DNA of 64,000 bases from a virus (Duplodnaviria > Heunggongvirae > Uroviricota > Caudoviricetes): IMG/VR virus record IMGVR_UViG_3300028887_000068, positions 1-64,000 of that record; one strand, 5' to 3'. Below are positions 1 to 64,000 of the stretch, piece after piece. The notes under the pieces are model-generated. The model had not been told where the DNA came from, searched no databases, and saw only the letters and a program-made list of their open reading frames with translations. The position numbers and the translations under genes are program-made. Position 1 is the first letter of the stretch; each line of letters begins with the position of its first letter.

Positions 1-1437
1 GTTGACACAGAAGAAGATGTTGAAGAAGACAAACGCAAGGGATACATGAAACTTGCTGCTAAGAACTTCCTAGATCTTAGTAACGATGACATTATCAAGA
101 TCGTTCAACCTGTCCTCGAAGGTAACATCCGCGAAATTGTTGGTAAGATGAAGCTTAAGGATATGATTGGAGATCGCCAACAGTTCGCTAAGCTCGTATC
201 CGACAATGTTGCTCCAGATCTTCATAACATGGGTCTGAAGCTCGTATCTTTCAATGTTCAGAATTTCCGCGACGACGTGAAGGGAAACGGTACAAGTATC
301 ATTGATGATCTCGGTGCTGATAATACTGAAGCTATCCGTAAGACTGCTCAGATTGCACGCGCAAATGCTACTCGCGATATCGCTATTGCAAAAGCTGCTG
401 CAACGAATGAAGCCAACGAAGCTGAAGTTAAAGCAAATACCATTATCGCCGAACGCAACAACGCTCTCGAAATCAAGCAATCTGACCTTAAGAAAGCTGC
501 TGATACCCAGAAGGCAGTTGCTGCTAAAGCATACGAAATCGAAATTGCCAAACAGCAGAAGACGATTAACATTATCAACGCTGAAGCAGAAACTGCAAAG
601 CAGGAAAAACTCATCGACGTCCGTAAGAAAGAAGTAGATGTTACGGAACAGGAACTCGAAGCTAAGGTTACGAAACCTGCCGATGCAGCTAAGAAGGCCA
701 ATATCATCAAGGCTGAAGGTATTGCACAGGCTCGGATCATCGAAGCCGAAGCCAATAAGAAGACTGCAACTATCAACGCCGAAGCTGACTTGATTGCTAA
801 ACAGAAATATGCCGATGCCGAAAAGTACAAGGCTGAAACCGCTGCTGCTGCTGAACTTACACAGAAGCAGAAGACCGCAGATGCTGAACGCTATAACAAG
901 GAACAAGAAGCAGAAGCTCTTAAGGCTACTGCTGCTGCCGAACTTGTCAAACAACAGAAGGAATCTGAAGCTAAACAATACGATCAGACTTGCCAAGCCG
1001 AAGGTATCAAAGCTCTTGCAGCTGCTAATTTGGAATCTGCCCAAGCTGAAGCTAAGGGTATCGAAGCCAAGGGTACGGCTGAAGGTGCTGCTATTGCTGC
1101 TAAGGGTCTTGCAGAAGCAGAAGCCAAGGACAAGTTGGCAGATGCCCTCAAGAAATATGGCGAGGCAGCATTGCAAGATATGAACCTTGCAGCTGTCAAG
1201 GAACTCATTCACGTATTGCCGGATATCGCTGGCAATGTAGCAAAGCCGCTCGCTGGCGTGAAGGAAATGAAGCTCTACGGCGAGGGCAACATTTCTCAGA
1301 TGACTGGCGATATCACGAAGTCTATGATGAAAGTCATCGACGGTGTTCAGGACGCAACTGGTCTCAATGTAGGAAACTTCCTCAACAGCTTCCTCGGAGC
1401 CAAGGCTGCCCAGATCACTGCCGATAAGAAAGAATAA
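1..1437 (+). CDS. SPFH/band-7 flotillin-like protein (5' end outside window)
   Basis: Frame 1 is open from nt 1 (VDTEEDVEED...) to TAA at 1435-1437. The N-terminal region is band-7-like and is followed by a long Ala/Glu/Lys-rich heptad coiled-coil region, as in flotillin/YqiK proteins. Confidence 0.6.
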   Translation, partial: VDTEEDVEEDKRKGYMKLAAKNFLDLSNDDIIKIVQPVLEGNIREIVGKMKLKDMIGDRQQFAKLVSDNVAPDLHNMGLKLVSFNVQNFRDDVKGNGTSIIDDLGADNTEAIRKTAQIARANATRDIAIAKAAATNEANEAEVKANTIIAERNNALEIKQSDLKKAADTQKAVAAKAYEIEIAKQQKTINIINAEAETAKQEKLIDVRKKEVDVTEQELEAKVTKPADAAKKANIIKAEGIAQARIIEAEANKKTATINAEADLIAKQKYADAEKYKAETAAAAELTQKQKTADAERYNKEQEAEALKATAAAELVKQQKESEAKQYDQTCQAEGIKALAAANLESAQAEAKGIEAKGTAEGAAIAAKGLAEAEAKDKLADALKKYGEAALQDMNLAAVKELIHVLPDIAGNVAKPLAGVKEMKLYGEGNISQMTGDITKSMMKVIDGVQDATGLNVGNFLNSFLGAKAAQITADKKE

Positions 1438-1460
1438 TTCATTCACCACCTAAACATCAA

Positions 1461-1490
1461 GTGTCAGAGCAATCTGGCACTTTCTTTTTT
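1461..1490 (+). terminator. rho-independent terminator
   Basis: Hairpin gtgtcagagcaatctggcac followed by tttctttttt. Confidence 0.6.
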
Positions 1491-1503
1491 GTATATTAAA
1501 GAA
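1489..1503 (+). promoter_or_regulatory. recurrent promoter-like motif TTGTATATTAAAG
   Basis: GTATATTA at 1491-1498, 40 nt upstream of the ATG at 1531. The same motif recurs upstream of many plus-strand genes. Confidence 0.5.
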
Positions 1504-1530
1504 GGCCATCTTTAACAATAGGAGACAACA

Positions 1531-2013
1531 ATGGCTAAGAAATACGAAGACTTTACGTATACTAATAAGCAAGAAGCTGTCAGAAGGGAAATTGAGAAGT
1601 GCGACTCAAAGTCCACCGGGTTGCAGGTTATTAAAGTATCCGAATCTAGCAAGGAAGTCAAGAAGCTCCTCGACGAATACACGTGTGAACTCGCCAAGAC
1701 CGAAGCATGGAAGGAAGTTACAGATAGCTACCAGTATAAGCGTGCTGTAGAAACAAGCTTCCGTTGCATCCGTAGCAAGATTAGCATGGATCCGCTGAAG
1801 ACATCCGAAGAATATATGGTATGGAACTTCTTGTACAGGTACGCAATGGTTGTCCGCGACAGACTGTACAATATGAAGCTCCTGTGTCCTGAACTCGTAA
1901 TCACACAGCTTGACAAGATTGGCGGTGGTTTCTATGATCCGGATATCCGTACGCTCACCAGTATTATCAATGAAACTGATCGCGAAAGAAGATCGATGGA
2001 AAGCTATGTCTGA
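1531..2013 (+). CDS. hypothetical protein
   Basis: 160-aa ORF. GGAGA lies about 8 nt upstream of the ATG. Confidence 0.6.
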   Translation: MAKKYEDFTYTNKQEAVRREIEKCDSKSTGLQVIKVSESSKEVKKLLDEYTCELAKTEAWKEVTDSYQYKRAVETSFRCIRSKISMDPLKTSEEYMVWNFLYRYAMVVRDRLYNMKLLCPELVITQLDKIGGGFYDPDIRTLTSIINETDRERRSMESYV

Positions 2014-2518
2014 CGAAATTAATAGACCTCCTTTTACACAACACCCGCTTCATGGCTTCATCATGGGTCTTGAACAGAGACGCTGTTATGATGCTAAGGA
2101 AGTGGACGACTACATTACAAAACTCCAAGATACAATTGCTGGACAGAAGACCGTTCATGATTGTTATCGTATGACGATGGATATGGCGATGACAAACTAT
2201 CTTTTCCAGATTGACAAGCAAAGACAGGCTCTCTTCAGGAAGAGATTAGAAGCGGCAGAATGGCAAGTGAGATACTGGTCTCTATTGTCTACTAAAGAGA
2301 CGGATATCTATTACGATGTGAGAAACCGTAGAGTTTCAACTTCACGGAATAAACTCAGGCCAAGTGCATGGGTTCATATCTGGCTTACGGTAAAACATAA
2401 GCTCGAAGCCTATATAGAAACATTCAATGCTCCGATAGAACTACGGCTGAATAAGATTATTTCGCCGGAAATGTTTAAGACTCTTTGGAAGCTTAGGGAA
2501 CAATGTTTGAAAGGTTAA
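2006..2518 (+). CDS. hypothetical protein
   Basis: ATG at 2006 overlaps the upstream stop (ATGTCTGA). The 1910 ORF start would give an unlikely long overlap. Confidence 0.55.
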   Translation: MSDEINRPPFTQHPLHGFIMGLEQRRCYDAKEVDDYITKLQDTIAGQKTVHDCYRMTMDMAMTNYLFQIDKQRQALFRKRLEAAEWQVRYWSLLSTKETDIYYDVRNRRVSTSRNKLRPSAWVHIWLTVKHKLEAYIETFNAPIELRLNKIISPEMFKTLWKLREQCLKG

Positions 2519-2709
2519 GACAGCTTTTTACTAAGAAGAATTCTCCATGCCGTCATAAGTGGGTTGCCTGTCATGATCCGTACAAACCAGAGCTAGGTAT
2601 ACATTACCGATGTTCTAAATGCGGCGAAAGACGGGAATCCATGTTTGAAGGACAGGAGAATGGAAGCTTTTACTCATTAGATCATTACATGATTCACAGA
2701 GGAAGATAA
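2503..2709 (+). CDS. small zinc-ribbon protein
   Basis: 68 aa with CxxxxxCH...CSKC cysteine pairs. It overlaps the previous gene end. Confidence 0.45.
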   Translation: MFERLRQLFTKKNSPCRHKWVACHDPYKPELGIHYRCSKCGERRESMFEGQENGSFYSLDHYMIHRGR

Positions 2710-2711
2710 CT

Positions 2712-3281
2712 ATGGGGCTATTCTCTTTTATATTCGGTAAACCAAAGACTAAAGAAGAACCAAAGAAAACAGCCTTTGAGCCAAGAGTAAAGACCGACTA
2801 CTTTACCACAAGGACTGTTAGAGCAGATTGCCAGAACTGTTGTCATAGACGTTCCGTTACTGGAAGCTTCTTCGAGTGCGATAAGGGATTCCCTGAAGAA
2901 TGTCTTGCACCCGAGCCTAAGAGCCCAAGGTCATGCCGAGAGATTGGAAGGGTTACGACAACCCTTACCTTTGACGAGCGTAACTTTGATGAGGAAATCA
3001 CTATCCCGTGCCTCTTAGCTTGTAGACTCGAAGAAGAATTGAAGCCGTATGAATGGTGTCAACATATTAAAGAAGACATTGACGTCATACTTTATGATAG
3101 AGAAGTCATCTTTAAGGTGATGATTTATTTGGCTTCGGAAACAGTTTATGACGGCGGTGATTACGGTATATTCATGGCTGATGTTGCAGAGAAGATAAAG
3201 AGAGACAAAGATCTCATGCGATACATCGGCAAGAAGTACGGTACAGCTAAAAAACCATTTTACCTTGAAGAAGAGGAGTAA
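2712..3281 (+). CDS. hypothetical protein
   Basis: 189-aa ORF starting 3 nt after the previous stop. Cys-rich N-terminal half. Confidence 0.6.
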   Translation: MGLFSFIFGKPKTKEEPKKTAFEPRVKTDYFTTRTVRADCQNCCHRRSVTGSFFECDKGFPEECLAPEPKSPRSCREIGRVTTTLTFDERNFDEEITIPCLLACRLEEELKPYEWCQHIKEDIDVILYDREVIFKVMIYLASETVYDGGDYGIFMADVAEKIKRDKDLMRYIGKKYGTAKKPFYLEEEE

Positions 3282-3284
3282 ATC

Positions 3285-3860
3285 ATGGCAGAAGAACTTG
3301 ACATGGAAGAAGTTCTTACAGTAGAACGTCTTTCAAGATTCATTGATATGAAAGGCTTATCAGAGGAGTGCAACGAATTCTGCATTAATCTGTATAAGAA
3401 AGACTTGAAGAAAGCCGCTGCCGTTCCAGTGGGTGACAGATTCTTCGCTTGGGAAGGATGCTACTCTAAGAGAGCATATGAACTCGCAGGAGAAGACTTC
3501 GACCGTGGCGGTGACTTTGGCTACATTTGTGCTAATCAAGAATTCTTCCCGTTTGGGTTTATCGACCCGAGTTCCAAGGATACTAAGCCCGAGGAACTTG
3601 AAGGCGAATTCATGACTATCGACGATATGACTAAGATCAATCCGGCTATTACCGTTGATTCTGTCTTCGAACAGTATAGAGCAATTCGCGATGGAGAATA
3701 TACTCCCGGTGATGGGAGATATAACTTCAGCGATTTTGGATTCTCCGAAAGGGATGAGCCTACTGATGACCAGATGAAGGCATGGCTTGCTCAGCTTAAG
3801 TTCGAGAAGCTTACGGATGAAAGAATCCTGAAACTTGGCCCAGAAGACTTCTTTGGTTAG
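3285..3860 (+). CDS. hypothetical protein
   Basis: 191-aa ORF. GGAG precedes the ATG. Confidence 0.6.
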   Translation: MAEELDMEEVLTVERLSRFIDMKGLSEECNEFCINLYKKDLKKAAAVPVGDRFFAWEGCYSKRAYELAGEDFDRGGDFGYICANQEFFPFGFIDPSSKDTKPEELEGEFMTIDDMTKINPAITVDSVFEQYRAIRDGEYTPGDGRYNFSDFGFSERDEPTDDQMKAWLAQLKFEKLTDERILKLGPEDFFG

Positions 3861-4218
3861 GTTGCTCATGAATCTAATTATCAGCGTAAGTGCTGCTAAT
3901 GTCTTCGGTTTGGTTACGGAGATCATGCAGAAGATATCGCATGACCATATGATCAATCTCAAGTACTTTTCTAACAAGCCAAATCCGAACGGAGGTTATA
4001 TTCTCGAATTCGAGGATATCGACCGTGGAGAAGGCCCTGTCACTGTAGAGTACTCTAATGTAGAAGACTTTGCTCGGAACTTTGCCGAAGCGTATAATGA
4101 CATGACGAAATACTCTGATGGTTTTGAGCTTGTAACAGAAGTAATAGGACTGTTGGCTACAACAGTAAAAGAAGCGGAAAAGAGCGAGGTTACTCATGGA
4201 GATAAGAATAAAGCTTAA
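3835..4218 (+). CDS. hypothetical protein (start uncertain, alternative ATG at 3868)
   Basis: 127-aa ORF overlapping the upstream gene end. Confidence 0.45.
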   Translation: MAQKTSLVRLLMNLIISVSAANVFGLVTEIMQKISHDHMINLKYFSNKPNPNGGYILEFEDIDRGEGPVTVEYSNVEDFARNFAEAYNDMTKYSDGFELVTEVIGLLATTVKEAEKSEVTHGDKNKA

Positions 4219-4537
4219 CCTTGATAGTCTTCAGGATCTCGTTAATGAAGCCTTAAAAATCATGGCTGGTTATGGGCGTATCAGCGGTTTTTCAAATATA
4301 AGGAACGATGATGGTCATTATACCGCGAGACTATTATCTCCTTATGGCCCTGCCGATACTATTTGCTATAGCAATATCTTTGAATTCATCGATGGATGCA
4401 ATTTTAATGGGCTCGGGATGGACGCCAAGGATGCTGTTGTAAGAGCCATTTTAGAACATGCTCACAGAGACGATATTCTAGATGAAGAAGATGCCTTCTA
4501 TAAAGGCGCAAAAATAGAAAAGACTTTGTGTCTCTAA
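4196..4537 (+). CDS. hypothetical protein
   Basis: 113-aa ORF. GAGGT precedes the ATG, which overlaps the previous gene. Confidence 0.55.
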   Translation: MEIRIKLNLDSLQDLVNEALKIMAGYGRISGFSNIRNDDGHYTARLLSPYGPADTICYSNIFEFIDGCNFNGLGMDAKDAVVRAILEHAHRDDILDEEDAFYKGAKIEKTLCL

Positions 4538-4544
4538 GTAATAA

Positions 4545-4576
4545 TGGTATCTGAAAGGATACCATTTCTTTTTTTG
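4545..4576 (+). terminator. rho-independent terminator
   Basis: tggtatctgaaaggatacca hairpin followed by tttctttttttg. Confidence 0.7.
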
Positions 4577-4594
4577 CGAATTTTGTATGACGAA

Positions 4595-4607
4595 TTGTAT
4601 ATTAAAG
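4595..4607 (+). promoter_or_regulatory. promoter-like motif TTGTATATTAAAG
   Basis: GTATATTA at 4597-4604, 42 nt upstream of the ATG at 4639. Confidence 0.5.
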
Positions 4608-4638
4608 TATGTTCATATTAACCATAAGGAGGTACAAA

Positions 4639-4926
4639 ATGAACAAAAATATCTTGCAGTTATGGATGCAGGACAACTTTACTCCACCTGTCGGAGTGCT
4701 CGATGAGTACTACGATAAACAGAAGGAAAAGACGGATATTATGCTTCGTTTTAAAGGCTGGCTCCCATTCTTTCTCTTCGATGAAATCCGTATAGATTCC
4801 GGACGTATTCCAAAAGACATTCCGCATGTCGAAGACAGGATTTCGATATGGAAAAATATCGAGATTTTAAGAAAGTATTACGGACTAGAACCTCTTCCAA
4901 GGATAGAGGTACCATCATGTCTTTGA
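4639..4926 (+). CDS. hypothetical protein
   Basis: AAGGAGG lies 6 nt upstream of the ATG at 4639. The ORF-track start at 4609 lacks an RBS. Confidence 0.6.
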   Translation: MNKNILQLWMQDNFTPPVGVLDEYYDKQKEKTDIMLRFKGWLPFFLFDEIRIDSGRIPKDIPHVEDRISIWKNIEILRKYYGLEPLPRIEVPSCL

Positions 4927-5240
4927 AAATAGATCTCTACAATCGTGACGGCTGGTGTGGAAGAGCTGACAACATTTCATGCGCAGATGACTGGGCAGAA
5001 AACGCCAGTGGTAAAGTCTACACTACAACTCTGACGGAAAATGGATCTGCTGTAGGTCTTCCCAAGCTATGGGGATCATCGTTTTATAATCTGGGTGCCA
5101 TCGAGTCCTATTGGGTTCATTCCAAGACTCGCGGTGACATCCTTAGAAGCGAATTGAAGAAAGACGAAGAGTTCGAGCCTGTGACCATTCCGGAAGGTTA
5201 CAGGAAGGACTACGAACGTCGTCTCGAAGACGATGATTAA
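4917..5240 (+). CDS. hypothetical protein
   Basis: In-frame ATG at 4917 overlaps the upstream stop. Confidence 0.5.
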   Translation: MSLKIDLYNRDGWCGRADNISCADDWAENASGKVYTTTLTENGSAVGLPKLWGSSFYNLGAIESYWVHSKTRGDILRSELKKDEEFEPVTIPEGYRKDYERRLEDDD

Positions 5241-5246
5241 AGAATA

Positions 5247-5275
5247 AGCCCAGTGACAGTGGGCTTTCTTTTTTC
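5247..5275 (+). terminator. rho-independent terminator
   Basis: agcccagtgacagtgggct hairpin followed by ttcttttttc. Confidence 0.7.
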
Positions 5276-5288
5276 TAGTATATTATAA
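5276..5288 (+). promoter_or_regulatory. promoter-like motif AGTATATTATAA
   Basis: GTATATTA at 5278-5285, 52 nt upstream of the TTG start at 5330. Confidence 0.45.
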
Positions 5289-5329
5289 AAAAGAAAAATA
5301 AACCTTAAAAACCAAGGAGAACAAGACTG

Positions 5330-6562
5330 TTGGAAACGCTGTTGAAATTATTGACCGAAAGATCCGTGAAAAGACTAGCTCTAAGTGATCTCGATAAGAC
5401 CATAGTCGATTTCATTGAAAGTAGTACGAATATCAGGGGAGACCTGAGCTTTGAACTTCAAGAAATCGACTTTAGGGTTCCACATTTTAATGTGGAGAAT
5501 CTCTCTGTGTTTGGCAATCAAGATCATACTCGTTTTGATAGTATGATACGCCAGCATGGGACTATCTATACCTCAATGTTCGGACAGTTCGTTAGAGAAT
5601 CCGGTGCCTCTGGTTGTCTATGGCAATTTGACAGAATCGATATGACTAGCGAAGCTGTCAGAGAGGCTACCAAAGAATTCGGACACAAGGAATTTGATGG
5701 AACCATTGAAATTGACAGAAGTGGCAGAGAAGAAGCCTTCGACAGAGTACTCAAGGCATGTCACTATAGAGAGATGGATTTCGGCATCAAAGTATACTTC
5801 AAGAGCAGTATAGGCTTAAGAAGCACTATCAATGGGAGCTTCGATGCAGAATCTTATTACGAAGCTGTTTTGTCGAACATCAAGTTCGTTAACAGAATGA
5901 AAAAAGTGGGTTACGATAGAGCTATAGTAACCCTCAGACATATAAGATACTGTCTGGAAAAGCCGCCTTCATGTTTAGAGAAGATGGCTATGTTTCCTGC
6001 TGGATTCCAGACCGAAAACGCATATCGCGATGACATTAAGTTTACGGCTTGGCAACTTCAAGTACTGTATTGGATATTGCAGGATCCCAATAACTTCTAT
6101 ATAACCGGAGACGGCTCTCACTACTTTACAGTACATAACAGGCGTCTGGAGGCCAAGATGACAAAGGACGAAGTCATGATACAAACCGTTGGTAACTCCT
6201 TCAAGAGTCTGACCAATGTCTTGCATGAAGTGAACTTTCCGGGTATCTCTGAAGAAGAGATGGGTGTATTTAATGCTATCTATAATCCAGAATACAATCA
6301 GACAGAGTTAAATGTCGACAGGGATGCTGCGATCATCGATGGTATTGATACAACAATAGAAGCTCTTGAGAAGACTATGGTCACATTGAAGATGGCCCAG
6401 AGTATGAATCGAGAGACGCTCGAAAAGTATCGTTATGATGTATCGGCAGTTATCTACGAAAAGATAAAGAACGATCCGATGACTTACAGTGTACAATCAA
6501 ATAACGAAACCATCAAGAAATTAGCTAACAGTCTACTTTCCAAAATCGAAGAGGAAGAATAA
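5330..6562 (+). CDS. hypothetical protein (TTG start)
   Basis: 410-aa ORF. AAGGAGA lies 9 nt upstream of the TTG at 5330, and there is no in-frame ATG nearby. Confidence 0.6.
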   Translation: METLLKLLTERSVKRLALSDLDKTIVDFIESSTNIRGDLSFELQEIDFRVPHFNVENLSVFGNQDHTRFDSMIRQHGTIYTSMFGQFVRESGASGCLWQFDRIDMTSEAVREATKEFGHKEFDGTIEIDRSGREEAFDRVLKACHYREMDFGIKVYFKSSIGLRSTINGSFDAESYYEAVLSNIKFVNRMKKVGYDRAIVTLRHIRYCLEKPPSCLEKMAMFPAGFQTENAYRDDIKFTAWQLQVLYWILQDPNNFYITGDGSHYFTVHNRRLEAKMTKDEVMIQTVGNSFKSLTNVLHEVNFPGISEEEMGVFNAIYNPEYNQTELNVDRDAAIIDGIDTTIEALEKTMVTLKMAQSMNRETLEKYRYDVSAVIYEKIKNDPMTYSVQSNNETIKKLANSLLSKIEEEE

Positions 6563-7389
6563 TGTCTATACCCGAATTGCTTGAAACAAAGACCCATCAA
6601 ATCATTGACGAAGTCACTAAAGAATTCAAAGACCTGCCATTTGCTGTTTGTACGAAATTTGTGAATCGCGTCTATTGCAACGAAACATTTGATGGAAAGA
6701 AAAAGCCAGTCGAATACGAAGAACTGCCCTTCTCTGTATACGTTGATGGGATATTCACTGCTGATGGACACCTTATCTACAAAGGTAAGGGTTACAGTGT
6801 GCAAGTGGGTGATACTGTCGAAACTGAGACAAGGCGTTTGTTCGGAATCAAAGTCTTGAAAGAAGGCGAAGACCTTATTCTCCTCTATAACCGCAGGGGA
6901 GAAAAGCTTAAGGTTCAACTCGGTAAGGTTGGCAAATTCAACAACACTGAACAATGGGAAAGCATTATTAATAGCGATCTCTTTAGACGTGTTATGTCCG
7001 GAACCATTGCCGACATGATTTACGAGTGCGACAATCTTTACTACTCTTTCAAATCCGAAGCGTTCATCAATAATGTTGAACGATGGGTTAATCCACCTCA
7101 AAATGAGGTTCGTGGCCCTAAAGAATGGAAAGGTCTCTACGGAATTCTGTCATTTTCTGGCAACAAAATCGGTGTTGTCGGCGAAGGCAATTTCAAGTAT
7201 GACGAAGCTGTAAACAGCGTCAAGAGGGCTTGTAATTGCGTGACTAAAGCCATTGGAGCCGAACCAGTCTATGATACAAACAGTTATAAATGCCTTAAGG
7301 CAGTAATCGAGTTCGGAAATGAAAGACATACATGGGAAGTTATTCCTATGGAAGTCTTGCTTAACATTGCCGACGAAAGAAAAGCTTAA
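6562..7389 (+). CDS. hypothetical protein
   Basis: 275-aa ORF. The ATG overlaps the previous stop (TAATG). Confidence 0.6.
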   Translation: MSIPELLETKTHQIIDEVTKEFKDLPFAVCTKFVNRVYCNETFDGKKKPVEYEELPFSVYVDGIFTADGHLIYKGKGYSVQVGDTVETETRRLFGIKVLKEGEDLILLYNRRGEKLKVQLGKVGKFNNTEQWESIINSDLFRRVMSGTIADMIYECDNLYYSFKSEAFINNVERWVNPPQNEVRGPKEWKGLYGILSFSGNKIGVVGEGNFKYDEAVNSVKRACNCVTKAIGAEPVYDTNSYKCLKAVIEFGNERHTWEVIPMEVLLNIADERKA

Positions 7390-7412
7390 CTTAACCAACC
7401 AAAGGAGAAATA

Positions 7413-8417
7413 ATGTTCATTATTTTCAGAAGAGCTAAGATCGAATTCACCGTCTCGGAATTCGAAGATATGCTTAACAATCATATGAGCATCTTTGCTC
7501 GTATTGAAAGCGAAAGTCTGGGAGAAACAAAGGGAGACCTTGATCTTTCCTTCCCAGACAAGAAAGAATCGGGCGGTGATATGAGTTTGGGAGACATGTC
7601 GGAAGACATGAGCCTTCCCTTTCTCGACAAGGGAGAAACAAAAGAAGACACTCCCAAAGACCCTTTCGGTGTATGTGACCAATGCAGAAATGAACCTGCT
7701 AAAGAGCCGCACCACATCGGCCTCGATGATATCATTGCAAAGAAGGCAAAGCGCACCTCTAGGAAGAAATCTGCTCCTAAAGATACGCCTGTTGAAGTAA
7801 AGGAAGAACCCGTAGAAGCCGTCAGCACTCCAAGGGAAATTCCTAATTGCAATATGTTCCTTATCGCTTTCGCTATTAAGGCAGCAAGCCACCATGTCTT
7901 CTATAGCATCTATATGACGGAAGATGAGTATAGCCAGCTTGACTATCTCTTCTCTAAGTTCGGCGAACATCCGTTGTATTCTGACGCTCCGGCATTCGCT
8001 ATCCGTGATGTTCAGTCTGTTCGCGGTCACAAGGATGAAGTCAAGACAGAAATTACTTGGAGCGAACTGAAGCAAATTTTCAATGCTCCGTTCGTTGAAG
8101 GTAATGGTTCCACGTTTGACAGCCATTTCGACAGAAATGCTGTCTGCATTGAACGCTGTGAAAGTGTCCTCAAGGCTCTCTGCTACAACCTCGGCAGGTC
8201 TCCCTCTGGCTTAAGCCTCGAAGAAGAAACAGCGAATGATAGACTTCTTCGCCGTGATAGGGAAGGACTTCTCAGTTATGTCTGTATACGTTCTGCATTC
8301 AGGGATCTTCTCAAGGTCTCTAGCGATACGGACAATCTCGAAGTTGCACCTGACCCGCGTGCTATCTTTACCACCACGCTCGGACTGGACGAAGATCTCG
8401 TCAAGGTTAATTCCTAA
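7413..8417 (+). CDS. hypothetical protein
   Basis: 334-aa ORF. AAAGGAGA precedes the ATG. Confidence 0.65.
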   Translation: MFIIFRRAKIEFTVSEFEDMLNNHMSIFARIESESLGETKGDLDLSFPDKKESGGDMSLGDMSEDMSLPFLDKGETKEDTPKDPFGVCDQCRNEPAKEPHHIGLDDIIAKKAKRTSRKKSAPKDTPVEVKEEPVEAVSTPREIPNCNMFLIAFAIKAASHHVFYSIYMTEDEYSQLDYLFSKFGEHPLYSDAPAFAIRDVQSVRGHKDEVKTEITWSELKQIFNAPFVEGNGSTFDSHFDRNAVCIERCESVLKALCYNLGRSPSGLSLEEETANDRLLRRDREGLLSYVCIRSAFRDLLKVSSDTDNLEVAPDPRAIFTTTLGLDEDLVKVNS

Positions 8418-8427
8418 CAGTGTTTTA

Positions 8428-8470
8428 TAAAAAAAAGGAAGGCTACCGCAAGGTAGTCTTCTTTTTTTTT
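8428..8470. terminator. bidirectional terminator
   Basis: An A-run, then the hairpin aggctaccgcaaggtagtct, then a T9 run, between convergent genes. Confidence 0.7.
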
Positions 8471-8476
8471 CGGATC

Positions 8477-8785
8477 TTAGAAATTCCATTCTAAAAGCCA
8501 AGTATCTGTCACTTCGTCTACCCACTCCTTTCCCTCCAAGCGAGGACTGACGAATGACGTGATCTTAGTAAGCTTATAACCAGCTTCTTCCATCTCTGCC
8601 TTGAACTTTAGGCTAGAAGAAGATCTCACTTCTATGGAAGTATGGGTCAGACCCATCTTTATAGCCATAATGATGAACTTCTCAAGCTTATCTTTCAGTC
8701 TAGAGTAGTATTCGCTGTAGAACGGATAATCGTCTTTAACAGCTCTCATTTTCTCAATGGAGCGCAGATCTTTTGGGCTTAGCAT
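8477..8785 (-). CDS. hypothetical protein
   Basis: 102-aa ORF downstream of nadE on the minus strand. Confidence 0.5.
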   Translation of the reverse strand: MLSPKDLRSIEKMRAVKDDYPFYSEYYSRLKDKLEKFIIMAIKMGLTHTSIEVRSSSSLKFKAEMEEAGYKLTKITSFVSPRLEGKEWVDEVTDTWLLEWNF

Positions 8786-8807
8786 TTTCTCTCCTTCTTA
8801 TGGGAAT

Positions 8808-8839
8808 CACAAAATAAAAGGGCTACCATTTGGTAGCCC
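8808..8839 (-). terminator. terminator-like hairpin after nadE
   Basis: gggctaccatttggtagccc hairpin. On the minus strand it is followed by a T-rich run. Confidence 0.5.
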
Positions 8840-8861
8840 TCTTTACTCGTGCTTTGATGTT

Positions 8862-9629
8862 TCAACCAGAGAAGGCAGGAAGATATGCCGGAATATTAAG
8901 CATCTTGCGCTTGTATTCCATACGCTTCATGCGATCTGCCAGAGCAGTACGAACACCTTCGGACAATTCGTTAATGCCACCACGGATGAACGTATCAATC
9001 TGTTTGTAGGTGAACCCCATTTTCTCTTCATCAGACTGGCCAGTCAAGCCATCAGACGGAGTCTTGAGAACAAGGTCTTCAGGCAACCCAAGAGCGATAC
9101 CGAGTTCACGGACTTCGGTCTTGGTCAAATTAGCCATCGGAGCGATGCTTCCCATGTCAGCCCACATGGTGAAATATCCTATCATGAGCTCAGAGAGATT
9201 TGCAGTACAGATGATCAGAGAATCGCCAATAGTCTGTGCGATAGCAGTTTCAACAGCCGTTCTTACATGCGGAGTGATATTGGTATTAGCTTGGACGCTG
9301 AGATCTTGCTTAGCCGGAAGAGCAAGCCTTACAGTCGCCTTAGCCGCAAGCACAGCCATAGCAAGGTTAGCTTCGATAGTGTTGACAACGCCAGCAGCCT
9401 TGGCAGCACGCTTTGCGTCATCGAGGTCAACTTGAACACCGTTAGGCATGAAGATACCGTAAACATGTTCCGGGCCGACAGCCAAGGTAGCAACCTTAGC
9501 AAGAACGGTGGAGTCGGCACCGCCACTGATACCGAGAACGAGGTTCTTCATTCCGGCATCTGCAACGACCTGTGCCGTCCAGTCTACGATTTCTTTTTTG
9601 ACGATGTTAATGTCGTGAATCTTTTTCAT
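8862..9629 (-). CDS. nadE: NH3-dependent NAD+ synthetase
   Basis: PP-loop signature LVLGISGGADSTVLA (SGGxDS). Its roughly 255-aa length is typical of NadE. Confidence 0.85.
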   Translation of the reverse strand: MKKIHDINIVKKEIVDWTAQVVADAGMKNLVLGISGGADSTVLAKVATLAVGPEHVYGIFMPNGVQVDLDDAKRAAKAAGVVNTIEANLAMAVLAAKATVRLALPAKQDLSVQANTNITPHVRTAVETAIAQTIGDSLIICTANLSELMIGYFTMWADMGSIAPMANLTKTEVRELGIALGLPEDLVLKTPSDGLTGQSDEEKMGFTYKQIDTFIRGGINELSEGVRTALADRMKRMEYKRKMLNIPAYLPAFSG

Positions 9630-9645
9630 TTTTGTATACCTTTGG

Positions 9646-10215
9646 TTATTCGATCACTTCAATTTGTTGTGCACGGGCAACAGCCTTAGCTGCTTCATGA
9701 CCCGGTTGTTCACCATGTTCGTTAGGTAATCCTGCCGAGCAGGTGCTGTCCCAAATGATTCGCTTGTCTGGGAACATAGCTCTGAGGATAATAAGGTTGG
9801 CAATAACACAGATTTCAGAAACGAACCCGATGACGGTAATAGTTTCCGCTTGCTCAAGAACTCTACGCATTTCTGGGAGATAGTTTTGGTCATCTTTTTC
9901 AAGTCCCCAATTAAGGCAGCCGAAAGTGTGCTTTTCTACAATCTGAATGAGCTTCGGCTTTGCAGCTCTATAGATGCTCGGTTCGATTTCGTAGCCCTGA
10001 TCCTTAGCATAGACATCACAATGTTCCGGGATATGCTGGCCTTCGAGCGAGAACTTGTAGTAACGACCATCGTGCAAGTCTTCGGTCAGGATGACAGGCC
10101 CCTGATGGTTTTCGATTTTCTTAACGGCCTTTTCCAATACCGCTTGTGCCAACGGATTAGCGAGTCTTCCGTTGATGAAGTCTTTGTCAAAGTCAATACC
10201 AATAAGTGTATTCAT
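9646..10215 (-). CDS. pncA: nicotinamidase / isochorismatase-family cysteine hydrolase
   Basis: IGIDFDKDF N-terminal Asp motif and an EICVIANL catalytic-Cys motif. ATG at 10215 follows AGGTATAC. It lies within the NAD operon. Confidence 0.7.
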   Translation of the reverse strand: MNTLIGIDFDKDFINGRLANPLAQAVLEKAVKKIENHQGPVILTEDLHDGRYYKFSLEGQHIPEHCDVYAKDQGYEIEPSIYRAAKPKLIQIVEKHTFGCLNWGLEKDDQNYLPEMRRVLEQAETITVIGFVSEICVIANLIILRAMFPDKRIIWDSTCSAGLPNEHGEQPGHEAAKAVARAQQIEVIE

Positions 10216-10222
10216 TGTATAC

Positions 10223-11521
10223 CTACTTCTTGTGGGGGTTGAGATCAGATTTGATGAAATCATCAATAATCTTTGTATGGTGGAAAGCGAGGACTGGCAG
10301 ATCGTAGATGGGGAACCATCTAGCTTCAGCCGCATCATCGCCAGCTGTAATCATATCTTCTTCGTCAGGATCAATCTTTACAAAGAAGGCAGTATCGACA
10401 ATCCGCATACGAGGATCGAACTTGCAGCTGTATGTCTTGATCTGATGGAAGTTGTTAGAGCAGAAATGCAATCCAACTTCTTCAGAGAATTCTCTAGCTG
10501 CGGTAGATTCAAGGCTTGGATCGTTTTCGACATCAAAGAATCCACCCGGAAGAGCCCAGTAGTCTTTATAAGGGTAATCCTTACGGCGGACAAGGAGGAC
10601 TTCTTCGGACTGGTTCACAGCCACGATGTCAACAGTCGCAGAAGGCTCGCCATATGCCTTCATGATAGAATCTTTGAGCATAGCCATACCAGCCGTAGCA
10701 AAGACAGCTGAGCCAGTCTGTTCATTGGCAGGTTCATTGACCTTTATACAATTATCCTTGTATAAAGCCAGTGCTTGATTACCAGCATCGTTGTAGATTT
10801 CGTCAAAGTGTTCGCGGATATACTTGACAGTATTCTTCTTATACTTTTCAAGGAAGATTTCTTCGCCTCGTCTGTATTCCTGAAGACGGTGCTGATGATA
10901 CAGAGATCTGGAAAGAATGTAGTTAGCTGCTGCATCAGGCAATCCGAGTGCCTTGAACTTCTCCGGATGATTTTCAAGGATGAATGGATGCAGTTCAAGC
11001 AATTCACGGATTTTAGTAGAGGAAACCTTCTTTGTAAGCAGGGAGTCGTCACCGAGCTCAAGCCTGATAAACGGCTTGGATTGCGGAACTTTCTTCCAGA
11101 GTGCTTCAAGAGTATCGTATTTTCTAAATCCACGTTCTGCTACGATAAAGTTAGCGTAGTGCATGAGAGCATTGCTGTTACGCCATTTTCCATTGGCGAT
11201 GTTCATTGCCTGATCCATCCCGACAACGATATAAGCATCTTCGATGTTGAGCTTAAGCGTTTCCGTAATATAGTCATACATACGGGCATCTTGTTCCGCA
11301 ATTCTGAAGGACTTATGAAGCGGAGCAAAAGCTCTTCTTACCATTTCCATGCGGTCTTCGTAAGAGGAATTATATACCTTTTCGTCATTGCAGGAAATGA
11401 GAACGATGGCTTCAAAGCCATCAGTAAAGTTCTTGAAGGCATAGTCCAATGCTTTTTCAAATACGGCTCTGTGACCGATAGTGACAGGGTCAAATGCCCC
11501 GCCATAGATCAATGTCCTCAT
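10223..11521 (-). CDS. bifunctional nicotinamide/nicotinate mononucleotide adenylyltransferase with C-terminal Nudix hydrolase
   Basis: N-terminus has the nucleotidyltransferase motif GGAFDPVTIGH (HxGH). C-terminus has the Nudix box GGFFDVENDPSLESTAAREFSEEVGL. ATG at 11521 follows GGAGGG and overlaps the pncB stop (TAATG). Confidence 0.8.
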   Translation of the reverse strand: MRTLIYGGAFDPVTIGHRAVFEKALDYAFKNFTDGFEAIVLISCNDEKVYNSSYEDRMEMVRRAFAPLHKSFRIAEQDARMYDYITETLKLNIEDAYIVVGMDQAMNIANGKWRNSNALMHYANFIVAERGFRKYDTLEALWKKVPQSKPFIRLELGDDSLLTKKVSSTKIRELLELHPFILENHPEKFKALGLPDAAANYILSRSLYHQHRLQEYRRGEEIFLEKYKKNTVKYIREHFDEIYNDAGNQALALYKDNCIKVNEPANEQTGSAVFATAGMAMLKDSIMKAYGEPSATVDIVAVNQSEEVLLVRRKDYPYKDYWALPGGFFDVENDPSLESTAAREFSEEVGLHFCSNNFHQIKTYSCKFDPRMRIVDTAFFVKIDPDEEDMITAGDDAAEARWFPIYDLPVLAFHHTKIIDDFIKSDLNPHKK

Positions 11522-12801
11522 TAATAAGCCCTCCACAAGCGTTGCGAGTTATGTTTCTCAATGATAGTCTTAACGAATTCCGTGATTGCTTCCGGATTAT
11601 CCTTAAGATAAGCAAGCTCGCTCAGAGGCTGATAGTTAAAGTCATTCTTGACTCTGATGATCTGTTCTTCGTCGTCATGGTTGCACTTGCCAGCAACATC
11701 GCTCAGCTTGATAGCCGAGATACCGTTACCGCTATAGAGCTTCATGACCATATTGAGAGGATCACCACCAACGGTATTGGTGAGGAATGTGCCTTGTCCG
11801 ATGGCAACATTGATAACATGAGCAAACATCTTAACGAGCATTACCACATCATCATCCTTCAAACTGTCGCTAAAGCAAGCGGTCTTAGTAAGAGGATTGA
11901 TCTTGAGCTGCTTGTAGAATTCGATAAGGATCTGGCACCAGAGTACTGGATCGCCACTGTCATGGCGAACACCGTCGGCGAGCTTGGCATAGAGCAAGTC
12001 GAAGTCTTCGAGGAAGGCCTTGAAACCATAGGTGTCGCTGAGGAAGATACCGAGATTGCCACGATATTCACGAAGCCATGCATCGAAGGTTGCACGCTGC
12101 GATTCCGAGAGACGGAACTTAGAAATCGTCTGGAGAAGCATGAACATCTGATGGGCCATTGTACCCATGTCCTTCACGCCGTTGATCATTGCCATATAGA
12201 CATTACTTGTACCAACGAAAGCCTTGCAGTTTTCGATAAGGTACTTGACAACGAACATCTGCCAATCAAAGCTTGCACGGCGACGAGTACCGAAGTCGCT
12301 GAGAGTAAACTTGTAGCCCTCGTCGTAGATCTTGTTATACTTGTCTACGGCTTCCTTCAAACGCTTCTTGCCGAATTCATAATCGGTAGGCTGGTCAATC
12401 ATCCACAGTTCCTGAATGATCTCAAGGACGTAGATTTCAAACCAATGGTCACGTTCTTCAAGACCATTAGTCCATACTCCAAGGACATCACCATCACGGG
12501 CGACATGGATGTCTTCACGAGGGAGACGGAAGTCACGGAGCCAACGAATGTAGTCTTCGCTGTACCAATTGTGACTTGCGATAAAGGAGAGTTCATCTTC
12601 TCCGTGCTTAAGTTCACAGAGATGATTGAGCTGATACTCAAGTTCATCTTTCAGGTAAGCAGTCTTCTTACCTTGCGAACGGATTGTCAACTTCCACTGC
12701 GAACGTTCGTTCGGGAACTGGTGATGAAGTACCTGACCCATCGAATACTTGTAAGCATCCGTGTCGGTAAGGTGATTGACGATGCACTTATAGTGACCCA
12801 T
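11521..12801 (-). CDS. pncB: nicotinate phosphoribosyltransferase
   Basis: LTDTDAYKYSMGQ, DFGTRRR, FVGTSN and GVRHDSGDP align motif-by-motif with E. coli PncB (LLDTDAYKLHM, DFGTRRR, FVGTSN, GLRHDSGDP). Confidence 0.85.
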   Translation of the reverse strand: MGHYKCIVNHLTDTDAYKYSMGQVLHHQFPNERSQWKLTIRSQGKKTAYLKDELEYQLNHLCELKHGEDELSFIASHNWYSEDYIRWLRDFRLPREDIHVARDGDVLGVWTNGLEERDHWFEIYVLEIIQELWMIDQPTDYEFGKKRLKEAVDKYNKIYDEGYKFTLSDFGTRRRASFDWQMFVVKYLIENCKAFVGTSNVYMAMINGVKDMGTMAHQMFMLLQTISKFRLSESQRATFDAWLREYRGNLGIFLSDTYGFKAFLEDFDLLYAKLADGVRHDSGDPVLWCQILIEFYKQLKINPLTKTACFSDSLKDDDVVMLVKMFAHVINVAIGQGTFLTNTVGGDPLNMVMKLYSGNGISAIKLSDVAGKCNHDDEEQIIRVKNDFNYQPLSELAYLKDNPEAITEFVKTIIEKHNSQRLWRAY

Positions 12802-12804
12802 GTT

Positions 12805-12990
12805 TTACCTCGTTGAGAGTTTTAGGAGTGTATAGAGAACCATTAGGAACAGTATCACAGGTGTTCCCAGATAGATTATTACTGCAATGAGTATAATCTT
12901 CCACATTGGTAAATGTCTCTTAGGATTTACCAATAGCATAAACAATACTATAAAGAATGTAGCTAGAATAGTCCATGTTATCAGAATCAT
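12805..12990 (-). CDS. small two-TM membrane protein
   Basis: 61 aa, almost entirely hydrophobic. Its ATG overlaps the upstream stop (ATGA). It sits immediately upstream of pncB. Confidence 0.4.
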   Translation of the reverse strand: MILITWTILATFFIVLFMLLVNPKRHLPMWKIILIAVIIYLGTPVILFLMVLYTLLKLSTR

Positions 12991-13094
12991 CCACCGCCTC
13001 CGGTGATGACCATATACACCACCACGGCAATGATTCCAATGAAAGCTAGACAGCCAATACAGCTCTTGCCTTCAGAGGTTGTTTGTTTTTCCAT
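12987..13094 (-). CDS. 35-aa membrane peptide
   Basis: MEKQTTSEGKSCIGCLAFIGIIAVVVYMVITGGGG. AAAGGA RBS. Its stop overlaps the next ATG. Not in the ORF track because it is under 60 aa. Confidence 0.3.
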   Translation of the reverse strand: MEKQTTSEGKSCIGCLAFIGIIAVVVYMVITGGGG

Positions 13095-13149
13095 GTTGTT
13101 TCCTTTTGCAAAAGAAATAAGTATATGACCATTTAGCCATATACTGTAA

Positions 13150-13187
13150 AAAATAATATACGGCTTTACTTAGAGTAAAGCCGTATG
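13150..13187 (-). terminator. terminator for gene 13310-14326, adjacent to promoter-like motif
   Basis: Hairpin cggctttacttagagtaaagccg, followed on the minus strand by TATATTATTTTTT. The minus-strand motif GTATATTA (13154-13161) lies 60 nt upstream of the peptide ATG. Confidence 0.45.
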
Positions 13188-13309
13188 ATTTATGAATAAA
13201 ACTATTCACGCCCAGCTTTACCCAGAGAGTAAAGCGGAAGAAGAAGCGAGAAGAATGATTTGATTCATATAGCAACCACCAAAGAGAAGAAGTATGTTTC
13301 ATTTTAAAG

Positions 13310-14326
13310 TTAGTACGGGATTGCTTGGATTGAGCCGTCTTCGTTAACTTGAGGCGGTTGCGGATCGGACGATGCCGGAGTAGACACACGCTGAGTGGTT
13401 TCGCCATCGCTATGAGCATGCTCCAATGCTCCAAGAGAATCCAAGGCAAATGTCATGTTAGACGGATCCTCTTCAGATCTTGGCGCTACTGTGGCTATCA
13501 CACGAATCGCATCAGAAACAGATTGTGGCATGTGTCTGCTAAACATTGTATCAAGCCGATCGTGGATTTCTCTCACAAGACGTTCAGTATGGACTCGGTT
13601 AAGAGCATTGTCTCTAATAACGCTCTCAGCTTCTCTGAAAACAAGATCAGAACTAAGGGTTTGATTGGCTGTCCTGAAGGTATGCTCGTTGTTTGCAGTA
13701 TCCAGCGTAGTATTCCGCAAGATGTTATTGCTTAAACTCACCCAGTTGTTCATAAGAGAATATGCCGTTGCGTAATCGTAAGACACTTCCGGGCTGAGAG
13801 TACGTCCGTTTCTAGATTCAGTTAAGTCAGTTACAGGAACGGTGATTTGTTGCAGACTTTCTTCTGTTGCTCGAATGTCCGGATCTTCATCACGCAAGTC
13901 TTGCCATTCAGCAGTAACGTTATGGCGGTCTTCTTCTTCGGTTATATCCGCCACCTGATTTGCACATGGAGCTAAAATCACCTTCTTCAGAGTCTCTTCC
14001 AGAATTCCGAAAGCGTATTTACTTATATCACCATCCGCGAAATGCTTTGCATAAGCATTCTCGCTCTTAGTTTTAATGGGGCCATTATCAGATTCTGGAT
14101 AGAAGACAACAGAACCCATGTCAGTTAATAACACACGGTTGTAGATATAGCAATCATTCGTGAATCTTTGAAACTCGATGGGATAATGGTGTTCACCGGA
14201 AACGTTTAATATGTTTCCGCTAATCTGATCAAACTCGGGTATAAGACATGCAAAGGACTTATTACTGGGTCTATCTATGAAACAAGAGACAAACCCGATA
14301 GTATTAAGAATTGTTAGACCAGTCAT
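13310..14326 (-). CDS. hypothetical protein (possible extended member of paralog family)
   Basis: 338-aa ORF. N-terminus LTILNTIGFVS resembles the family N-motif. The C-terminal half is low-complexity S/T/D-rich. Confidence 0.5.
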   Translation of the reverse strand: MTGLTILNTIGFVSCFIDRPSNKSFACLIPEFDQISGNILNVSGEHHYPIEFQRFTNDCYIYNRVLLTDMGSVVFYPESDNGPIKTKSENAYAKHFADGDISKYAFGILEETLKKVILAPCANQVADITEEEDRHNVTAEWQDLRDEDPDIRATEESLQQITVPVTDLTESRNGRTLSPEVSYDYATAYSLMNNWVSLSNNILRNTTLDTANNEHTFRTANQTLSSDLVFREAESVIRDNALNRVHTERLVREIHDRLDTMFSRHMPQSVSDAIRVIATVAPRSEEDPSNMTFALDSLGALEHAHSDGETTQRVSTPASSDPQPPQVNEDGSIQAIPY

Positions 14327-14736
14327 TCCATTACTCCTACCTTGTATTTTCTAGCTATTTCGATTGCGCCAAAGGCTTGTTTCTTTAGTGCCTCAACACG
14401 ATTACGAGTTAAAAGTCTATGGCGATCTTCTTTCGTATTGCTCCATCTTCGTGTTGCCGGATCATAGATAGACATAGAAGTTACAGACCAGATAGTAGGC
14501 TCGTACATGCTCTTATCTTTTCTGGACACCTCTGAGAAGACAAATGTGGCGTTGTTGGTATGGACATCAACCGTATAGCAATCAAGACCGGGTATTCCCC
14601 ACATCTCTAGAGCAAGCAAATCTAGCATACGCAAGATTTCGAAATGCTCTTCTTTTGTTGCCATACGGTCTTCTTGTCTTCTACAACGCTCCATGTCCTC
14701 TTTGAGGTTAACTACGCTGTCATCAAGCTCGCTCAT
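14323..14736 (-). CDS. paralog family A member 1
   Basis: N-motif LLALEMWGIPG. C-motif AFGAIEIARKYK. Confidence 0.55.
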   Translation of the reverse strand: MSELDDSVVNLKEDMERCRRQEDRMATKEEHFEILRMLDLLALEMWGIPGLDCYTVDVHTNNATFVFSEVSRKDKSMYEPTIWSVTSMSIYDPATRRWSNTKEDRHRLLTRNRVEALKKQAFGAIEIARKYKVGVME

Positions 14737-15136
14737 GGCCTATACCAACTTCTTTCGCAAGCTTCTCTAGAAATCCGATGTTCCACTTCATTATACTATT
14801 GGGTGTTTCGTCATTTAGACTCTTGCGAACAAAATCATATTTCCAGTCTGTGTTTAAATGAATAAAGTCCGGTTCTTTTACTATCTCCGAATACGAATAC
14901 AGACGGAGCATACCCTCGCTACTTTCCCGAACTAAGAGCATAGCAGTATTGGTGCCAGGCCCGAAACCAGAGAAGGCGAAAGCCGCATCTTCCTTTCTCT
15001 CGAAGCAAACTCTATCGTTCATTATAAATCTAGTATGCCGCCCTATATCTTCAGCGCTTATAGCATTATTGAATCTTCTATGCAACAACTCAGCGCCCAT
15101 AGTTGCTACTAGTGTTCCAAATCCTGATGGACTCAT
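14723..15136 (-). CDS. paralog family A member 2
   Basis: N-motif LVATMGAEL. C-motif NIGFLEKLAKEV. Confidence 0.55.
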   Translation of the reverse strand: MSPSGFGTLVATMGAELLHRRFNNAISAEDIGRHTRFIMNDRVCFERKEDAAFAFSGFGPGTNTAMLLVRESSEGMLRLYSYSEIVKEPDFIHLNTDWKYDFVRKSLNDETPNSIMKWNIGFLEKLAKEVGIGHERA

Positions 15137-15153
15137 TAAACCTCCCTGTTAGT

Positions 15154-15549
15154 TTATAAAAGTTCATATCCTTCATTCGTTAATCTACTGCCCCCATTTG
15201 TACGATTCTCCATTAAGCCTTGCACAAGGACAATCAATTTACTTCCGCAGACCAAATGTAACGGCTCAAGTTTTAGATCACGGCTTCGATTACACCATAG
15301 ACAGCAGCCCTCGTCTTCGCCACCGTTCCAAGTAAAATTGGTGTAAGTGCTTATCTTAATGCCGTCCTTGCTCTTCCAGAGATTTACAGCTGCGGATCCT
15401 AACCCTCCAACAAAAGTGAAATCAAAGTCAATGAAATTCAATCTGTTAAGTGAAGATTCCACGTCACGAACACCTTCTCCGACGGTATCATAGCTATCTA
15501 AGAATAATCCTAAAGTCAAAAGAACGTGAGATACAAACTCAGTCGTCAT
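15154..15549 (-). CDS. paralog family A member 3 (degenerate C-terminus)
   Basis: ATG at 15549 follows AAGGAG. N-motif HVLLTLGLFLD. No clear FGxxE motif. Confidence 0.45.
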   Translation of the reverse strand: MTTEFVSHVLLTLGLFLDSYDTVGEGVRDVESSLNRLNFIDFDFTFVGGLGSAAVNLWKSKDGIKISTYTNFTWNGGEDEGCCLWCNRSRDLKLEPLHLVCGSKLIVLVQGLMENRTNGGSRLTNEGYELL

Positions 15550-15973
15550 CGTCTTCTCCTTCGTTCTTTGAGAAGTACATAAGCATCTCAGCATTGCCTA
15601 GTACAAGATTCATGAGCTTTTCGTCGGACAATTCAGCGATGTTGTGGTCACAGATATCGTGATCTCCAGACATAAGATTACCGAGTCTGCTCATGCGTGA
15701 ATAAGAAGAAAGAGTGATTACGGTATGGTGTGTCCCGTCGGCAATAACTTTATTCGACGTATCAAACAAGAAAGCAGAGTCTATGAAACCATACAACATT
15801 CCTCTCATAAAAGAAGCGGTATGTGTCTTCACATGATTCTCTATCTGTCCCGCTATGATCTCCACAGCATCCTCGTCTTCGGTTATACCGATTCTCGTTC
15901 TTACGTAACCCATAGATTCAAAGTCATACCCGAGAGATAGGAGTATCATGCTAATGTACTTGGTGTGTCTCAT
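15539..15973 (-). CDS. paralog family A member 4
   Basis: N-motif LLSLGYDF. C-motif LVLGNAEMLMYF. Acidic tail. Confidence 0.55.
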   Translation of the reverse strand: MRHTKYISMILLSLGYDFESMGYVRTRIGITEDEDAVEIIAGQIENHVKTHTASFMRGMLYGFIDSAFLFDTSNKVIADGTHHTVITLSSYSRMSRLGNLMSGDHDICDHNIAELSDEKLMNLVLGNAEMLMYFSKNEGEDDDD

Positions 15974-16334
15974 GGTACTTCCTCCCGTAATACAGTAATG
16001 TTTCAGCTTGCCCGAACAATACCCTCATCAATTTCTCAATGCGTATTTCCATAACGGTTTCATTATTGAAGTCATAATTGTTCTTTACAAAATTGTTGGT
16101 GCTGAATTCACGCGAATATGTGTTCAGCTTATGGGTACCGCTTGGAACATAGGCTATGACGACTGTATCCGTAACCCCGAAGATCCTACCGTTGAAGTGG
16201 CAACGCTTACAGTCCAACATGCTTCTTGCGACTCGCCTCAAGCTTTCTTCCATACTTGCTTCTGTGACGGTGCCTTCATATGTATTGTGAAGGCCCATCA
16301 GCAGCATCATTCTGTAACATCTAAGAGGCATCAT
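15951..16334 (-). CDS. paralog family A member 5
   Basis: N-motif LLMGLHNT. C-motif VLFGQAETLLYY. Confidence 0.55.
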   Translation of the reverse strand: MMPLRCYRMMLLMGLHNTYEGTVTEASMEESLRRVARSMLDCKRCHFNGRIFGVTDTVVIAYVPSGTHKLNTYSREFSTNNFVKNNYDFNNETVMEIRIEKLMRVLFGQAETLLYYGRKYHETHQVH

Positions 16335-16707
16335 TGTCTAATCCTCTCCTTATTATCATAAGAGATTCTAGATTTCCGAATAAGCACCGTACGAGATCAA
16401 CTTCTTGCATGTCCTTTATCGGTTCTTCTCTAGCATCCCCATCACGGGAGAGCAAAGTCGTAGAACCAGATGTAGAACGTCTAGAAAATGTCTCTATCCG
16501 GTATCCGTATTCTTTGTGCTTAGTGATGAAAACTGCCGTGTCGTCATGATAGGCGATAAACTTGAATCCAAAGATCGTACGCTTCATTGCCAATAATGAC
16601 ACGACTCTGGCAGTATCCATAACACTACTGATACTGTTCGCTGGCAGACCTAAGCGATGCTCCTGTCCTAGAGTGAGGAGAATAATTACGCTATCGAGAA
16701 GCTGCAT
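16321..16707 (-). CDS. paralog family A member 6
   Basis: Starts MQLLDSV. N-motif LLTLGQEH. C-motif CLFGNLESLMII. Confidence 0.55.
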   Translation of the reverse strand: MQLLDSVIILLTLGQEHRLGLPANSISSVMDTARVVSLLAMKRTIFGFKFIAYHDDTAVFITKHKEYGYRIETFSRRSTSGSTTLLSRDGDAREEPIKDMQEVDLVRCLFGNLESLMIIRRGLDNDAS

Positions 16708-17098
16708 GGGCTATTCTTCTCCCTACGGACAAGGTGCATTCTATATTTCCAAACATGTATCTAGTGAAATCCTCTTTCGTCATGTAGTATATATTAACGC
16801 CTTTGGCATCATCTTTACAAGAGAGCATGAAATAAGCTCCACTAGTAGTGAATCTCGAAAAGGTCTTTAAAAGGAAGCCCTCATGTCGGTAGTCTTTAAT
16901 CCTTTCTCTGATGATGTAAGCGGTTATATCGCTCACCCCGTATATGTTAGGCGAAAACCCAAGGCATGTGAAGTCATTGAACCATGTGATTAAGCCACTA
17001 GCGATAGAATTAACACCGCTAGTATTGATCAATATGTGTCCTGCACCATTGTCTAGCCCCAGAGAGAGCATCGTGCTTATGCTATCGAGCAGCCGCAT
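16691..17098 (-). CDS. paralog family A member 7
   Basis: Internal ATG at 17098 (MRLLDSIS, parallel to MQLLDSV of member 6) follows GGGGAA. C-motif YMFGNIECTLSV. Confidence 0.5.
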   Translation of the reverse strand: MRLLDSISTMLSLGLDNGAGHILINTSGVNSIASGLITWFNDFTCLGFSPNIYGVSDITAYIIRERIKDYRHEGFLLKTFSRFTTSGAYFMLSCKDDAKGVNIYYMTKEDFTRYMFGNIECTLSVGRRIAHAASR

Positions 17099-17471
17099 TA
17101 AAGTTTCCCCGATGGTTTTGCCAAAGCCGTTCAATATAGCCGAAGACAAACTTGCAGTATTCATAGCTTTCAATGCCATTCAGCAACTTGTGCCTAAAGA
17201 AATCTCTAGGAATCTTCCTGTTGCCGATCAAGTCTCTGTCGGCAGATACATAGAAAGAATCACCGTCCCTTTCGAACATGAAGACTTCATCATAGTGTCT
17301 GCCGTCTAAAAGCAGCTCAGATGAGAAATATCCAGTGTGGTTATCGTCAAACCATTGCTGAACCCTCTCATCAGCAGCGGAGACCGTAGGCCCAATCTCT
17401 TCACCGCCAAGAGGGAATCCTGCTCCATTAGTCAATAATACTTTCCAACAAAATGTTTTAAATAAAGCCAT
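17082..17471 (-). CDS. paralog family A member 8
   Basis: N-motif LLTNGAGFPLGGEEIG. C-motif FVFGYIERLWQN. Confidence 0.55.
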   Translation of the reverse strand: MALFKTFCWKVLLTNGAGFPLGGEEIGPTVSAADERVQQWFDDNHTGYFSSELLLDGRHYDEVFMFERDGDSFYVSADRDLIGNRKIPRDFFRHKLLNGIESYEYCKFVFGYIERLWQNHRGNFNAAAR

Positions 17472-17835
17472 AAGTCGTTCTCCTGTGTTTATCTAAAAGG
17501 TATTCATCAAACGCGAATATGAGCCTTACAAAATCCGTTTCATCAATTCTGGAAAAGCTGGTGACACGATGAGCATCGTCCACTTCTCTGCCTAGACTGC
17601 CGTCGTCGATCTCCATGAAGAAATCGCACTTTTTGCTGTCATAGTACAATGACAAAACTGATCTTATACAAAGGTCAAACATCACAGCGGAAAAGTATCC
17701 TTGAGAGTCACTGTTAAACCAGTTCATCACAAAATCGAAGGCTCCGGTGGCTGTTTCACCGACTTCTCCAGCGGTATACGGGAAACCGAATCCGCTTGTT
17801 AACAAAATCTTAAATGCTGTTTCAGGCTGCAACAT
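17458..17835 (-). CDS. paralog family A member 9
   Basis: N-motif LLTSGFGFPYTAGEVG (closest to member 8). C-motif LIFAFDEYLLDK. Confidence 0.55.
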   Translation of the reverse strand: MLQPETAFKILLTSGFGFPYTAGEVGETATGAFDFVMNWFNSDSQGYFSAVMFDLCIRSVLSLYYDSKKCDFFMEIDDGSLGREVDDAHRVTSFSRIDETDFVRLIFAFDEYLLDKHRRTTYGFI

Positions 17836-18301
17836 TTGGTAACATCCCCAGCTTACGGCTGTATTTCAAAAGCTCCTCAACTTGTCCAAAGAGGATCTTA
17901 GAAAACTTATCCCGTTCTCTTACGTTGAAGTTCTCGCCATGATCTCCGAAAACAAAGTCATCATCGAAACCAAAGTCCTCGTTACCACTGCTGTTAACAA
18001 GAACGCCATTTAGAATTTCGAATCGCGAATATGTAGAAACAGCATCGCCTACTTCGTACTCTTCCGGTTCGTAGTAGTTTACGAGCGTCGAACTTGGGAA
18101 GCCATACAGACTTCCGCAAAGATCAACATTAGACTCATCCTCCATGATCCTATTCACGACCGCTGAAGCACGATCCACAAATTTGTTAAGATCAACTTCA
18201 TCACCACTGTCAACATACTCTAAGATGGTTTCATCATCAACATCGATACCGAGAACAGCGGAAGAGTAGTAAATATGGTCAAATATACCGTCGTTTGTCA
18301 T
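17822..18301 (-). CDS. paralog family A member 10
   Basis: ATG at 18301 follows AGGAGG. N-motif SSAVLGIDV. C-motif ILFGQVEELLKY. Confidence 0.5.
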   Translation of the reverse strand: MTNDGIFDHIYYSSAVLGIDVDDETILEYVDSGDEVDLNKFVDRASAVVNRIMEDESNVDLCGSLYGFPSSTLVNYYEPEEYEVGDAVSTYSRFEILNGVLVNSSGNEDFGFDDDFVFGDHGENFNVRERDKFSKILFGQVEELLKYSRKLGMLPNVAA

Positions 18302-18302
18302 T

Positions 18303-18758
18303 TTAACCTCCTGACAAGTAAACATCTTCTGGAAGAACTAATGGAACGATTTCCGGATCTCTCGCTGCATGAGCCCAGTGTATCTTCATATCTCCCATCT
18401 CTTGCTCCAATGCTCCAATCATGGTTGTGATAACCATGTTTAGGGTTTCATTGATACTTTTTTGGTCATTGATATTGTTGGCTACTATGCGCGGTTTGTA
18501 GTGTCTCACTCCGTCTACATAGATAAGCCTTCGTATAGAGATTACACAATCGTCTTCGCTCCTATACAAGTCCAAAGGATTTCCAAAGAGAAGCGTAACG
18601 TCATAGCTACAATGTCTGTTAACAGCTATATTATTACGGAAATTATTGGCGCATTGCCGAATGGGATGAGAGTCAGTTTCACATGCAAATGCTGCCATCG
18701 TCTTGGCTATAATATAGGCATGATGCATGACTGTTACAGCTATTTTAAAGCTCATCAT
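18303..18758 (-). CDS. paralog family A member 11 (divergent)
   Basis: C-terminal MIGALEQEM. The N-terminus is divergent and Cys/His-rich. Confidence 0.45.
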   Translation of the reverse strand: MMSFKIAVTVMHHAYIIAKTMAAFACETDSHPIRQCANNFRNNIAVNRHCSYDVTLLFGNPLDLYRSEDDCVISIRRLIYVDGVRHYKPRIVANNINDQKSINETLNMVITTMIGALEQEMGDMKIHWAHAARDPEIVPLVLPEDVYLSGG

Positions 18759-19155
18759 AAACCTCGATAATTTGGGGTGTGAGACCTCGTTTTCTGTACT
18801 CTAGGGCTACATCTTCTAATAGCCCTATGCACAGCTTGGCTAGATCTGTCTTTTTCATGACAGTGATTCTACGTTCAACGTAGTCATCGTGTTCCGTACT
18901 GTGATTGAGCTTCATAAACTGGCCACATGCAACAAGGGCAGTATAAGTGCTGATCTTATGATCATCAATCATGAAAGCATAGTAATCCATGAAGAATGGC
19001 TCTTCCGGAAGAACTACGAAGTTAATGCAGCGTGTACTTGCCAAGACTTCGAGTCTGATGCTCTCTTCAGGGGCAGTAGTCATACCCATAGCAAAGAGAG
19101 CTTTACATGCCTCCAGCTTTCCTTTAAGATATTCAGTCATAATCCTCCTTTGCAT
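18745..19155 (-). CDS. paralog family A member 12
   Basis: N-motif ALFAMGMTT. C-motif LCIGLLEDVALEY. Confidence 0.55.
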   Translation of the reverse strand: MQRRIMTEYLKGKLEACKALFAMGMTTAPEESIRLEVLASTRCINFVVLPEEPFFMDYYAFMIDDHKISTYTALVACGQFMKLNHSTEHDDYVERRITVMKKTDLAKLCIGLLEDVALEYRKRGLTPQIIEVYDEL

Positions 19156-19548
19156 CTAAGATATAATATCCCAAAGAAAACCGTTCTTTCTGTCCAACTT
19201 TGCTATGCCTTCCATTAGCCCAATGATAAGCATCACTATCCTTCTCTTATCGAGATGCTCAAGCTGCTGATAGCGTATGTCCTGTGTTCCTTGTATAAAA
19301 TTGTACATCTGATAAAGAACAGTGCCGTGGTCAAGCTGTGGCATACACGCTTTTGCCTCAATTTGCGTTGCTGTGCAAAAGGCAAGATTGGATACAGTTA
19401 TTACTGTATTGTTAAAGATGTAGTCACGGTCTACGAAAAAGGTAAGATGACCGCTGCTTTTTAATCCCATAGACTGAGCAGCGCTCTCTATGTATTGATA
19501 ATTCGCTACACAAAGAGCACCATTTCTCATAGCATCTTCGGTATTCAA
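19156..19548 (-). CDS. paralog family A member 13
   Basis: N-motif AAQSMGLKS. C-motif LIIGLMEGIAKL. Confidence 0.55.
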   Translation of the reverse strand: MNTEDAMRNGALCVANYQYIESAAQSMGLKSSGHLTFFVDRDYIFNNTVITVSNLAFCTATQIEAKACMPQLDHGTVLYQMYNFIQGTQDIRYQQLEHLDKRRIVMLIIGLMEGIAKLDRKNGFLWDIIS

Positions 19549-19988
19549 AACGGTATATCCCCCTCTGGAATATTCCCATTCCAGTTAATGTCTTTTAGGC
19601 GGTCTATCTCAGCTAATCTTTCCATGAAGCCAAACAGTCGCTTGCTTATTTTCTCTATCGTAAGTTCAGAGTAATGAGCATTGAGAAAGTCGCCTTGGCC
19701 CTTTTCCAGATGAAAAAGCAGACTCGGGTATCTTTCATCAATGTTATCTGCAAAGTCAGTATACGAATTGAGGTATGGGCCACTTATAAGAAACGCAGGA
19801 TTCCTCAGTTCCAGATATCCCCTAGTAGGCAAAAAGGGAATGATTTGTCCCATTACGTTAGTAAGACCCATAGACTCGCATAGACGAATACAGACTCTAG
19901 ACATATCTTCGGCGTCACAGAAATCAGTCTCCTCTGCGAGTGGCTCATGCACATATTCGTACTGCGTTAAGTATGTGGTGAAATCCAT
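19545..19988 (-). CDS. paralog family A member 14
   Basis: N-motif LCESMGLTN. C-motif RLFGFMERLAEI. Confidence 0.55.
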   Translation of the reverse strand: MDFTTYLTQYEYVHEPLAEETDFCDAEDMSRVCIRLCESMGLTNVMGQIIPFLPTRGYLELRNPAFLISGPYLNSYTDFADNIDERYPSLLFHLEKGQGDFLNAHYSELTIEKISKRLFGFMERLAEIDRLKDINWNGNIPEGDIPF

Positions 19989-20383
19989 AGGTTCCTGTCT
20001 ATCTTGTTGAATTCGTGTTTAAAGACTTCTTCTAACGCGCCAAAGGCTGTAGCTAGAAGTTCGCTCGGTTCTACGGATTCCATTTCGAAGCAGTCATAGT
20101 CGTCGATTTGAGATGCTGTTTCATACCTAGGTCTATACAAGCCGAGACGTACCTCTGGCTGTGTCGTTTCTACTTTCTTGAAGTTTAGTTCTGTAAAAGA
20201 CCAGAGATAGTCCTGATCCTCTATGAAGACAATATCACCGGGAAAGGTAGTATTGAGCTGTATGCCGTATGATATCGCCACCTCAGAATATTCGTCTTCG
20301 TCTCTGTTAAAGGTTCTCTCGTCAAAGAGAAGTGATTTAACGGTTGAATCAAAATTGTAAAATTCCATCAGAGAATTCTCCAT
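19967..20383 (-). CDS. paralog family A member 15
   Basis: N-motif AISYGIQL. C-motif TAFGALEEVFKH. Confidence 0.55.
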   Translation of the reverse strand: MENSLMEFYNFDSTVKSLLFDERTFNRDEDEYSEVAISYGIQLNTTFPGDIVFIEDQDYLWSFTELNFKKVETTQPEVRLGLYRPRYETASQIDDYDCFEMESVEPSELLATAFGALEEVFKHEFNKIDRNLWISPHT

Positions 20384-20730
20384 TGTGAGCGTATGTTTCT
20401 CACGGTTTCCATCATGCCATATACATACCAGAGCATATCGTCAATGTTATCTGGAACGCAATAGTCCGGTATCTTCAATCCAAACACAGATCTCCATATG
20501 GAATTGGTTTGAAGAATGAACGAGTCATCAGACCAATCGGTAAATGTAAAGTCAAAGAAGCTTCCATCATTGAGAGTATTGGGGTCTTCGCCACTAGCGC
20601 GAAGACCGCTTTCATCGTCTCCGAAGAATGTAAGATCGCTCCAACTATCGTCGTCATATCCAATACTTCTTAGGAAGGCATAGCAAACGCCCCTTTCATT
20701 TCTAGTCATTACTCCTCCAGTTAGTTGCAA
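20368..20730 (-). CDS. paralog family A member 16 (start may be the ATG about 21 nt downstream)
   Basis: N-motif FLRSIGYDD. C-motif YVYGMMETVRNI. Confidence 0.5.
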   Translation of the reverse strand: MQLTGGVMTRNERGVCYAFLRSIGYDDDSWSDLTFFGDDESGLRASGEDPNTLNDGSFFDFTFTDWSDDSFILQTNSIWRSVFGLKIPDYCVPDNIDDMLWYVYGMMETVRNIRSQWRIL

Positions 20731-21028
20731 CAGCTTTCACAACTTCTGCAATACCAAACAGGTATGCTATTAAAACATCATTACTAATGGCGCAGCAGAA
20801 AGCTTGAGCTGTCCTTTTATCTCTTATAACATGCGAACTTGTAACAATGCGCAAACCACCCAAGCCGTCAGACAGGCCGAAGTCTTCATTTATCACGTCA
20901 CGACGCTCGTCCATAAAGAACATATAGTCGTCTGTGATGCCATTATCTTCAAATCCCATTATCTTTAGTATTTCATACGGTCTGAAGTCAGTTGACTTCT
21001 CTTGTACGGACTCTCTGCTAAAACTCAT
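20702..21028 (-). CDS. paralog family A member 17
   Basis: Internal ATG at 21028 forms an ATGA overlap with the upstream stop and follows GAGGGT. N-motif ILKIMGFED. C-motif YLFGIAEVVKAV. The longer ORF-track start at 21127 would overlap the neighbour by about 100 nt. Confidence 0.45.
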   Translation of the reverse strand: MSFSRESVQEKSTDFRPYEILKIMGFEDNGITDDYMFFMDERRDVINEDFGLSDGLGGLRIVTSSHVIRDKRTAQAFCCAISNDVLIAYLFGIAEVVKAVATNWRSND

Positions 21029-21384
21029 TCTACCCTCACGGGAAGATAAACTCCACCAAAAGTCCTTAACAACTCGAAGTATCTTTTCAGTCTCTTTTCG
21101 AGAATTCCGAACATAGCCGGTGTACATTCTTCTATACGCTTCTTTCGTATAATGCTTCTCGGAGAGTCATCTACACAAGTATACTTCTCCGGAAGAACAT
21201 TGACGTTGTAATAGAAGTGCATTGTCTTGCAGTATATATCCATGCCAACATTAAGTCGTAATTCTGCATTAAACTCGTCACGAAGACTTCCAAATGCAGC
21301 GAACGAGTTATCAAATCTGACTAGTTCAAAGCCAAGTGACAACAAGGCTCTGAACCCAAATTTTTCTGCGTCGCTTCCTGTCAA
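21025..21384 (-). CDS. paralog family A member 18
   Basis: N-motif LLSLGFEL. C-motif AMFGILEKRLKR. Confidence 0.55.
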   Translation of the reverse strand: MTGSDAEKFGFRALLSLGFELVRFDNSFAAFGSLRDEFNAELRLNVGMDIYCKTMHFYYNVNVLPEKYTCVDDSPRSIIRKKRIEECTPAMFGILEKRLKRYFELLRTFGGVYLPVRVE

Positions 21385-21716
21385 GGATTCCTCCTTATTC
21401 GTTCTTCCTGTCTCTTTTCTATCACTCCATAGATAGCAATAGCCAGAGATCGGAGTTCTTCCGTTCCTTTTATCTTGTAATACGGCTTATACTTTTCTTG
21501 TTTTCCAAATTCTTCATTGAGCCATACAGTATGCTTAAATAAATCTTTGCTAATGCCAGTAAAGTAATAATTAAATTCATACATGCCGTCTACTGGCGGA
21601 CGAAACTGTAACGCATCACCCGCAAAGAGAAGGCCACTACCTGCTACTGGCACAAAACCCATAGCCGCAAAGATCTTTATTATGTCTGCTGGCCCATGAG
21701 CGCTCATTATAATCAT
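21381..21716 (-). CDS. paralog family A member 19
   Basis: N-motif FAAMGFVP. C-motif AIYGVIEKRQEE. Confidence 0.55.
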   Translation of the reverse strand: MIIMSAHGPADIIKIFAAMGFVPVAGSGLLFAGDALQFRPPVDGMYEFNYYFTGISKDLFKHTVWLNEEFGKQEKYKPYYKIKGTEELRSLAIAIYGVIEKRQEERIRRNP

Positions 21717-22024
21717 AGGTCTCTCCTGAACGGCTTGTTCATTCGCACTTCGAGCAAGCTGAAGAAGATAAAGACTATCTCTTCTTCATTAGTTCCTACG
21801 AACTGTGTTACGTTGCCATGAAGCTTAAAGGCTTCCTTAGCGCCTTCGCCAAAATCCGGTCTATACTTTCCGGACTGATTGCTGAATATAAACTCCACTA
21901 GACGGTCACTGGAGTATTCTTCAAGCACTTTCAAGCGAAGATCATCGTTTCCTGGTGTCATAGCTGTCATGTATCCCATCGAGTGGAACATAGAAACAAA
22001 GTCAGCTCCATTTATTCGTCCCAT
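21713..22024 (-). CDS. paralog family A member 20
   Basis: N-motif FHSMGYMT. C-motif IFFSLLEVRMNK. Confidence 0.5.
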   Translation of the reverse strand: MGRINGADFVSMFHSMGYMTAMTPGNDDLRLKVLEEYSSDRLVEFIFSNQSGKYRPDFGEGAKEAFKLHGNVTQFVGTNEEEIVFIFFSLLEVRMNKPFRRDL

Positions 22025-22329
22025 TTCTTACTCCAGTCATAGCCCATATAGTATTGTGTAGCACTTATCTTTTCCAGATGACCAAAAACAATCTTCAGAA
22101 AATCCTCTTTTAATATAAAAGAATCTGTGTCGATGTCATGATCACCTCTTCTAAAAGTAAATGTGCCGGGTGAACATAAGGCAACTTGTGTACATGATGT
22201 TATACGTATACTATTTGTATATGCGAAGTGAAAGTTTATTCTTGGTATAATAAGCGGCGTGTTTATGAAGGCAGCGTCGGCTCCAACTTCATAGCCGAGA
22301 GATTTAAGCGTCCATCGATAAAAGAGCAT
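22012..22329 (-). CDS. paralog family A member 21
   Basis: N-motif LKSLGYEV. C-motif IVFGHLEKISAT. Confidence 0.55.
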   Translation of the reverse strand: MLFYRWTLKSLGYEVGADAAFINTPLIIPRINFHFAYTNSIRITSCTQVALCSPGTFTFRRGDHDIDTDSFILKEDFLKIVFGHLEKISATQYYMGYDWSKKWDE

Positions 22330-22645
22330 AAGAGTCCTTCTCTATTAGAATTTGTACGGCACGTTCCATAGTGCCAAATAAATTCGCAACAAAATTCTCT
22401 CTAGGATCATATGAATACAGCTCTCGTTTGAGTTCGCCATTGTACCTATAGAGCATTCCTACATCATTATCAGAAAAGTCGAACCTCATTTCCACACTTC
22501 CAAATTCAAACTTAAATAGGAAGAAGTATCTTTTGAAAGCCGAGGTCAGACCAAAAGAAGCTGCGCAAAGAGCTATGCCCTCGGCGGACATTAGCTCTAC
22601 TCCACGCCTCTCTCTGTCTGGTCTTAAGTTAGGCATAAACGTCAT
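22304..22645 (-). CDS. paralog family A member 22
   Basis: N-motif CAASFGLTS. C-motif NLFGTMERAVQI. Confidence 0.55.
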   Translation of the reverse strand: MTFMPNLRPDRERRGVELMSAEGIALCAASFGLTSAFKRYFFLFKFEFGSVEMRFDFSDNDVGMLYRYNGELKRELYSYDPRENFVANLFGTMERAVQILIEKDSYALLSMDA

Positions 22646-22992
22646 ATAATATAATCCTTTTTGTACTTATAAGCTGTTTCTAAACATCCGATAGCCAAAG
22701 TCGAGAAGTCGCACTGTACAAACCCTCCGATCGGATAGGACGAGTGCGCATAGTCACCGCACTTTGGTTTACAACCATATCTTCCATAAACATGAATCCT
22801 ATACAACGGATACGGATTTCTTCCCGTTGTGTTAAGCCTGATTAGAGTATCACCAAGACTCCTTCTAAAGTCTAAACTGTATGTTCTACAGCTGTAATCG
22901 CCTTGTCTTGTGTTGACGAAACACAAAGAATCCAAAACCTTGGCTGCTTCGGTTATAGTTATCAAAGGTGAGTATCTTGATTCTTCTGCCAT
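22642..22992 (-). CDS. hypothetical protein
   Basis: 116-aa ORF. Stop-start overlap with the downstream gene. Cys-rich. Confidence 0.5.
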   Translation of the reverse strand: MAEESRYSPLITITEAAKVLDSLCFVNTRQGDYSCRTYSLDFRRSLGDTLIRLNTTGRNPYPLYRIHVYGRYGCKPKCGDYAHSSYPIGGFVQCDFSTLAIGCLETAYKYKKDYII

Positions 22993-23066
22993 ACATTTCT
23001 CCTTGTATACTCTTTATTATATACTATGAAAAAATAAAGCTCATGGACGAATCCATGAGCAATTCT

Positions 23067-23495
23067 TTAGTCGTAGCGTCCTGCGCTAATGAGACGACTT
23101 CCTAGCTGTGCTATCTTTGAAACATATTCCTGATATTCTTTTGCACCGCCGCTGAAGTTATACCTGTCTATTCTTACTTCAATGGAGTCATAGAAAGAGA
23201 TAAGGAGATATAGATCATGCGCATACTGGGTGATAGTTATACGACCAATGTCATCATCTTCCTTCTGGTAATTGATGCATAAGGTTGTAGGCATTTCCTT
23301 ACTGAAATTGGCATGAAGGAAATACGTATTATTGAAGATATTAGGTTTTCCGAAGAAATCCATCAGGTCTTCTATCTTGAGACTTTTTAAGTAGTCTTCA
23401 TTCTTCATTGTCATCTTCAATGCTTCTTCGTATCTAGCATGACTACAGTCTTTGTTAAATTCGTCAAGTCCAGTTAGGGTTTCCTCTAAGAGCAT
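23067..23495 (-). CDS. hypothetical protein
   Basis: 142-aa ORF. Confidence 0.5.
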   Translation of the reverse strand: MLLEETLTGLDEFNKDCSHARYEEALKMTMKNEDYLKSLKIEDLMDFFGKPNIFNNTYFLHANFSKEMPTTLCINYQKEDDDIGRITITQYAHDLYLLISFYDSIEVRIDRYNFSGGAKEYQEYVSKIAQLGSRLISAGRYD

Positions 23496-23544
23496 TTTTC
23501 TCCTTTTTATTTTTTATTTTTAATAATACTTCAGAAAAAAGTCG

Positions 23545-23904
23545 TTAGAGCCATATAAGAATGGTTCGATCTCGTAGTTCTACATTATTGAATGGAAATT
23601 TCATTTCTTTTGTAAAAATGCGCATTATAGAATTTAAGAAATTACTTGTGTCTGTATAATCCTTAAAGGACGTTCCTAGCAAGATATGAATCTCCGTTCT
23701 TAAGGGAGATTTGGAAAACTCGTATAAGAACTTGTGGAACATTAATTGAACACAGCCGTTAGCTTGTATGACTTCGCAAGCTTTATTCAAGTATCTTTTC
23801 TTAAATTCTTCTATAGTCGTAACAGCGTCTTTGTTATGAATAAGCGTCAACTGTTCGAATGTCATCATTTGTCTTTTCTCCGTTTGGATTTGAATTGAAG
23901 CCAC
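23545..23904 (-). CDS. hypothetical protein
   Basis: 119-aa ORF. Confidence 0.5.
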   Translation of the reverse strand: MASIQIQTEKRQMMTFEQLTLIHNKDAVTTIEEFKKRYLNKACEVIQANGCVQLMFHKFLYEFSKSPLRTEIHILLGTSFKDYTDTSNFLNSIMRIFTKEMKFPFNNVELRDRTILIWL

Positions 23905-24128
23905 ATTATCAGATCATGGAACTCGTCTGTAACATAGACAAGAGACCATGCGTCTTTCTTCTTCTTAGGTTCATATACCATCCAACCGTGATAAATATTA
24001 AAAGTCACAGACCATCCATGCCACCATCCAACGATCATGGCAGTAATGATGGAGAAAAGTGCGGAAAACGAGAAGACCGCTACAAGAGTTAGGGCTACCG
24101 CTACTATAAACAAGAATACGTCTAGCAT
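23865..24128 (-). CDS. small two-TM membrane protein (holin-like size)
   Basis: 87 aa with two hydrophobic helices and a basic C-terminus. Confidence 0.45.
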   Translation of the reverse strand: MLDVFLFIVAVALTLVAVFSFSALFSIITAMIVGWWHGWSVTFNIYHGWMVYEPKKKKDAWSLVYVTDEFHDLIMWLQFKSKRRKDK

Positions 24129-24193
24129 AAAACCTCTACAATAAAAAGAGGCGGGAATTGCTTCCCACCCCCTCTCTTCTTATGGCAACAATA

Positions 24194-24838
24194 TTATGCC
24201 TCGTCGCGGAACTTAGCGAATTCGTCATCGATGGAAGCATCCTTTGTTTCAACTTCATCGATATCGTCTTCGCGAAGAATTTCCTGAACGTGTTGTTTAG
24301 CCTTAACGCTATGTTCATATCCGGCGATTTCTTCTTCAATAGCCTTGAGCGTAGCATTGTCAGACGGGCTGATGAGCTGTTCAAGAGTCTTATTAGCCTT
24401 GAGGTTATCAATGATGAACTTGAGCTGTTCTGTACGGCTTTCGAGGCTGTTCTTCTTTTCATTCATGATACGAAGATTGCGCTCGGCTTCGGTCTTGAAT
24501 CCAAGAGCTGTATTATACTGTTCTTCGTATGTCTTGACCTGGCTTTCCCAGTCTTTGTACTTCTTGAAGAACTTCTTGGACTTGTCTTCATCTTCCTTCA
24601 AGAGAGCCTTAGCCTTTTCCTTGTACATGTCGCGATTCTTCTTTGCGTCTTTGAGCTTTTCATCAACTTCATCGAAATTAGCGAAGATTCTTTCAGAATC
24701 CTTCTTATACTTGTCGAACTGGTTCTGATATTCTTGCTTGGAATACTTGAGACGCTTTTCCAAGTCGATCGTTTCTTCAAGTTTGGAAGAGAAGTGGAAC
24801 ACGTTAATCTTTATCCATTTGATGATTGCTTTAAGCAT
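24194..24838 (-). CDS. coiled-coil protein
   Basis: 214 aa, K/E-rich heptads throughout. Confidence 0.55.
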   Translation of the reverse strand: MLKAIIKWIKINVFHFSSKLEETIDLEKRLKYSKQEYQNQFDKYKKDSERIFANFDEVDEKLKDAKKNRDMYKEKAKALLKEDEDKSKKFFKKYKDWESQVKTYEEQYNTALGFKTEAERNLRIMNEKKNSLESRTEQLKFIIDNLKANKTLEQLISPSDNATLKAIEEEIAGYEHSVKAKQHVQEILREDDIDEVETKDASIDDEFAKFRDEA

Positions 24839-24842
24839 TTTA

Positions 24843-25376
24843 TTATTTCTCCTGTGAGTGTTTGGTTAAGATACTGCTAATTTCGTTAACAGTGTTTGGT
24901 TGAACAATTGCGTAGAAAGCGACGCTTTCACGCGGTTTATTGAGGAAAGTGTTGAGCTCATCCTTGCAGATGACTTGTCCATTTTCCTTAATAAGAGTGA
25001 AGTCTGAAGTGTTAAGGAAGAATCCATCGATATGGCATTCTCTAATGTTGAGTCTTGCAAAGACGATTTCGTTTATGCCTTTTGAGACATCGTCAAAGAG
25101 AATGGTATGGATTTTCGTTCCTGCCTTCAGATGAACAATATAGGGCCTGTAGCTTATAGGATTATGACCTTCGTAAACTTCTTCAAAGAGATAAATGGCA
25201 ATCATCTTATCCATTATCGCTTTGTGAAGTCTTGTGATCTTGTCATCACAATCGTAGGTTTCCTTTGCAGCTTGAACCCTATATCTGAATTTCAGCTTGG
25301 CTAATGCGCATGACAAGGCTAATGCCATTATTAACATCACGCCAGCTAGAACAAGTAACATGAGATTAAGAACCAC
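24843..25376 (-). CDS. N-terminally membrane-anchored protein
   Basis: 177 aa with one N-terminal TM helix. Confidence 0.5.
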   Translation of the reverse strand: MVLNLMLLVLAGVMLIMALALSCALAKLKFRYRVQAAKETYDCDDKITRLHKAIMDKMIAIYLFEEVYEGHNPISYRPYIVHLKAGTKIHTILFDDVSKGINEIVFARLNIRECHIDGFFLNTSDFTLIKENGQVICKDELNTFLNKPRESVAFYAIVQPNTVNEISSILTKHSQEK

Positions 25377-26028
25377 TGAGCCTCCTTAGTTCAAGGAACG
25401 TCATGGCGACATTCGCTCGATACTCTTTCGCTTCTTTAGTAGTACCAGAAATCCCTGCTGCGATTCCCATCACAATCTTAGGTATAGGAGCATTCATAGC
25501 TAGAGCTTTACTGGAACCTTGGGGTTGTAGATCCTCTGTTCTCAATCCAGTCAGATTCTGGAGAGTCTTCCTAAATATGTATTCATTAGGATTTAATAGA
25601 GGGAACTCCTCTTCTGTCGGCTTTGGTTTCGGCTTAGGTTGAGGAGGAGGTTTAGGCGGTGGAGGAGCCTCTGACTTTGGCTTCTCCGGTTCTTCTTTAA
25701 TGTCTATGATAACAGCTTTAGGCGGATCCTTGACAACAAATATACGATTTACGCATATCGCTCTGGCCTTAAGGTCTTCATTCGACTCCGTTATGTTGTA
25801 GATATCGGCCTTTTGTTTACCGAGATCATCACCAACGGAACATAGAATCATGTCTATAATGCCGACGCAGATAGCTACCGCAAGAACAATACAGCCAAGA
25901 GCCATAAAGTTCCGGCAGAACAAGGCGATAGACATCATAAACGCAAAGCCTACGGATACACCGAAAGCCGACGTATATTTGTTTATCTCGTCTTGCAGCT
26001 GTGAGGCTGTAAGTTTCTCTTCATTCAT
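25366..26028 (-). CDS. membrane protein with proline-rich linker
   Basis: 220 aa. TM segments plus PPPPKPPPQPKPKPKP. Confidence 0.5.
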   Translation of the reverse strand: MNEEKLTASQLQDEINKYTSAFGVSVGFAFMMSIALFCRNFMALGCIVLAVAICVGIIDMILCSVGDDLGKQKADIYNITESNEDLKARAICVNRIFVVKDPPKAVIIDIKEEPEKPKSEAPPPPKPPPQPKPKPKPTEEEFPLLNPNEYIFRKTLQNLTGLRTEDLQPQGSSKALAMNAPIPKIVMGIAAGISGTTKEAKEYRANVAMTFLELRRLSGS

Positions 26029-26038
26029 ATGTTATTTG

Positions 26039-26608
26039 TCATCTCCTTCCTGCAAAATCCCCGTAAGAGTATTCAGCATCTTCCATTGTGGAGTCTGCTT
26101 CAGCGAGGAAGGGAAAGATGGGAGGGGGAGATTCTTGCTTCTTGCATACTGAGATGCTTCCATAAAAGCTTCCGCCGCTCGGATTCCCTCCGAAAGTGCC
26201 AAACATGGGTGCGCCAGATTCGTTTCCGGCTCCGTTCGAAACTTCGGTGGTTCCTTGAAAGGTTCCGCCCTTAATGGGCATACCCTCCATTTTCGACACA
26301 TTTGCAGATGCAGCATTGAAGAATATTGACTTTATCCAGTCTCGGATATCTGGATCTATGAGAGCGTTACCGTTTTGGTCTTTCGCTATCTTATAACCGG
26401 AATCCTTTAAAAATGGATTCTTTGCCACTCTTCCGTCTATTTCAATGGCAACAATAGAGTTACAATCGCGGGCGCTCACTTCCTGTTTCATCGCTGTGCC
26501 GCTATCAAAGTGGAATTTTACAATGTAATTATTAGCAGACATAAACGTCACGTTACTAAGGCAGAACATGAAGCCTTTAGCAAGAACTCTCACTTCCTTG
26601 AATAACAT
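26039..26608 (-). CDS. paralog family B member 1
   Basis: MLFKEVRVL N-terminus. IVAIEIDGR core. IRDWIKSIFFN motif. Confidence 0.55.
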   Translation of the reverse strand: MLFKEVRVLAKGFMFCLSNVTFMSANNYIVKFHFDSGTAMKQEVSARDCNSIVAIEIDGRVAKNPFLKDSGYKIAKDQNGNALIDPDIRDWIKSIFFNAASANVSKMEGMPIKGGTFQGTTEVSNGAGNESGAPMFGTFGGNPSGGSFYGSISVCKKQESPPPIFPFLAEADSTMEDAEYSYGDFAGRR

Positions 26609-27008
26609 TACTGTTTAACTCCTCTTGGCTGATTGCAGGATCAGCAGCTGGGTTAGGGTTTGTTATAACGCTGGTATTCCAAGATTCCATCCTCGGGAAG
26701 TGCTGCGTTGGCATGTTGTAGAATATGGACTGCAGCCATGCACGTACTTCCGGCAAGATTTTGTCATCAGGAACATTGTTAGCGTTTTGAGGATTAAAGA
26801 ATGGATTTTTATGGCTACGACCATCGATGGCAATAGCAGCTATGCGGTTAATGCTCCGTGCCGTATAGAATGTATGCGTAACCTTTACATTTGGATTTTC
26901 TCCATAGTAAAAGTGCAGTTTGTCTGGTTCCAGCCAAACATTATACACACTTTCCAGCAAGGACAAGTAACCGTCAAATGTCACGAACCTTACTTCTTTA
27001 TACAGCAA
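26577..27008 (-). CDS. paralog family B member 2
   Basis: MLYKEVRFV N-terminus. IAAIAIDGR core. VRAWLQSIFYNMP motif. Confidence 0.55.
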   Translation of the reverse strand: MLYKEVRFVTFDGYLSLLESVYNVWLEPDKLHFYYGENPNVKVTHTFYTARSINRIAAIAIDGRSHKNPFFNPQNANNVPDDKILPEVRAWLQSIFYNMPTQHFPRMESWNTSVITNPNPAADPAISQEELNSNVIQGSESSC

Positions 27009-27010
27009 GC

Positions 27011-27400
27011 TTACCTCGTTGAGTTAAGGGCATCCTGATCTACAACAACATCCTTCGGAGAACTAGGATCGGAGAAGTCTTCAATCTTTGCATAGTTCTT
27101 CGTCGGCATATTTGTAAACACAGCTTGCAGCCAAGCCAAAACATCAGGTTCGATGCTACTGTCACATGCTTCTGATGGAGCTTTTGCAAAGACATTCTTG
27201 TGGAACCTACCGTCGATGATAATAGCAACAATGCAGTTACAAGTCTTTGCTGCAATCTTGGTCTCTCGAACCTGAGTAGCTCCAGCGAACGAAACACTGT
27301 AAATTACCAACTCATTGTTAATTATCATAACTGAGTCAATATTTTCCAGTACAGCGAGTCGTCCGTTGGATGAGACGATTCTTATTTCTCTGTATATCAT
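27011..27400 (-). CDS. paralog family B member 3
   Basis: MIYREIRIV N-terminus. IVAIIIDGR core. VLAWLQAVFTNMP motif. Confidence 0.55.
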   Translation of the reverse strand: MIYREIRIVSSNGRLAVLENIDSVMIINNELVIYSVSFAGATQVRETKIAAKTCNCIVAIIIDGRFHKNVFAKAPSEACDSSIEPDVLAWLQAVFTNMPTKNYAKIEDFSDPSSPKDVVVDQDALNSTR

Positions 27401-27418
27401 TTTTCTCCTGTGGTTAAG

Positions 27419-27787
27419 TTACATAACATTATCATTTACGCAAGGCGTGTTTTCCAGTATTTCTTCAAACCAGTGTGTGACGACAGTTGATATTTCGTCT
27501 TCTTCGCGCTTGCATCTTGGCACTGCATCTTCGGCAAGAGTGTAAACATGCCCGTCTATGATAACCTTTCTTACATAATTGCAGAATCCAGCAGCGAAAT
27601 TATTTACTCCGTTTGCCGAATGAATTGTGCAAGATTTTGACTGCATTTCGAACGATGTTACATCACTAAAGCAAAAGATTCTTGGTTTGTCGAAACCTGT
27701 GAATATCTTCATTGATTTGAAAAGCATATATTGTCTCCATAAGAAAGAAGCCTCCGGAAGCGGTACTATGCAAGTTGGCTCAAGCAA
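27419..27787 (-). CDS. paralog family B member 4 (divergent)
   Basis: KVIIDGHV core and THWFEEILENTP motif. Confidence 0.45.
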   Translation of the reverse strand: MLEPTCIVPLPEASFLWRQYMLFKSMKIFTGFDKPRIFCFSDVTSFEMQSKSCTIHSANGVNNFAAGFCNYVRKVIIDGHVYTLAEDAVPRCKREEDEISTVVTHWFEEILENTPCVNDNVM

Positions 27788-27816
27788 TGAATTAATGCTT
27801 CCATCGGCTAATAGGT

Positions 27817-28395
27817 CTAGAAGTTGAATCTCCTCACGTCCAATTCTCTGCTAGCCATGTCAATAGTGAGCATGTCGAGGTTCTGGAACTTGAACCCGTA
27901 GCTGTTGATGATGTCATACGCAGAAATGTCTCTGTTACCTGTCATGAAGTGAAACATGTAACGGATGAACATACCGTGGCTGATAGCCACAACGCTCTGT
28001 TTGCCCATCATGCAATGCTCAAGGAACTTAGTAGTTTGGAAACCCATCTGTTCACTTGTAATTGGAACGAGCTTCTCGAATGTCTTTGCATTGACTTCCC
28101 AAAACTTGCGTTTCCCAAGACCCGAGCAGTCGAACTCATTGAGGAATTCAAGCTCTTGGAGCTTATCGTGCAAGTGCGGGAAGAGACAATCAGCTGTCTG
28201 TTTGCACCTGAGAGCACTTCCGGTAAGCAATGTAAAGGGTTCTGTTTCGCTTGGCAAAAACTCGTCCATTGTCTCGTGCCATCTTTTGTAGGTTTCATCG
28301 GGGAATTTCAGGATTTCGCTGTTCTTATAATTCCTAATCATGGATCCGTCAATGTTTGCTTTTGTCGGTGCATGTCTGATGAGATGAATCTTCAT
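27817..28395 (-). CDS. histidine phosphatase (phosphoglycerate-mutase-like) family protein
   Basis: LIRHAPT (RHG-type motif) near the N-terminus and a second His motif AISHGMFIR. Start taken at MKIHLIRH (ATG 28395). Confidence 0.65.
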   Translation of the reverse strand: MKIHLIRHAPTKANIDGSMIRNYKNSEILKFPDETYKRWHETMDEFLPSETEPFTLLTGSALRCKQTADCLFPHLHDKLQELEFLNEFDCSGLGKRKFWEVNAKTFEKLVPITSEQMGFQTTKFLEHCMMGKQSVVAISHGMFIRYMFHFMTGNRDISAYDIINSYGFKFQNLDMLTIDMASRELDVRRFNF

Positions 28396-28628
28396 ACTAA
28401 CCCCCATAGAAGGCAAAGGTGTGGAACTTCATTTCTGTCTTAGTCTCTTCAAAGTCGATGAAGATTGCTATCTTGCCAGTAGCAGCCACGACAGACTGTC
28501 TAGCCGGAACACGCCGGAAAAATCTTCTGAATAAATTAGCCATTATATTTCTCCTTTTGATAAAATGGTTCATCAGTTTATATACTATCGAAGCATCGAA
28601 ACTTTGTAATGAAATAAAGAGGTATAGA

Positions 28629-30713
28629 ATGGCTACTGCAACTGAAACTAGCTCTACACCCGTCTACAACAATAGCTGGGCTTCCCTTGCTGGTTCTATG
28701 GATAGATCCACAAGCGCCCCTCAAGAAACTTATGCTGCCGGGTCTTCTCCGTACCGAAGCTTATCGGAATATCTGCACGGAAGATCTACATTCACGCAAG
28801 AAACTCCTGTTCAGGCAAGCGAAGTCAATTACGCACTGAACCTTCAGTGGAAGGCCGATACGAACCAAGGTGTCATGGATTTTGCGAGAAATCTAAGATC
28901 CGCTGATAACTGGAAGTTCTATGCCGCTATGAATGCTGGCTATGGACAGATAGCTAACTACGACGTCTTTTCCGCCATAGAAAGAGACATGGCTCTTAAG
29001 CATGACTGGGGCGCGGTCAATGTTAACTCTATCGGCGGTATTCTAAGATTGGTTCTTGGTGCTACAGACCAAGCTGGCGGTCTTGGAGCCGAGACTAAGG
29101 CTCTCTTAGAGAAAGGCAGCGGTGCTGTTGAGACCATCAAAAAACTCGCCAACGGTGTCTATGACTATGCCGAGAAGAATGACACTAACCTTGCTTCTGC
29201 TATCTTCGGAAAGGCTGCTAATGATATCTGGGATGCAGCGAAGGAACGTTTCGAGAAGATCAAGGATAAAGTAACCGGGATAGCCGATTCTGGCGAAGCT
29301 TTCTTTGACAGTTTGAAGGAAGGCTTCTCTATCGATATGAGTATGGGCAAGAGTGTTGCTGATGCTCTTATCCATGCTACTGGAACAGTTCTCAATAAGG
29401 CTGTCAGCTTGTTCAGACGTGTCTTTGATATTAACGAACAGGATATTGCCAATGGCTCTCCATCTGCTATGTACAGGCAGTATGTGATGAATGTACCGCC
29501 TACGGCAAGTATGGTGATTGACCCGATGCACCGTATGTACAACAATCATGTGATTGCCACAACTCATGTACTTAACATCATTCCGGGCAACCTTTGGTAT
29601 GGTGGTTTCACCGCTAGAGAAGCCAAGACATCGTCCTATCAGATCGAAAAGGAACTTCAGGACTTTGAAGCTGGAAGAACTGGCACTTTCGTCTTTGATA
29701 CTGATTCCGCTATCTATAAGATGATCAAATACTCCGGTGATGAGAATAAGCGTATGGGATGGTTCGATCCGGCTCCGATGCAGTTCCAGCGTGTCTATTC
29801 TTCCCTCATGGCTAAGGTTCTTGGGCGAATCAGTAACAAACCTGTAATGGCTATGACATTACAAGATGTTACAAAACCGTCCGAAGGTCTTTACATGGGC
29901 GGATGGGGACATTTCTCTATCGCTCTTGGCCCGAACTGTACTATCACTGAAACAGCTAGTAACTCCTTCGGTTCTGGCAAGCTTGAATCTGCTGTGGAAG
30001 GCTTGAAGCAATCTGCTAATGAACTCTACAAACAGTTCTCTAGCGGTGTTGGAACGGCATTTGGTGATAAAGCCAAGAAAGCTATTAACAGAGCTTTCGG
30101 TGCCGATAGCCCGATTTCGGCTGTTGCTAGTAATGCTACAATGCACTGGCCAAAATTCTGGGAAACTTCTGACATGTCCAGATCCTATACACTGTCTTTC
30201 AGACTTGAGTCTCCATATGGAAACTACCAGTCCTTGATAGAATACGTGTATAAGCCGTTCTTGGCACTTCTGGCTATGTCTCTCCCGATTCAGACATCGT
30301 TCTATGGAGCTACTACTCCGTTCGTAATTCGTTGTGACTGTCCGGGTATGTTCTCCATCAGCGAAGGATACGTGTCTTCCATCGACTTCCGTAGAGCTCC
30401 TGACCAGAATACTTATAACGCAAGTGGTCTGGCTACAGCTATTGAAGTTAACCTGTCCATTACGGATATTGACCCATATTTGGCTCTTCCGATTGGCCCG
30501 GCTAGCTTTGCTTCCAACATTAACATGGCAACATGGCTGGATTCACTCTGCGGTGTCGGCTATCAGGAAATCTACAGTGGCGGTAACGCTGCTTCTAAGT
30601 TCAAGACGATGGCTAACTTCGCTAAGCTCATGCCCAACTCGGCTCGTGGTGCTACTGAAAACCTGGTTTCTAAGAAGGCATGGTCGTTCTTCACAGCTGG
30701 CCCGGTTAGATAA
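28629..30713 (+). CDS. large hypothetical protein (694 aa), possibly virion-associated
   Basis: AAGAGG lies 7 nt upstream of the ATG at 28629. The upstream extension to 28419 lacks an RBS. Confidence 0.6.
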   Translation: MATATETSSTPVYNNSWASLAGSMDRSTSAPQETYAAGSSPYRSLSEYLHGRSTFTQETPVQASEVNYALNLQWKADTNQGVMDFARNLRSADNWKFYAAMNAGYGQIANYDVFSAIERDMALKHDWGAVNVNSIGGILRLVLGATDQAGGLGAETKALLEKGSGAVETIKKLANGVYDYAEKNDTNLASAIFGKAANDIWDAAKERFEKIKDKVTGIADSGEAFFDSLKEGFSIDMSMGKSVADALIHATGTVLNKAVSLFRRVFDINEQDIANGSPSAMYRQYVMNVPPTASMVIDPMHRMYNNHVIATTHVLNIIPGNLWYGGFTAREAKTSSYQIEKELQDFEAGRTGTFVFDTDSAIYKMIKYSGDENKRMGWFDPAPMQFQRVYSSLMAKVLGRISNKPVMAMTLQDVTKPSEGLYMGGWGHFSIALGPNCTITETASNSFGSGKLESAVEGLKQSANELYKQFSSGVGTAFGDKAKKAINRAFGADSPISAVASNATMHWPKFWETSDMSRSYTLSFRLESPYGNYQSLIEYVYKPFLALLAMSLPIQTSFYGATTPFVIRCDCPGMFSISEGYVSSIDFRRAPDQNTYNASGLATAIEVNLSITDIDPYLALPIGPASFASNINMATWLDSLCGVGYQEIYSGGNAASKFKTMANFAKLMPNSARGATENLVSKKAWSFFTAGPVR

Positions 30714-30718
30714 AATAT

Positions 30719-30748
30719 ACCTCTAGGGAAAACCCTAGAGGTATTTAA
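30719..30748. terminator. bidirectional terminator
   Basis: Perfect hairpin acctctagggaaaaccctagaggt followed by atttaaa. Confidence 0.65.
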
Positions 30749-30760
30749 ATTCATTTTGGA

Positions 30761-30871
30761 TTACTTCTTTTCGGAATCTTTCTTGTCAGATTCTTCTGCC
30801 TTGATGTTAGTCGCAGCAGTGATAGCTTCATTAGAAGCCGTGTATCCTTGGTATTCGTCTTCAGCAGCCAT
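30761..30871 (-). CDS. 36-aa acidic small protein
   Basis: MAAEDEYQGYTASNEAITAATNIKAEESDKKDSEKK. GGAGG upstream. Below the ORF-track size cutoff. Confidence 0.3.
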   Translation of the reverse strand: MAAEDEYQGYTASNEAITAATNIKAEESDKKDSEKK

Positions 30872-30914
30872 AGCAGCCTCCGTTAGTTAAAGGTAAAAAA
30901 GAAAACCGCCTACT

Positions 30915-31133
30915 TTATTTCAGCGGAGTGAGGTTAAGGATATCGATCTTGTCAGCATTGTCGAATGAATCCTTGACAGGATCAGGTATTCCTTCCCAGT
31001 AGGCGGTTCTAAGCACGTCCTGAAGCCTATCGTAATTTTCGTTCAACGTAGGATCAAAATCCAAGTCGAATTTACGAGTTCTAGACTTCAGGCTCAAACA
31101 TCTTGGTTTGTATGTGATGATGGCATGAAACAT
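30915..31133 (-). CDS. hypothetical protein
   Basis: 72-aa ORF. Confidence 0.4.
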   Translation of the reverse strand: MFHAIITYKPRCLSLKSRTRKFDLDFDPTLNENYDRLQDVLRTAYWEGIPDPVKDSFDNADKIDILNLTPLK

Positions 31134-31169
31134 AGTGACTCCTTTCGGTTATCACTATATAGTTGCCTG

Positions 31170-31505
31170 TCATACCTTTCTTCTATAAAAGTATCCATCA
31201 AGGCACTGCTTATTGTAGGATGAAGCTATCCTCTTCCACTGTCCGTGTAGCTTAGCATGAACTTCGTAGATGCCTATGGAGTTATCATAAAGTAATACAC
31301 GAGCTACAAAGAATTTGGATTCAATCAGCAATACTTTCTTAGGTGCAAATAGAGCCTTAAGTTTCTTTACATTTCGTCTTTCTACACATCTAACAATGAA
31401 GCCAGCGGCTGCTCCGGCTGCAACAGCAAGAACAACCACTATAGCCATCATAGCAATAAACAAGTCACATGGGTTATCTATTGCTATTGGCATTGTCGGC
31501 TTCAA
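31170..31505 (-). CDS. membrane protein
   Basis: 111 aa with an N-terminal hydrophobic helix rich in A/V. Confidence 0.45.
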   Translation of the reverse strand: MKPTMPIAIDNPCDLFIAMMAIVVVLAVAAGAAAGFIVRCVERRNVKKLKALFAPKKVLLIESKFFVARVLLYDNSIGIYEVHAKLHGQWKRIASSYNKQCLDGYFYRRKV

Positions 31506-32037
31506 TTTGTCTGATCAGTGCTCTGTTGGAAGCAGAGATAGCCAAGTATACTTCTGTCTGCGCAACAGTCAGCAACATGATAAATTCCTTCATGGTCTTG
31601 ACCGCATGGTAGATGAAGAGATAAATAGCTACAATATCAACGATAGCGTAGATAGCCATAAGCAACCATTCGCCCTTATGTGCATTAATGACGACAGGGA
31701 AGATGTTCATGACAGCAATGAACGCAAAGATAGGAACAAGTGCAAAGGCTTTGAAAAGTTTCGATGTATCAAAGTTGATCACCGGGATAGAGAAGCTGTA
31801 ATTATGAATCTTCTTTTCTTCTGGCTTTTGTGCAGTCTGTTCTTGGGGTTCAGCCTTGGGTTCCTTCGAAACAGTTTCGTAAGGGGTTTCAACGGCAGAC
31901 ATTTTCTGTTCTTCAGACATATTGTTATTTTCCTCTTGAGATAGGTTTTCTGTTTGGTCTTTCTTACGCCAGACACGGGGATGTGTCAGCGTATGGTTTT
32001 TGTGTGAGTCATTTGTAAATACTGGATATCTGTGCAT
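31474..32037 (-). CDS. membrane protein (start uncertain)
   Basis: 187 aa with two TM helices in the C-terminal half. Confidence 0.45.
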   Translation of the reverse strand: MHRYPVFTNDSHKNHTLTHPRVWRKKDQTENLSQEENNNMSEEQKMSAVETPYETVSKEPKAEPQEQTAQKPEEKKIHNYSFSIPVINFDTSKLFKAFALVPIFAFIAVMNIFPVVINAHKGEWLLMAIYAIVDIVAIYLFIYHAVKTMKEFIMLLTVAQTEVYLAISASNRALIRQIEADNANSNR

Positions 32038-32096
32038 TAGTCTCCTTTATCTATAAATGGTTCATAGATTTATATGCTATTGAAAGATAATTTGAA

Positions 32097-32113
32097 CTAT
32101 ATATAAAGTATAG
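32097..32113 (+). promoter_or_regulatory. promoter-like motif CTATATATAAAGTATAG
   Basis: TATATATAAAG variant of the recurrent motif, about 45 nt upstream of the ATG at 32147. Confidence 0.35.
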
Positions 32114-32146
32114 ACCCTTTTAACTCATTAACTTAAGGAGTAAGAA

Positions 32147-32641
32147 ATGACTGATAAGTCTATCAAGCCTGTTAAGGCCGAAGCCCAGAAGCCCAAGAAG
32201 ATGAATTTTGTAAAGAAGGATGGCAAAAAGCCGTTCTTCAAGAAGAACCGTAAGCCTCTTAAGACAGTTGACATTGATGCCATTCAGAAGAAGGCTGAAG
32301 AACTCTTCAGGAGCAACGATCGTTTCAATGACTTCGAACTGAAGTTTGAAAATACGTTCTATACTGATAAGGCTACTGGCGAAAAGAAGACTCTTGATAC
32401 CATTGCCATGAAGGTCATTAATAAGCAGACCGAAGAAATGAAGGATACAGTTGAACGTATCTTCAAGATCTACAAACATGGCGATAACGATGAAGTGATG
32501 AAGAAGGCGATGAAGTGGCTCAGTGCGCAGCCTTCCATCATTCGTCGTATGTTTAGCGACTATGCCGCAGTGGATGCTAGCAAGGAAAAGAACAACAAGC
32601 TTTTCAAGGCTACGTTCCACGCTCTTGGCAAGCGCTTCTAG
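32147..32641 (+). CDS. basic lysine-rich protein
   Basis: 164 aa. AAGGAG lies 8 nt upstream of the ATG. The N-terminal 40 aa are K/P-rich. Confidence 0.65.
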   Translation: MTDKSIKPVKAEAQKPKKMNFVKKDGKKPFFKKNRKPLKTVDIDAIQKKAEELFRSNDRFNDFELKFENTFYTDKATGEKKTLDTIAMKVINKQTEEMKDTVERIFKIYKHGDNDEVMKKAMKWLSAQPSIIRRMFSDYAAVDASKEKNNKLFKATFHALGKRF

Positions 32642-32670
32642 AATGTCCCGAAAAGGATAGTTGCAATGGT

Positions 32671-32702
32671 AACGGGTGGCGAAAGTCACCCGTTATTTTT
32701 TG
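32671..32702 (+). terminator. rho-independent terminator
   Basis: aacgggtggcgaaagtcacccgtt hairpin followed by attttttt. Confidence 0.75.
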
Positions 32703-32715
32703 TAAATTCTATGAT

Positions 32716-32730
32716 CCTGATAGTATATTA
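32716..32730 (+). promoter_or_regulatory. promoter-like motif CCTGATAGTATATTA
   Basis: GTATATTA at 32723-32730. The 13-mer cctgatagtatat recurs at 59973. Confidence 0.45.
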
Positions 32731-32734
32731 TTTT

Positions 32735-33275
32735 GTGCTGTAGTAGAAATATTATAGCCTTATTCAAGATACATTGGAAATACTTTGGTATATATGGTAG
32801 TCTTGATAGCCTGAGCGGTATGCCGTTAGAGTGTACGGTATAGAAGTGGCTGAAACAACCGCAAGATGGCGATAAGATAGCGACGGTCTTCGTGGCTCAA
32901 GGGTTTAGCATCCTGAGAGCGTCCCGAACTTTCTAGCTAGGAAAGAGGGAATTCGTCGTAGCCGCATTTCTCAATGTCTGAAGAGAGTGCGGTAAGGATG
33001 TCGACAACATCTGAAGGACTAGTAATAGTTCATGCCCCCATATGCGCAGATGGGTAAGACACAAAGTTTAAGCAGGGTGACTCGGATAGCCTGTGGAGAC
33101 GATGTGCCGAATAGCCACGTCATGAACGAACGAGCGTTCATGGTAGAAGACCGGAAGAGAGCTTAAGATCTCTTCTGTAAAAGCTTCCTTGGAATTTGAT
33201 CTGACCAGCATGGCCTGCGTCAGTATTCCTTGGAAGTGATGGAAGCAGCTGAATTTCAGCTGCTTCTTTTTTTGT
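32735..33275 (+). ncRNA. candidate large structured ncRNA (about 540 nt), unclassified
   Basis: About 500 nt with no credible ORF on either strand. GC content is visibly above that of the flanking DNA. It is bounded by the promoter-like motif (32723) and a strong terminator (33241-33274). It contains many local inverted repeats, for example catgaacgaacgagcgttcatg and uaugccgu...acgguaua. Confidence 0.35.
33241..33274 (+). terminator. rho-independent terminator
   Basis: ggaagcagctgaatttcagctgcttc hairpin followed by ttttttttg. Confidence 0.75.
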
Positions 33276-33288
33276 TTGTATATTATAC
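33276..33288 (+). promoter_or_regulatory. promoter-like motif TTGTATATTATAC
   Basis: GTATATTA at 33278-33285, 39 nt upstream of the ATG at 33317. Confidence 0.5.
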
Positions 33289-33316
33289 CATAGCAACAAT
33301 TCTTAAAGGAGAAAAC

Positions 33317-33811
33317 ATGCCAAGACAATTCATTCCGTATGGTCGCATTGCAGAATACATTGACAACTTCTGTAGTACCAGAAAAGCCGAGCATAGAGCT
33401 TATGCGAATACTGACTACAATAGCTATATTACCGGCGAGTCACATGAGGCAAAGATGCCATATGCTACTGTGACTTTCCATATCGATTACTACAAGCACT
33501 ATCCTACAGAGATATACGCCAAGAGACCGAATGACCCCCTCAATCAAGTAAAGGCCATCAACTCCGTGCGTATCTCCATTCAAGCTAGAAGAGATTGCAA
33601 CGAAGAATACGAAGAGGACTTCTATGGAGCTTCTATTCCAGTTCTTGACGCTGTTCTTCCATTCTTTATTGATACTCTTGACGAGTACAAGAGGACGAGA
33701 GAAAAGGAACAGAAAGCCAAGGAAAGAGCAGAGAAGGCTGAACGACGCAAGCAGTACTTGAAGCTGAAGGAAGAGTTTGAACCGGATAGCAAGAAGTCTA
33801 AGAGAAAATAA
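33317..33811 (+). CDS. hypothetical protein
   Basis: AAAGGAGAAAAC ATG at 33317. The ORF-track start at 33230 lacks an RBS and overlaps the terminator. Basic KE-rich C-terminus. Confidence 0.6.
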   Translation: MPRQFIPYGRIAEYIDNFCSTRKAEHRAYANTDYNSYITGESHEAKMPYATVTFHIDYYKHYPTEIYAKRPNDPLNQVKAINSVRISIQARRDCNEEYEEDFYGASIPVLDAVLPFFIDTLDEYKRTREKEQKAKERAEKAERRKQYLKLKEEFEPDSKKSKRK

Positions 33812-33842
33812 AAAGAAACAGCGTAGTGCTGTTTCTTTTTTG
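33811..33842. terminator. bidirectional terminator
   Basis: aaagaaacagcgtagtgctgtttctttttt between convergent genes. Confidence 0.65.
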
Positions 33843-33844
33843 TA

Positions 33845-36127
33845 TTAAGTGTTATGGCCTTTGAGACGCCATGTATATTCAGCCTTCTTACCCGGGTTCC
33901 ATCCTTCGAGACTACCAACGAGATAGCCAGTGATACGACGGATACGGTCGATCTCAGTGCTTCCGCAGAACGGACACTTGTCCTCGTTGAAGATACCTGT
34001 CTTATGGCAGTTACGGCAGTAGTCAACATCAATGTTAACAGCTCCATAGCCGACATTGTTGTCGTGCATACAGCGGACGATCTTTTCATAGGCTTCAAGG
34101 TTCTTGGTAGCATCACCGTCCATGTGGACATAGAGGATATGACCAGCATTGCACAATGCGTGGTACGGAGCTTCGACCTGAATCTTGTGGAAAGCCGAGC
34201 AAGGATATTCAACAGGAACATGGCAAGAGTTCGTGTAGAAGCCTTTATCTGTGATACCCGGAATGTCACCAAACTTAGCTCTATCAAGCTTTGTAAAGCG
34301 TCCAGAAAGTCCTTCAGCCGGAGTAGCGAGAAGAGTGAAGTTGAGCTTATACTGTTCCGTCATCTTGTCGCAATAGTCACGCATGTATTTGACGATTTCG
34401 AGACCCTTCTTCTGTGCTTCTTCAGATTCGCCATGATGGAATCCGGTCATGACCTTAAGGGTTTCTGCCAGACCGATGAAGCCGATAGAGAGGGAACCAT
34501 GCTTCAATACAGATTCGAGCGTGTCGTTCTTGCTAAGCTTTTCAGAATCTAACCATACATGTTGTCCCATGAGGAATTTGAAATTCTTAACACGCTGTTT
34601 GCACTGGAGTTGATAGCGTTCCAAGAGCTGATCCTTGACAAGTTCCATGTACTTATCGAGATCGGCGTAGAATCCTTCCCAGTTACCCTTATTAAGAAGA
34701 GCCAGACGAGGGAGGTTGATAGTTGTGAAGGAGAGATTACCACGTCTCCAAGCCTGTGGTCTGACGGAGTTGATATCTGCCATAACGCGCGTCCGACATC
34801 CCATTGTGGAAATCATCGTTTCCGGATGACCAGGCACGTAATACTGCATATTGAACGGAGAATCCTGGAATTCCCAGTTCGGGAAGAACCTCTTAGCGGA
34901 TACCTTAATGGCAAGCTTAAAAAGATCATAGTTAGGATCGCCTTCCTTGTAGTTTACACCATCCATCACACGGAAGATCTGAATCGGGAAGATAGGGGTT
35001 TCACCATGACCAAGACCTGCGTCTGTCACTTCAAGCATACAACGGATAACAAGACGAGCTTCCGTGGAGGTTTCCGTACCATAGTTGATAGAGGAGAACG
35101 GAACCTGAGCACCTGCACGGCTGTGCATAGTGTTGAGGTTGAACAGAAGTGCTTCCATTGCCTGATAGGTCTTTTCTTTGATAGTCTTCAAACCAAGCTT
35201 AAAGACACGCTTTGCTTCACATTCTTCAAAGCCAGCTGCCATGAAACGATCGACGAACTTCTTTTCATCGTCCATACCGAATTCATAGTCAGTCTTGAAG
35301 ATAGACTTGGATGTAGCCTTGATAGCAGCTTCGTCCATATCAGTAAGGAAGAGAGCGTCTTCGACACTGTGCTTGAGAGCCTTATTGAACGAGAGCTTGA
35401 CGTACTTTGCGAGAGCCAAGTCAAAGTTCGGGATAGACTGACCGCCGTGCTGGTCGTTCTGGTTAGACTGAATAAGGATAGCAGTCTGAGCAGCAGCTGT
35501 ACGGATAGACTGAGGAGGACGGACAAAGCCGTGACCAGTATTGAAACCTGTTTCGAGCATCTGCTGAAGGTCGATCTGTGTACAGGTGGTTGTGATGCCG
35601 TAAAAGTCCATGTCATGAATATGGATGAATCCTTCACGGTGAGCATTGGTAGAACGTTCTGCGATGATGCGATCAAGGAAGAATTCCTTAGCTGCTTCAG
35701 AACCATAGCGAAGCATCTTGCCCATAGCAGATTCGCCATCAATGTTGCCATTTTCGCGCTTGATAGCAGATTCGCTAAGATCGGAGAATGTGATTTCAGC
35801 GAGCTTAGAGTAAAGCGGCATCTTACGATTGCGAGCGCGGTTACGACGGTTACGGAAGTTACGATAAGCTTCGAATTCTTCGGTGAATCCCTTGTCCTTA
35901 ATCGCACAAATCACGATGGACTGCATTTCATCGATCTGGAGTCTTTCCGACTGAAGGTCGTGAATGTCATGGATTACTTCGTCAACAACAATCTGTACAT
36001 TCTGCGGGTCAACCGTCGTGTTATGACGTGCTGCCACTTCTGCGAATGACTTGTATACTGCGTTGAATACCTTGCGTTCCTCGAACGGAACTACTCTGCC
36101 GTCTCTTTTTTCGATCTCAGTGATCAT
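33845..36127 (-). CDS. nrdD: anaerobic ribonucleoside-triphosphate reductase (class III)
   Basis: N-terminal ATP-cone (MITEIEKRDGRVVPFEERKV). C-terminal Zn-ribbon CRNCHKTG...CPFCG and glycyl-radical motif RRITGYL. 760 aa. Confidence 0.85.
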   Translation of the reverse strand: MITEIEKRDGRVVPFEERKVFNAVYKSFAEVAARHNTTVDPQNVQIVVDEVIHDIHDLQSERLQIDEMQSIVICAIKDKGFTEEFEAYRNFRNRRNRARNRKMPLYSKLAEITFSDLSESAIKRENGNIDGESAMGKMLRYGSEAAKEFFLDRIIAERSTNAHREGFIHIHDMDFYGITTTCTQIDLQQMLETGFNTGHGFVRPPQSIRTAAAQTAILIQSNQNDQHGGQSIPNFDLALAKYVKLSFNKALKHSVEDALFLTDMDEAAIKATSKSIFKTDYEFGMDDEKKFVDRFMAAGFEECEAKRVFKLGLKTIKEKTYQAMEALLFNLNTMHSRAGAQVPFSSINYGTETSTEARLVIRCMLEVTDAGLGHGETPIFPIQIFRVMDGVNYKEGDPNYDLFKLAIKVSAKRFFPNWEFQDSPFNMQYYVPGHPETMISTMGCRTRVMADINSVRPQAWRRGNLSFTTINLPRLALLNKGNWEGFYADLDKYMELVKDQLLERYQLQCKQRVKNFKFLMGQHVWLDSEKLSKNDTLESVLKHGSLSIGFIGLAETLKVMTGFHHGESEEAQKKGLEIVKYMRDYCDKMTEQYKLNFTLLATPAEGLSGRFTKLDRAKFGDIPGITDKGFYTNSCHVPVEYPCSAFHKIQVEAPYHALCNAGHILYVHMDGDATKNLEAYEKIVRCMHDNNVGYGAVNIDVDYCRNCHKTGIFNEDKCPFCGSTEIDRIRRITGYLVGSLEGWNPGKKAEYTWRLKGHNT

Positions 36128-36376
36128 TGTTTCGCTCCATTTTAAATTTTACTATGCGGCTTCTTGGGCCTGTTTCCAAAGTAAAGTTCGAACGGTTCTC
36201 CCATCAGAACAGAAAAGAATCGCTAATACTCCAACTCACTCTGAAGTATTTTAGCAATTCAAACTGAGTCTCCGTATTAGCATATCCAGCCTTTAATAGA
36301 GGAAGATCTCTGACGAGAAATTCGTACAATAAAAAGTTCGAAGAAATTTTCCTGCCCGAAAGCAGGAAAACTTGAT

Positions 36377-36892
36377 TTACGAATTCATCTCTTTGAGCTT
36401 AGCCCGTGCCTTGGAGAGCAGAGCTTCGTACTCAGGGAGGAAGTCAAAGGTCTTCACGGACTTCTCGTCACGATTGTCCGTATCCTTATTCTCAATGTCA
36501 TGACCAGCCTTGTCAGTCTTCGGCATGAGTTCCTTAACCTTGTTGTTACTGGTTGTCTTAGGCCAGAAAGACTTTACTTCCTGTTCCTCGTTCTTCTTCC
36601 AGTTATCATTAGATTCATCCTTCTCGTCTTCGCCGAATTCATCGCCAGTCTTCTGAAGACTCTTGACATCCTTTTCAAGACTGTAGATAATCTTCTTGAG
36701 TACACTTTCCGTGTTGGCTTCCTTAATCATCTTCTCATAGTTCTCTAGCTTGTAGCGAACATCGAGCTTAGGAACAGATTTGGAAGTCTTGCTCTCATCT
36801 TTTTCATTCGGAGACGGGTCATTGGATTGGATAGCTTCATTAGCAAAGATACCATTGTAGAAATCTTTGCCAGCGTAGTAGTCTTGTCTCAT
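36377..36892 (-). CDS. hypothetical acidic protein
   Basis: 171-aa ORF overlapping the upstream stop (ATGA). Confidence 0.5.
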   Translation of the reverse strand: MRQDYYAGKDFYNGIFANEAIQSNDPSPNEKDESKTSKSVPKLDVRYKLENYEKMIKEANTESVLKKIIYSLEKDVKSLQKTGDEFGEDEKDESNDNWKKNEEQEVKSFWPKTTSNNKVKELMPKTDKAGHDIENKDTDNRDEKSVKTFDFLPEYEALLSKARAKLKEMNS

Positions 36893-37353
36893 TTCATCCT
36901 CTCAAGTTTTTGTTTAACTTCGTTCAAGATCCCTTCCACTTCCGGTAGAGTCTTCGTTAGCTTTTCCTTTATCTTGTCGAGATCCTTAGATCTCTTCATG
37001 AGGAAGGCTGTCATTGATGCTATACCTGCGAATGGGATCAAAAATAACCCCGCGCTAACAAGGATATCGATAATCTTGCGGAATGCTACGTAGGAGTTGG
37101 TCATACTGCCTTTCGTAATAGCCTTGCTGTCCTTAATGTATTCCTCAATGTCTTTCTTCAGACTATTGAGCTTGGACTTGTCGTCAGCTTCAGCTAGACG
37201 GCTCTTGAAGTGCTTAGGCATCTTGCTAAAATCCAGACTGATGAGCTTATCAAGAGCAGAGTTCGCTTCAGCTATCTCATTTGCTGGAAGCATACCAAAG
37301 AGCTGTTCGGCACGGCTCTCAAGCTGCATCATCTCATTAGCTGTCTTTCTCAT
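36889..37353 (-). CDS. membrane-associated protein
   Basis: 154 aa with a central TM helix (LVSAGLFLIPFAGIASMTAFL). Confidence 0.5.
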   Translation of the reverse strand: MRKTANEMMQLESRAEQLFGMLPANEIAEANSALDKLISLDFSKMPKHFKSRLAEADDKSKLNSLKKDIEEYIKDSKAITKGSMTNSYVAFRKIIDILVSAGLFLIPFAGIASMTAFLMKRSKDLDKIKEKLTKTLPEVEGILNEVKQKLERMK

Positions 37354-37482
37354 ACGACCTCGAAAAAATTTGAGGCCACGAAGGTGTTTGGATGTTTTGG
37401 CGTTAAGGTTAATCGTGGCCTCATTATGAAGTTTTCATAATAAAAATATGGAAAGCCTTTCAGCTTTCCATATTCTAGAATC

Positions 37483-40035
37483 TTACGAGTTAAAGAAGTC
37501 TTCTTCAGGGCTGTTACCAGTCTGAGGTTCTTCCTCTTCCTCTTCAGGTTCGTTAGGATTCTTTTCCTGTTTCGGGTTCTTCTCTTCGCCTTCAGGGTTT
37601 TCCTCTTCAGGGTTCTGAGCGCCACCTTCTTCTGGATTTCCGCCAAGACCTTCAGGATTGTTTTCTTCTTCCTGCTTCTTAGCTTCTTCAGGATGCTTTT
37701 CAGCTTCCTCATCGTGAGTTTCTTCAGCCTTCTTGTCGAGAGCTTCATCACGGAGGGCAGTTTCCTGTGTTTCTTCTCTAGCTGTCTTGAGCAACTCTTC
37801 GGCTTCTTCCCAGTCAATTCCGGAGGAGTACTTCTTAGTAAGCTCCCTCTTCAGAACTTCCTTGGCAAGAGCATCACGTTCGTTCGGATTCTCACCGATG
37901 AGCGTATTGGTAATGAAGTCAGCGATAGACTGTGCTCTAGAGATAGACTCTTCAGCCACCTTGCTGTCAAGCGTAACTGGTTCCGGATAGTGAATGTAGA
38001 ATTCAGGAACAATCTCATTCTTGTCTTCTGTCTTCTCATTCTTGTACAGTATCTTGAACAATTTGGTAATACCATTGTTCATGATACGCTGGTACATAGA
38101 AACCGAGCGACGAACGTTACCGTTCTGCTGCACAAGCTGTGTAGCAAATTCGATATCGCTCATGCCGCTATCAAGCCATGATGTCGGAATGCCAGTACCG
38201 CTAATGATAGACTTAAGCAAGTCCTGCAGGAATTCATTGTTGAATTCTGCTTGCTGTCCTGCAAAGTTGTCAAACTCGACAGCCTTCTTGCCATCCACCA
38301 CCGGGATGAACATCGAGTTACTCTTGGTAACACGGCTCATGATGTTGGTAAGATCAGAGAAGTCGTCTACCGTCACTTCCTTGGAGTGATAGTCCATGAT
38401 GAATTTCTGGATCGATCCTTCAGAGTCTTCATCAAGACCAGTGTCCACATAGAAGATCTGCTTATCCTTACCGGAGATAATCTGCTGCATAAGGGCAGAG
38501 AGCATAGACAGCACGTACAGTTTAGCAAAGTACAAGACGCTATCAAGAATAGACTCGCCGTAAGTTCCGCTACCACGCTTAAGGTGAACGAGATTAGCAG
38601 CCGGAATGAAGGTCACATTCACTCTTCCCAGACGTTTTCTGGATCTGAGAATGGAGAAGATGAAGTCCTTGAATTCCTTGTTCTTGGCAATGAACTTCTT
38701 GTCAATCTTCTTAGCAATACGCTTCAAGAAGAGGTCAGCAAGAATACTGGCACGGGTTTCCTTATTCACCGGGCTGTTGCCCATGTGGGTGATGAAGGAA
38801 TACATACGGTCGCTTGTATAGGTAAGATCGCAAGCTGGGCATCCCTTCGGATCATAGTCCAATGCGTCGATACGAGCATCATCGAAGTCAGCAGACAGGA
38901 AGTAGAAACCAAGTTCCTTACCGCCAACTTCCACTACAACGACCTTCTTCGGGTCAAGCACCTTAACAATAGATCCTTCAATGACAAAACTCTTTCGTTC
39001 CTCATCAGTAGAAGCAGCTTCAGCTCCGAGGATCAACTGATCCTTGGCAGACTTCAGAGTGCCGTTACTTTGCATTTCCTTAAGTATTTCTCTCTCTTTA
39101 GGGAACATGCTAAGAAGGTCTGTGTGGTATTCCACATTCAAGAAGCTGTCGATCTCTTTTTCCCACTCTCCTGCCGACAAGTCCTTAAACTCTGGCTTCT
39201 TTTCTTTAGAGGACGGATTGAGATTCTTGAATATATCGTATTCTTCTGCAATGAGGGATTTAGCAATATTGTTAAGCGACGCTGCTTCGGATGCTGCAAT
39301 GGCAGCTTCAGACGAGAAGTCACAGAAGCCTTCATGAGCCACGTTACTATCGTCCATAGCAAGCAATCGGTCAATTTCTTTAGCATAGTCAAGAGCACAG
39401 ATGTAACCATCACCATACTTCAACAAGTCAGAACAAGCCTTTGGAGCGATTTCAGAGGAAATCTTATAGTCCTTGTTCAAAGTGAGAAGCTTGTCGAGTA
39501 CTTGGAAGTTTTCGGTATCATCGGCTCCTTCCTTCTTCACATCAAAGGTAAGACCATCAGTGTCCGAGAGTTCAGAGAAAGCATTCGGAGACATGATGGA
39601 ATCCTTGTAGAGATGAAGGATTCGCATAAGCTGCGGGATAAGGGAACAAACGCTATCGATAGATCTGAATCTAGCTTGTCTGGATACAGAGTCAGCGTCT
39701 TCACCTGCAAGGTCGATCTTTCCATTTTCCAAATCTGTCAGGAAAGAAGACTCATAGTTACGGACTTTACCGTTATTGGTACCAGTTTGGATACCGAATC
39801 CGCCACGCTTACGAGCTGCCTTACTATTGTAGAATTCCCTATCAATAAATTCTATCAAGTCGGGTTGGTCACCAGTGACCTTCATGCTGTTAATAGACTT
39901 CAGCGACTTCTGAGCCAATTCATTGATGTTGTCAAGGTTGGATGAGAAGTCAGCAAGATTGAAGCCGTACAAGTTGCGTTCAATCTTGGCGTTAGCCTGT
40001 TTCAGCTGTCGTTCTAAGTTATTTGTTTCAGCCAT
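37483..40035 (-). CDS. large hypothetical protein (850 aa) with polyacidic C-terminal tail
   Basis: Long ORF. The last 120 aa are E/P/N-rich (EEEEEEPQTGNSPEEDFF). Possibly a virion or portal-type protein, but no diagnostic motif was found. Confidence 0.6.
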   Translation of the reverse strand: MAETNNLERQLKQANAKIERNLYGFNLADFSSNLDNINELAQKSLKSINSMKVTGDQPDLIEFIDREFYNSKAARKRGGFGIQTGTNNGKVRNYESSFLTDLENGKIDLAGEDADSVSRQARFRSIDSVCSLIPQLMRILHLYKDSIMSPNAFSELSDTDGLTFDVKKEGADDTENFQVLDKLLTLNKDYKISSEIAPKACSDLLKYGDGYICALDYAKEIDRLLAMDDSNVAHEGFCDFSSEAAIAASEAASLNNIAKSLIAEEYDIFKNLNPSSKEKKPEFKDLSAGEWEKEIDSFLNVEYHTDLLSMFPKEREILKEMQSNGTLKSAKDQLILGAEAASTDEERKSFVIEGSIVKVLDPKKVVVVEVGGKELGFYFLSADFDDARIDALDYDPKGCPACDLTYTSDRMYSFITHMGNSPVNKETRASILADLFLKRIAKKIDKKFIAKNKEFKDFIFSILRSRKRLGRVNVTFIPAANLVHLKRGSGTYGESILDSVLYFAKLYVLSMLSALMQQIISGKDKQIFYVDTGLDEDSEGSIQKFIMDYHSKEVTVDDFSDLTNIMSRVTKSNSMFIPVVDGKKAVEFDNFAGQQAEFNNEFLQDLLKSIISGTGIPTSWLDSGMSDIEFATQLVQQNGNVRRSVSMYQRIMNNGITKLFKILYKNEKTEDKNEIVPEFYIHYPEPVTLDSKVAEESISRAQSIADFITNTLIGENPNERDALAKEVLKRELTKKYSSGIDWEEAEELLKTAREETQETALRDEALDKKAEETHDEEAEKHPEEAKKQEEENNPEGLGGNPEEGGAQNPEEENPEGEEKNPKQEKNPNEPEEEEEEPQTGNSPEEDFFNS

Positions 40036-40132
40036 AATAACCCTTTGAAAATTTCAATCAAAAGTTCAGGCTATCCTAAAAGGCTATTATCCGAAAGAAA
40101 TTTTTATTTTTAATTAAAACCTACAAAAAAGA

Positions 40133-40155
40133 AAAGGGAGAGTGACTATTCTCCC
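40133..40155 (-). terminator. terminator hairpin at the 3' end of gene 40146-40619
   Basis: gggagagtgactattctccc, followed on the minus strand by TTTTCTTTTTTG. Confidence 0.5.
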
Positions 40156-40619
40156 TTAGTAAATTTATTAATAACAATTTCTATTTCGTCAGTATTGTTA
40201 TTCCGGAAAGTTGATATATTGAAGCTCTCACAGGCATCTGTAGACACATGAACCCATTCGCTTGGTTTTCTGAATATGTCTCTTAGCGAGAGCTTTCTAG
40301 TTACACTCAGGAAAATATTATCTGATCCCAAAGCCATAACTTTCTCAAAGCTTTCTTCAATTCCATATATTTCCGAGAAGCTTTCCGCCTTTTCTCGGTC
40401 TAGCTTGAGATGTTTAATCTTGAGGGAAGAGAACTTCACAATCTTCCTTAGCTTACCTTGGAAGATTATGATGAACCAACTGCCGAACAGAATCGTGTCA
40501 GTCTTCTTGTCAAATAAAGCATCCGTGAAGACGGTATTTGCCAGTTCAGGTGCAATCATCTCTGATGTGCAATGGCCTTTTTCGGATGCTACACGCAATC
40601 TCTTCAGAGTGTTTATCAC
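40146..40619 (-). CDS. hypothetical protein
   Basis: 157-aa ORF. Confidence 0.5.
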   Translation of the reverse strand: MINTLKRLRVASEKGHCTSEMIAPELANTVFTDALFDKKTDTILFGSWFIIIFQGKLRKIVKFSSLKIKHLKLDREKAESFSEIYGIEESFEKVMALGSDNIFLSVTRKLSLRDIFRKPSEWVHVSTDACESFNISTFRNNNTDEIEIVINKFTKGE

Positions 40620-40668
40620 TGAATTCCTCTACTCTTTAACTTTAAAATGAATTTACTAGAGGTATAAT

Positions 40669-41115
40669 ATGACCGATGCTGCTCTTCAAAAGATAATGTC
40701 CGCTTATGGTTTTTCTGGTAGCGTACCTGATTTCATCAACAAGTATGGTGTCTCATTCTTGTGTAAGACTAATCAGCTTGAAATCAACACAGATTTCAAC
40801 TACAAAGAAGACAAGTCTGTCGGCCCGATTCTTCATTGTATGAGCTATGATGCTGATACAGGTCTTCTTGCGTTCGAGCCTGCTGACGATACTTATACTC
40901 AACGCTATTGGATCCATACCTACGTCACTCTGGCTGATATCAACGATATGCAATTCTTTGCTCTTGGTAAGACACAATATCGCAAAGACAGAGAACAACT
41001 CATTCAGCAAGAACGTGCTGCTTCCAACTTTACGTCTCGTCCTCATCAGAGAATCAAAGAAGCTTCTCTGGTCGCCGCCGAGGTCAACCACCATCCTAGT
41101 GCTATGCAGCCATAG
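40669..41115 (+). CDS. hypothetical protein
   Basis: 148-aa ORF. AGAGGT precedes the ATG. Confidence 0.55.
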   Translation: MTDAALQKIMSAYGFSGSVPDFINKYGVSFLCKTNQLEINTDFNYKEDKSVGPILHCMSYDADTGLLAFEPADDTYTQRYWIHTYVTLADINDMQFFALGKTQYRKDREQLIQQERAASNFTSRPHQRIKEASLVAAEVNHHPSAMQP

Positions 41116-41185
41116 GAAGGGAAATAAAAATAAGGCCCATGACTATGAAGTCATGGGTCTCATTTTAGCCGGACATTATGGCATA

Positions 41186-42055
41186 TTAGGCAAGACGGCG
41201 TTGTGCGTCGTCCAAATTCTTCTTATTAACTTCCTCGGATCTCTTGCAGAAATCCGGATAAGCGTCCGAGGCTTCCTTGATGAGATCGCCATCGTAAGCG
41301 ATCCATTCGCCCTTTTCGTCCTTGATCATGAACGGGCCTTTCAAAGTCTTAGATTCCTTATCCCCGATAGCGGAGATAGTAGTACGTTCACCGTTGCACT
41401 TTGCATCGATAGCGACGTATGCGGTAGTGTAGTAAACGATATTGTTACCACGGTTGAAGCTATTGAACTTCGCCGGGGTGATGTCCTTAGTGAACTTAAG
41501 TCCACAGAATGTAAAGCTTTCGCGATTCTTCAAACCATCAATTCGACCCATCAACAAACCCTTGAAAATTTCAAGAGCGTCCTTGGCATCATCACCGAAG
41601 GATTCCTGAAGGATCTTAGTAAAATCTTCGTCAACTTCGTCTTCAGACCAAGATCTCTTAACTGCTTCTTTCTTTGCAGCGAGAGCTTGCGAGATAGTCG
41701 TCTTGACCTTCTTCTTGGGAGCAGACTTCGCTGTAGCTGCTGGAGCTGCTTCGGTAGTAACCGGAGCTTCAGTCTTAGTTTCAGCGATAGGTGCTGCCGG
41801 AATCGGTGCGACAGGCGTAACTGGTTCAGCTACTGGTGCAGGTGCCGGGGTCGGAGCAACCGGAGCAGCAGGTGCCGGAGCAGGTGCTACTGGGGCGGGA
41901 GCCGGAGCAGGGGCAGGTTGTGCAACCTGAGCAGGTGTGGTATCCTGTTCATTAGCAGCGTGAACTTCAATAGGAGCATCAGCAGCTTCTACCGCAGGAG
42001 TTTTAGCGGTATCGGCAGCAGACGCAGACATAGGCACTTTGCGCACGATCTTCAT
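41186..42055 (-). CDS. hypothetical protein with Pro/Ala-repeat linker
   Basis: 289 aa. PAPAPAPAPVAPAPAPAAPVAPTPAPAPVA linker between the N-terminus and a C-terminal globular domain. Confidence 0.6.
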   Translation of the reverse strand: MKIVRKVPMSASAADTAKTPAVEAADAPIEVHAANEQDTTPAQVAQPAPAPAPAPVAPAPAPAAPVAPTPAPAPVAEPVTPVAPIPAAPIAETKTEAPVTTEAAPAATAKSAPKKKVKTTISQALAAKKEAVKRSWSEDEVDEDFTKILQESFGDDAKDALEIFKGLLMGRIDGLKNRESFTFCGLKFTKDITPAKFNSFNRGNNIVYYTTAYVAIDAKCNGERTTISAIGDKESKTLKGPFMIKDEKGEWIAYDGDLIKEASDAYPDFCKRSEEVNKKNLDDAQRRLA

Positions 42056-42122
42056 AGTGTTTCCTTTATTATGCAGACATCATTATCTACATAGCCGAAC
42101 TTTATATACAATCATTTTTTAG

Positions 42123-42137
42123 ACTGTATATAAAGAC
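42123..42137 (+). promoter_or_regulatory. promoter-like motif ACTGTATATATAAAG
   Basis: GTATATAT at 42126-42133, 38 nt upstream of the ATG at 42164. Confidence 0.4.
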
Positions 42138-42163
42138 TTGACCTTAACCATAAAGGATAAAAC

Positions 42164-42760
42164 ATGGGTACAACAAACAAGAATGGCGTAACGGTATCTT
42201 ATGATTCTGTTATCCCAATTTACATTAAGGCATCTGCAAAAGAAAGAGATAAGACTCTCGAAGTAAAGCTAGACACTCGCGAATGGAGACTTGAGATTTC
42301 GCGTATTCCCGGTACTACTCTTAACATCTGCCCAGGCGACCGTGATATCATCGAAATCATTGGTCAGCCTTTCGTCAAGCTGTACAAGAGCGTGATGGGA
42401 GAATACGAACGACTTTCTAAGATCCCTAAGTCCTCTAAGAAACTTAAAGACCGCACTATTATCTTCTGTCAGGGAAGTTATCTCACTGTCCGCAGAACAG
42501 ACATGCACAAATACATTGCTGAAGCAGAGACACCGCTTGAGCTTACAAGATTCGGTTGTAGCATAACATGGAATTTCCATAACGTCATGTTCAACTTCAC
42601 GCCGGGTAATTACGAAATAGTCCCCGCTGAGACAAACATTAATGACATCATTCCTGAACAACTGTGGCAGGAGATTCGTGCAACAGCTAGAGCTGAATAC
42701 GAGTCTTCGAAGATTAAGGCAGAAGAAAAGAAACCTGAAGCAACGGCTACATCCGCCTAA
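42164..42760 (+). CDS. hypothetical protein
   Basis: 198-aa ORF. AAAGGAT precedes the ATG. Confidence 0.6.
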   Translation: MGTTNKNGVTVSYDSVIPIYIKASAKERDKTLEVKLDTREWRLEISRIPGTTLNICPGDRDIIEIIGQPFVKLYKSVMGEYERLSKIPKSSKKLKDRTIIFCQGSYLTVRRTDMHKYIAEAETPLELTRFGCSITWNFHNVMFNFTPGNYEIVPAETNINDIIPEQLWQEIRATARAEYESSKIKAEEKKPEATATSA

Positions 42761-42812
42761 TTGAGATAGATAGAAAATGTACCCAGAGATTTCTCTCTGG
42801 GTATATTTTTTG

Positions 42813-44777
42813 TTAGAACGGGAGATCGATGTCCGCAACCGGGGTGAACCCAGTAGCATCAAGATAGACGTCATCAAAGAATGAGACGCACTCGTCAGCG
42901 TTCTTGATTTCTTTCATATCCTTTACATCGGACTCATTGAAGATCTTGTATCGTTCTTCGAAGTTCGGTGTGATCTTCTTAGATGCACTGACAATGGCGT
43001 ACTTCTTACCAAACTTTTCAGAAGCATCTTTGAACTCTTCCGGAGTACATCTTGTCTTGTCGAACATGATTTCTGAAATATTCTTCAAGAGCTTGACGTT
43101 ATCGGCGAGTATCTTTCTCGTAGCCACAATACATTCCTTAATCATCGTATTGATTTCTTCGGATGTATCAGACATCTTATTATATTCGTTAGTATTTGGG
43201 CCAACCACAGCCTTGATCTTATCCGTGAATGCGAACTTACGAACATAGGCTGCTGCCATTGCGGTAGCCTTAGCCAAGTCTGAGCTACAACCCACAGTAC
43301 GGAAATCCTTACCGAAGACAAGCTCTTCAGCCACCATGCCAGCAAGAGCGACACAGATGTAGGACTTAAGAGTGATGGCGGTATGGCGGATCAAGTGCGT
43401 GGTAATGAAGCCAGCTGCGACTCTGGAGTCCGCAACAATGCTTACCATCTTGCGAGGAATAGCACCAAAGGATTCCGCATAGACGATAGCATGCCCAGCT
43501 TCATGAACAGATGTGCAACGTCTTTCGTTGACATGAGCCTTGATACGCTTAGCACTTTCGTCATACGGGCCGATGCAGCTAACCTTGATACCGTTAGCTT
43601 CAAGCTCCATAGTATCATCGTTGTACTTCACAGTGATCTTCTTATCAGCTTCTTTCTGTTTGAACACAAGGAACGGAACAGCCGAAGCCAGAACACCGTT
43701 GATAGTGGAAATAAGCGGACGAACACCTTGGGTTGGGAAGACACCATTGCGGTATACCATCTGCTTCACAGTCTTATCGAACGTGACTTCGATGCCTACA
43801 GCTTCCTTAGTGTGGTCTGCAAGAATCTGGAGATTCTGGTCAATGATCGTCTCAAAGCTCTTCTTCGAGAGTGAATGGAAGATCACAAAATTGTTTCCAA
43901 GACGGGCAATCTGTTCAGGGAAGAACCAACCAGTGAGACCAGCCTTCACATCAAAGACATTCACATCCTTAGAGGATTCGTAGACTTCATCTGCATCAAG
44001 TTCGCAAGATGCTACATCATTAGCATCAGAGAATACGCAGTCAAGGTTACAAGAAGTGACGAAGAGGAAACGGGTAAAGTCAGAATAGATCGGCTTATTA
44101 TCATAGTGATCATAGAGATCCTTGATAAAGTCGAAGGCGGCTTTGCCACAGAGTTTCTTGATTTCAGCAAGCGGTTTCTTTTTCTTGCAGAGAACGAAGA
44201 GACGGTAAGCCATCGTTCCAAAGAAAGCCGGACATTCGGCTCTACGTTTCATGACACCGTCTTCTGTTTTAGTATCGTTAATCATGTAGGCGATATTGCG
44301 CATCGTTCTTTCGAGTTCTTCCTTAGACAGATTCATTGGGATCTTGCCATCAGAAAGAATATCCCAGAATTCCTGTGTGTTGGAATTATTGGTTCTAGTA
44401 CCAAGCGCACCCTTACAGGAGAAGTTCTGGAATTCATCGATGAAAATGATACCCTTATCAAGACCGTCTTCTTCCTTCATACGGTAAGCAACCTGTGCCG
44501 GAGAGACAGAATTGTTATTAGCGCATGTCATCATCTGAGATACTTCGTTTAAGCCGAGTTCATCACAGAAGAGACGGAACATCTGCGTCTTACCGACACC
44601 AGTCATACCGACAAGATTGATAACCAGAGGCTTGGTCAGTAGCTCTGGAGCACAGTACCAAGGAGCCAGTAATTGAGCGAACTGGTCGATCTGCTTGTCA
44701 CAGTCGATGAGCTTCGTCTTAATTTTCTTAGCGGCTTCCATCAGTTCGTCATACTTTTTCATAGAGTCTTTATTCAT
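42813..44777 (-). CDS. FtsH-like AAA+ ATPase / HEXXH zinc metalloprotease (no TM anchor)
   Basis: Walker A GMTGVGKT and Walker B IIFIDEF. C-terminal HEAGHAIV is the FtsH HEAGHA motif, with ...MVAEELVFG...SSDLAKATAMA resembling FtsH GGRVAEEL.FG...SNDIERAT. Confidence 0.75.
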   Translation of the reverse strand: MNKDSMKKYDELMEAAKKIKTKLIDCDKQIDQFAQLLAPWYCAPELLTKPLVINLVGMTGVGKTQMFRLFCDELGLNEVSQMMTCANNNSVSPAQVAYRMKEEDGLDKGIIFIDEFQNFSCKGALGTRTNNSNTQEFWDILSDGKIPMNLSKEELERTMRNIAYMINDTKTEDGVMKRRAECPAFFGTMAYRLFVLCKKKKPLAEIKKLCGKAAFDFIKDLYDHYDNKPIYSDFTRFLFVTSCNLDCVFSDANDVASCELDADEVYESSKDVNVFDVKAGLTGWFFPEQIARLGNNFVIFHSLSKKSFETIIDQNLQILADHTKEAVGIEVTFDKTVKQMVYRNGVFPTQGVRPLISTINGVLASAVPFLVFKQKEADKKITVKYNDDTMELEANGIKVSCIGPYDESAKRIKAHVNERRCTSVHEAGHAIVYAESFGAIPRKMVSIVADSRVAAGFITTHLIRHTAITLKSYICVALAGMVAEELVFGKDFRTVGCSSDLAKATAMAAAYVRKFAFTDKIKAVVGPNTNEYNKMSDTSEEINTMIKECIVATRKILADNVKLLKNISEIMFDKTRCTPEEFKDASEKFGKKYAIVSASKKITPNFEERYKIFNESDVKDMKEIKNADECVSFFDDVYLDATGFTPVADIDLPF

Positions 44778-44812
44778 AATCTATCCTCAGTTTTCAATCT
44801 TAAGTTTTTCCA

Positions 44813-45274
44813 TTAGAGACCTGCATTAAGCGGACGTACTCCCATCTTTTTGTTACACCGCTTGCCGTAAGGTGTCATGCACATGCAGTTAGCCTTATTT
44901 ATAAACGGCTTCATAACCTTCTTCAGATGGAGTCTTTCTTCCGTATCAGGGCAATACTGTGTCTCGCCGTTCTCATCCTTGTAAGTACGAGCTGGCATGA
45001 TCCAATAATCCTTATTGTTTCTCTCAAGGAAGTAAGTCCCCCTGATAGTGTTAATAAGATAGTAGCCGCCTTCGTCGCCTTGTTCTATGGTTATCTGTTG
45101 GCTGTACTGTTGTCCGTTGCCAAACAGTGCAAAGTAAGTGTCCGTATAGTGAATGGCAAGAGAATCTCCAACTCTGAAGAAGTTGGAGAGTTCTGCGCTC
45201 ACTTGGTCGAATGGCCCACGACGGACGTTTGTCATTCTAGCCGAGTACGTCATAATTGCCTCACGGGTTAACAA
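44813..45274 (-). CDS. hypothetical protein
   Basis: 153 aa. It sits between the patatin and FtsH-like genes. Cys-rich C-terminus. Confidence 0.5.
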   Translation of the reverse strand: MLTREAIMTYSARMTNVRRGPFDQVSAELSNFFRVGDSLAIHYTDTYFALFGNGQQYSQQITIEQGDEGGYYLINTIRGTYFLERNNKDYWIMPARTYKDENGETQYCPDTEERLHLKKVMKPFINKANCMCMTPYGKRCNKKMGVRPLNAGL

Positions 45275-46124
45275 ACTTTAAGAGCTTTTCTCTATCTTCA
45301 TCGTACTGCTTATCCCAGATTTCGATGATAGACTCGATACAGCTTACGTCATCCATATCGAACGAGTTATGAACAACCGGAGCCACATTGAAGAAATTCT
45401 TTTCTCCCATCACAGCCTTGCATCTGAACGCAGCAGCCTTAGAAGAACGGGCTACCCAGTGCTTAAGGATATACTTAGCCCATCCAAGCATGGTCTGATT
45501 ACCCTTAATGTTAAGCGGAGGAGTAGTCATACCCGTTTCGAGGTTAAGGATACGGATATTTCTTTGTCCCTTAGCATACATGCCAGCCATGAGGTCATCC
45601 GGACAAGAGTTAGCCCATAGACCGCCATCACAGAAGCTTCTACCAAGGGTATCGACAATGACATCGAAGTATGTAGGAGCAGCGCAAGATGTAAGGATAG
45701 CGAACCACTTGTCCTCGGCATCATGGTTATCCCAGATCTTCTCATCGGAAGATCCGTTCATGTAAACGCAAGGAATGAAAGTAGGTTTACTCCACTCGCT
45801 AACCTTTCCCTTAAACTTGTCTTGAAGAATCTTCTTCAAGTTAGAATTGTCAAAAGGCGGACAAGTGGGAAGTAAACGCTTATACCAAGGATACTTGGTA
45901 AATATCTTCTTGCCTTCTTCTATATAGAGATTTTCCATCTCTACAGCTGAAATCCCTTCTGCCATTCCACCGGCCAGAATTGATCCAGTTGATGTCCCGG
46001 ATTGTGCTATAAGTCTCTCATGCAGAGGACACTTCAAATCGCCTTCCAATCTGGCGAGATAATGAGCCGGGCCTACTCCGAGGATTCCGCCTCCGGATAC
46101 TGATAAACAAAGACCTGAATTCAT
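45261..46124 (-). CDS. patatin-like phospholipase
   Basis: Oxyanion-hole motif VSGGGILGVG near the N-terminus and serine-lipase motif GTSTG (GxSxG). Confidence 0.75.
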   Translation of the reverse strand: MNSGLCLSVSGGGILGVGPAHYLARLEGDLKCPLHERLIAQSGTSTGSILAGGMAEGISAVEMENLYIEEGKKIFTKYPWYKRLLPTCPPFDNSNLKKILQDKFKGKVSEWSKPTFIPCVYMNGSSDEKIWDNHDAEDKWFAILTSCAAPTYFDVIVDTLGRSFCDGGLWANSCPDDLMAGMYAKGQRNIRILNLETGMTTPPLNIKGNQTMLGWAKYILKHWVARSSKAAAFRCKAVMGEKNFFNVAPVVHNSFDMDDVSCIESIIEIWDKQYDEDREKLLKFVNP

Positions 46125-46179
46125 AATTACTCCTTACGATTTTTCCATTATGGAGTTTTCGCAGATTCTGCATCGTGGA

Positions 46180-46192
46180 ATGTATATTAAAT
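46180..46192 (+). promoter_or_regulatory. promoter-like motif ATGTATATTAAAT
   Basis: GTATATTA at 46182-46189, 42 nt upstream of the ATG at 46224. Confidence 0.5.
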
Positions 46193-46223
46193 TATGCCAT
46201 ACACACCAACAGGAGGTTAAACA

Positions 46224-46700
46224 ATGGCATTTTACGCTATGGTCTTAGATCCAAGACCGCCGTTCAAGCCTATGCAGACTAAAATTCTGAATAGACTGAA
46301 AGAGATCGCTTCAAATCTTCCGGAGGATATCCGCGAGGTTATCAAGAATCTCAAGGACTGGGAGATAAAATGTTCTCATATCACCGTATATTATGGAAAT
46401 CTCAAGGATATGTCGATCGCCATGATTGATTTTATCCGCAATACCAAATTCAAAATGATATTCGAGATTACCGATATCGGGATGAGACAGGGAGTTCTCG
46501 CTGTAAGGGTAGAACCGATCCTTAGAAAAGGCGAGGATTTCGTTACTAGTAGCAAGTTCCCGCATATTACGATTGCGGTGAAAGATGCTGCCCCAGTTCT
46601 GGCTAACAGCATTACTGAGTGGACAGATGTCCGTCAGTACTTCGACCATGCTCGTCATGGCGGATTCTACATCAGCGGTAGGCTGGAAAGAATCCATTAG
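46224..46700 (+). CDS. 2H phosphoesterase superfamily protein (LigT/ThpR-like)
   Basis: Two H-x-T-x motifs, CSHITVYYG and FPHITIAVK, spaced about 70 aa apart in a 158-aa protein. This is characteristic of 2H cyclic phosphodiesterases. Confidence 0.6.
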   Translation: MAFYAMVLDPRPPFKPMQTKILNRLKEIASNLPEDIREVIKNLKDWEIKCSHITVYYGNLKDMSIAMIDFIRNTKFKMIFEITDIGMRQGVLAVRVEPILRKGEDFVTSSKFPHITIAVKDAAPVLANSITEWTDVRQYFDHARHGGFYISGRLERIH

Positions 46701-46702
46701 AT

Positions 46703-46735
46703 AAGGGAGAGGTTTCTCTCCTTTATTTTTTTTTT
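46703..46735 (+). terminator. rho-independent terminator
   Basis: gggagaggtttctctcc hairpin followed by tttatttttttttatttt. Confidence 0.7.
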
Positions 46736-46794
46736 ATTTTTATAAAAAGAGAAAAAATAAAACTCGAAATTGTAAATTGAACAATGGAGATTCT

Positions 46795-47451
46795 ATGCTT
46801 GGTGAACGCAGAAGTGCAGGAATTATAGATACTGATCGCAGGATCCAGTATACGAAACAAAAGGATGTGTTTCCTTATGAAAGACTTCCGGCAGAAGCTG
46901 TTAAAGACATTTATTTTTATGGGGAGACTCCTGAAAGCTTTAGTTCTGTCATACCTGTTCCCGTTAGTGGTAGTACTGATGGAAGCTCTAGTTCTGATGT
47001 TCCTACTCCCGCAGTAGATGATACACCACACTTCATTGCTATCAAATGTATCGCTAACGATCGTAAAAAGCTTAACAAGTTTTACGTTCCTAGATTTGTA
47101 AATGCCGTTAACGAGTATCTTGCTGCTAGAGAAGCTGATATCCGTATCATGGCAGACTGTCAAATGGGATTCATCTACAGATGCAAGATCATTCGTATCG
47201 TTGACGAGAACGACAAAAAGAAATTTGAAGTGGACAAGGAAGGGATGCTCACGCTTCTTCAGGAGTATCAGAATGACTCTTATACAGGAAGAGCATACGA
47301 TCCTATCGCTAATGCTTCTCTCGAACCTTCTGTTATCGCTAGAATCGAAGTTCCCTATGGGCATTATCTTGGGTTCTTCATTCCGGAACAGAAACTTGTA
47401 GACATCTACCCTGAGCTCATTGAGAAGGGTGTGTTCGAGATTGCCGAATAA
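46795..47451 (+). CDS. hypothetical protein
   Basis: GGAGA lies 6 nt upstream of the ATG at 46795. Confidence 0.55.
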   Translation: MLGERRSAGIIDTDRRIQYTKQKDVFPYERLPAEAVKDIYFYGETPESFSSVIPVPVSGSTDGSSSSDVPTPAVDDTPHFIAIKCIANDRKKLNKFYVPRFVNAVNEYLAAREADIRIMADCQMGFIYRCKIIRIVDENDKKKFEVDKEGMLTLLQEYQNDSYTGRAYDPIANASLEPSVIARIEVPYGHYLGFFIPEQKLVDIYPELIEKGVFEIAE

Positions 47452-47527
47452 TTGATATCCAGTATGGGAAACCATACTGGAATTTTATCAAAACTCTATC
47501 ATTGAATATTTTAGAAAAGGAGACCTT

Positions 47528-50500
47528 ATGAGTCGCTTTATATTAAAGCCCTTGAAGTGGATCTGGACGGACGAAGTTGGTACTCCGTATGACCCTCCGG
47601 TTAATGGCAATACCGCGAGAATCTTGGATCCTGCTCTCCCGCGTGTCGGAGAAATCTTTATGGACAAGCAGGGTGTTCTTTATACGCATGTTATCAAAAA
47701 CCTAAACCACGAATATGTTAAATGTGGTGGTTCCGGTAATGGTGCTTCCTTGGACGGAGAAGTACTGAAGGCAAGAACACCTCTCAACCGCAATGGACAG
47801 ATTAAGAGCGATTCCACTATCGTCGATGTTACTTCCCTTGATAACGTGTATGTAGCGGCTCTTATCTCCGAAAGTGGTACGAAGAAGGTTCTTCTCGGCG
47901 ACTTCAATGATGTTCTTAATAATCGTTCTGATGTCTTCATTGAAGCATGTACGGTTGAAAGTGATGCAACACGTGTCTTCATTACGAGATCTGCCTTTGG
48001 TATTGTTATTCTCGTTTTCGGTGCTACAAGTGGACTGAAGCTTTATGCGCTTAATTCTGCGGCTGGTGCTACTGGCGAGCGTTATATCGAGAAGAGCATC
48101 GATCTTCCGAGCGGTGTCACATTTACTAGTATTCTTCAGATCTCTGAAGAAGGTCATTTCCTTGCTGCATGTGGTCTCACGAGTCCGTATGTATTCTTGG
48201 TTGATCTTAGCAACCCCGACAATATCTTTACCGAGACTCGTATTACTGGTAATGTAACCTTCGCAAAGACAATCTCTAAAGTGAAGCAAAGCTTCTGTCC
48301 TTTTGTTAAGGAGAATGAAAAGGTCTTCTATTACGCAAAGGATGCGAACGGCTCACTGCTGAAGATTGTTTATAGCAACGGCACACTTGTCTCTCTGGTT
48401 CCAGTTAGTAATATCGACTTTGATGACGGTTTTGAAGTCGGAACCAAGTTCTTTGTCCATAAGACAGCTAGTAATGTAGCTCTGTTTGATGGCAATGAAA
48501 GTAAAGCTCTTGGTTTTAATGTTAACCTTGGAACCGTCATTGATGATATTGACTATCAGGCTTCTAACAAGCGTGATGGCGAAATAGAAAACAATGCTTC
48601 GTTTACTGCTATCAGAAGTATTGGCACCGCTAATACCGACTGTGTGTTTGCTTCTTTCTTCAATGATCTTAGCAACGTACCGGGAAACGAAGACAAAAAT
48701 GCTTATATTGAGCATGTTGCTAGTTTGACCGGGCTTACCAAAGATATCATCTATCTTGGTCATGGTTTCGTAGCATCTGTCAATGACGCTAAGGCTTATT
48801 CTTTCAATATCGGCTTCATTGAGGCATTCAAGCACATTGAAGCAGCAGAAGTCTCTAGCCGTTTTACGAGTGTTGTATCTACGGATAAAGCGCGCAAAAC
48901 GGTAATGAATCCATCTGCCAATGATGCTGGAGACGGAAAATTCATTGATAACAAGTCTACTTTCAGTAACACGGAAGTGGGAGAAGAAGTTCGTGCTAAC
49001 TCTGCTAAGTCTTACCTGCATAGCAATGAAAATGGCACGTCGTCTATTGAATCTATCGTAGACTCTTCGTCGTCGAGTCCTTATGCCAAGCATGAAATCA
49101 AAAGGGGCGAGAGCAGCAAAGTCACGTCCGTAGTAGACACGAACAGTGCATCCATCCGCGAAGGTACTGGAAACAGCAAGTACTTTGAGGTGAAGAGCGA
49201 TGCTAATGGCCAGAATGCTAAGATGGTAAACGGCAGTACCGAAATTCATCTTAGAGAAGAAAGACAAGACTCTTCTATTATCGAAGCTGTCGGCAATGGT
49301 TGGGATACCGTGTTTGGTTCTGTTGCTACTACAGAGGAAGCTAAGAGCTATCTTGGTTCCGGTGCTGATTCTGGTACGCAGTCTTACACGTATGATGACA
49401 CGAGTTTCTCGTATAAGCATAGAAGCGATCCAGTTTACGTAGAACAAACAGCTGTGGTAAGCAGCAATAAGCGAAAAGCCGGGGCTGTTTATAACGCTGT
49501 CGGATCTGGAAATCCGAATAACGAAAGTGTGGTTTCTATCGATGCTAGCGGTGGTACTGGCAGTAATTTCTATGCAAAGAATACTGTCAGGACTAAAGTT
49601 GCCAACGGCTACGAGAGTATCATTACTAATGAAGCCACCGGAACGGGCAATACCGCTGCAACAAAGCATTCTCTTATTAATACCTCGAACGTAGAGGTAT
49701 CCACTGTAAAAGAAGAAGTTAAGGCGACAGAATCCGTTGTAGAAACACGTCATGTCTACACCTATAGTGGAAATACCAGAATACCAGTAGCAAGAATGAG
49801 AAGCACCAATAATCTTGGTGTAATGGAGATTATTCCTAACGAGACTGGCACTTCTGCTGATAACTTCGATAAGAGCATTCTCCAAGTCGAATCTGGCAAG
49901 AGCTTGTTCTGGCAGAGATGCAGAAATACCGACGGCGATGCTTCGTTATCCTTTAAGTCTGATGTCAACGCTACGGAAAATGGCGGATTTGTTGATACCT
50001 CTCTTAGAGAAGGCAACACAGACTCTCATGCTGTGGATATGCGCATTGACTTTACTGGAAATGAGTATGACACAGAAAGATCCCGCTTCAGAACAAGAAC
50101 CATCGGTAATACTAGCGGTGCTTACGTCAATATCGAGACGAGAAACAAAACCGATAGTCTGCATGATTACGCCTATGCGAATATCGAGCTCGAAGCATAT
50201 GGCACAACAAGTCCTCTTGGAACTATCGGCTATACGAACATCGGAGCGGACAAGACAGTCATTCAGGACTCCAAGGATAGTTATGACTTCCGCACGGTTC
50301 TTTACAAGAAAGGATTGAATGCGGTAAATACGTCTTACTCCAGAAGCGGAACGCTCTTGATAGTGGAGAACAATGAAGAGTACTCTTCCGGTGAGACGAA
50401 TTACGATCCGTTAATCCTTACGAGACGCTTCCTTGATTCTGGATCTGCTAGTAATAGAACCTATAGAAACTACGACTTTGGTGTTGAAAGAAGACCAATG

Positions 50501-51844
50501 ATTATCACCAATAACAGCGAAAGTTTCTATCATAGCGATAACGACTTTGTTGCTTACATAAGCAAACAGAACCTCAGCTTATATGACAAATTCGCTGACC
50601 GTTATTCCGGTTTCAATGACGAAGGTTTTGCCACCTACAGCTTCGATGGTACTAATCTCGGAAATACCAGACACGATATTCTTGCTTCAATGCTCTTACC
50701 TAGCGGTCTGTTCTTGATGACGAGAAAAGACTCTGGTACGGAAGTAAGAGAACGTGTCGCAATTACAAGCAACGGTATCGTAAAGTACAATGTAGACCAA
50801 TCGCATCCGTTTAAGAATATCATCGCTGCTGGTCATAGTGACTTCACGAAGACAGACTTCGATGATCCTAGCTTAAGCGTCGTCGACAAGGGAGAATGGA
50901 GTGATGTGATTAACTCCTCGAAACTTGTCAAGGGCTGTGATGCACAAGGCAATTGCGGTAGCAATACGAAATTTGTCTATGTTGAAGGTCATGAGCTCAA
51001 GGCTCATACAGGCAAGATAGGAAATGAGTATAGTGGCTCCATGCACATCAACTCTAACGGAGAATTTGCCACTAATGAAACGTCTGTCGACGTTGTCGTT
51101 TCTGTGAATCTAGACCGTAGTTCTGCCGTTGAAATGCCATTGTATGATCCTAGAGATTCGTCCCAAACTACCTACGGGTCTTGCTATCTTCTCGATGCCG
51201 AGATCTTCTACAATGGTATTTCTATGGGCAAATGCCGTATCCCGAGCTTCAATGGTGATAACGCTAACAAGTTGCGCTACTATCCTTCGGGAGCTAAGTG
51301 TCCTGCTGGCTTAACACAGCTTGACGGCTCTGGAGACAATCCTATAGGTAACTATAAGGATATGTTCTACAAGCTAGCTCGCCTTGGCTCAAGACTTAAG
51401 GTGTACTGCTACGGTACTGCTCTTATGCCTTGGACGGTTCTGTGGTTCCCGACTCTGGATTCCAATATGACCTATATCGGCATGTCGCCAGAATATAACC
51501 TCGAGATGGAAATAGTTTCTTGGTCAGTTCCGGTTAGCGTTGTCTTTGGCCTGAACGATACTCATGTGGATAATCAGCCGGGAGAAGTACAGTTGAACAG
51601 AAGTACATGGCATTATTTCAATGATGCTAGAATTCTGCCTCTTGTCGCTCTCAACGATAATGCTTATCAAGCTATCTACAGCTACAATATGCGTATGCAC
51701 ATTGCTGTACAGAATCGTGTCTCACAGAATATCGGTGTAGTCCTGAATGGCGATATATTCTTCTATGGTGCTACGCCTACTGGAGTATCCCGCAGTGTGT
51801 TGATGAACCTGCCTAGTGCCGGAACAGCATATCCGTTCTCTTAG
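47528..51844 (+). CDS. giant beta-rich protein (1438 aa), tail fiber / tailspike-like
   Basis: AAAGGAGA precedes the ATG. Composition is dominated by S/T/N/G/Y/D, as in phage fibers or receptor-binding proteins. No enzymatic motif was recognised. Confidence 0.6.
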   Translation: MSRFILKPLKWIWTDEVGTPYDPPVNGNTARILDPALPRVGEIFMDKQGVLYTHVIKNLNHEYVKCGGSGNGASLDGEVLKARTPLNRNGQIKSDSTIVDVTSLDNVYVAALISESGTKKVLLGDFNDVLNNRSDVFIEACTVESDATRVFITRSAFGIVILVFGATSGLKLYALNSAAGATGERYIEKSIDLPSGVTFTSILQISEEGHFLAACGLTSPYVFLVDLSNPDNIFTETRITGNVTFAKTISKVKQSFCPFVKENEKVFYYAKDANGSLLKIVYSNGTLVSLVPVSNIDFDDGFEVGTKFFVHKTASNVALFDGNESKALGFNVNLGTVIDDIDYQASNKRDGEIENNASFTAIRSIGTANTDCVFASFFNDLSNVPGNEDKNAYIEHVASLTGLTKDIIYLGHGFVASVNDAKAYSFNIGFIEAFKHIEAAEVSSRFTSVVSTDKARKTVMNPSANDAGDGKFIDNKSTFSNTEVGEEVRANSAKSYLHSNENGTSSIESIVDSSSSSPYAKHEIKRGESSKVTSVVDTNSASIREGTGNSKYFEVKSDANGQNAKMVNGSTEIHLREERQDSSIIEAVGNGWDTVFGSVATTEEAKSYLGSGADSGTQSYTYDDTSFSYKHRSDPVYVEQTAVVSSNKRKAGAVYNAVGSGNPNNESVVSIDASGGTGSNFYAKNTVRTKVANGYESIITNEATGTGNTAATKHSLINTSNVEVSTVKEEVKATESVVETRHVYTYSGNTRIPVARMRSTNNLGVMEIIPNETGTSADNFDKSILQVESGKSLFWQRCRNTDGDASLSFKSDVNATENGGFVDTSLREGNTDSHAVDMRIDFTGNEYDTERSRFRTRTIGNTSGAYVNIETRNKTDSLHDYAYANIELEAYGTTSPLGTIGYTNIGADKTVIQDSKDSYDFRTVLYKKGLNAVNTSYSRSGTLLIVENNEEYSSGETNYDPLILTRRFLDSGSASNRTYRNYDFGVERRPMIITNNSESFYHSDNDFVAYISKQNLSLYDKFADRYSGFNDEGFATYSFDGTNLGNTRHDILASMLLPSGLFLMTRKDSGTEVRERVAITSNGIVKYNVDQSHPFKNIIAAGHSDFTKTDFDDPSLSVVDKGEWSDVINSSKLVKGCDAQGNCGSNTKFVYVEGHELKAHTGKIGNEYSGSMHINSNGEFATNETSVDVVVSVNLDRSSAVEMPLYDPRDSSQTTYGSCYLLDAEIFYNGISMGKCRIPSFNGDNANKLRYYPSGAKCPAGLTQLDGSGDNPIGNYKDMFYKLARLGSRLKVYCYGTALMPWTVLWFPTLDSNMTYIGMSPEYNLEMEIVSWSVPVSVVFGLNDTHVDNQPGEVQLNRSTWHYFNDARILPLVALNDNAYQAIYSYNMRMHIAVQNRVSQNIGVVLNGDIFFYGATPTGVSRSVLMNLPSAGTAYPFS

Positions 51845-51857
51845 AGTATAAATACAA

Positions 51858-51925
51858 CCTCTTGCATCTAATGGTGCAAGGGGGAGTATTTTATAAAGGT
51901 GGATCCAAGATCCACCTTTTATTTT
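51858..51925 (+). terminator. tandem terminator hairpins
   Basis: ccttgcatctaatggtgcaagg, then aggtggatccaagatccacct followed by tttatttt. Confidence 0.6.
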
Positions 51926-51961
51926 ATGGAACTCCCTATTAGAACTAAACAAGGATCTAAC

Positions 51962-54900
51962 ATGAGAGCAAAGTATGATTTCCTGAAGCCGTACAAATCC
52001 TACAAGAATCTCACTATCGAATTCGCCACGAAGCGTAAACAGTATGAGAACAGTGTGATTGTGTACACGGAAAGCCTTGAGAATATGATACAGCTGATGA
52101 ACCGCCGTATCTTTGATCCTCAGCACATCTGGGCTTTCTACATGGACAAATTTATTGATAAGATTGTCTTCAAGAAAACCATTCAGACGGAAAGACTGTC
52201 TATCTACGACCAAGTTAAAGAAAAGACTGGCGTAGCCCTGACACCGCTAAACACTGGTGTACTCAGATTGAAGAATACCTACTTCTCTGCATATCAGGAA
52301 CTCAACCGTTTGTTTGAGATTCCGGGATCTGCTAAGAACAAAATGGCATACATCCATAACTTCGCCGCTGCAAACGCAGTGGTTATGAGACGTGGCTCTG
52401 AAGCTATATACAAGGATCAGTATGTGATTCTTGATGGTAGTATCTTTGGCAAGGAATTCGGTGACAACGAATCTGTCAATATCAGAGGTCTCTGCGTGGG
52501 TTCTCTCTTCTATCTGGCTGCCAAGGAAGCAATCACTAAGAACAATCCGGCTCTCTGGCCTCTTCATGGAAAGAAGTGTATCCTTGTTGAACCGAATACT
52601 GGGTTGATGTTTATCATTCCGCCATCTTTGGAGAAGCTTACTCTAGCCAGATTCAGATGGATGCTTAACCTCTGTCACAAGGGTGCAACTGCTCAGAAGA
52701 TTACCGAAGAAGACATGGCAGAACCGACAGAAGGAGAACCGCTGAAAGCTCCGAAGGCAGTAACGGATCTCTTCTTGGTCGAAAGAGCTGTTAGCGGAAA
52801 GAATAATACTTTCCCTTCTGGAGCAAAGCTCTATACGACTACAGCCGAAGCCATTGAAGCATACATCAAGGCTACATACCCGGATGCCGCTTGTAACCCG
52901 GTCGAAGATGCTATCGTCTTTACTGGCGACACTCAGTCTGCTGATGCTATCAAGGCTATGATGAACAAGTCATTGTCTCTCTACCGTATCAAAGCTACAG
53001 ATGAGACGATGAAGACAATCACGAAGCTCTCTGGCTACTATAAGAGCAAGTCTAGTATCCAGCTCGAACAGTATAAGAATATCGCCATCAAGAAGAGTGG
53101 TGATACTGTCAACGGTGTTAAGATTTACATTGACCTTTCATCTGAGAATCCGGCTATCGCCGAAAAGAAAGATGAAGTGATCAAGAGTATTCCGGGTATG
53201 AATAACTCTGTTCCGCTTACGAGCGAACAGAAGGAACTCGTTTATACCATTAAAGACCGTGTTGACGAAATCAGTGCCGAAGCCAAGGGCAAGACTTTCG
53301 ATGAACTGATGAAGATGGTTAATGAAGATGAGAAGCTTAACAATCTGAAAACAGAATTGAAGGCTAACCGTCTTCAGGAAGTCCAGAACATTCGTAAATC
53401 CGAAGCTGTAACTCAGCTTGAAGAAAAGCAGGAAGAAGCTGTACTCGTCATCAATGGTAAGTCTATTCCTTTGAAAGAAAAGCTGAAGGAACTCGAAGAC
53501 TCTAATCTTGAACCGGAGCATTTTGAAACCACAGCTGTAAACAAAGAAGTGAACAGTGCTGTCGTTCCGGCTCTCCGTAAGGCATACCGCAAGGACTTGT
53601 ACGATTACGACCAGTATCGTATCTTTACATCTTTCTCTGATTCTTCTGAATTCCCGATCTTCGTTAACTCCATCACTAAGGAAGACTCCTCCGATGCTTA
53701 CAATGCTAAGGAGACCCTCAACATCAAATTTAGCATTGCAGGTGGTGCTCCGAAGTCTCTTATCGTGGATGTTCCGAAGGTTGACCAAGACGGATTCCTC
53801 TATCTTCAGGGTAACCGTAGACAGATCACCAACCAGATTACTCTTATGCCGATCGTTAAGGTATGGCAATCTGGTGATCCGGTTGTACAATACTCTACAT
53901 CCTACAACAAGATCTTTATCTCTAGATCTACGCAGACATTCAACCGTAGGCTAGCTTCTCTGAGAAAGGGTATCGGTAAGCTGAAGGAAGACCGTAATCT
54001 GAATAAGGACGGAGCAGTAATCGTTCCGGGTAGGGGCTATCGTAAGAAGTTCCCGAAGAGACTCAATCTTGAATACGAAGAATTGGGCAAGTTCCTCTCA
54101 GCTTACAAGATTGGCGATCTTGATATCGACTTTGACCCGAAGCGTTGTTTTGAAACTGTTGAGAAGCTCGACAAGGAACTCATTGCAGAATACGCTCCTG
54201 AAGGCAAGTTTAACTATATCGGTAAGCTGAAGGGTAAACCTCTCTTTGCAGCTGTTACTGGCGAAGTTGTTACGCTTGATAAAGACGGTATCACTGAAGT
54301 TGCTAAATCTATCTGCGCATTGATCAATGAATGCTCGAAGGTCTCCAAGACTATTTCTGAAACCCTTGAGAACAACAAGTACACGGGTAATAGCCTCATG
54401 TTTACGAAGCTGGAAGTGGCTAATGCTTACATTCCGCTTATTGTGTTCTTGGGCTATAAGGAAGGCATTGAAAAGATCTTTGATACATACGGAGTAGACT
54501 ACAAGTTCCTTCCGATTGAAAAGGGAATGGACAGACCCGCTGCAAGCGAAGATTATCCCGAAGCCATTAAATTCCGTAATGGTTATCTCGTGTTCAAGGA
54601 TGATAATCCGGTTCACGGATTGCTTTATAACGGTCTCCATCAGCTTGAGACCCAGAAGCATAACCTTGAAGACTATAAGGCAGGTGGACAAGGATTCGTT
54701 GATTACTTTGCAGACAAGCTCACACCGAGATATGGCAGAGCCTTGGATAACTTCTATGTGCTCTTCATCGACCCAATTACGAAGGACATCCTCCGTGATA
54801 AGGGAATCCCCAATAACCTCGTTGGAAGCTTCCTGTATTGTAACGATCTTCTTATCGACTCTGCGTTCTCTAGACGCTATGACATTAATATCTACCGTAT

Positions 54901-56542
54901 CCGTAACACCGAATGTATCAATGCCATGCTCTACAAGATTGTGGCTAGAGAAATCGAATCCTACCGTAGAACGGGAACGGGTACTGGCGGTGCTTTCAAG
55001 ATTAAGCGCAATGCTTTGATGGAAGAAATCAATGAGACTGCTAACTTTGAAGACTCTACCTTGATCAATCCGATTAAGGACTGTGAGAACATGGCAAAGT
55101 CCATCTTCAAAGGCCCCGGTGCTCCAGACTATCAACATGCCCAAGGCACTGAAGAACACCGTTTCTTCGATATCAGCATGACTGGTATTTATGGCTACTC
55201 TTCTTCTTATGACGGTAATGCTGGCATGAACAAGAAGCTGTCCATGAATTCCTCCATCGTGTCTAAGCGTGGTTACTTGAAGCAGGTTGACCCGAACAAG
55301 ATTGATGCTACGGCGATCTACAGTACTGGTGAACTTGCTGCATCCTTCACTTGTCGTCATGCCGACCCGGCTCGTTCTATGATGTGCGTGCTTCAGACTG
55401 GCCATATGATTCCGTCTGTAGGTATGAGCCAACCGCTTGTATCTTCCGGCGTGTTCAAGGCTATTCCGAACATTGTATCGCAGGACTACTGCTTTAAGGC
55501 TCCGTGTGCAGGTGTAGTCAAGGGTTTTGATTCCAAGCTCAAGAATCTCTTGAAGCTCGAATACACCGATGGCACTAAGGGCATCATTGACATGACTCCG
55601 AGATACTGCCGTACTCCATCTGGCTTCTTTGTCCATATTGAATACGCATTGAAGCATGGAGTAAAGGCTGGATACAAGTTTACTGAGAATGAAGTGTTAG
55701 CCTTTGACAAGCACTTCTTCAAGGACGACCCGGCTGAAGGTATCGAAATGTACAAGGGTGTGCTCGCTAGAGTAGCAGCATGTGGTCTTGACCAGACATA
55801 CGAAGATGCTTCTGTCATTAGCCAGAACCTGTCTGAAAAGCTCGCTTCTGAAGTGATCGAACAATCTGCTCTTGGTTTGACGGCTGACAGTAACCTTATC
55901 TCCATCAAGAAAGTGGGCGACAAGGTGAAGGTTGGCGAACCGCTTGCTATCTTTGAAAGCAGCCTTGAAAGCAAGGAAATCTCTTCGTTGCTCTCCAAAC
56001 TTGATACGGATACCAAGTCAGCATTGGAAGCTAACGCTAGAAACTCCAAGCTTTCTAAGTACGAAGGTACAATCGTTGACATTGAAGTATTCTACGATAA
56101 GCCGATCGAAGAGTACAGTGAGAGCCTCCAGAAGCTCATTAAGTCCTACATTAAGGATGTGGAAGCCACGAACAAGGCTTACTCTGAAGTAAGGTCTGAC
56201 CAACTTGTCAGACGCAAGGATACAGAGATTGCAAAATACAGCAAGGCAAAGGGCGTTCCGTTTGAGGGCGTTATGATTAACTTCTATATCTCGCATCTTC
56301 TTGACTACTCTTGCGGTGATAAGATCACTTATGACGTTGCACTTAAGAGCATCGTGAGCCGAATCATTCCACAGAATGAAACTCCAATTTCCGAATACAG
56401 ACCGGACAAGCCGATTGATGCTTGCACTAGCCCGTATGGTATCGTCAACCGTAAGGTTCCTGACGTGTTCTATCTTGGCTATACGAATAAAGCACTAATT
56501 GGCCTCAAGGAACGTGTTGAGGAGATCTGGAATGGCAAATAG
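51962..56542 (+). CDS. giant protein (about 1526 aa) with RNAP-beta-like hybrid-barrel motifs, function unknown
   Basis: AAGGAT lies 6 nt upstream of the ATG at 51962. The ORF-track start at 51899 lies inside the terminator hairpin. VGDKVKVGEPLAIFES and YEGTIVDIEVFYDKP resemble the sandwich-barrel hybrid motifs of bacterial RpoB (GDILVGKVTPKGE / VSGTVIDVQVFTRDG). Confidence 0.6.
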   Translation: MRAKYDFLKPYKSYKNLTIEFATKRKQYENSVIVYTESLENMIQLMNRRIFDPQHIWAFYMDKFIDKIVFKKTIQTERLSIYDQVKEKTGVALTPLNTGVLRLKNTYFSAYQELNRLFEIPGSAKNKMAYIHNFAAANAVVMRRGSEAIYKDQYVILDGSIFGKEFGDNESVNIRGLCVGSLFYLAAKEAITKNNPALWPLHGKKCILVEPNTGLMFIIPPSLEKLTLARFRWMLNLCHKGATAQKITEEDMAEPTEGEPLKAPKAVTDLFLVERAVSGKNNTFPSGAKLYTTTAEAIEAYIKATYPDAACNPVEDAIVFTGDTQSADAIKAMMNKSLSLYRIKATDETMKTITKLSGYYKSKSSIQLEQYKNIAIKKSGDTVNGVKIYIDLSSENPAIAEKKDEVIKSIPGMNNSVPLTSEQKELVYTIKDRVDEISAEAKGKTFDELMKMVNEDEKLNNLKTELKANRLQEVQNIRKSEAVTQLEEKQEEAVLVINGKSIPLKEKLKELEDSNLEPEHFETTAVNKEVNSAVVPALRKAYRKDLYDYDQYRIFTSFSDSSEFPIFVNSITKEDSSDAYNAKETLNIKFSIAGGAPKSLIVDVPKVDQDGFLYLQGNRRQITNQITLMPIVKVWQSGDPVVQYSTSYNKIFISRSTQTFNRRLASLRKGIGKLKEDRNLNKDGAVIVPGRGYRKKFPKRLNLEYEELGKFLSAYKIGDLDIDFDPKRCFETVEKLDKELIAEYAPEGKFNYIGKLKGKPLFAAVTGEVVTLDKDGITEVAKSICALINECSKVSKTISETLENNKYTGNSLMFTKLEVANAYIPLIVFLGYKEGIEKIFDTYGVDYKFLPIEKGMDRPAASEDYPEAIKFRNGYLVFKDDNPVHGLLYNGLHQLETQKHNLEDYKAGGQGFVDYFADKLTPRYGRALDNFYVLFIDPITKDILRDKGIPNNLVGSFLYCNDLLIDSAFSRRYDINIYRIRNTECINAMLYKIVAREIESYRRTGTGTGGAFKIKRNALMEEINETANFEDSTLINPIKDCENMAKSIFKGPGAPDYQHAQGTEEHRFFDISMTGIYGYSSSYDGNAGMNKKLSMNSSIVSKRGYLKQVDPNKIDATAIYSTGELAASFTCRHADPARSMMCVLQTGHMIPSVGMSQPLVSSGVFKAIPNIVSQDYCFKAPCAGVVKGFDSKLKNLLKLEYTDGTKGIIDMTPRYCRTPSGFFVHIEYALKHGVKAGYKFTENEVLAFDKHFFKDDPAEGIEMYKGVLARVAACGLDQTYEDASVISQNLSEKLASEVIEQSALGLTADSNLISIKKVGDKVKVGEPLAIFESSLESKEISSLLSKLDTDTKSALEANARNSKLSKYEGTIVDIEVFYDKPIEEYSESLQKLIKSYIKDVEATNKAYSEVRSDQLVRRKDTEIAKYSKAKGVPFEGVMINFYISHLLDYSCGDKITYDVALKSIVSRIIPQNETPISEYRPDKPIDACTSPYGIVNRKVPDVFYLGYTNKALIGLKERVEEIWNGK

Positions 56543-56544
56543 CC

Positions 56545-56580
56545 GAATAGGGAGAACATCGTTCTCCCTATTTTTATTCA
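56545..56580 (+). terminator. rho-independent terminator
   Basis: tagggagaacatcgttctcccta hairpin followed by tttttatt. Confidence 0.7.
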
Positions 56581-56624
56581 AAACTAAAGATTGATTAAAC
56601 TTTAACTCACGTCGGGGGTATACC

Positions 56625-57995
56625 TTGATTATCGACTTTCTCTATGGGGTCGCTACTTCGGCGATCGGTAACATCACGAGACAGATCAATTTAGTGACAA
56701 AGAAGAAGGGGCCAGCTCCGGCTTCTATTAATCTTTCCATCGCCGCCAAACAGAGTATCGCAAGATTTCCTCTGTTGACCTCTGCTAGCATTTCTGAATC
56801 AGGCATCTTTAAAGCTCAGAACAAGATGGAATACATTGTAGGCTCGTTCATTCGACTCTACATTACGAACATCCGTTCCTTCATTGACGATGACGGTACG
56901 GCTAAGATCGACGTTCTTGCCGACATCACTGGTGACCGTTCTGGAGCAGGTGCTGGCAAGGTATCTGGCATCCTCGGAAAGCTTGCCGACTTCGCTAACA
57001 GTATCATGAATGTCGCCGGACGTGAATCCGTCGAAATGAATCCCAAGGATATTCAGGATCTCTTCATGGTTGAAGAAGAAGATGTTACTGCATTCCTCAA
57101 TATGCACAACCTCTTCGATAACTCCGTCCTTGAAGAAGGTGCTACTGGTTCTGTGGCTCCTGTGTCTGGCCCAGTTCAGGGAACTCCGGTTCTCAATCCG
57201 CTTCACTACGAAGATACCAAGACTCATGCAGCCAACTGTACTTGCTCTAAGTGTGTAGCTGCTCGTAAAGCCTCCAAGGGTGATAAGACGGCTCAGGAAA
57301 GCTTGACAGCGCGTAAGGAAGGTTCTGATTTCATTTCCGAACGCAAGGCTGCTTTAATTGAAAAGAAGTCTGATGAATCTGAACCAGTAATTGTGACTGG
57401 TACTCTTACAATTCTCGACTGCGATGGCAAGATCAGCGGTACTACTGATATCTCTGTCGGTGTCAAGTGCCCGATTCACATCTTCCCGTCTGAAGAATTC
57501 ATCAATACCATCATTAGTGGCTTCTCTGAAAACAACCTCTTTATCCGCTTGATGAAGTGGCGAGCTGGTGAAATTGGCTTCCTCGATGCCTTCCTCAATA
57601 AAGCAAAGGTTGATCTTTCCATCGTTGCAAATCATAAGTCCTTCAAGGGTCGTGCAAAGAATGTGAAAGAGATTCTTCAGGAAGACAAGTATTACCGTGA
57701 AAAGGTATACGGCAACGAAAAGGAAGGAGCCAACATCCTTGTTATCACTGACGAAGAAGTTCGTGAAGTCGAAAGACGCACTGGCAAGAACTTGCTCGAC
57801 TCTCCGGCTACGGCTGTCAGATTCTGCAAGAATCAGAAGCTCTTTGGTCTTATGATTTACGATGAAATCTCCGAATCCGGTAAGATGATCATCACCAACT
57901 TCAGCGACAAGTTTGAACATATCAGCTTCAAGGAAAAGGGTGCCAAGGGCACTGATGATGTTATCAAGAACATCTTTGGAGCTTTAAGGAGATAA
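56625..57995 (+). CDS. hypothetical protein (TTG start)
   Basis: 456-aa ORF. GGGGGT precedes the TTG. Confidence 0.55.
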   Translation: MIIDFLYGVATSAIGNITRQINLVTKKKGPAPASINLSIAAKQSIARFPLLTSASISESGIFKAQNKMEYIVGSFIRLYITNIRSFIDDDGTAKIDVLADITGDRSGAGAGKVSGILGKLADFANSIMNVAGRESVEMNPKDIQDLFMVEEEDVTAFLNMHNLFDNSVLEEGATGSVAPVSGPVQGTPVLNPLHYEDTKTHAANCTCSKCVAARKASKGDKTAQESLTARKEGSDFISERKAALIEKKSDESEPVIVTGTLTILDCDGKISGTTDISVGVKCPIHIFPSEEFINTIISGFSENNLFIRLMKWRAGEIGFLDAFLNKAKVDLSIVANHKSFKGRAKNVKEILQEDKYYREKVYGNEKEGANILVITDEEVREVERRTGKNLLDSPATAVRFCKNQKLFGLMIYDEISESGKMIITNFSDKFEHISFKEKGAKGTDDVIKNIFGALRR

Positions 57996-57997
57996 TC

Positions 57998-59029
57998 ATG
58001 CAAAGTTTTTATGGTTCGTTTAAGAAAGGTTTGAAGGCTACCTCGGATCTTGCTAAGAACGCGATCGATAAGACAGCTTCTAAGATCCGTAGCAACAGCT
58101 TCTGTATCATCGCCAAGATTATGAAGACCGATGTTGAATACGTCCGTATGCAACAGAGAATGTCCTCGGCAATCTGGGGCGGTGGAATGGGCGATGGAGA
58201 CTTCAAGAAAGCCAAGAACTTCATGGTTTCCTACAATCTCCTTAAGACAATGGAAAAGAAAGTCTCTGGTCAAGACAGAAAGCTTCTCGTTCCGTTGATC
58301 AATTTCCGTAACAAGATTGATTCCAATGCAACAGCTATCAAGAAAGCCTGTGTTGGCAGTGCCGAAACGACAGATATCTTTAATTCCATGATTGGTATTT
58401 GGGTATGGCTCGTCGGTATGGTTGCAGCATCCGGTCTTCGCTTTGACTCCAACAAGAAAGTCTGTTGGGCTGCCAATAAGAAGACAATGCACTTCCTTTG
58501 GGAAGCCAACAACCTTGAGAAATCTGCGAAGTTCTCCAAGTTCGTTGAAGCACGAATCAGAGAATTCGATAATAAGATCGTCAAGGCTAATGCTATCGAT
58601 AAGATGCTCAATGGCTCTGCTGCTAATGAAGCCATCATTCCGGTAGCGATTGCAGCTGTCATTGCTACACCTGTGATCATTTACGGTATCTACGAGCTCA
58701 TTCAGTTCGTCTACTTTACCTTCCGTCATATTCGCATGGAACTCAGTGAATTCATTGAGCTGCAGAGCGAGTATCTTCAGGCGGAAAGCGGTGCTTCGGA
58801 TTCTAAGTCCGTAGCTTCCAACCTCTCTGAAATCTCTAAGAAGGTTCAGAACATCGCCTTCACCATTGGCGAAGACTATGACGCACTGGAAAAGAAAGTG
58901 ACGAAGCAGAGCGAGAGTATGCGTAAGCAGGTCGAAAAGGAAGTCAAGACTTCTAACGATATGGAAAGAGAAACCAATGATGTTTCCGCTTCCAAGATCG
59001 AAACTTCCAGCAACGATCTCTTGTTCTAA
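57998..59029 (+). CDS. hypothetical protein with TM helix and coiled coils
   Basis: 343 aa. The start follows the previous stop by 3 nt. TM segment IIPVAIAAVIATPVIIYGIY. Confidence 0.6.
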   Translation: MQSFYGSFKKGLKATSDLAKNAIDKTASKIRSNSFCIIAKIMKTDVEYVRMQQRMSSAIWGGGMGDGDFKKAKNFMVSYNLLKTMEKKVSGQDRKLLVPLINFRNKIDSNATAIKKACVGSAETTDIFNSMIGIWVWLVGMVAASGLRFDSNKKVCWAANKKTMHFLWEANNLEKSAKFSKFVEARIREFDNKIVKANAIDKMLNGSAANEAIIPVAIAAVIATPVIIYGIYELIQFVYFTFRHIRMELSEFIELQSEYLQAESGASDSKSVASNLSEISKKVQNIAFTIGEDYDALEKKVTKQSESMRKQVEKEVKTSNDMERETNDVSASKIETSSNDLLF

Positions 59030-59113
59030 CTTAAGAATAACATCTAGGCCATACCCTAGATGTTATTTTATTTGCAAACTTACCATTGAATAAACTTACT
59101 AGAAGGTGTGCAT

Positions 59114-59929
59114 ATGCTGTCTAAATTCGCTGAAAAGATTTTGTCTGATCTTAAAAACGAAGTTGCCGAAACAGAAAAGACTTGGAAGGCATTGAGAGTA
59201 CAGACTAACCCGATGGAATCTAGAGAAGTAGAACCATTCCTCAATGCAAAAAAGAAACTCTATGCAAATGCCATTGCACATTACAGTGCTATGCAGTTAG
59301 ACGGCATTTCCGAAACTGTTGCCGATGCCTATAAGACCCTCAGAAACCTTGAAAGGGTTAAGGTTGACGCTAATGTTGACTTGGCACAGGAATCCGCCTT
59401 CTTTATCTTCAACCCGAAAGCTGCAAGAGAAACTCTTCAGAAAGCCGAAGCCGAAATTGCCCAGATCCGTTCCGATCTCGCTATCGTAAAGGAATTCGTG
59501 GCTCCGATCGGTGCTATGACCGAAGCTAAGGCTGCTAACTGCCATCGTGCTTTGAAGTCTCTGGAAAGCCGTATCGCTAGCGAAAACTACGGATTCGGTA
59601 ATAACTCCTTCAAGCTCACTCAGCAAAATACTACCAAGGGCAATGCCCTAGCATCTTCCGATAACATGGTCAAATTCGGTGTCCAGTTTGCCATGTCCAA
59701 TGCCAAGAACGCTTCTACACTTGACTTCCTTGGCAAGATGCTTGAAAAGCTTGCTGCTACCTCTGATTACACTTCATTGTCTATCACAGCAAGAGAAGCT
59801 TTTGACCGTACCATTAAGGTATTGGAACACGCTCCTAAGATGATTTCGGCATATGCTGATACAGTCAACCGCTGTGTTAATAGCATTAACGAATCTAATC
59901 AGGAAATTGGGTTCTACATCAACCTGTAA
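59114..59929 (+). CDS. hypothetical alpha-helical protein
   Basis: AAGGTG lies 5 nt upstream of the ATG at 59114. Confidence 0.55.
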   Translation: MLSKFAEKILSDLKNEVAETEKTWKALRVQTNPMESREVEPFLNAKKKLYANAIAHYSAMQLDGISETVADAYKTLRNLERVKVDANVDLAQESAFFIFNPKAARETLQKAEAEIAQIRSDLAIVKEFVAPIGAMTEAKAANCHRALKSLESRIASENYGFGNNSFKLTQQNTTKGNALASSDNMVKFGVQFAMSNAKNASTLDFLGKMLEKLAATSDYTSLSITAREAFDRTIKVLEHAPKMISAYADTVNRCVNSINESNQEIGFYINL

Positions 59930-59933
59930 AATT

Positions 59934-59962
59934 ATACGCTATGGAAACATAGCGTAAATTTT
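59934..59962 (+). terminator. terminator
   Basis: acgctatggaaacatagcgt hairpin followed by aaatttta. Confidence 0.5.
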
Positions 59963-59970
59963 ATACTCCT

Positions 59971-59985
59971 GATAGTATATGAATT
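59971..59985 (+). promoter_or_regulatory. promoter-like motif (variant GTATATGA) sharing a 13-mer with 32716
   Basis: cctgatagtatat is shared with the candidate ncRNA promoter. It lies about 53 nt upstream of the ATG at 60029. Confidence 0.4.
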
Positions 59986-60028
59986 GATGATCTAATAATA
60001 CAATTAGACTAATCATAAGGAGATAATT

Positions 60029-60070
60029 ATGTTTTCTTGGAAAGACATCTTCTATTTGTTCTTCCTTTAG
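60029..60070 (+). CDS. 13-aa hydrophobic/aromatic mini-ORF (MFSWKDIFYLFFL)
   Basis: AAGGAGAT lies 7 nt upstream of the ATG. It is followed by two hairpins and a terminator. No downstream plus-strand gene. Confidence 0.25.
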   Translation: MFSWKDIFYLFFL

Positions 60071-60123
60071 GAAGCGGACGGCGGAATAACAGCTGAATTC
60101 CGCCTCCTGGGAATAATAAGAAC

Positions 60124-60160
60124 CCCCTGACGAGTGTCAGGGGGCTTCTTTTTTTTTTAT
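60124..60160. terminator. bidirectional terminator
   Basis: ccccctgacgagtgtcagggggc hairpin followed by a T10 run. It overlaps the 3' end of minus-strand gene 60157-61539. Confidence 0.7.
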
Positions 60161-61539
60161 CTAATCTTGTAGAGTACCACAGTAGTAGAACATGCTGCCA
60201 TGAAGCTTCTAAAGGTCTTTTCATCGGAATTGGATTCTGTTTCAGGATCTGTTCCGATATCCTTTTCTGAAGCTTGGAAGACAGTTAAATTTCTTGCTAT
60301 GCGATACTGTCCTTTATAGTCAAGAGCAGTCTCGTTTACGGCTCTAAGATTGACCAAGAGCTTCGGGGTGAATTCTTCAAAGATGGTTCCTGGTATAACC
60401 ATTTCTATGACTTCACTACTTTCACTAATGCTAAGCTCAATTTTTTTATCAGCAAACTTTGAGCTAGAATTCAACCAGCAATAAGACTGTCTGTCAAAGA
60501 GCTTGTCGCTCTCAATTCCTGCTCCACCTGCCGGACTAAAGGAAGCATCTCTAGAAGCTATAGTGATATCTTTACCAGTATTGAGCTTGTTGAAGATATC
60601 ATTGATATGAATGGCAGGATTCAAGCCATAAAAGATTTCTAGCTTCTTTTCCTCTTCATTCACGTATGTACAGCCCAAAGACCCCTTCTCGGTAGGCTCA
60701 TTATTCTGGAATAGACAAACATCTATCTCTGTCATTGCTGACTTAGGATTGACATTTGGTTTAATCTTACTCAGAATGATAAGATCATCAACATTCGAGA
60801 ATACAGTAACACCATGAGAATAGATTCCATAGGTGTCATCGAGGTACTCGATTGTGGAGAAGATGTTAGAAGCCGGGACAAATACCTGCTCATAAGTATC
60901 TGTGTTATCTGGCAACTGAGCACTTACCTTTCCCTTCGGACAGACCTTGCCAACAAGGAATTCAAGCACATCAGCCATCTTTGCATCATTAAAGATGAAA
61001 TTATTGATTGTCTTGTATACCTCTAGCGTGGCAGTGGAAATCAGAGTGAGCCTTACCGGGATGGCAGCTCTGTTCATGTCTTCATCAGCGGGATTCTTGT
61101 CAATAGTATCTTTCGGAATAATGCCGGAGCTGATATCAGAAATCTTGAAAGCCTTTTTGCTCCAGATCTCTTCAATCTTTCCAAATTTCTTCAGTTCTTT
61201 TCTGTAGGATCTTGTAATGGTAATACGAATAGTCGCCTTGCGGTAGTCATCCTGCATATTCTTAAAGTCAACATCAGATACAAAGCATTCAAGAATAATA
61301 TCAGGGAACATTGCGGTATCAAACTTTGAAAAGATACTCAGCTTCATAAATCCCTTAGAGAGATTCGGTTTCTTCGCATCATCAAGAGATGACTCGTATT
61401 CCACCTGAACTGAAAAGAGATACTCCTTACAGTTAGCTATCTTCTCTGGGATTGGATTTCTCTTCTGCTCTTCGGAGATTCCTCTAAGAGAAGCGTTCTT
61501 TATTGAAGTCGAGTTTTTCTTTTCAAAGTAGTTACCCAT
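60157..61539 (-). CDS. hypothetical protein
   Basis: 460-aa ORF. Confidence 0.6.
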   Translation of the reverse strand: MGNYFEKKNSTSIKNASLRGISEEQKRNPIPEKIANCKEYLFSVQVEYESSLDDAKKPNLSKGFMKLSIFSKFDTAMFPDIILECFVSDVDFKNMQDDYRKATIRITITRSYRKELKKFGKIEEIWSKKAFKISDISSGIIPKDTIDKNPADEDMNRAAIPVRLTLISTATLEVYKTINNFIFNDAKMADVLEFLVGKVCPKGKVSAQLPDNTDTYEQVFVPASNIFSTIEYLDDTYGIYSHGVTVFSNVDDLIILSKIKPNVNPKSAMTEIDVCLFQNNEPTEKGSLGCTYVNEEEKKLEIFYGLNPAIHINDIFNKLNTGKDITIASRDASFSPAGGAGIESDKLFDRQSYCWLNSSSKFADKKIELSISESSEVIEMVIPGTIFEEFTPKLLVNLRAVNETALDYKGQYRIARNLTVFQASEKDIGTDPETESNSDEKTFRSFMAACSTTVVLYKIR

Positions 61540-61547
61540 ATTTTACC

Positions 61548-62465
61548 CTATCCGAGTACCCTCGTGTCGATTGGGAACAGGAAGAAGTACTCATGGTTTA
61601 AGCGTTCGAGACTTTCCGTATCAAAGAGGTTGACAAACTGCGAACAGATGTTAACCTTGTATTCCGGATTCGGCTTGTAGAAGTTACGGAAAGACAGAGC
61701 CTGAAGATTCTTCTTGAAGATGTCATACTTTTCTTCGGGGAAGTATTCCTTCAAGTATACTTCAAGAGGTTCATTTCTGTTGAAGGCAGTCTCACCGATC
61801 TGGCGAATCTTAACTGGGCCAAGACCCTTAATTCCTTCAAGCTCATTGCACCCAACGAGAGCAAGATACTCTTCCGGTTTGGAGAATACTTCCATCACAT
61901 TCGCAAGAGAGTCTCTGTCCATGATGTGCGTATGCTTCCCGTGCATGGAGATACCGATGATATTCGCCATAGACTTGCAGATAGAAAGCATATCGGCAAT
62001 ATTGGCAAGACCCAAGATGAAGCAATCATCCTGACCAAACTTCACAGAAGTCATCAAGGTCTGGAGAGCAAATCTCGGGTGCATGTCTCCAAGGTCGATA
62101 GCATAAACGCCATTGATGTATTTACAGATCTCTTTGAGTTTCTCTGCTTCCTTATTCACGTATTCTTCGACTTCAGGAATCTCGCATACATCGCCCTTAA
62201 AACCGACGAGGATGATCTCAGGTGTGATATTGTAGTATCTCTGGAGAAAACGCTTATAGTAAGAAGCGAACCCGAGATATGCGGAACAGAGTTCGTTTTC
62301 CCTCAATTCAACCTTATCCGGATATTGCTCTTCAATGTTGGCAATCATTCGGTAGAAGTTAAGCACCACACGGACAGTACCGCCGATACGGGCTTCCCTT
62401 GTGAGGTTGAACAAGTCTTCGTGACGAATCTTGTAGAGGGTTGCGATTTGAGTGATGGTTTCCAT
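61548..62465 (-). CDS. FEN / 5'-3' exonuclease-like protein (divergent)
   Basis: H3TH-like motif LEGIKGLGPVKIRQIGETAF, and GQDDCFILGLANIADM resembling the FEN EADDVLASLA region. Several canonical acidic residues are substituted (GCNELE for GDESDN). Confidence 0.45.
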   Translation of the reverse strand: METITQIATLYKIRHEDLFNLTREARIGGTVRVVLNFYRMIANIEEQYPDKVELRENELCSAYLGFASYYKRFLQRYYNITPEIILVGFKGDVCEIPEVEEYVNKEAEKLKEICKYINGVYAIDLGDMHPRFALQTLMTSVKFGQDDCFILGLANIADMLSICKSMANIIGISMHGKHTHIMDRDSLANVMEVFSKPEEYLALVGCNELEGIKGLGPVKIRQIGETAFNRNEPLEVYLKEYFPEEKYDIFKKNLQALSFRNFYKPNPEYKVNICSQFVNLFDTESLERLNHEYFFLFPIDTRVLG

Positions 62466-62473
62466 TTTTACTC

Positions 62474-63211
62474 CTATTGGTTAATAGCTTGCTTAATAGT
62501 TTCGCCAAGCTCTGTGTAATCTTTGTCATAAACCTTAACGAAGGCAAGATTTCTCTTGCTCATGGCAAAATCCTTCGCCTTTTCGATGTCAAGATCCCTA
62601 GCACGGTAATGCTTATTCTCGGCGCTCTTTACTTCGATAACGATCTTCAGATTGCCGATGTAGACATCAGGGATATAGAAATGCTCTTTGTCGTCTCTAG
62701 GAGACTTATAACTCACTACAAACGGTGCAGGAGCAAAGACTTCTGCTGATGGAATTCCAAGTTCATCGAGGAATCTCAGGCAGTCTTCTTCGTAGCTTCC
62801 TGTATAGGTGAACTCTCTGCTTCCGTCAGACCAGACATACTTGCCAGATATCTTTCGATTGGCTAGCATCTTCTTTTGGACTTCAGGATCATCGAGCAAA
62901 GTAGCTCTGCCGTAAGTCTTCATCATACGATCGACGAACATCTTTCTATACTGCTGTCTCTCTGTGTTGTCAGCGAGACGCTCATATTTTCCAGTTGTTT
63001 CGTTCCACTTAGTCGGCTTGCCGGACAAAATAGACTTACCGAATCTACGGAACGGATCAAGACGATTACGAATATTGAAGATATACTGCTTTGCGGTGAT
63101 GTGCTTTCCTGCCAGTACCGCACTATGAACCTTCTCAAAGTGTTCTGCACAGCTATCCCAAGAGATAAAAGCTTTCTTACAAATAGGACAAGGGCATTTA
63201 GGTACGGACAT
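62474..63211 (-). CDS. C2H2 zinc-finger + PD-(D/E)xK nuclease-fold protein
   Basis: Start at MSVPK (ATG 63211, after TAGGAG). N-terminal CPCPICKKAF...HFEKVH. C-terminal IPDVYIGNLKIVIEVK (PD...ExK). Confidence 0.5.
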   Translation of the reverse strand: MSVPKCPCPICKKAFISWDSCAEHFEKVHSAVLAGKHITAKQYIFNIRNRLDPFRRFGKSILSGKPTKWNETTGKYERLADNTERQQYRKMFVDRMMKTYGRATLLDDPEVQKKMLANRKISGKYVWSDGSREFTYTGSYEEDCLRFLDELGIPSAEVFAPAPFVVSYKSPRDDKEHFYIPDVYIGNLKIVIEVKSAENKHYRARDLDIEKAKDFAMSKRNLAFVKVYDKDYTELGETIKQAINQ

Positions 63212-63291
63212 AGTAGCTCCTATAAATTTCAATCTAAAGTTTTTGCCATATAAGAAATACAACCTCTTGCGAAGTTGTATTTCTAATAAGA

Positions 63292-63969
63292 CTAAGGCGT
63301 TCCACCTTCATTACGGATTTCTGCTTCTTTCGCTGCAATGTCACGGTTGAGGTTTGCTTCTTGTTGGTCAAGATCATCACCAGAGTTATCCGTGCCACTA
63401 CTCTTATACTCGAATGCTCGTGTTCCCACGCTAGTAGATTGGAATTTTGCTTCTTTTTCTTTTTCTATTATATTACCCACAGAAATATCTGAGGCGTAGC
63501 CCTTCATAAATGTGCTGTAGGTATTAGCACCGATCGGGTCATCCGAAGAGTTGAACGTAGCAAAGTCCTTAGCAGAATCGAATGTGAGGACATACTTGTA
63601 TGGTCTAAGTAACGGTGTATTGTGATTGAATGAATTACCGTTCTTAACACCCTTAGTAAGAGTCAGATCAACATACTGGACAAGAGCTCTGTTTTCAGAT
63701 ACAGTAGCACCTCCCAAGAGGTTTACGTCAGCGTTGATAGACGGGTTCTTGCATTCAGTAATACTTCCAAGAGCAAAGTAGTTGCCGACAGAAGAATCAC
63801 TGTTTTCGCTGCTTCTTGGTCTGCCATACATTCCTGCTCCTCTCATGACGAAATTGAAGTCTTGGAGGACAGCGAGACTGTTCCATTCATGCCACTGGCT
63901 CTTGAAGTTAACACTAAACTCCGGAAGATCAGAAGATCCGACGCTCATGTTAATGGTACTGAATGGCAC
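63292..63969 (-). CDS. hypothetical protein (N-terminus may extend beyond the listed ATG)
   Basis: 225-aa-plus ORF, rich in S/N/G/T with a KE-rich C-terminus. Confidence 0.5.
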   Translation of the reverse strand: MPFSTINMSVGSSDLPEFSVNFKSQWHEWNSLAVLQDFNFVMRGAGMYGRPRSSENSDSSVGNYFALGSITECKNPSINADVNLLGGATVSENRALVQYVDLTLTKGVKNGNSFNHNTPLLRPYKYVLTFDSAKDFATFNSSDDPIGANTYSTFMKGYASDISVGNIIEKEKEAKFQSTSVGTRAFEYKSSGTDNSGDDLDQQEANLNRDIAAKEAEIRNEGGTP

Positions 63970-64000
63970 ACTCGTAGGATAGATGCCAGTATATCTTCCC

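Follow-up and report, generated by a model that had tools for sequence, protein, structure and literature searches.

Medium-sized and jumbo phages commonly encode 2H domains, which are predicted to clear 2',3'-cyclic ends for RNA ligases, and CCA-adding enzymes and RlaP are predicted to restore lost nucleotides (PMC7824862, PMC9503650). In the CPD of the fungal and plant tRNA ligase Trl1 (PF08302; PDB 6u00/6u05), Tyr647 in strand beta-1 and His687, five residues after the proximal His, have been proposed as contacts of the terminal nucleoside, and Asn763 (four residues before the distal His) and Asn782 (fifteen after it) hold active-site waters (PMC7145591). In CNPase, the base lies clamped between Phe235 (+5) and Val321 (+12), and the carbonyl of Pro320 touches the nucleophilic water (PMC3290555). 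The order KIN-CPD is that of both the Trl1 healing module and CNPase (PMC5434554), and the published structural match profile of the Trl1 CPD itself runs from CNP (13.8) to ThpR (6.1). Goldfish RICH is grouped with CNPase as a close system.

Two further types of 2H enzyme have to be considered in a phage. Acb1 (T4 gp57B; PDB 7t27, 9q2y; PF23474) cuts internal 3'-5' bonds of cyclic oligonucleotides and has a C-terminal lid. The 2H type that phage annotations usually name is LigT/ThpR (PF13563, PF02834; PDB 4qak, 1vgj, 5h7f); its expected chemistry, RNA>p to RNA 2'-phosphate, is the same as that expected of the protein described here. Below we compare with these systems a 2H gene found in a 64-kb stretch of phage DNA (the window).

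The 2H gene and its genomic surroundings

The window is part of a large (jumbo) phage genome of roughly 240 kb, and a member of the 90%-identity cluster of the 2H protein (P0156) lies on a 242-kb contig. The same phage is present in a few animal-associated metagenomes. A megablast of the 12 kb around the 2H gene against the phage collection returned nothing, that is, no close deposited relative. Besides the 2H gene, the window encodes virion proteins, an NrdD and a multisubunit-RNAP beta-like protein (Table 1).

Table 1. Features of the 2H locus and of the phage that carries it (window coordinates unless a contig is named)
Feature	Coordinates	Strand	Remarks
Band_7/SPFH + flotillin protein	46-1437	+	463 aa
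ORF with NUDIX-box-like motif	10223-11536	-	436 aa; motif at residue 342
NrdD	33845-36127
AAA+/Peptidase_M41 FtsH-like protein	42813-44777	-	patatin operon
153-aa protein	44813-45274	-	patatin operon
Patatin phospholipase	45261-46124	-	PADLOC CBASS 'Effector Phospholipase' models, 1e-37
Candidate promoter/leader motif TGTATATTAAA	46181-46191	+	11-mer; 3 exact copies in window
Shine-Dalgarno AGGAGG	46211-46216	+	7 nt 5' of the 2H-gene ATG; read from sequence
2H phosphoesterase ORF	46224-46700	+	ATG start; 158 aa; stop codon included
Proximal motif CSHITVYYG	46371-46397	+	residues 50-58; H52, T54 predicted catalytic
Distal motif FPHITIAVK	46557-46583	+	residues 112-120; H114, T116 predicted catalytic
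Helix start after motif 2	46593-46622	+	P124-V125-L-A-N128-S-I130-T-E-W133; from conservation
Intrinsic-terminator-like hairpin + T-run	46699-46738	+	terminator scan
224-aa protein	46777-47451	+	past the 2H terminator; no match to family models searched
1438-aa protein	47528-51844	+	before the RNAP beta-like gene; no match to family models searched
Multisubunit-RNAP beta-like protein	51899-56542
Tad2-like protein	L077:938-1486; L078:940-1488		182 aa; PF11195; adjoins an HNH_3 gene

The initial annotation had credited the 2H gene with a promoter and a terminator of its own, and the second of these holds. A hairpin with a 13-bp stem at 46699-46728 and a loop of 4 nt, its foot overlapping the stop codon, is followed by a T-run (consensus scan). 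As for a sigma-70 promoter, the number of sigma-70-like matches near the gene (3 against 2.5 expected) is at chance level, and this candidate was discarded. Upstream of the gene, we found that the 11-mer TGTATATTAAA has exact copies also at 1490-1500 and 4596-4606, all three being on the plus strand and each lying 33-45 nt before an ATG. The leader in which the copies are embedded is conserved over about 45 nt (…GTATG.CCAT…AGGAGG…ATG) and has AGGAG(G) as its end. The genes behind these leaders are those at 1531-2013, about 4636-4926 and 46224-46700. When one mismatch was allowed, six matches were obtained against 1.8 expected, a number reached in 3 of 100 shuffles. Given that the exact 11-mer recurs before ATGs within a conserved leader, it is plausible that it marks a promoter/leader class specific to this phage.

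Further upstream, the 2H gene faces an operon headed by a patatin phospholipase. The two had been described as convergent, which is wrong: the patatin gene and the 2H gene are divergent, lying head-to-head. No cyclase was seen with the patatin operon (42813-46124), in which the phage carries a CapV-like effector. The order of genes is kept in a related phage (L075), whose patatin, 224-aa protein and 2H protein are respectively 57%, 44% and 34% identical to those of the window.

Some 8-9 kb to the right of the window, this phage also has a gene for a Tad2-like protein. Tad2 is a family of Thoeris anti-defence sponges, and the phage apparently has, in this gene, at least one anti-signalling function. 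Elsewhere, a Pfam scan of the window ORFs returned one NUDIX and one cytidylyltransferase-like match together with His_Phos_1, PspA and DUF7487, and Pfam gave no matches on the ten 5'-proximal ORFs of the window. By synteny with L077, the DUF7487 match is most likely that of the minus-strand ORF at 62474-63262, and the ORF with a NUDIX-box-like motif (Table 1) possibly encodes a NadM-Nudix type NAD-salvage enzyme. The PspA/IM30 match and the Band_7/SPFH protein, encoded elsewhere in the window, together form a set of phage membrane-remodelling or membrane-stress proteins. We also observed long runs of tightly packed minus-strand ORFs of 100-170 aa (14323-23904 and 26039-27397). Several neighbouring small ORFs in these runs are paralogous at 27-35% identity (15539-18322, 26039-27397) and have no Pfam match, and the runs read as tandemly duplicated gene arrays.

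Motifs, family and fold of the 2H protein

The twin H-x-T motifs on which the gene was first singled out are both present, and the H and T residues of each (H52, T54, H114 and T116) are the same in all of 15 distant homologues and in 90 of 90 aligned sequences. This invariance, together with the score of a leave-out HMM given below, shows that the motifs did not arise by chance. In the alignment of distant homologues, W46, G86, A93, P124, N128, I130 and W133 are invariant as well. In the 90-sequence alignment, P124, N128, I130 and W133 are again invariant, V125 is found in 89 of the 90, and position 57 (+5 from H52), a Tyr in our protein, is always F or Y. The family is further characterized by a Y or F in beta-1, by an Asn at -4 of the distal His (87/90) and by the sequence K-P-V-x-S-N following motif 2. 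The 2H protein retains F3, Y57, P124, V125 and N128, as well as W46, G86, A93, A118, I130 and W133, but at nine positions it lacks the residue that is near-invariant in the family, N110S, K123A and S127A being among these changes. Ser110 is the counterpart of Trl1 Asn763. Judged from these alignments, the protein is a divergent member of its family.

Searched alone against Pfam, PHROGs, PADLOC, NCBIfam and PDB sequences, the 2H protein gave only noise, and a word-indexed protein search with the single sequence recovered only a 99% twin. By exhaustive phmmer against 1.8 billion representatives, we found 14 further proteins with E values from 2e-8 to 1e-3 and 29-44% identity, the best link being to P0002 (E 1.8e-8). 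A follow-up profile search extended the family to at least 425 proteins, mostly standalone and 134-140 aa long (about 135 aa), and no functional name was found when the names of these 425 were checked. With tblastn, members were located in crAss-like Bacteroides phages (PhiCrAssBcn series, Kolpuevirus) and in Prevotella Lak megaphages, always as 'hypothetical' or unannotated, and other gut and rumen phages carry the family too. For one member (P0079, on contigs L006, L007 and L008), the called 290-aa product is not translatable from the DNA under code 11. This suggests that stop codons are probably reassigned in some of the phages carrying the family.

Membership of the 2H protein in this family is not circular, since an HMM built on 88 members from which the protein and its 99% twin were excluded still gives it 56.8 bits, against 3.0 bits for T4 Acb1 and 5.6 bits for a LigT-like domain. 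At the level of known families, 13 of the 15 distant homologues matched PF08302 (tRNA_lig_CPD; best E 8e-8), and several relatives carrying fusions scored above its gathering cut-off of 23 (23.8-26.2 bits). The 2H protein itself has no match to PF08302 even at E<=10, its link to this model being transitive via the family profile. The LigT models gave only weak matches, in 2 and 1 of the 15 distant homologues, and the 2H protein does not match the LigT/ThpR profiles (PF13563, PF02834). The Acb1 model PF23474 was matched neither by the 2H protein (E<=10), nor by the 15 homologues (E<=1), nor by the CPD domains of the fusion proteins (E<=0.01).

The 2H fold had been proposed from the motifs, and structure prediction upholds it. 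The AF2 model obtained from the 90-sequence alignment has a pLDDT of 90.4 and a pTM of 0.86 (from the single sequence, the pLDDT was 52 and the model unusable). It displays a bilobed alpha+beta fold with a central concave sheet and places both HxT motifs in predicted strands (E52-58 and E114-119). A two-helix insert occupies residues 16-41, and the C-terminus is a beta strand (149-156) with no obvious lid. With Foldseek against the PDB, the first match was the KIN-CPD of Candida albicans Trl1 (6u05), followed by about 40 CNPase chains. Among BFVD viral models, the best were giant-virus proteins of 200-770 aa, one of them a 765-aa 'RNA ligase', and Acb1 ranked 9-10.

In structural comparison, the model scored 10.4 with the catalytic domain of mouse CNPase (132 residues aligned) and 7.2 with Acb1 of Burkholderia phage BCSR5. 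Scores were 6.4 for the Deinococcus CPDase, 6.1 for both Acb1 of phage FBB1 and the Arabidopsis Appr>p CPDase, 6.0 for both the Penguinpox cGAMP PDE and MHV ns2, and 5.7-5.8 for enzymes of LigT/ThpR type. On the basis of this model, the match profile is the same as the one published for the Trl1 CPD, and CNPase, RICH and the Trl1 CPD are the nearest neighbours in structure, clearly separated from other 2H enzymes.

Comparison of the family profile with PDB sequences allowed the likeness to be followed along the chain. The TYYGIAM sequence of Trl1 aligns with beta-1 of the family, 767-HIT-769 with the distal motif, and HITIGCIPPATAVESN with motif 2 and the following helix. Accessory residues were mapped to Trl1 and CNPase by sequence spacing and not by superposed coordinates. 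On that spacing, Y57 would be the equivalent of CNPase F235 and Trl1 His687, P124/V125 would correspond to CNPase P320/V321, and N128 to Trl1 Asn782.

The 2H protein and the Trl1 CPD have in common the 2H fold and the dual HxT motifs and, by sequence spacing, would share an aromatic residue in beta-1, another at +5 of the proximal His and an Asn about 15 residues after the distal His. Like Trl1, our protein also seems to lack an obvious basic residue at the position equivalent to Arg130 of ThpR. It differs from Trl1 in being a standalone protein of 158 aa with no kinase or ligase fused or nearby, in having a Ser where an Asn sits four residues before the distal His, in falling about 90 residues short of the 250 positions of Pfam model PF08302, in its two-helix insert (16-41) and in its phage rather than eukaryotic origin. 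The catalytic domain of vertebrate CNPase (PDB 2xmi, 2ydd) shares 11% sequence identity with the 2H protein. Unlike our protein, CNPase has ~215 residues with extra loops, is membrane-associated and is preceded by an inactive N-terminal kinase-like domain. Its R307 has no evident counterpart in the 2H protein.

Fusions and gene neighbours across the family

The genomic context of the family was examined in a set made of 59 IMG/VR loci, two long phage contigs and the window, which fell into 36 groups at 80% identity. In the IMG/VR loci, ORFs with the CPD domain often exceed the length of the domain. We found that 28 of the 36 groups have at least one RNA-end-processing partner fused to the family member or encoded within 10 kb of it (union of seed searches). 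A CCA-adding enzyme is fused or at most 10 kb away in 20 groups; in four of these it is fused, and in five more the ORFs abut or are at most 4 bp apart. A P-loop polynucleotide kinase is fused in the order KIN-CPD in 8 of the 36 groups, and an HD-Pnk is nearby in 8 more. Other partners are HAD_SAK-like proteins (5 groups), RlaP (5) and RNA ligase (3). In the two long phage contigs, the family gene ends 2 bp before the gene of a CCA-adding enzyme, and a protein with HD and P-loop-kinase domains (HD-Pnk type), RlaP, an RNA ligase and DUF932 are all encoded within 7 kb.

Regarding the fusions themselves, Pfam identified four combinations. An AAA_33 polynucleotide kinase with the Walker A sequence GIPGAGKS joined to CPD (L020, L042, L051 and five more groups) gives these relatives the domain order of Trl1 and CNPase. 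PolyA_pol, the CCA-adding enzyme, is joined to CPD in L015, L048, L052 and L065, and CPD is joined to HAD_SAK_1 in L060. HAD_SAK_1 is the HAD domain found in RNA-repair proteins of the 'Swiss Army Knife' kind. In L070, the CPD is joined to an ART-PolyVal ADP-ribosyltransferase domain.

L065 carries a LigT/Acb1-like 2H domain (PF13563 3e-7; PF23474 4e-5) alongside the CPD-type domain, and because both coexist in this locus the two types of 2H domain are distinct modules. The uninterrupted ORFs at L065:2288-10366 and L052:5348-10327 (2693 and 1660 codons, respectively) each join a CCA-adding enzyme to a CPD-type 2H domain, the LigT/Acb1-like 2H domain being present in L065 only, and both look like polyvalent RNA-repair polyproteins.

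The copy in the window stands apart from this pattern. Coupling to a 5'-OH polynucleotide kinase, seen in other groups of the family, is not found for this standalone protein. Neither the 64-kb window nor the ~8 kb to its right was found to encode an RNA ligase, a polynucleotide kinase, a CCA-adding enzyme or a tRNA, and phmmer searches of all window ORFs with the relatives' CCA-adding enzyme, HD-Pnk, RlaP, Rnl and DUF932 returned none. Conversely, no patatin was found near the family gene in the other 35 groups, so that the adjacency to patatin is a trait of this lineage and not of the family.

Function of the 2H protein

Taking the fold, the family and its partners together, we give a probability of roughly 0.58 to the reading that the 2H gene encodes a metal-independent RNA 2',3'-cyclic phosphodiesterase of the Trl1-CPD/CNPase clade that would act in the healing of tRNA and other RNA ends. 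Two functions had been put forward at the outset, RNA repair and immune-signal cleavage of Acb1 type. The former agrees with CNPase and Trl1 as nearest structures, ahead of Acb1 and the viral 2'-5' PDEs, with the PF08302 matches and with the partners of the relatives, and the latter found no backing in the comparisons with Acb1 (an hhalign probability of 2% and 3.0 bits).

The substrate, regiochemistry and biological role that we infer are the following. The enzyme would act on the 2',3'-cyclic phosphate that metal-independent ribonucleases of the host leave on RNA, and above all on tRNA; candidates are anticodon nucleases, toxin or abortive-infection RNases and enzymes clipping the tRNA 3' end. 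This would be the opening step of tRNA/RNA repair, and its product would be a 3'-OH/2'-phosphate end, to be dephosphorylated, extended or ligated by other enzymes. By homology, the general acid for the 3'-O leaving group is predicted to be H52; H114, as general base, would activate the attacking water, and T54 and T116 would hold the phosphate. F3, Y57 and V125 may sandwich the terminal nucleoside, and the backbone of P124 together with N128 may organise active-site waters. The genes for partner enzymes of this copy may lie in another part of the roughly 240-kb genome, or the host may supply such enzymes.

We do not rate the RNA-repair reading higher because its substrate is taken from relatives, the copy is divergent and no partners are linked to it. 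It also counts against this reading that the only conserved neighbours are the CapV-like patatin operon and proteins of unknown function.

The fold alone does not fix the substrate, since CNPase-type enzymes also act on free 2',3'-cNMPs. The protein could be a small-molecule cyclic phosphodiesterase hydrolysing free 2',3'-cNMPs, as products of RNA decay or as signals, or the ADP-ribose 1''-2'' cyclic phosphate (Appr>p) produced by Tpt1/KptA-type reactions, in nucleotide or NAD-ADPr metabolism. The enzyme that it matches best in structure, CNPase, hydrolyses both 2',3'-cNMPs and 2',3'-cNADP (PMC3290555), and phage 2H domains have been linked to KptA and to ADPr>P processing (PMC9503650). The NUDIX, cytidylyltransferase-like and His-phosphatase proteins of the window and the one relative fused to an ART-PolyVal domain point the same way. 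However, no KptA/Tpt1 was found in the window, the NAD-related genes lie ~35 kb off and are unlinked to the 2H gene, and the dominant partners of the family (kinase, CCA-adding enzyme, RNA ligase) act on polynucleotides. We regard such a metabolic role as unlikely, although it is the alternative that fares best.

Less likely still is an anti-defence nuclease like Acb1, which would cleave the cyclic di- or trinucleotides of CBASS or type III CRISPR, or 2'-5' signals, and thereby block the host effectors. This idea draws on the 2H fold, on a size and His spacing (H52/H114) near those of T4 Acb1 (H44/H113), and on the head-to-head patatin, which matches CBASS effector models at 1e-37 in a pairing kept in the related phage. 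The Tad2-like gene indicates that the phage invests in anti-signalling, and the loss of several family-conserved residues could mark a change of substrate. However, no family-level sequence relationship to Acb1 is detectable. Alignment with T4 Acb1 by hhalign gave the 2% mentioned above, the family HMM prefers the 2H protein to T4 Acb1 by 56.8 to 3.0 bits, and PF23474 finds no match among the family members scanned even though it does match the other 2H domain of L065, which indicates that the model works here. Moreover, CNPase and Trl1 are clearly closer in structure than Acb1 is, the fusions of the relatives (kinase, CCA-adding enzyme, HAD_SAK_1) point to RNA ends, and the patatin adjacency, absent from 35 other groups, is lineage-specific. 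In every membership test that we ran, the sequence thus falls outside Acb1. An activity of this kind is biochemically conceivable, since 2H enzymes evolved such activities repeatedly.

A related idea is that, in this jumbo-phage lineage, a Trl1/CNPase-type 2H enzyme has been repurposed to degrade a host CBASS-type signal, or else a phage-made signal controlling the patatin. It takes up the losses N110S, K123A and S127A, the uncoupling from RNA-repair partners and the head-to-head patatin, and we consider it improbable, slightly more so than kinship with Acb1. If true, 2H anti-signalling nucleases would have a second clade, of independent evolutionary origin, in the repurposed copy. Finally, a degenerating or non-catalytic remnant (fast-evolving and binding only, or drifting without function) is very unlikely: despite the nine departures from the family consensus and the 34% identity to the L075 orthologue, against 44-57% for the neighbouring proteins, the four predicted catalytic residues and W46, G86, A93, A118, P124, N128, I130 and W133 are intact, the strong Shine-Dalgarno, conserved leader and terminator are present, and the full-length ORF is conserved in related phages.

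Phage 2H phosphoesterases with a predicted role in RNA repair are already known, and this gene is a new, divergent member of them. What is gained for the gene is a change of annotation from 'hypothetical protein' to probable RNA 2',3'-cyclic phosphodiesterase, with the anti-CBASS reading made less likely. For the family, the clear affinity to Trl1 and CNPase is useful as annotation and makes a modest point about evolution, without amounting to a new kind of system. It means that a type of CPD best characterised in eukaryotes is widespread and unannotated in gut and rumen phages of Bacteroidota. The fusions in which it occurs there are of the types KIN-CPD, CCA-adding-enzyme-CPD and CPD-HAD. 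For specialists of RNA repair this picture of the family has some interest, and the phage CPDs may offer them small, tractable models for Trl1-type end healing. Together, these data suggest that repair of the tRNA 3' end, by removal of the cyclic phosphate and then re-addition of CCA, is a common counter-defence of phages.
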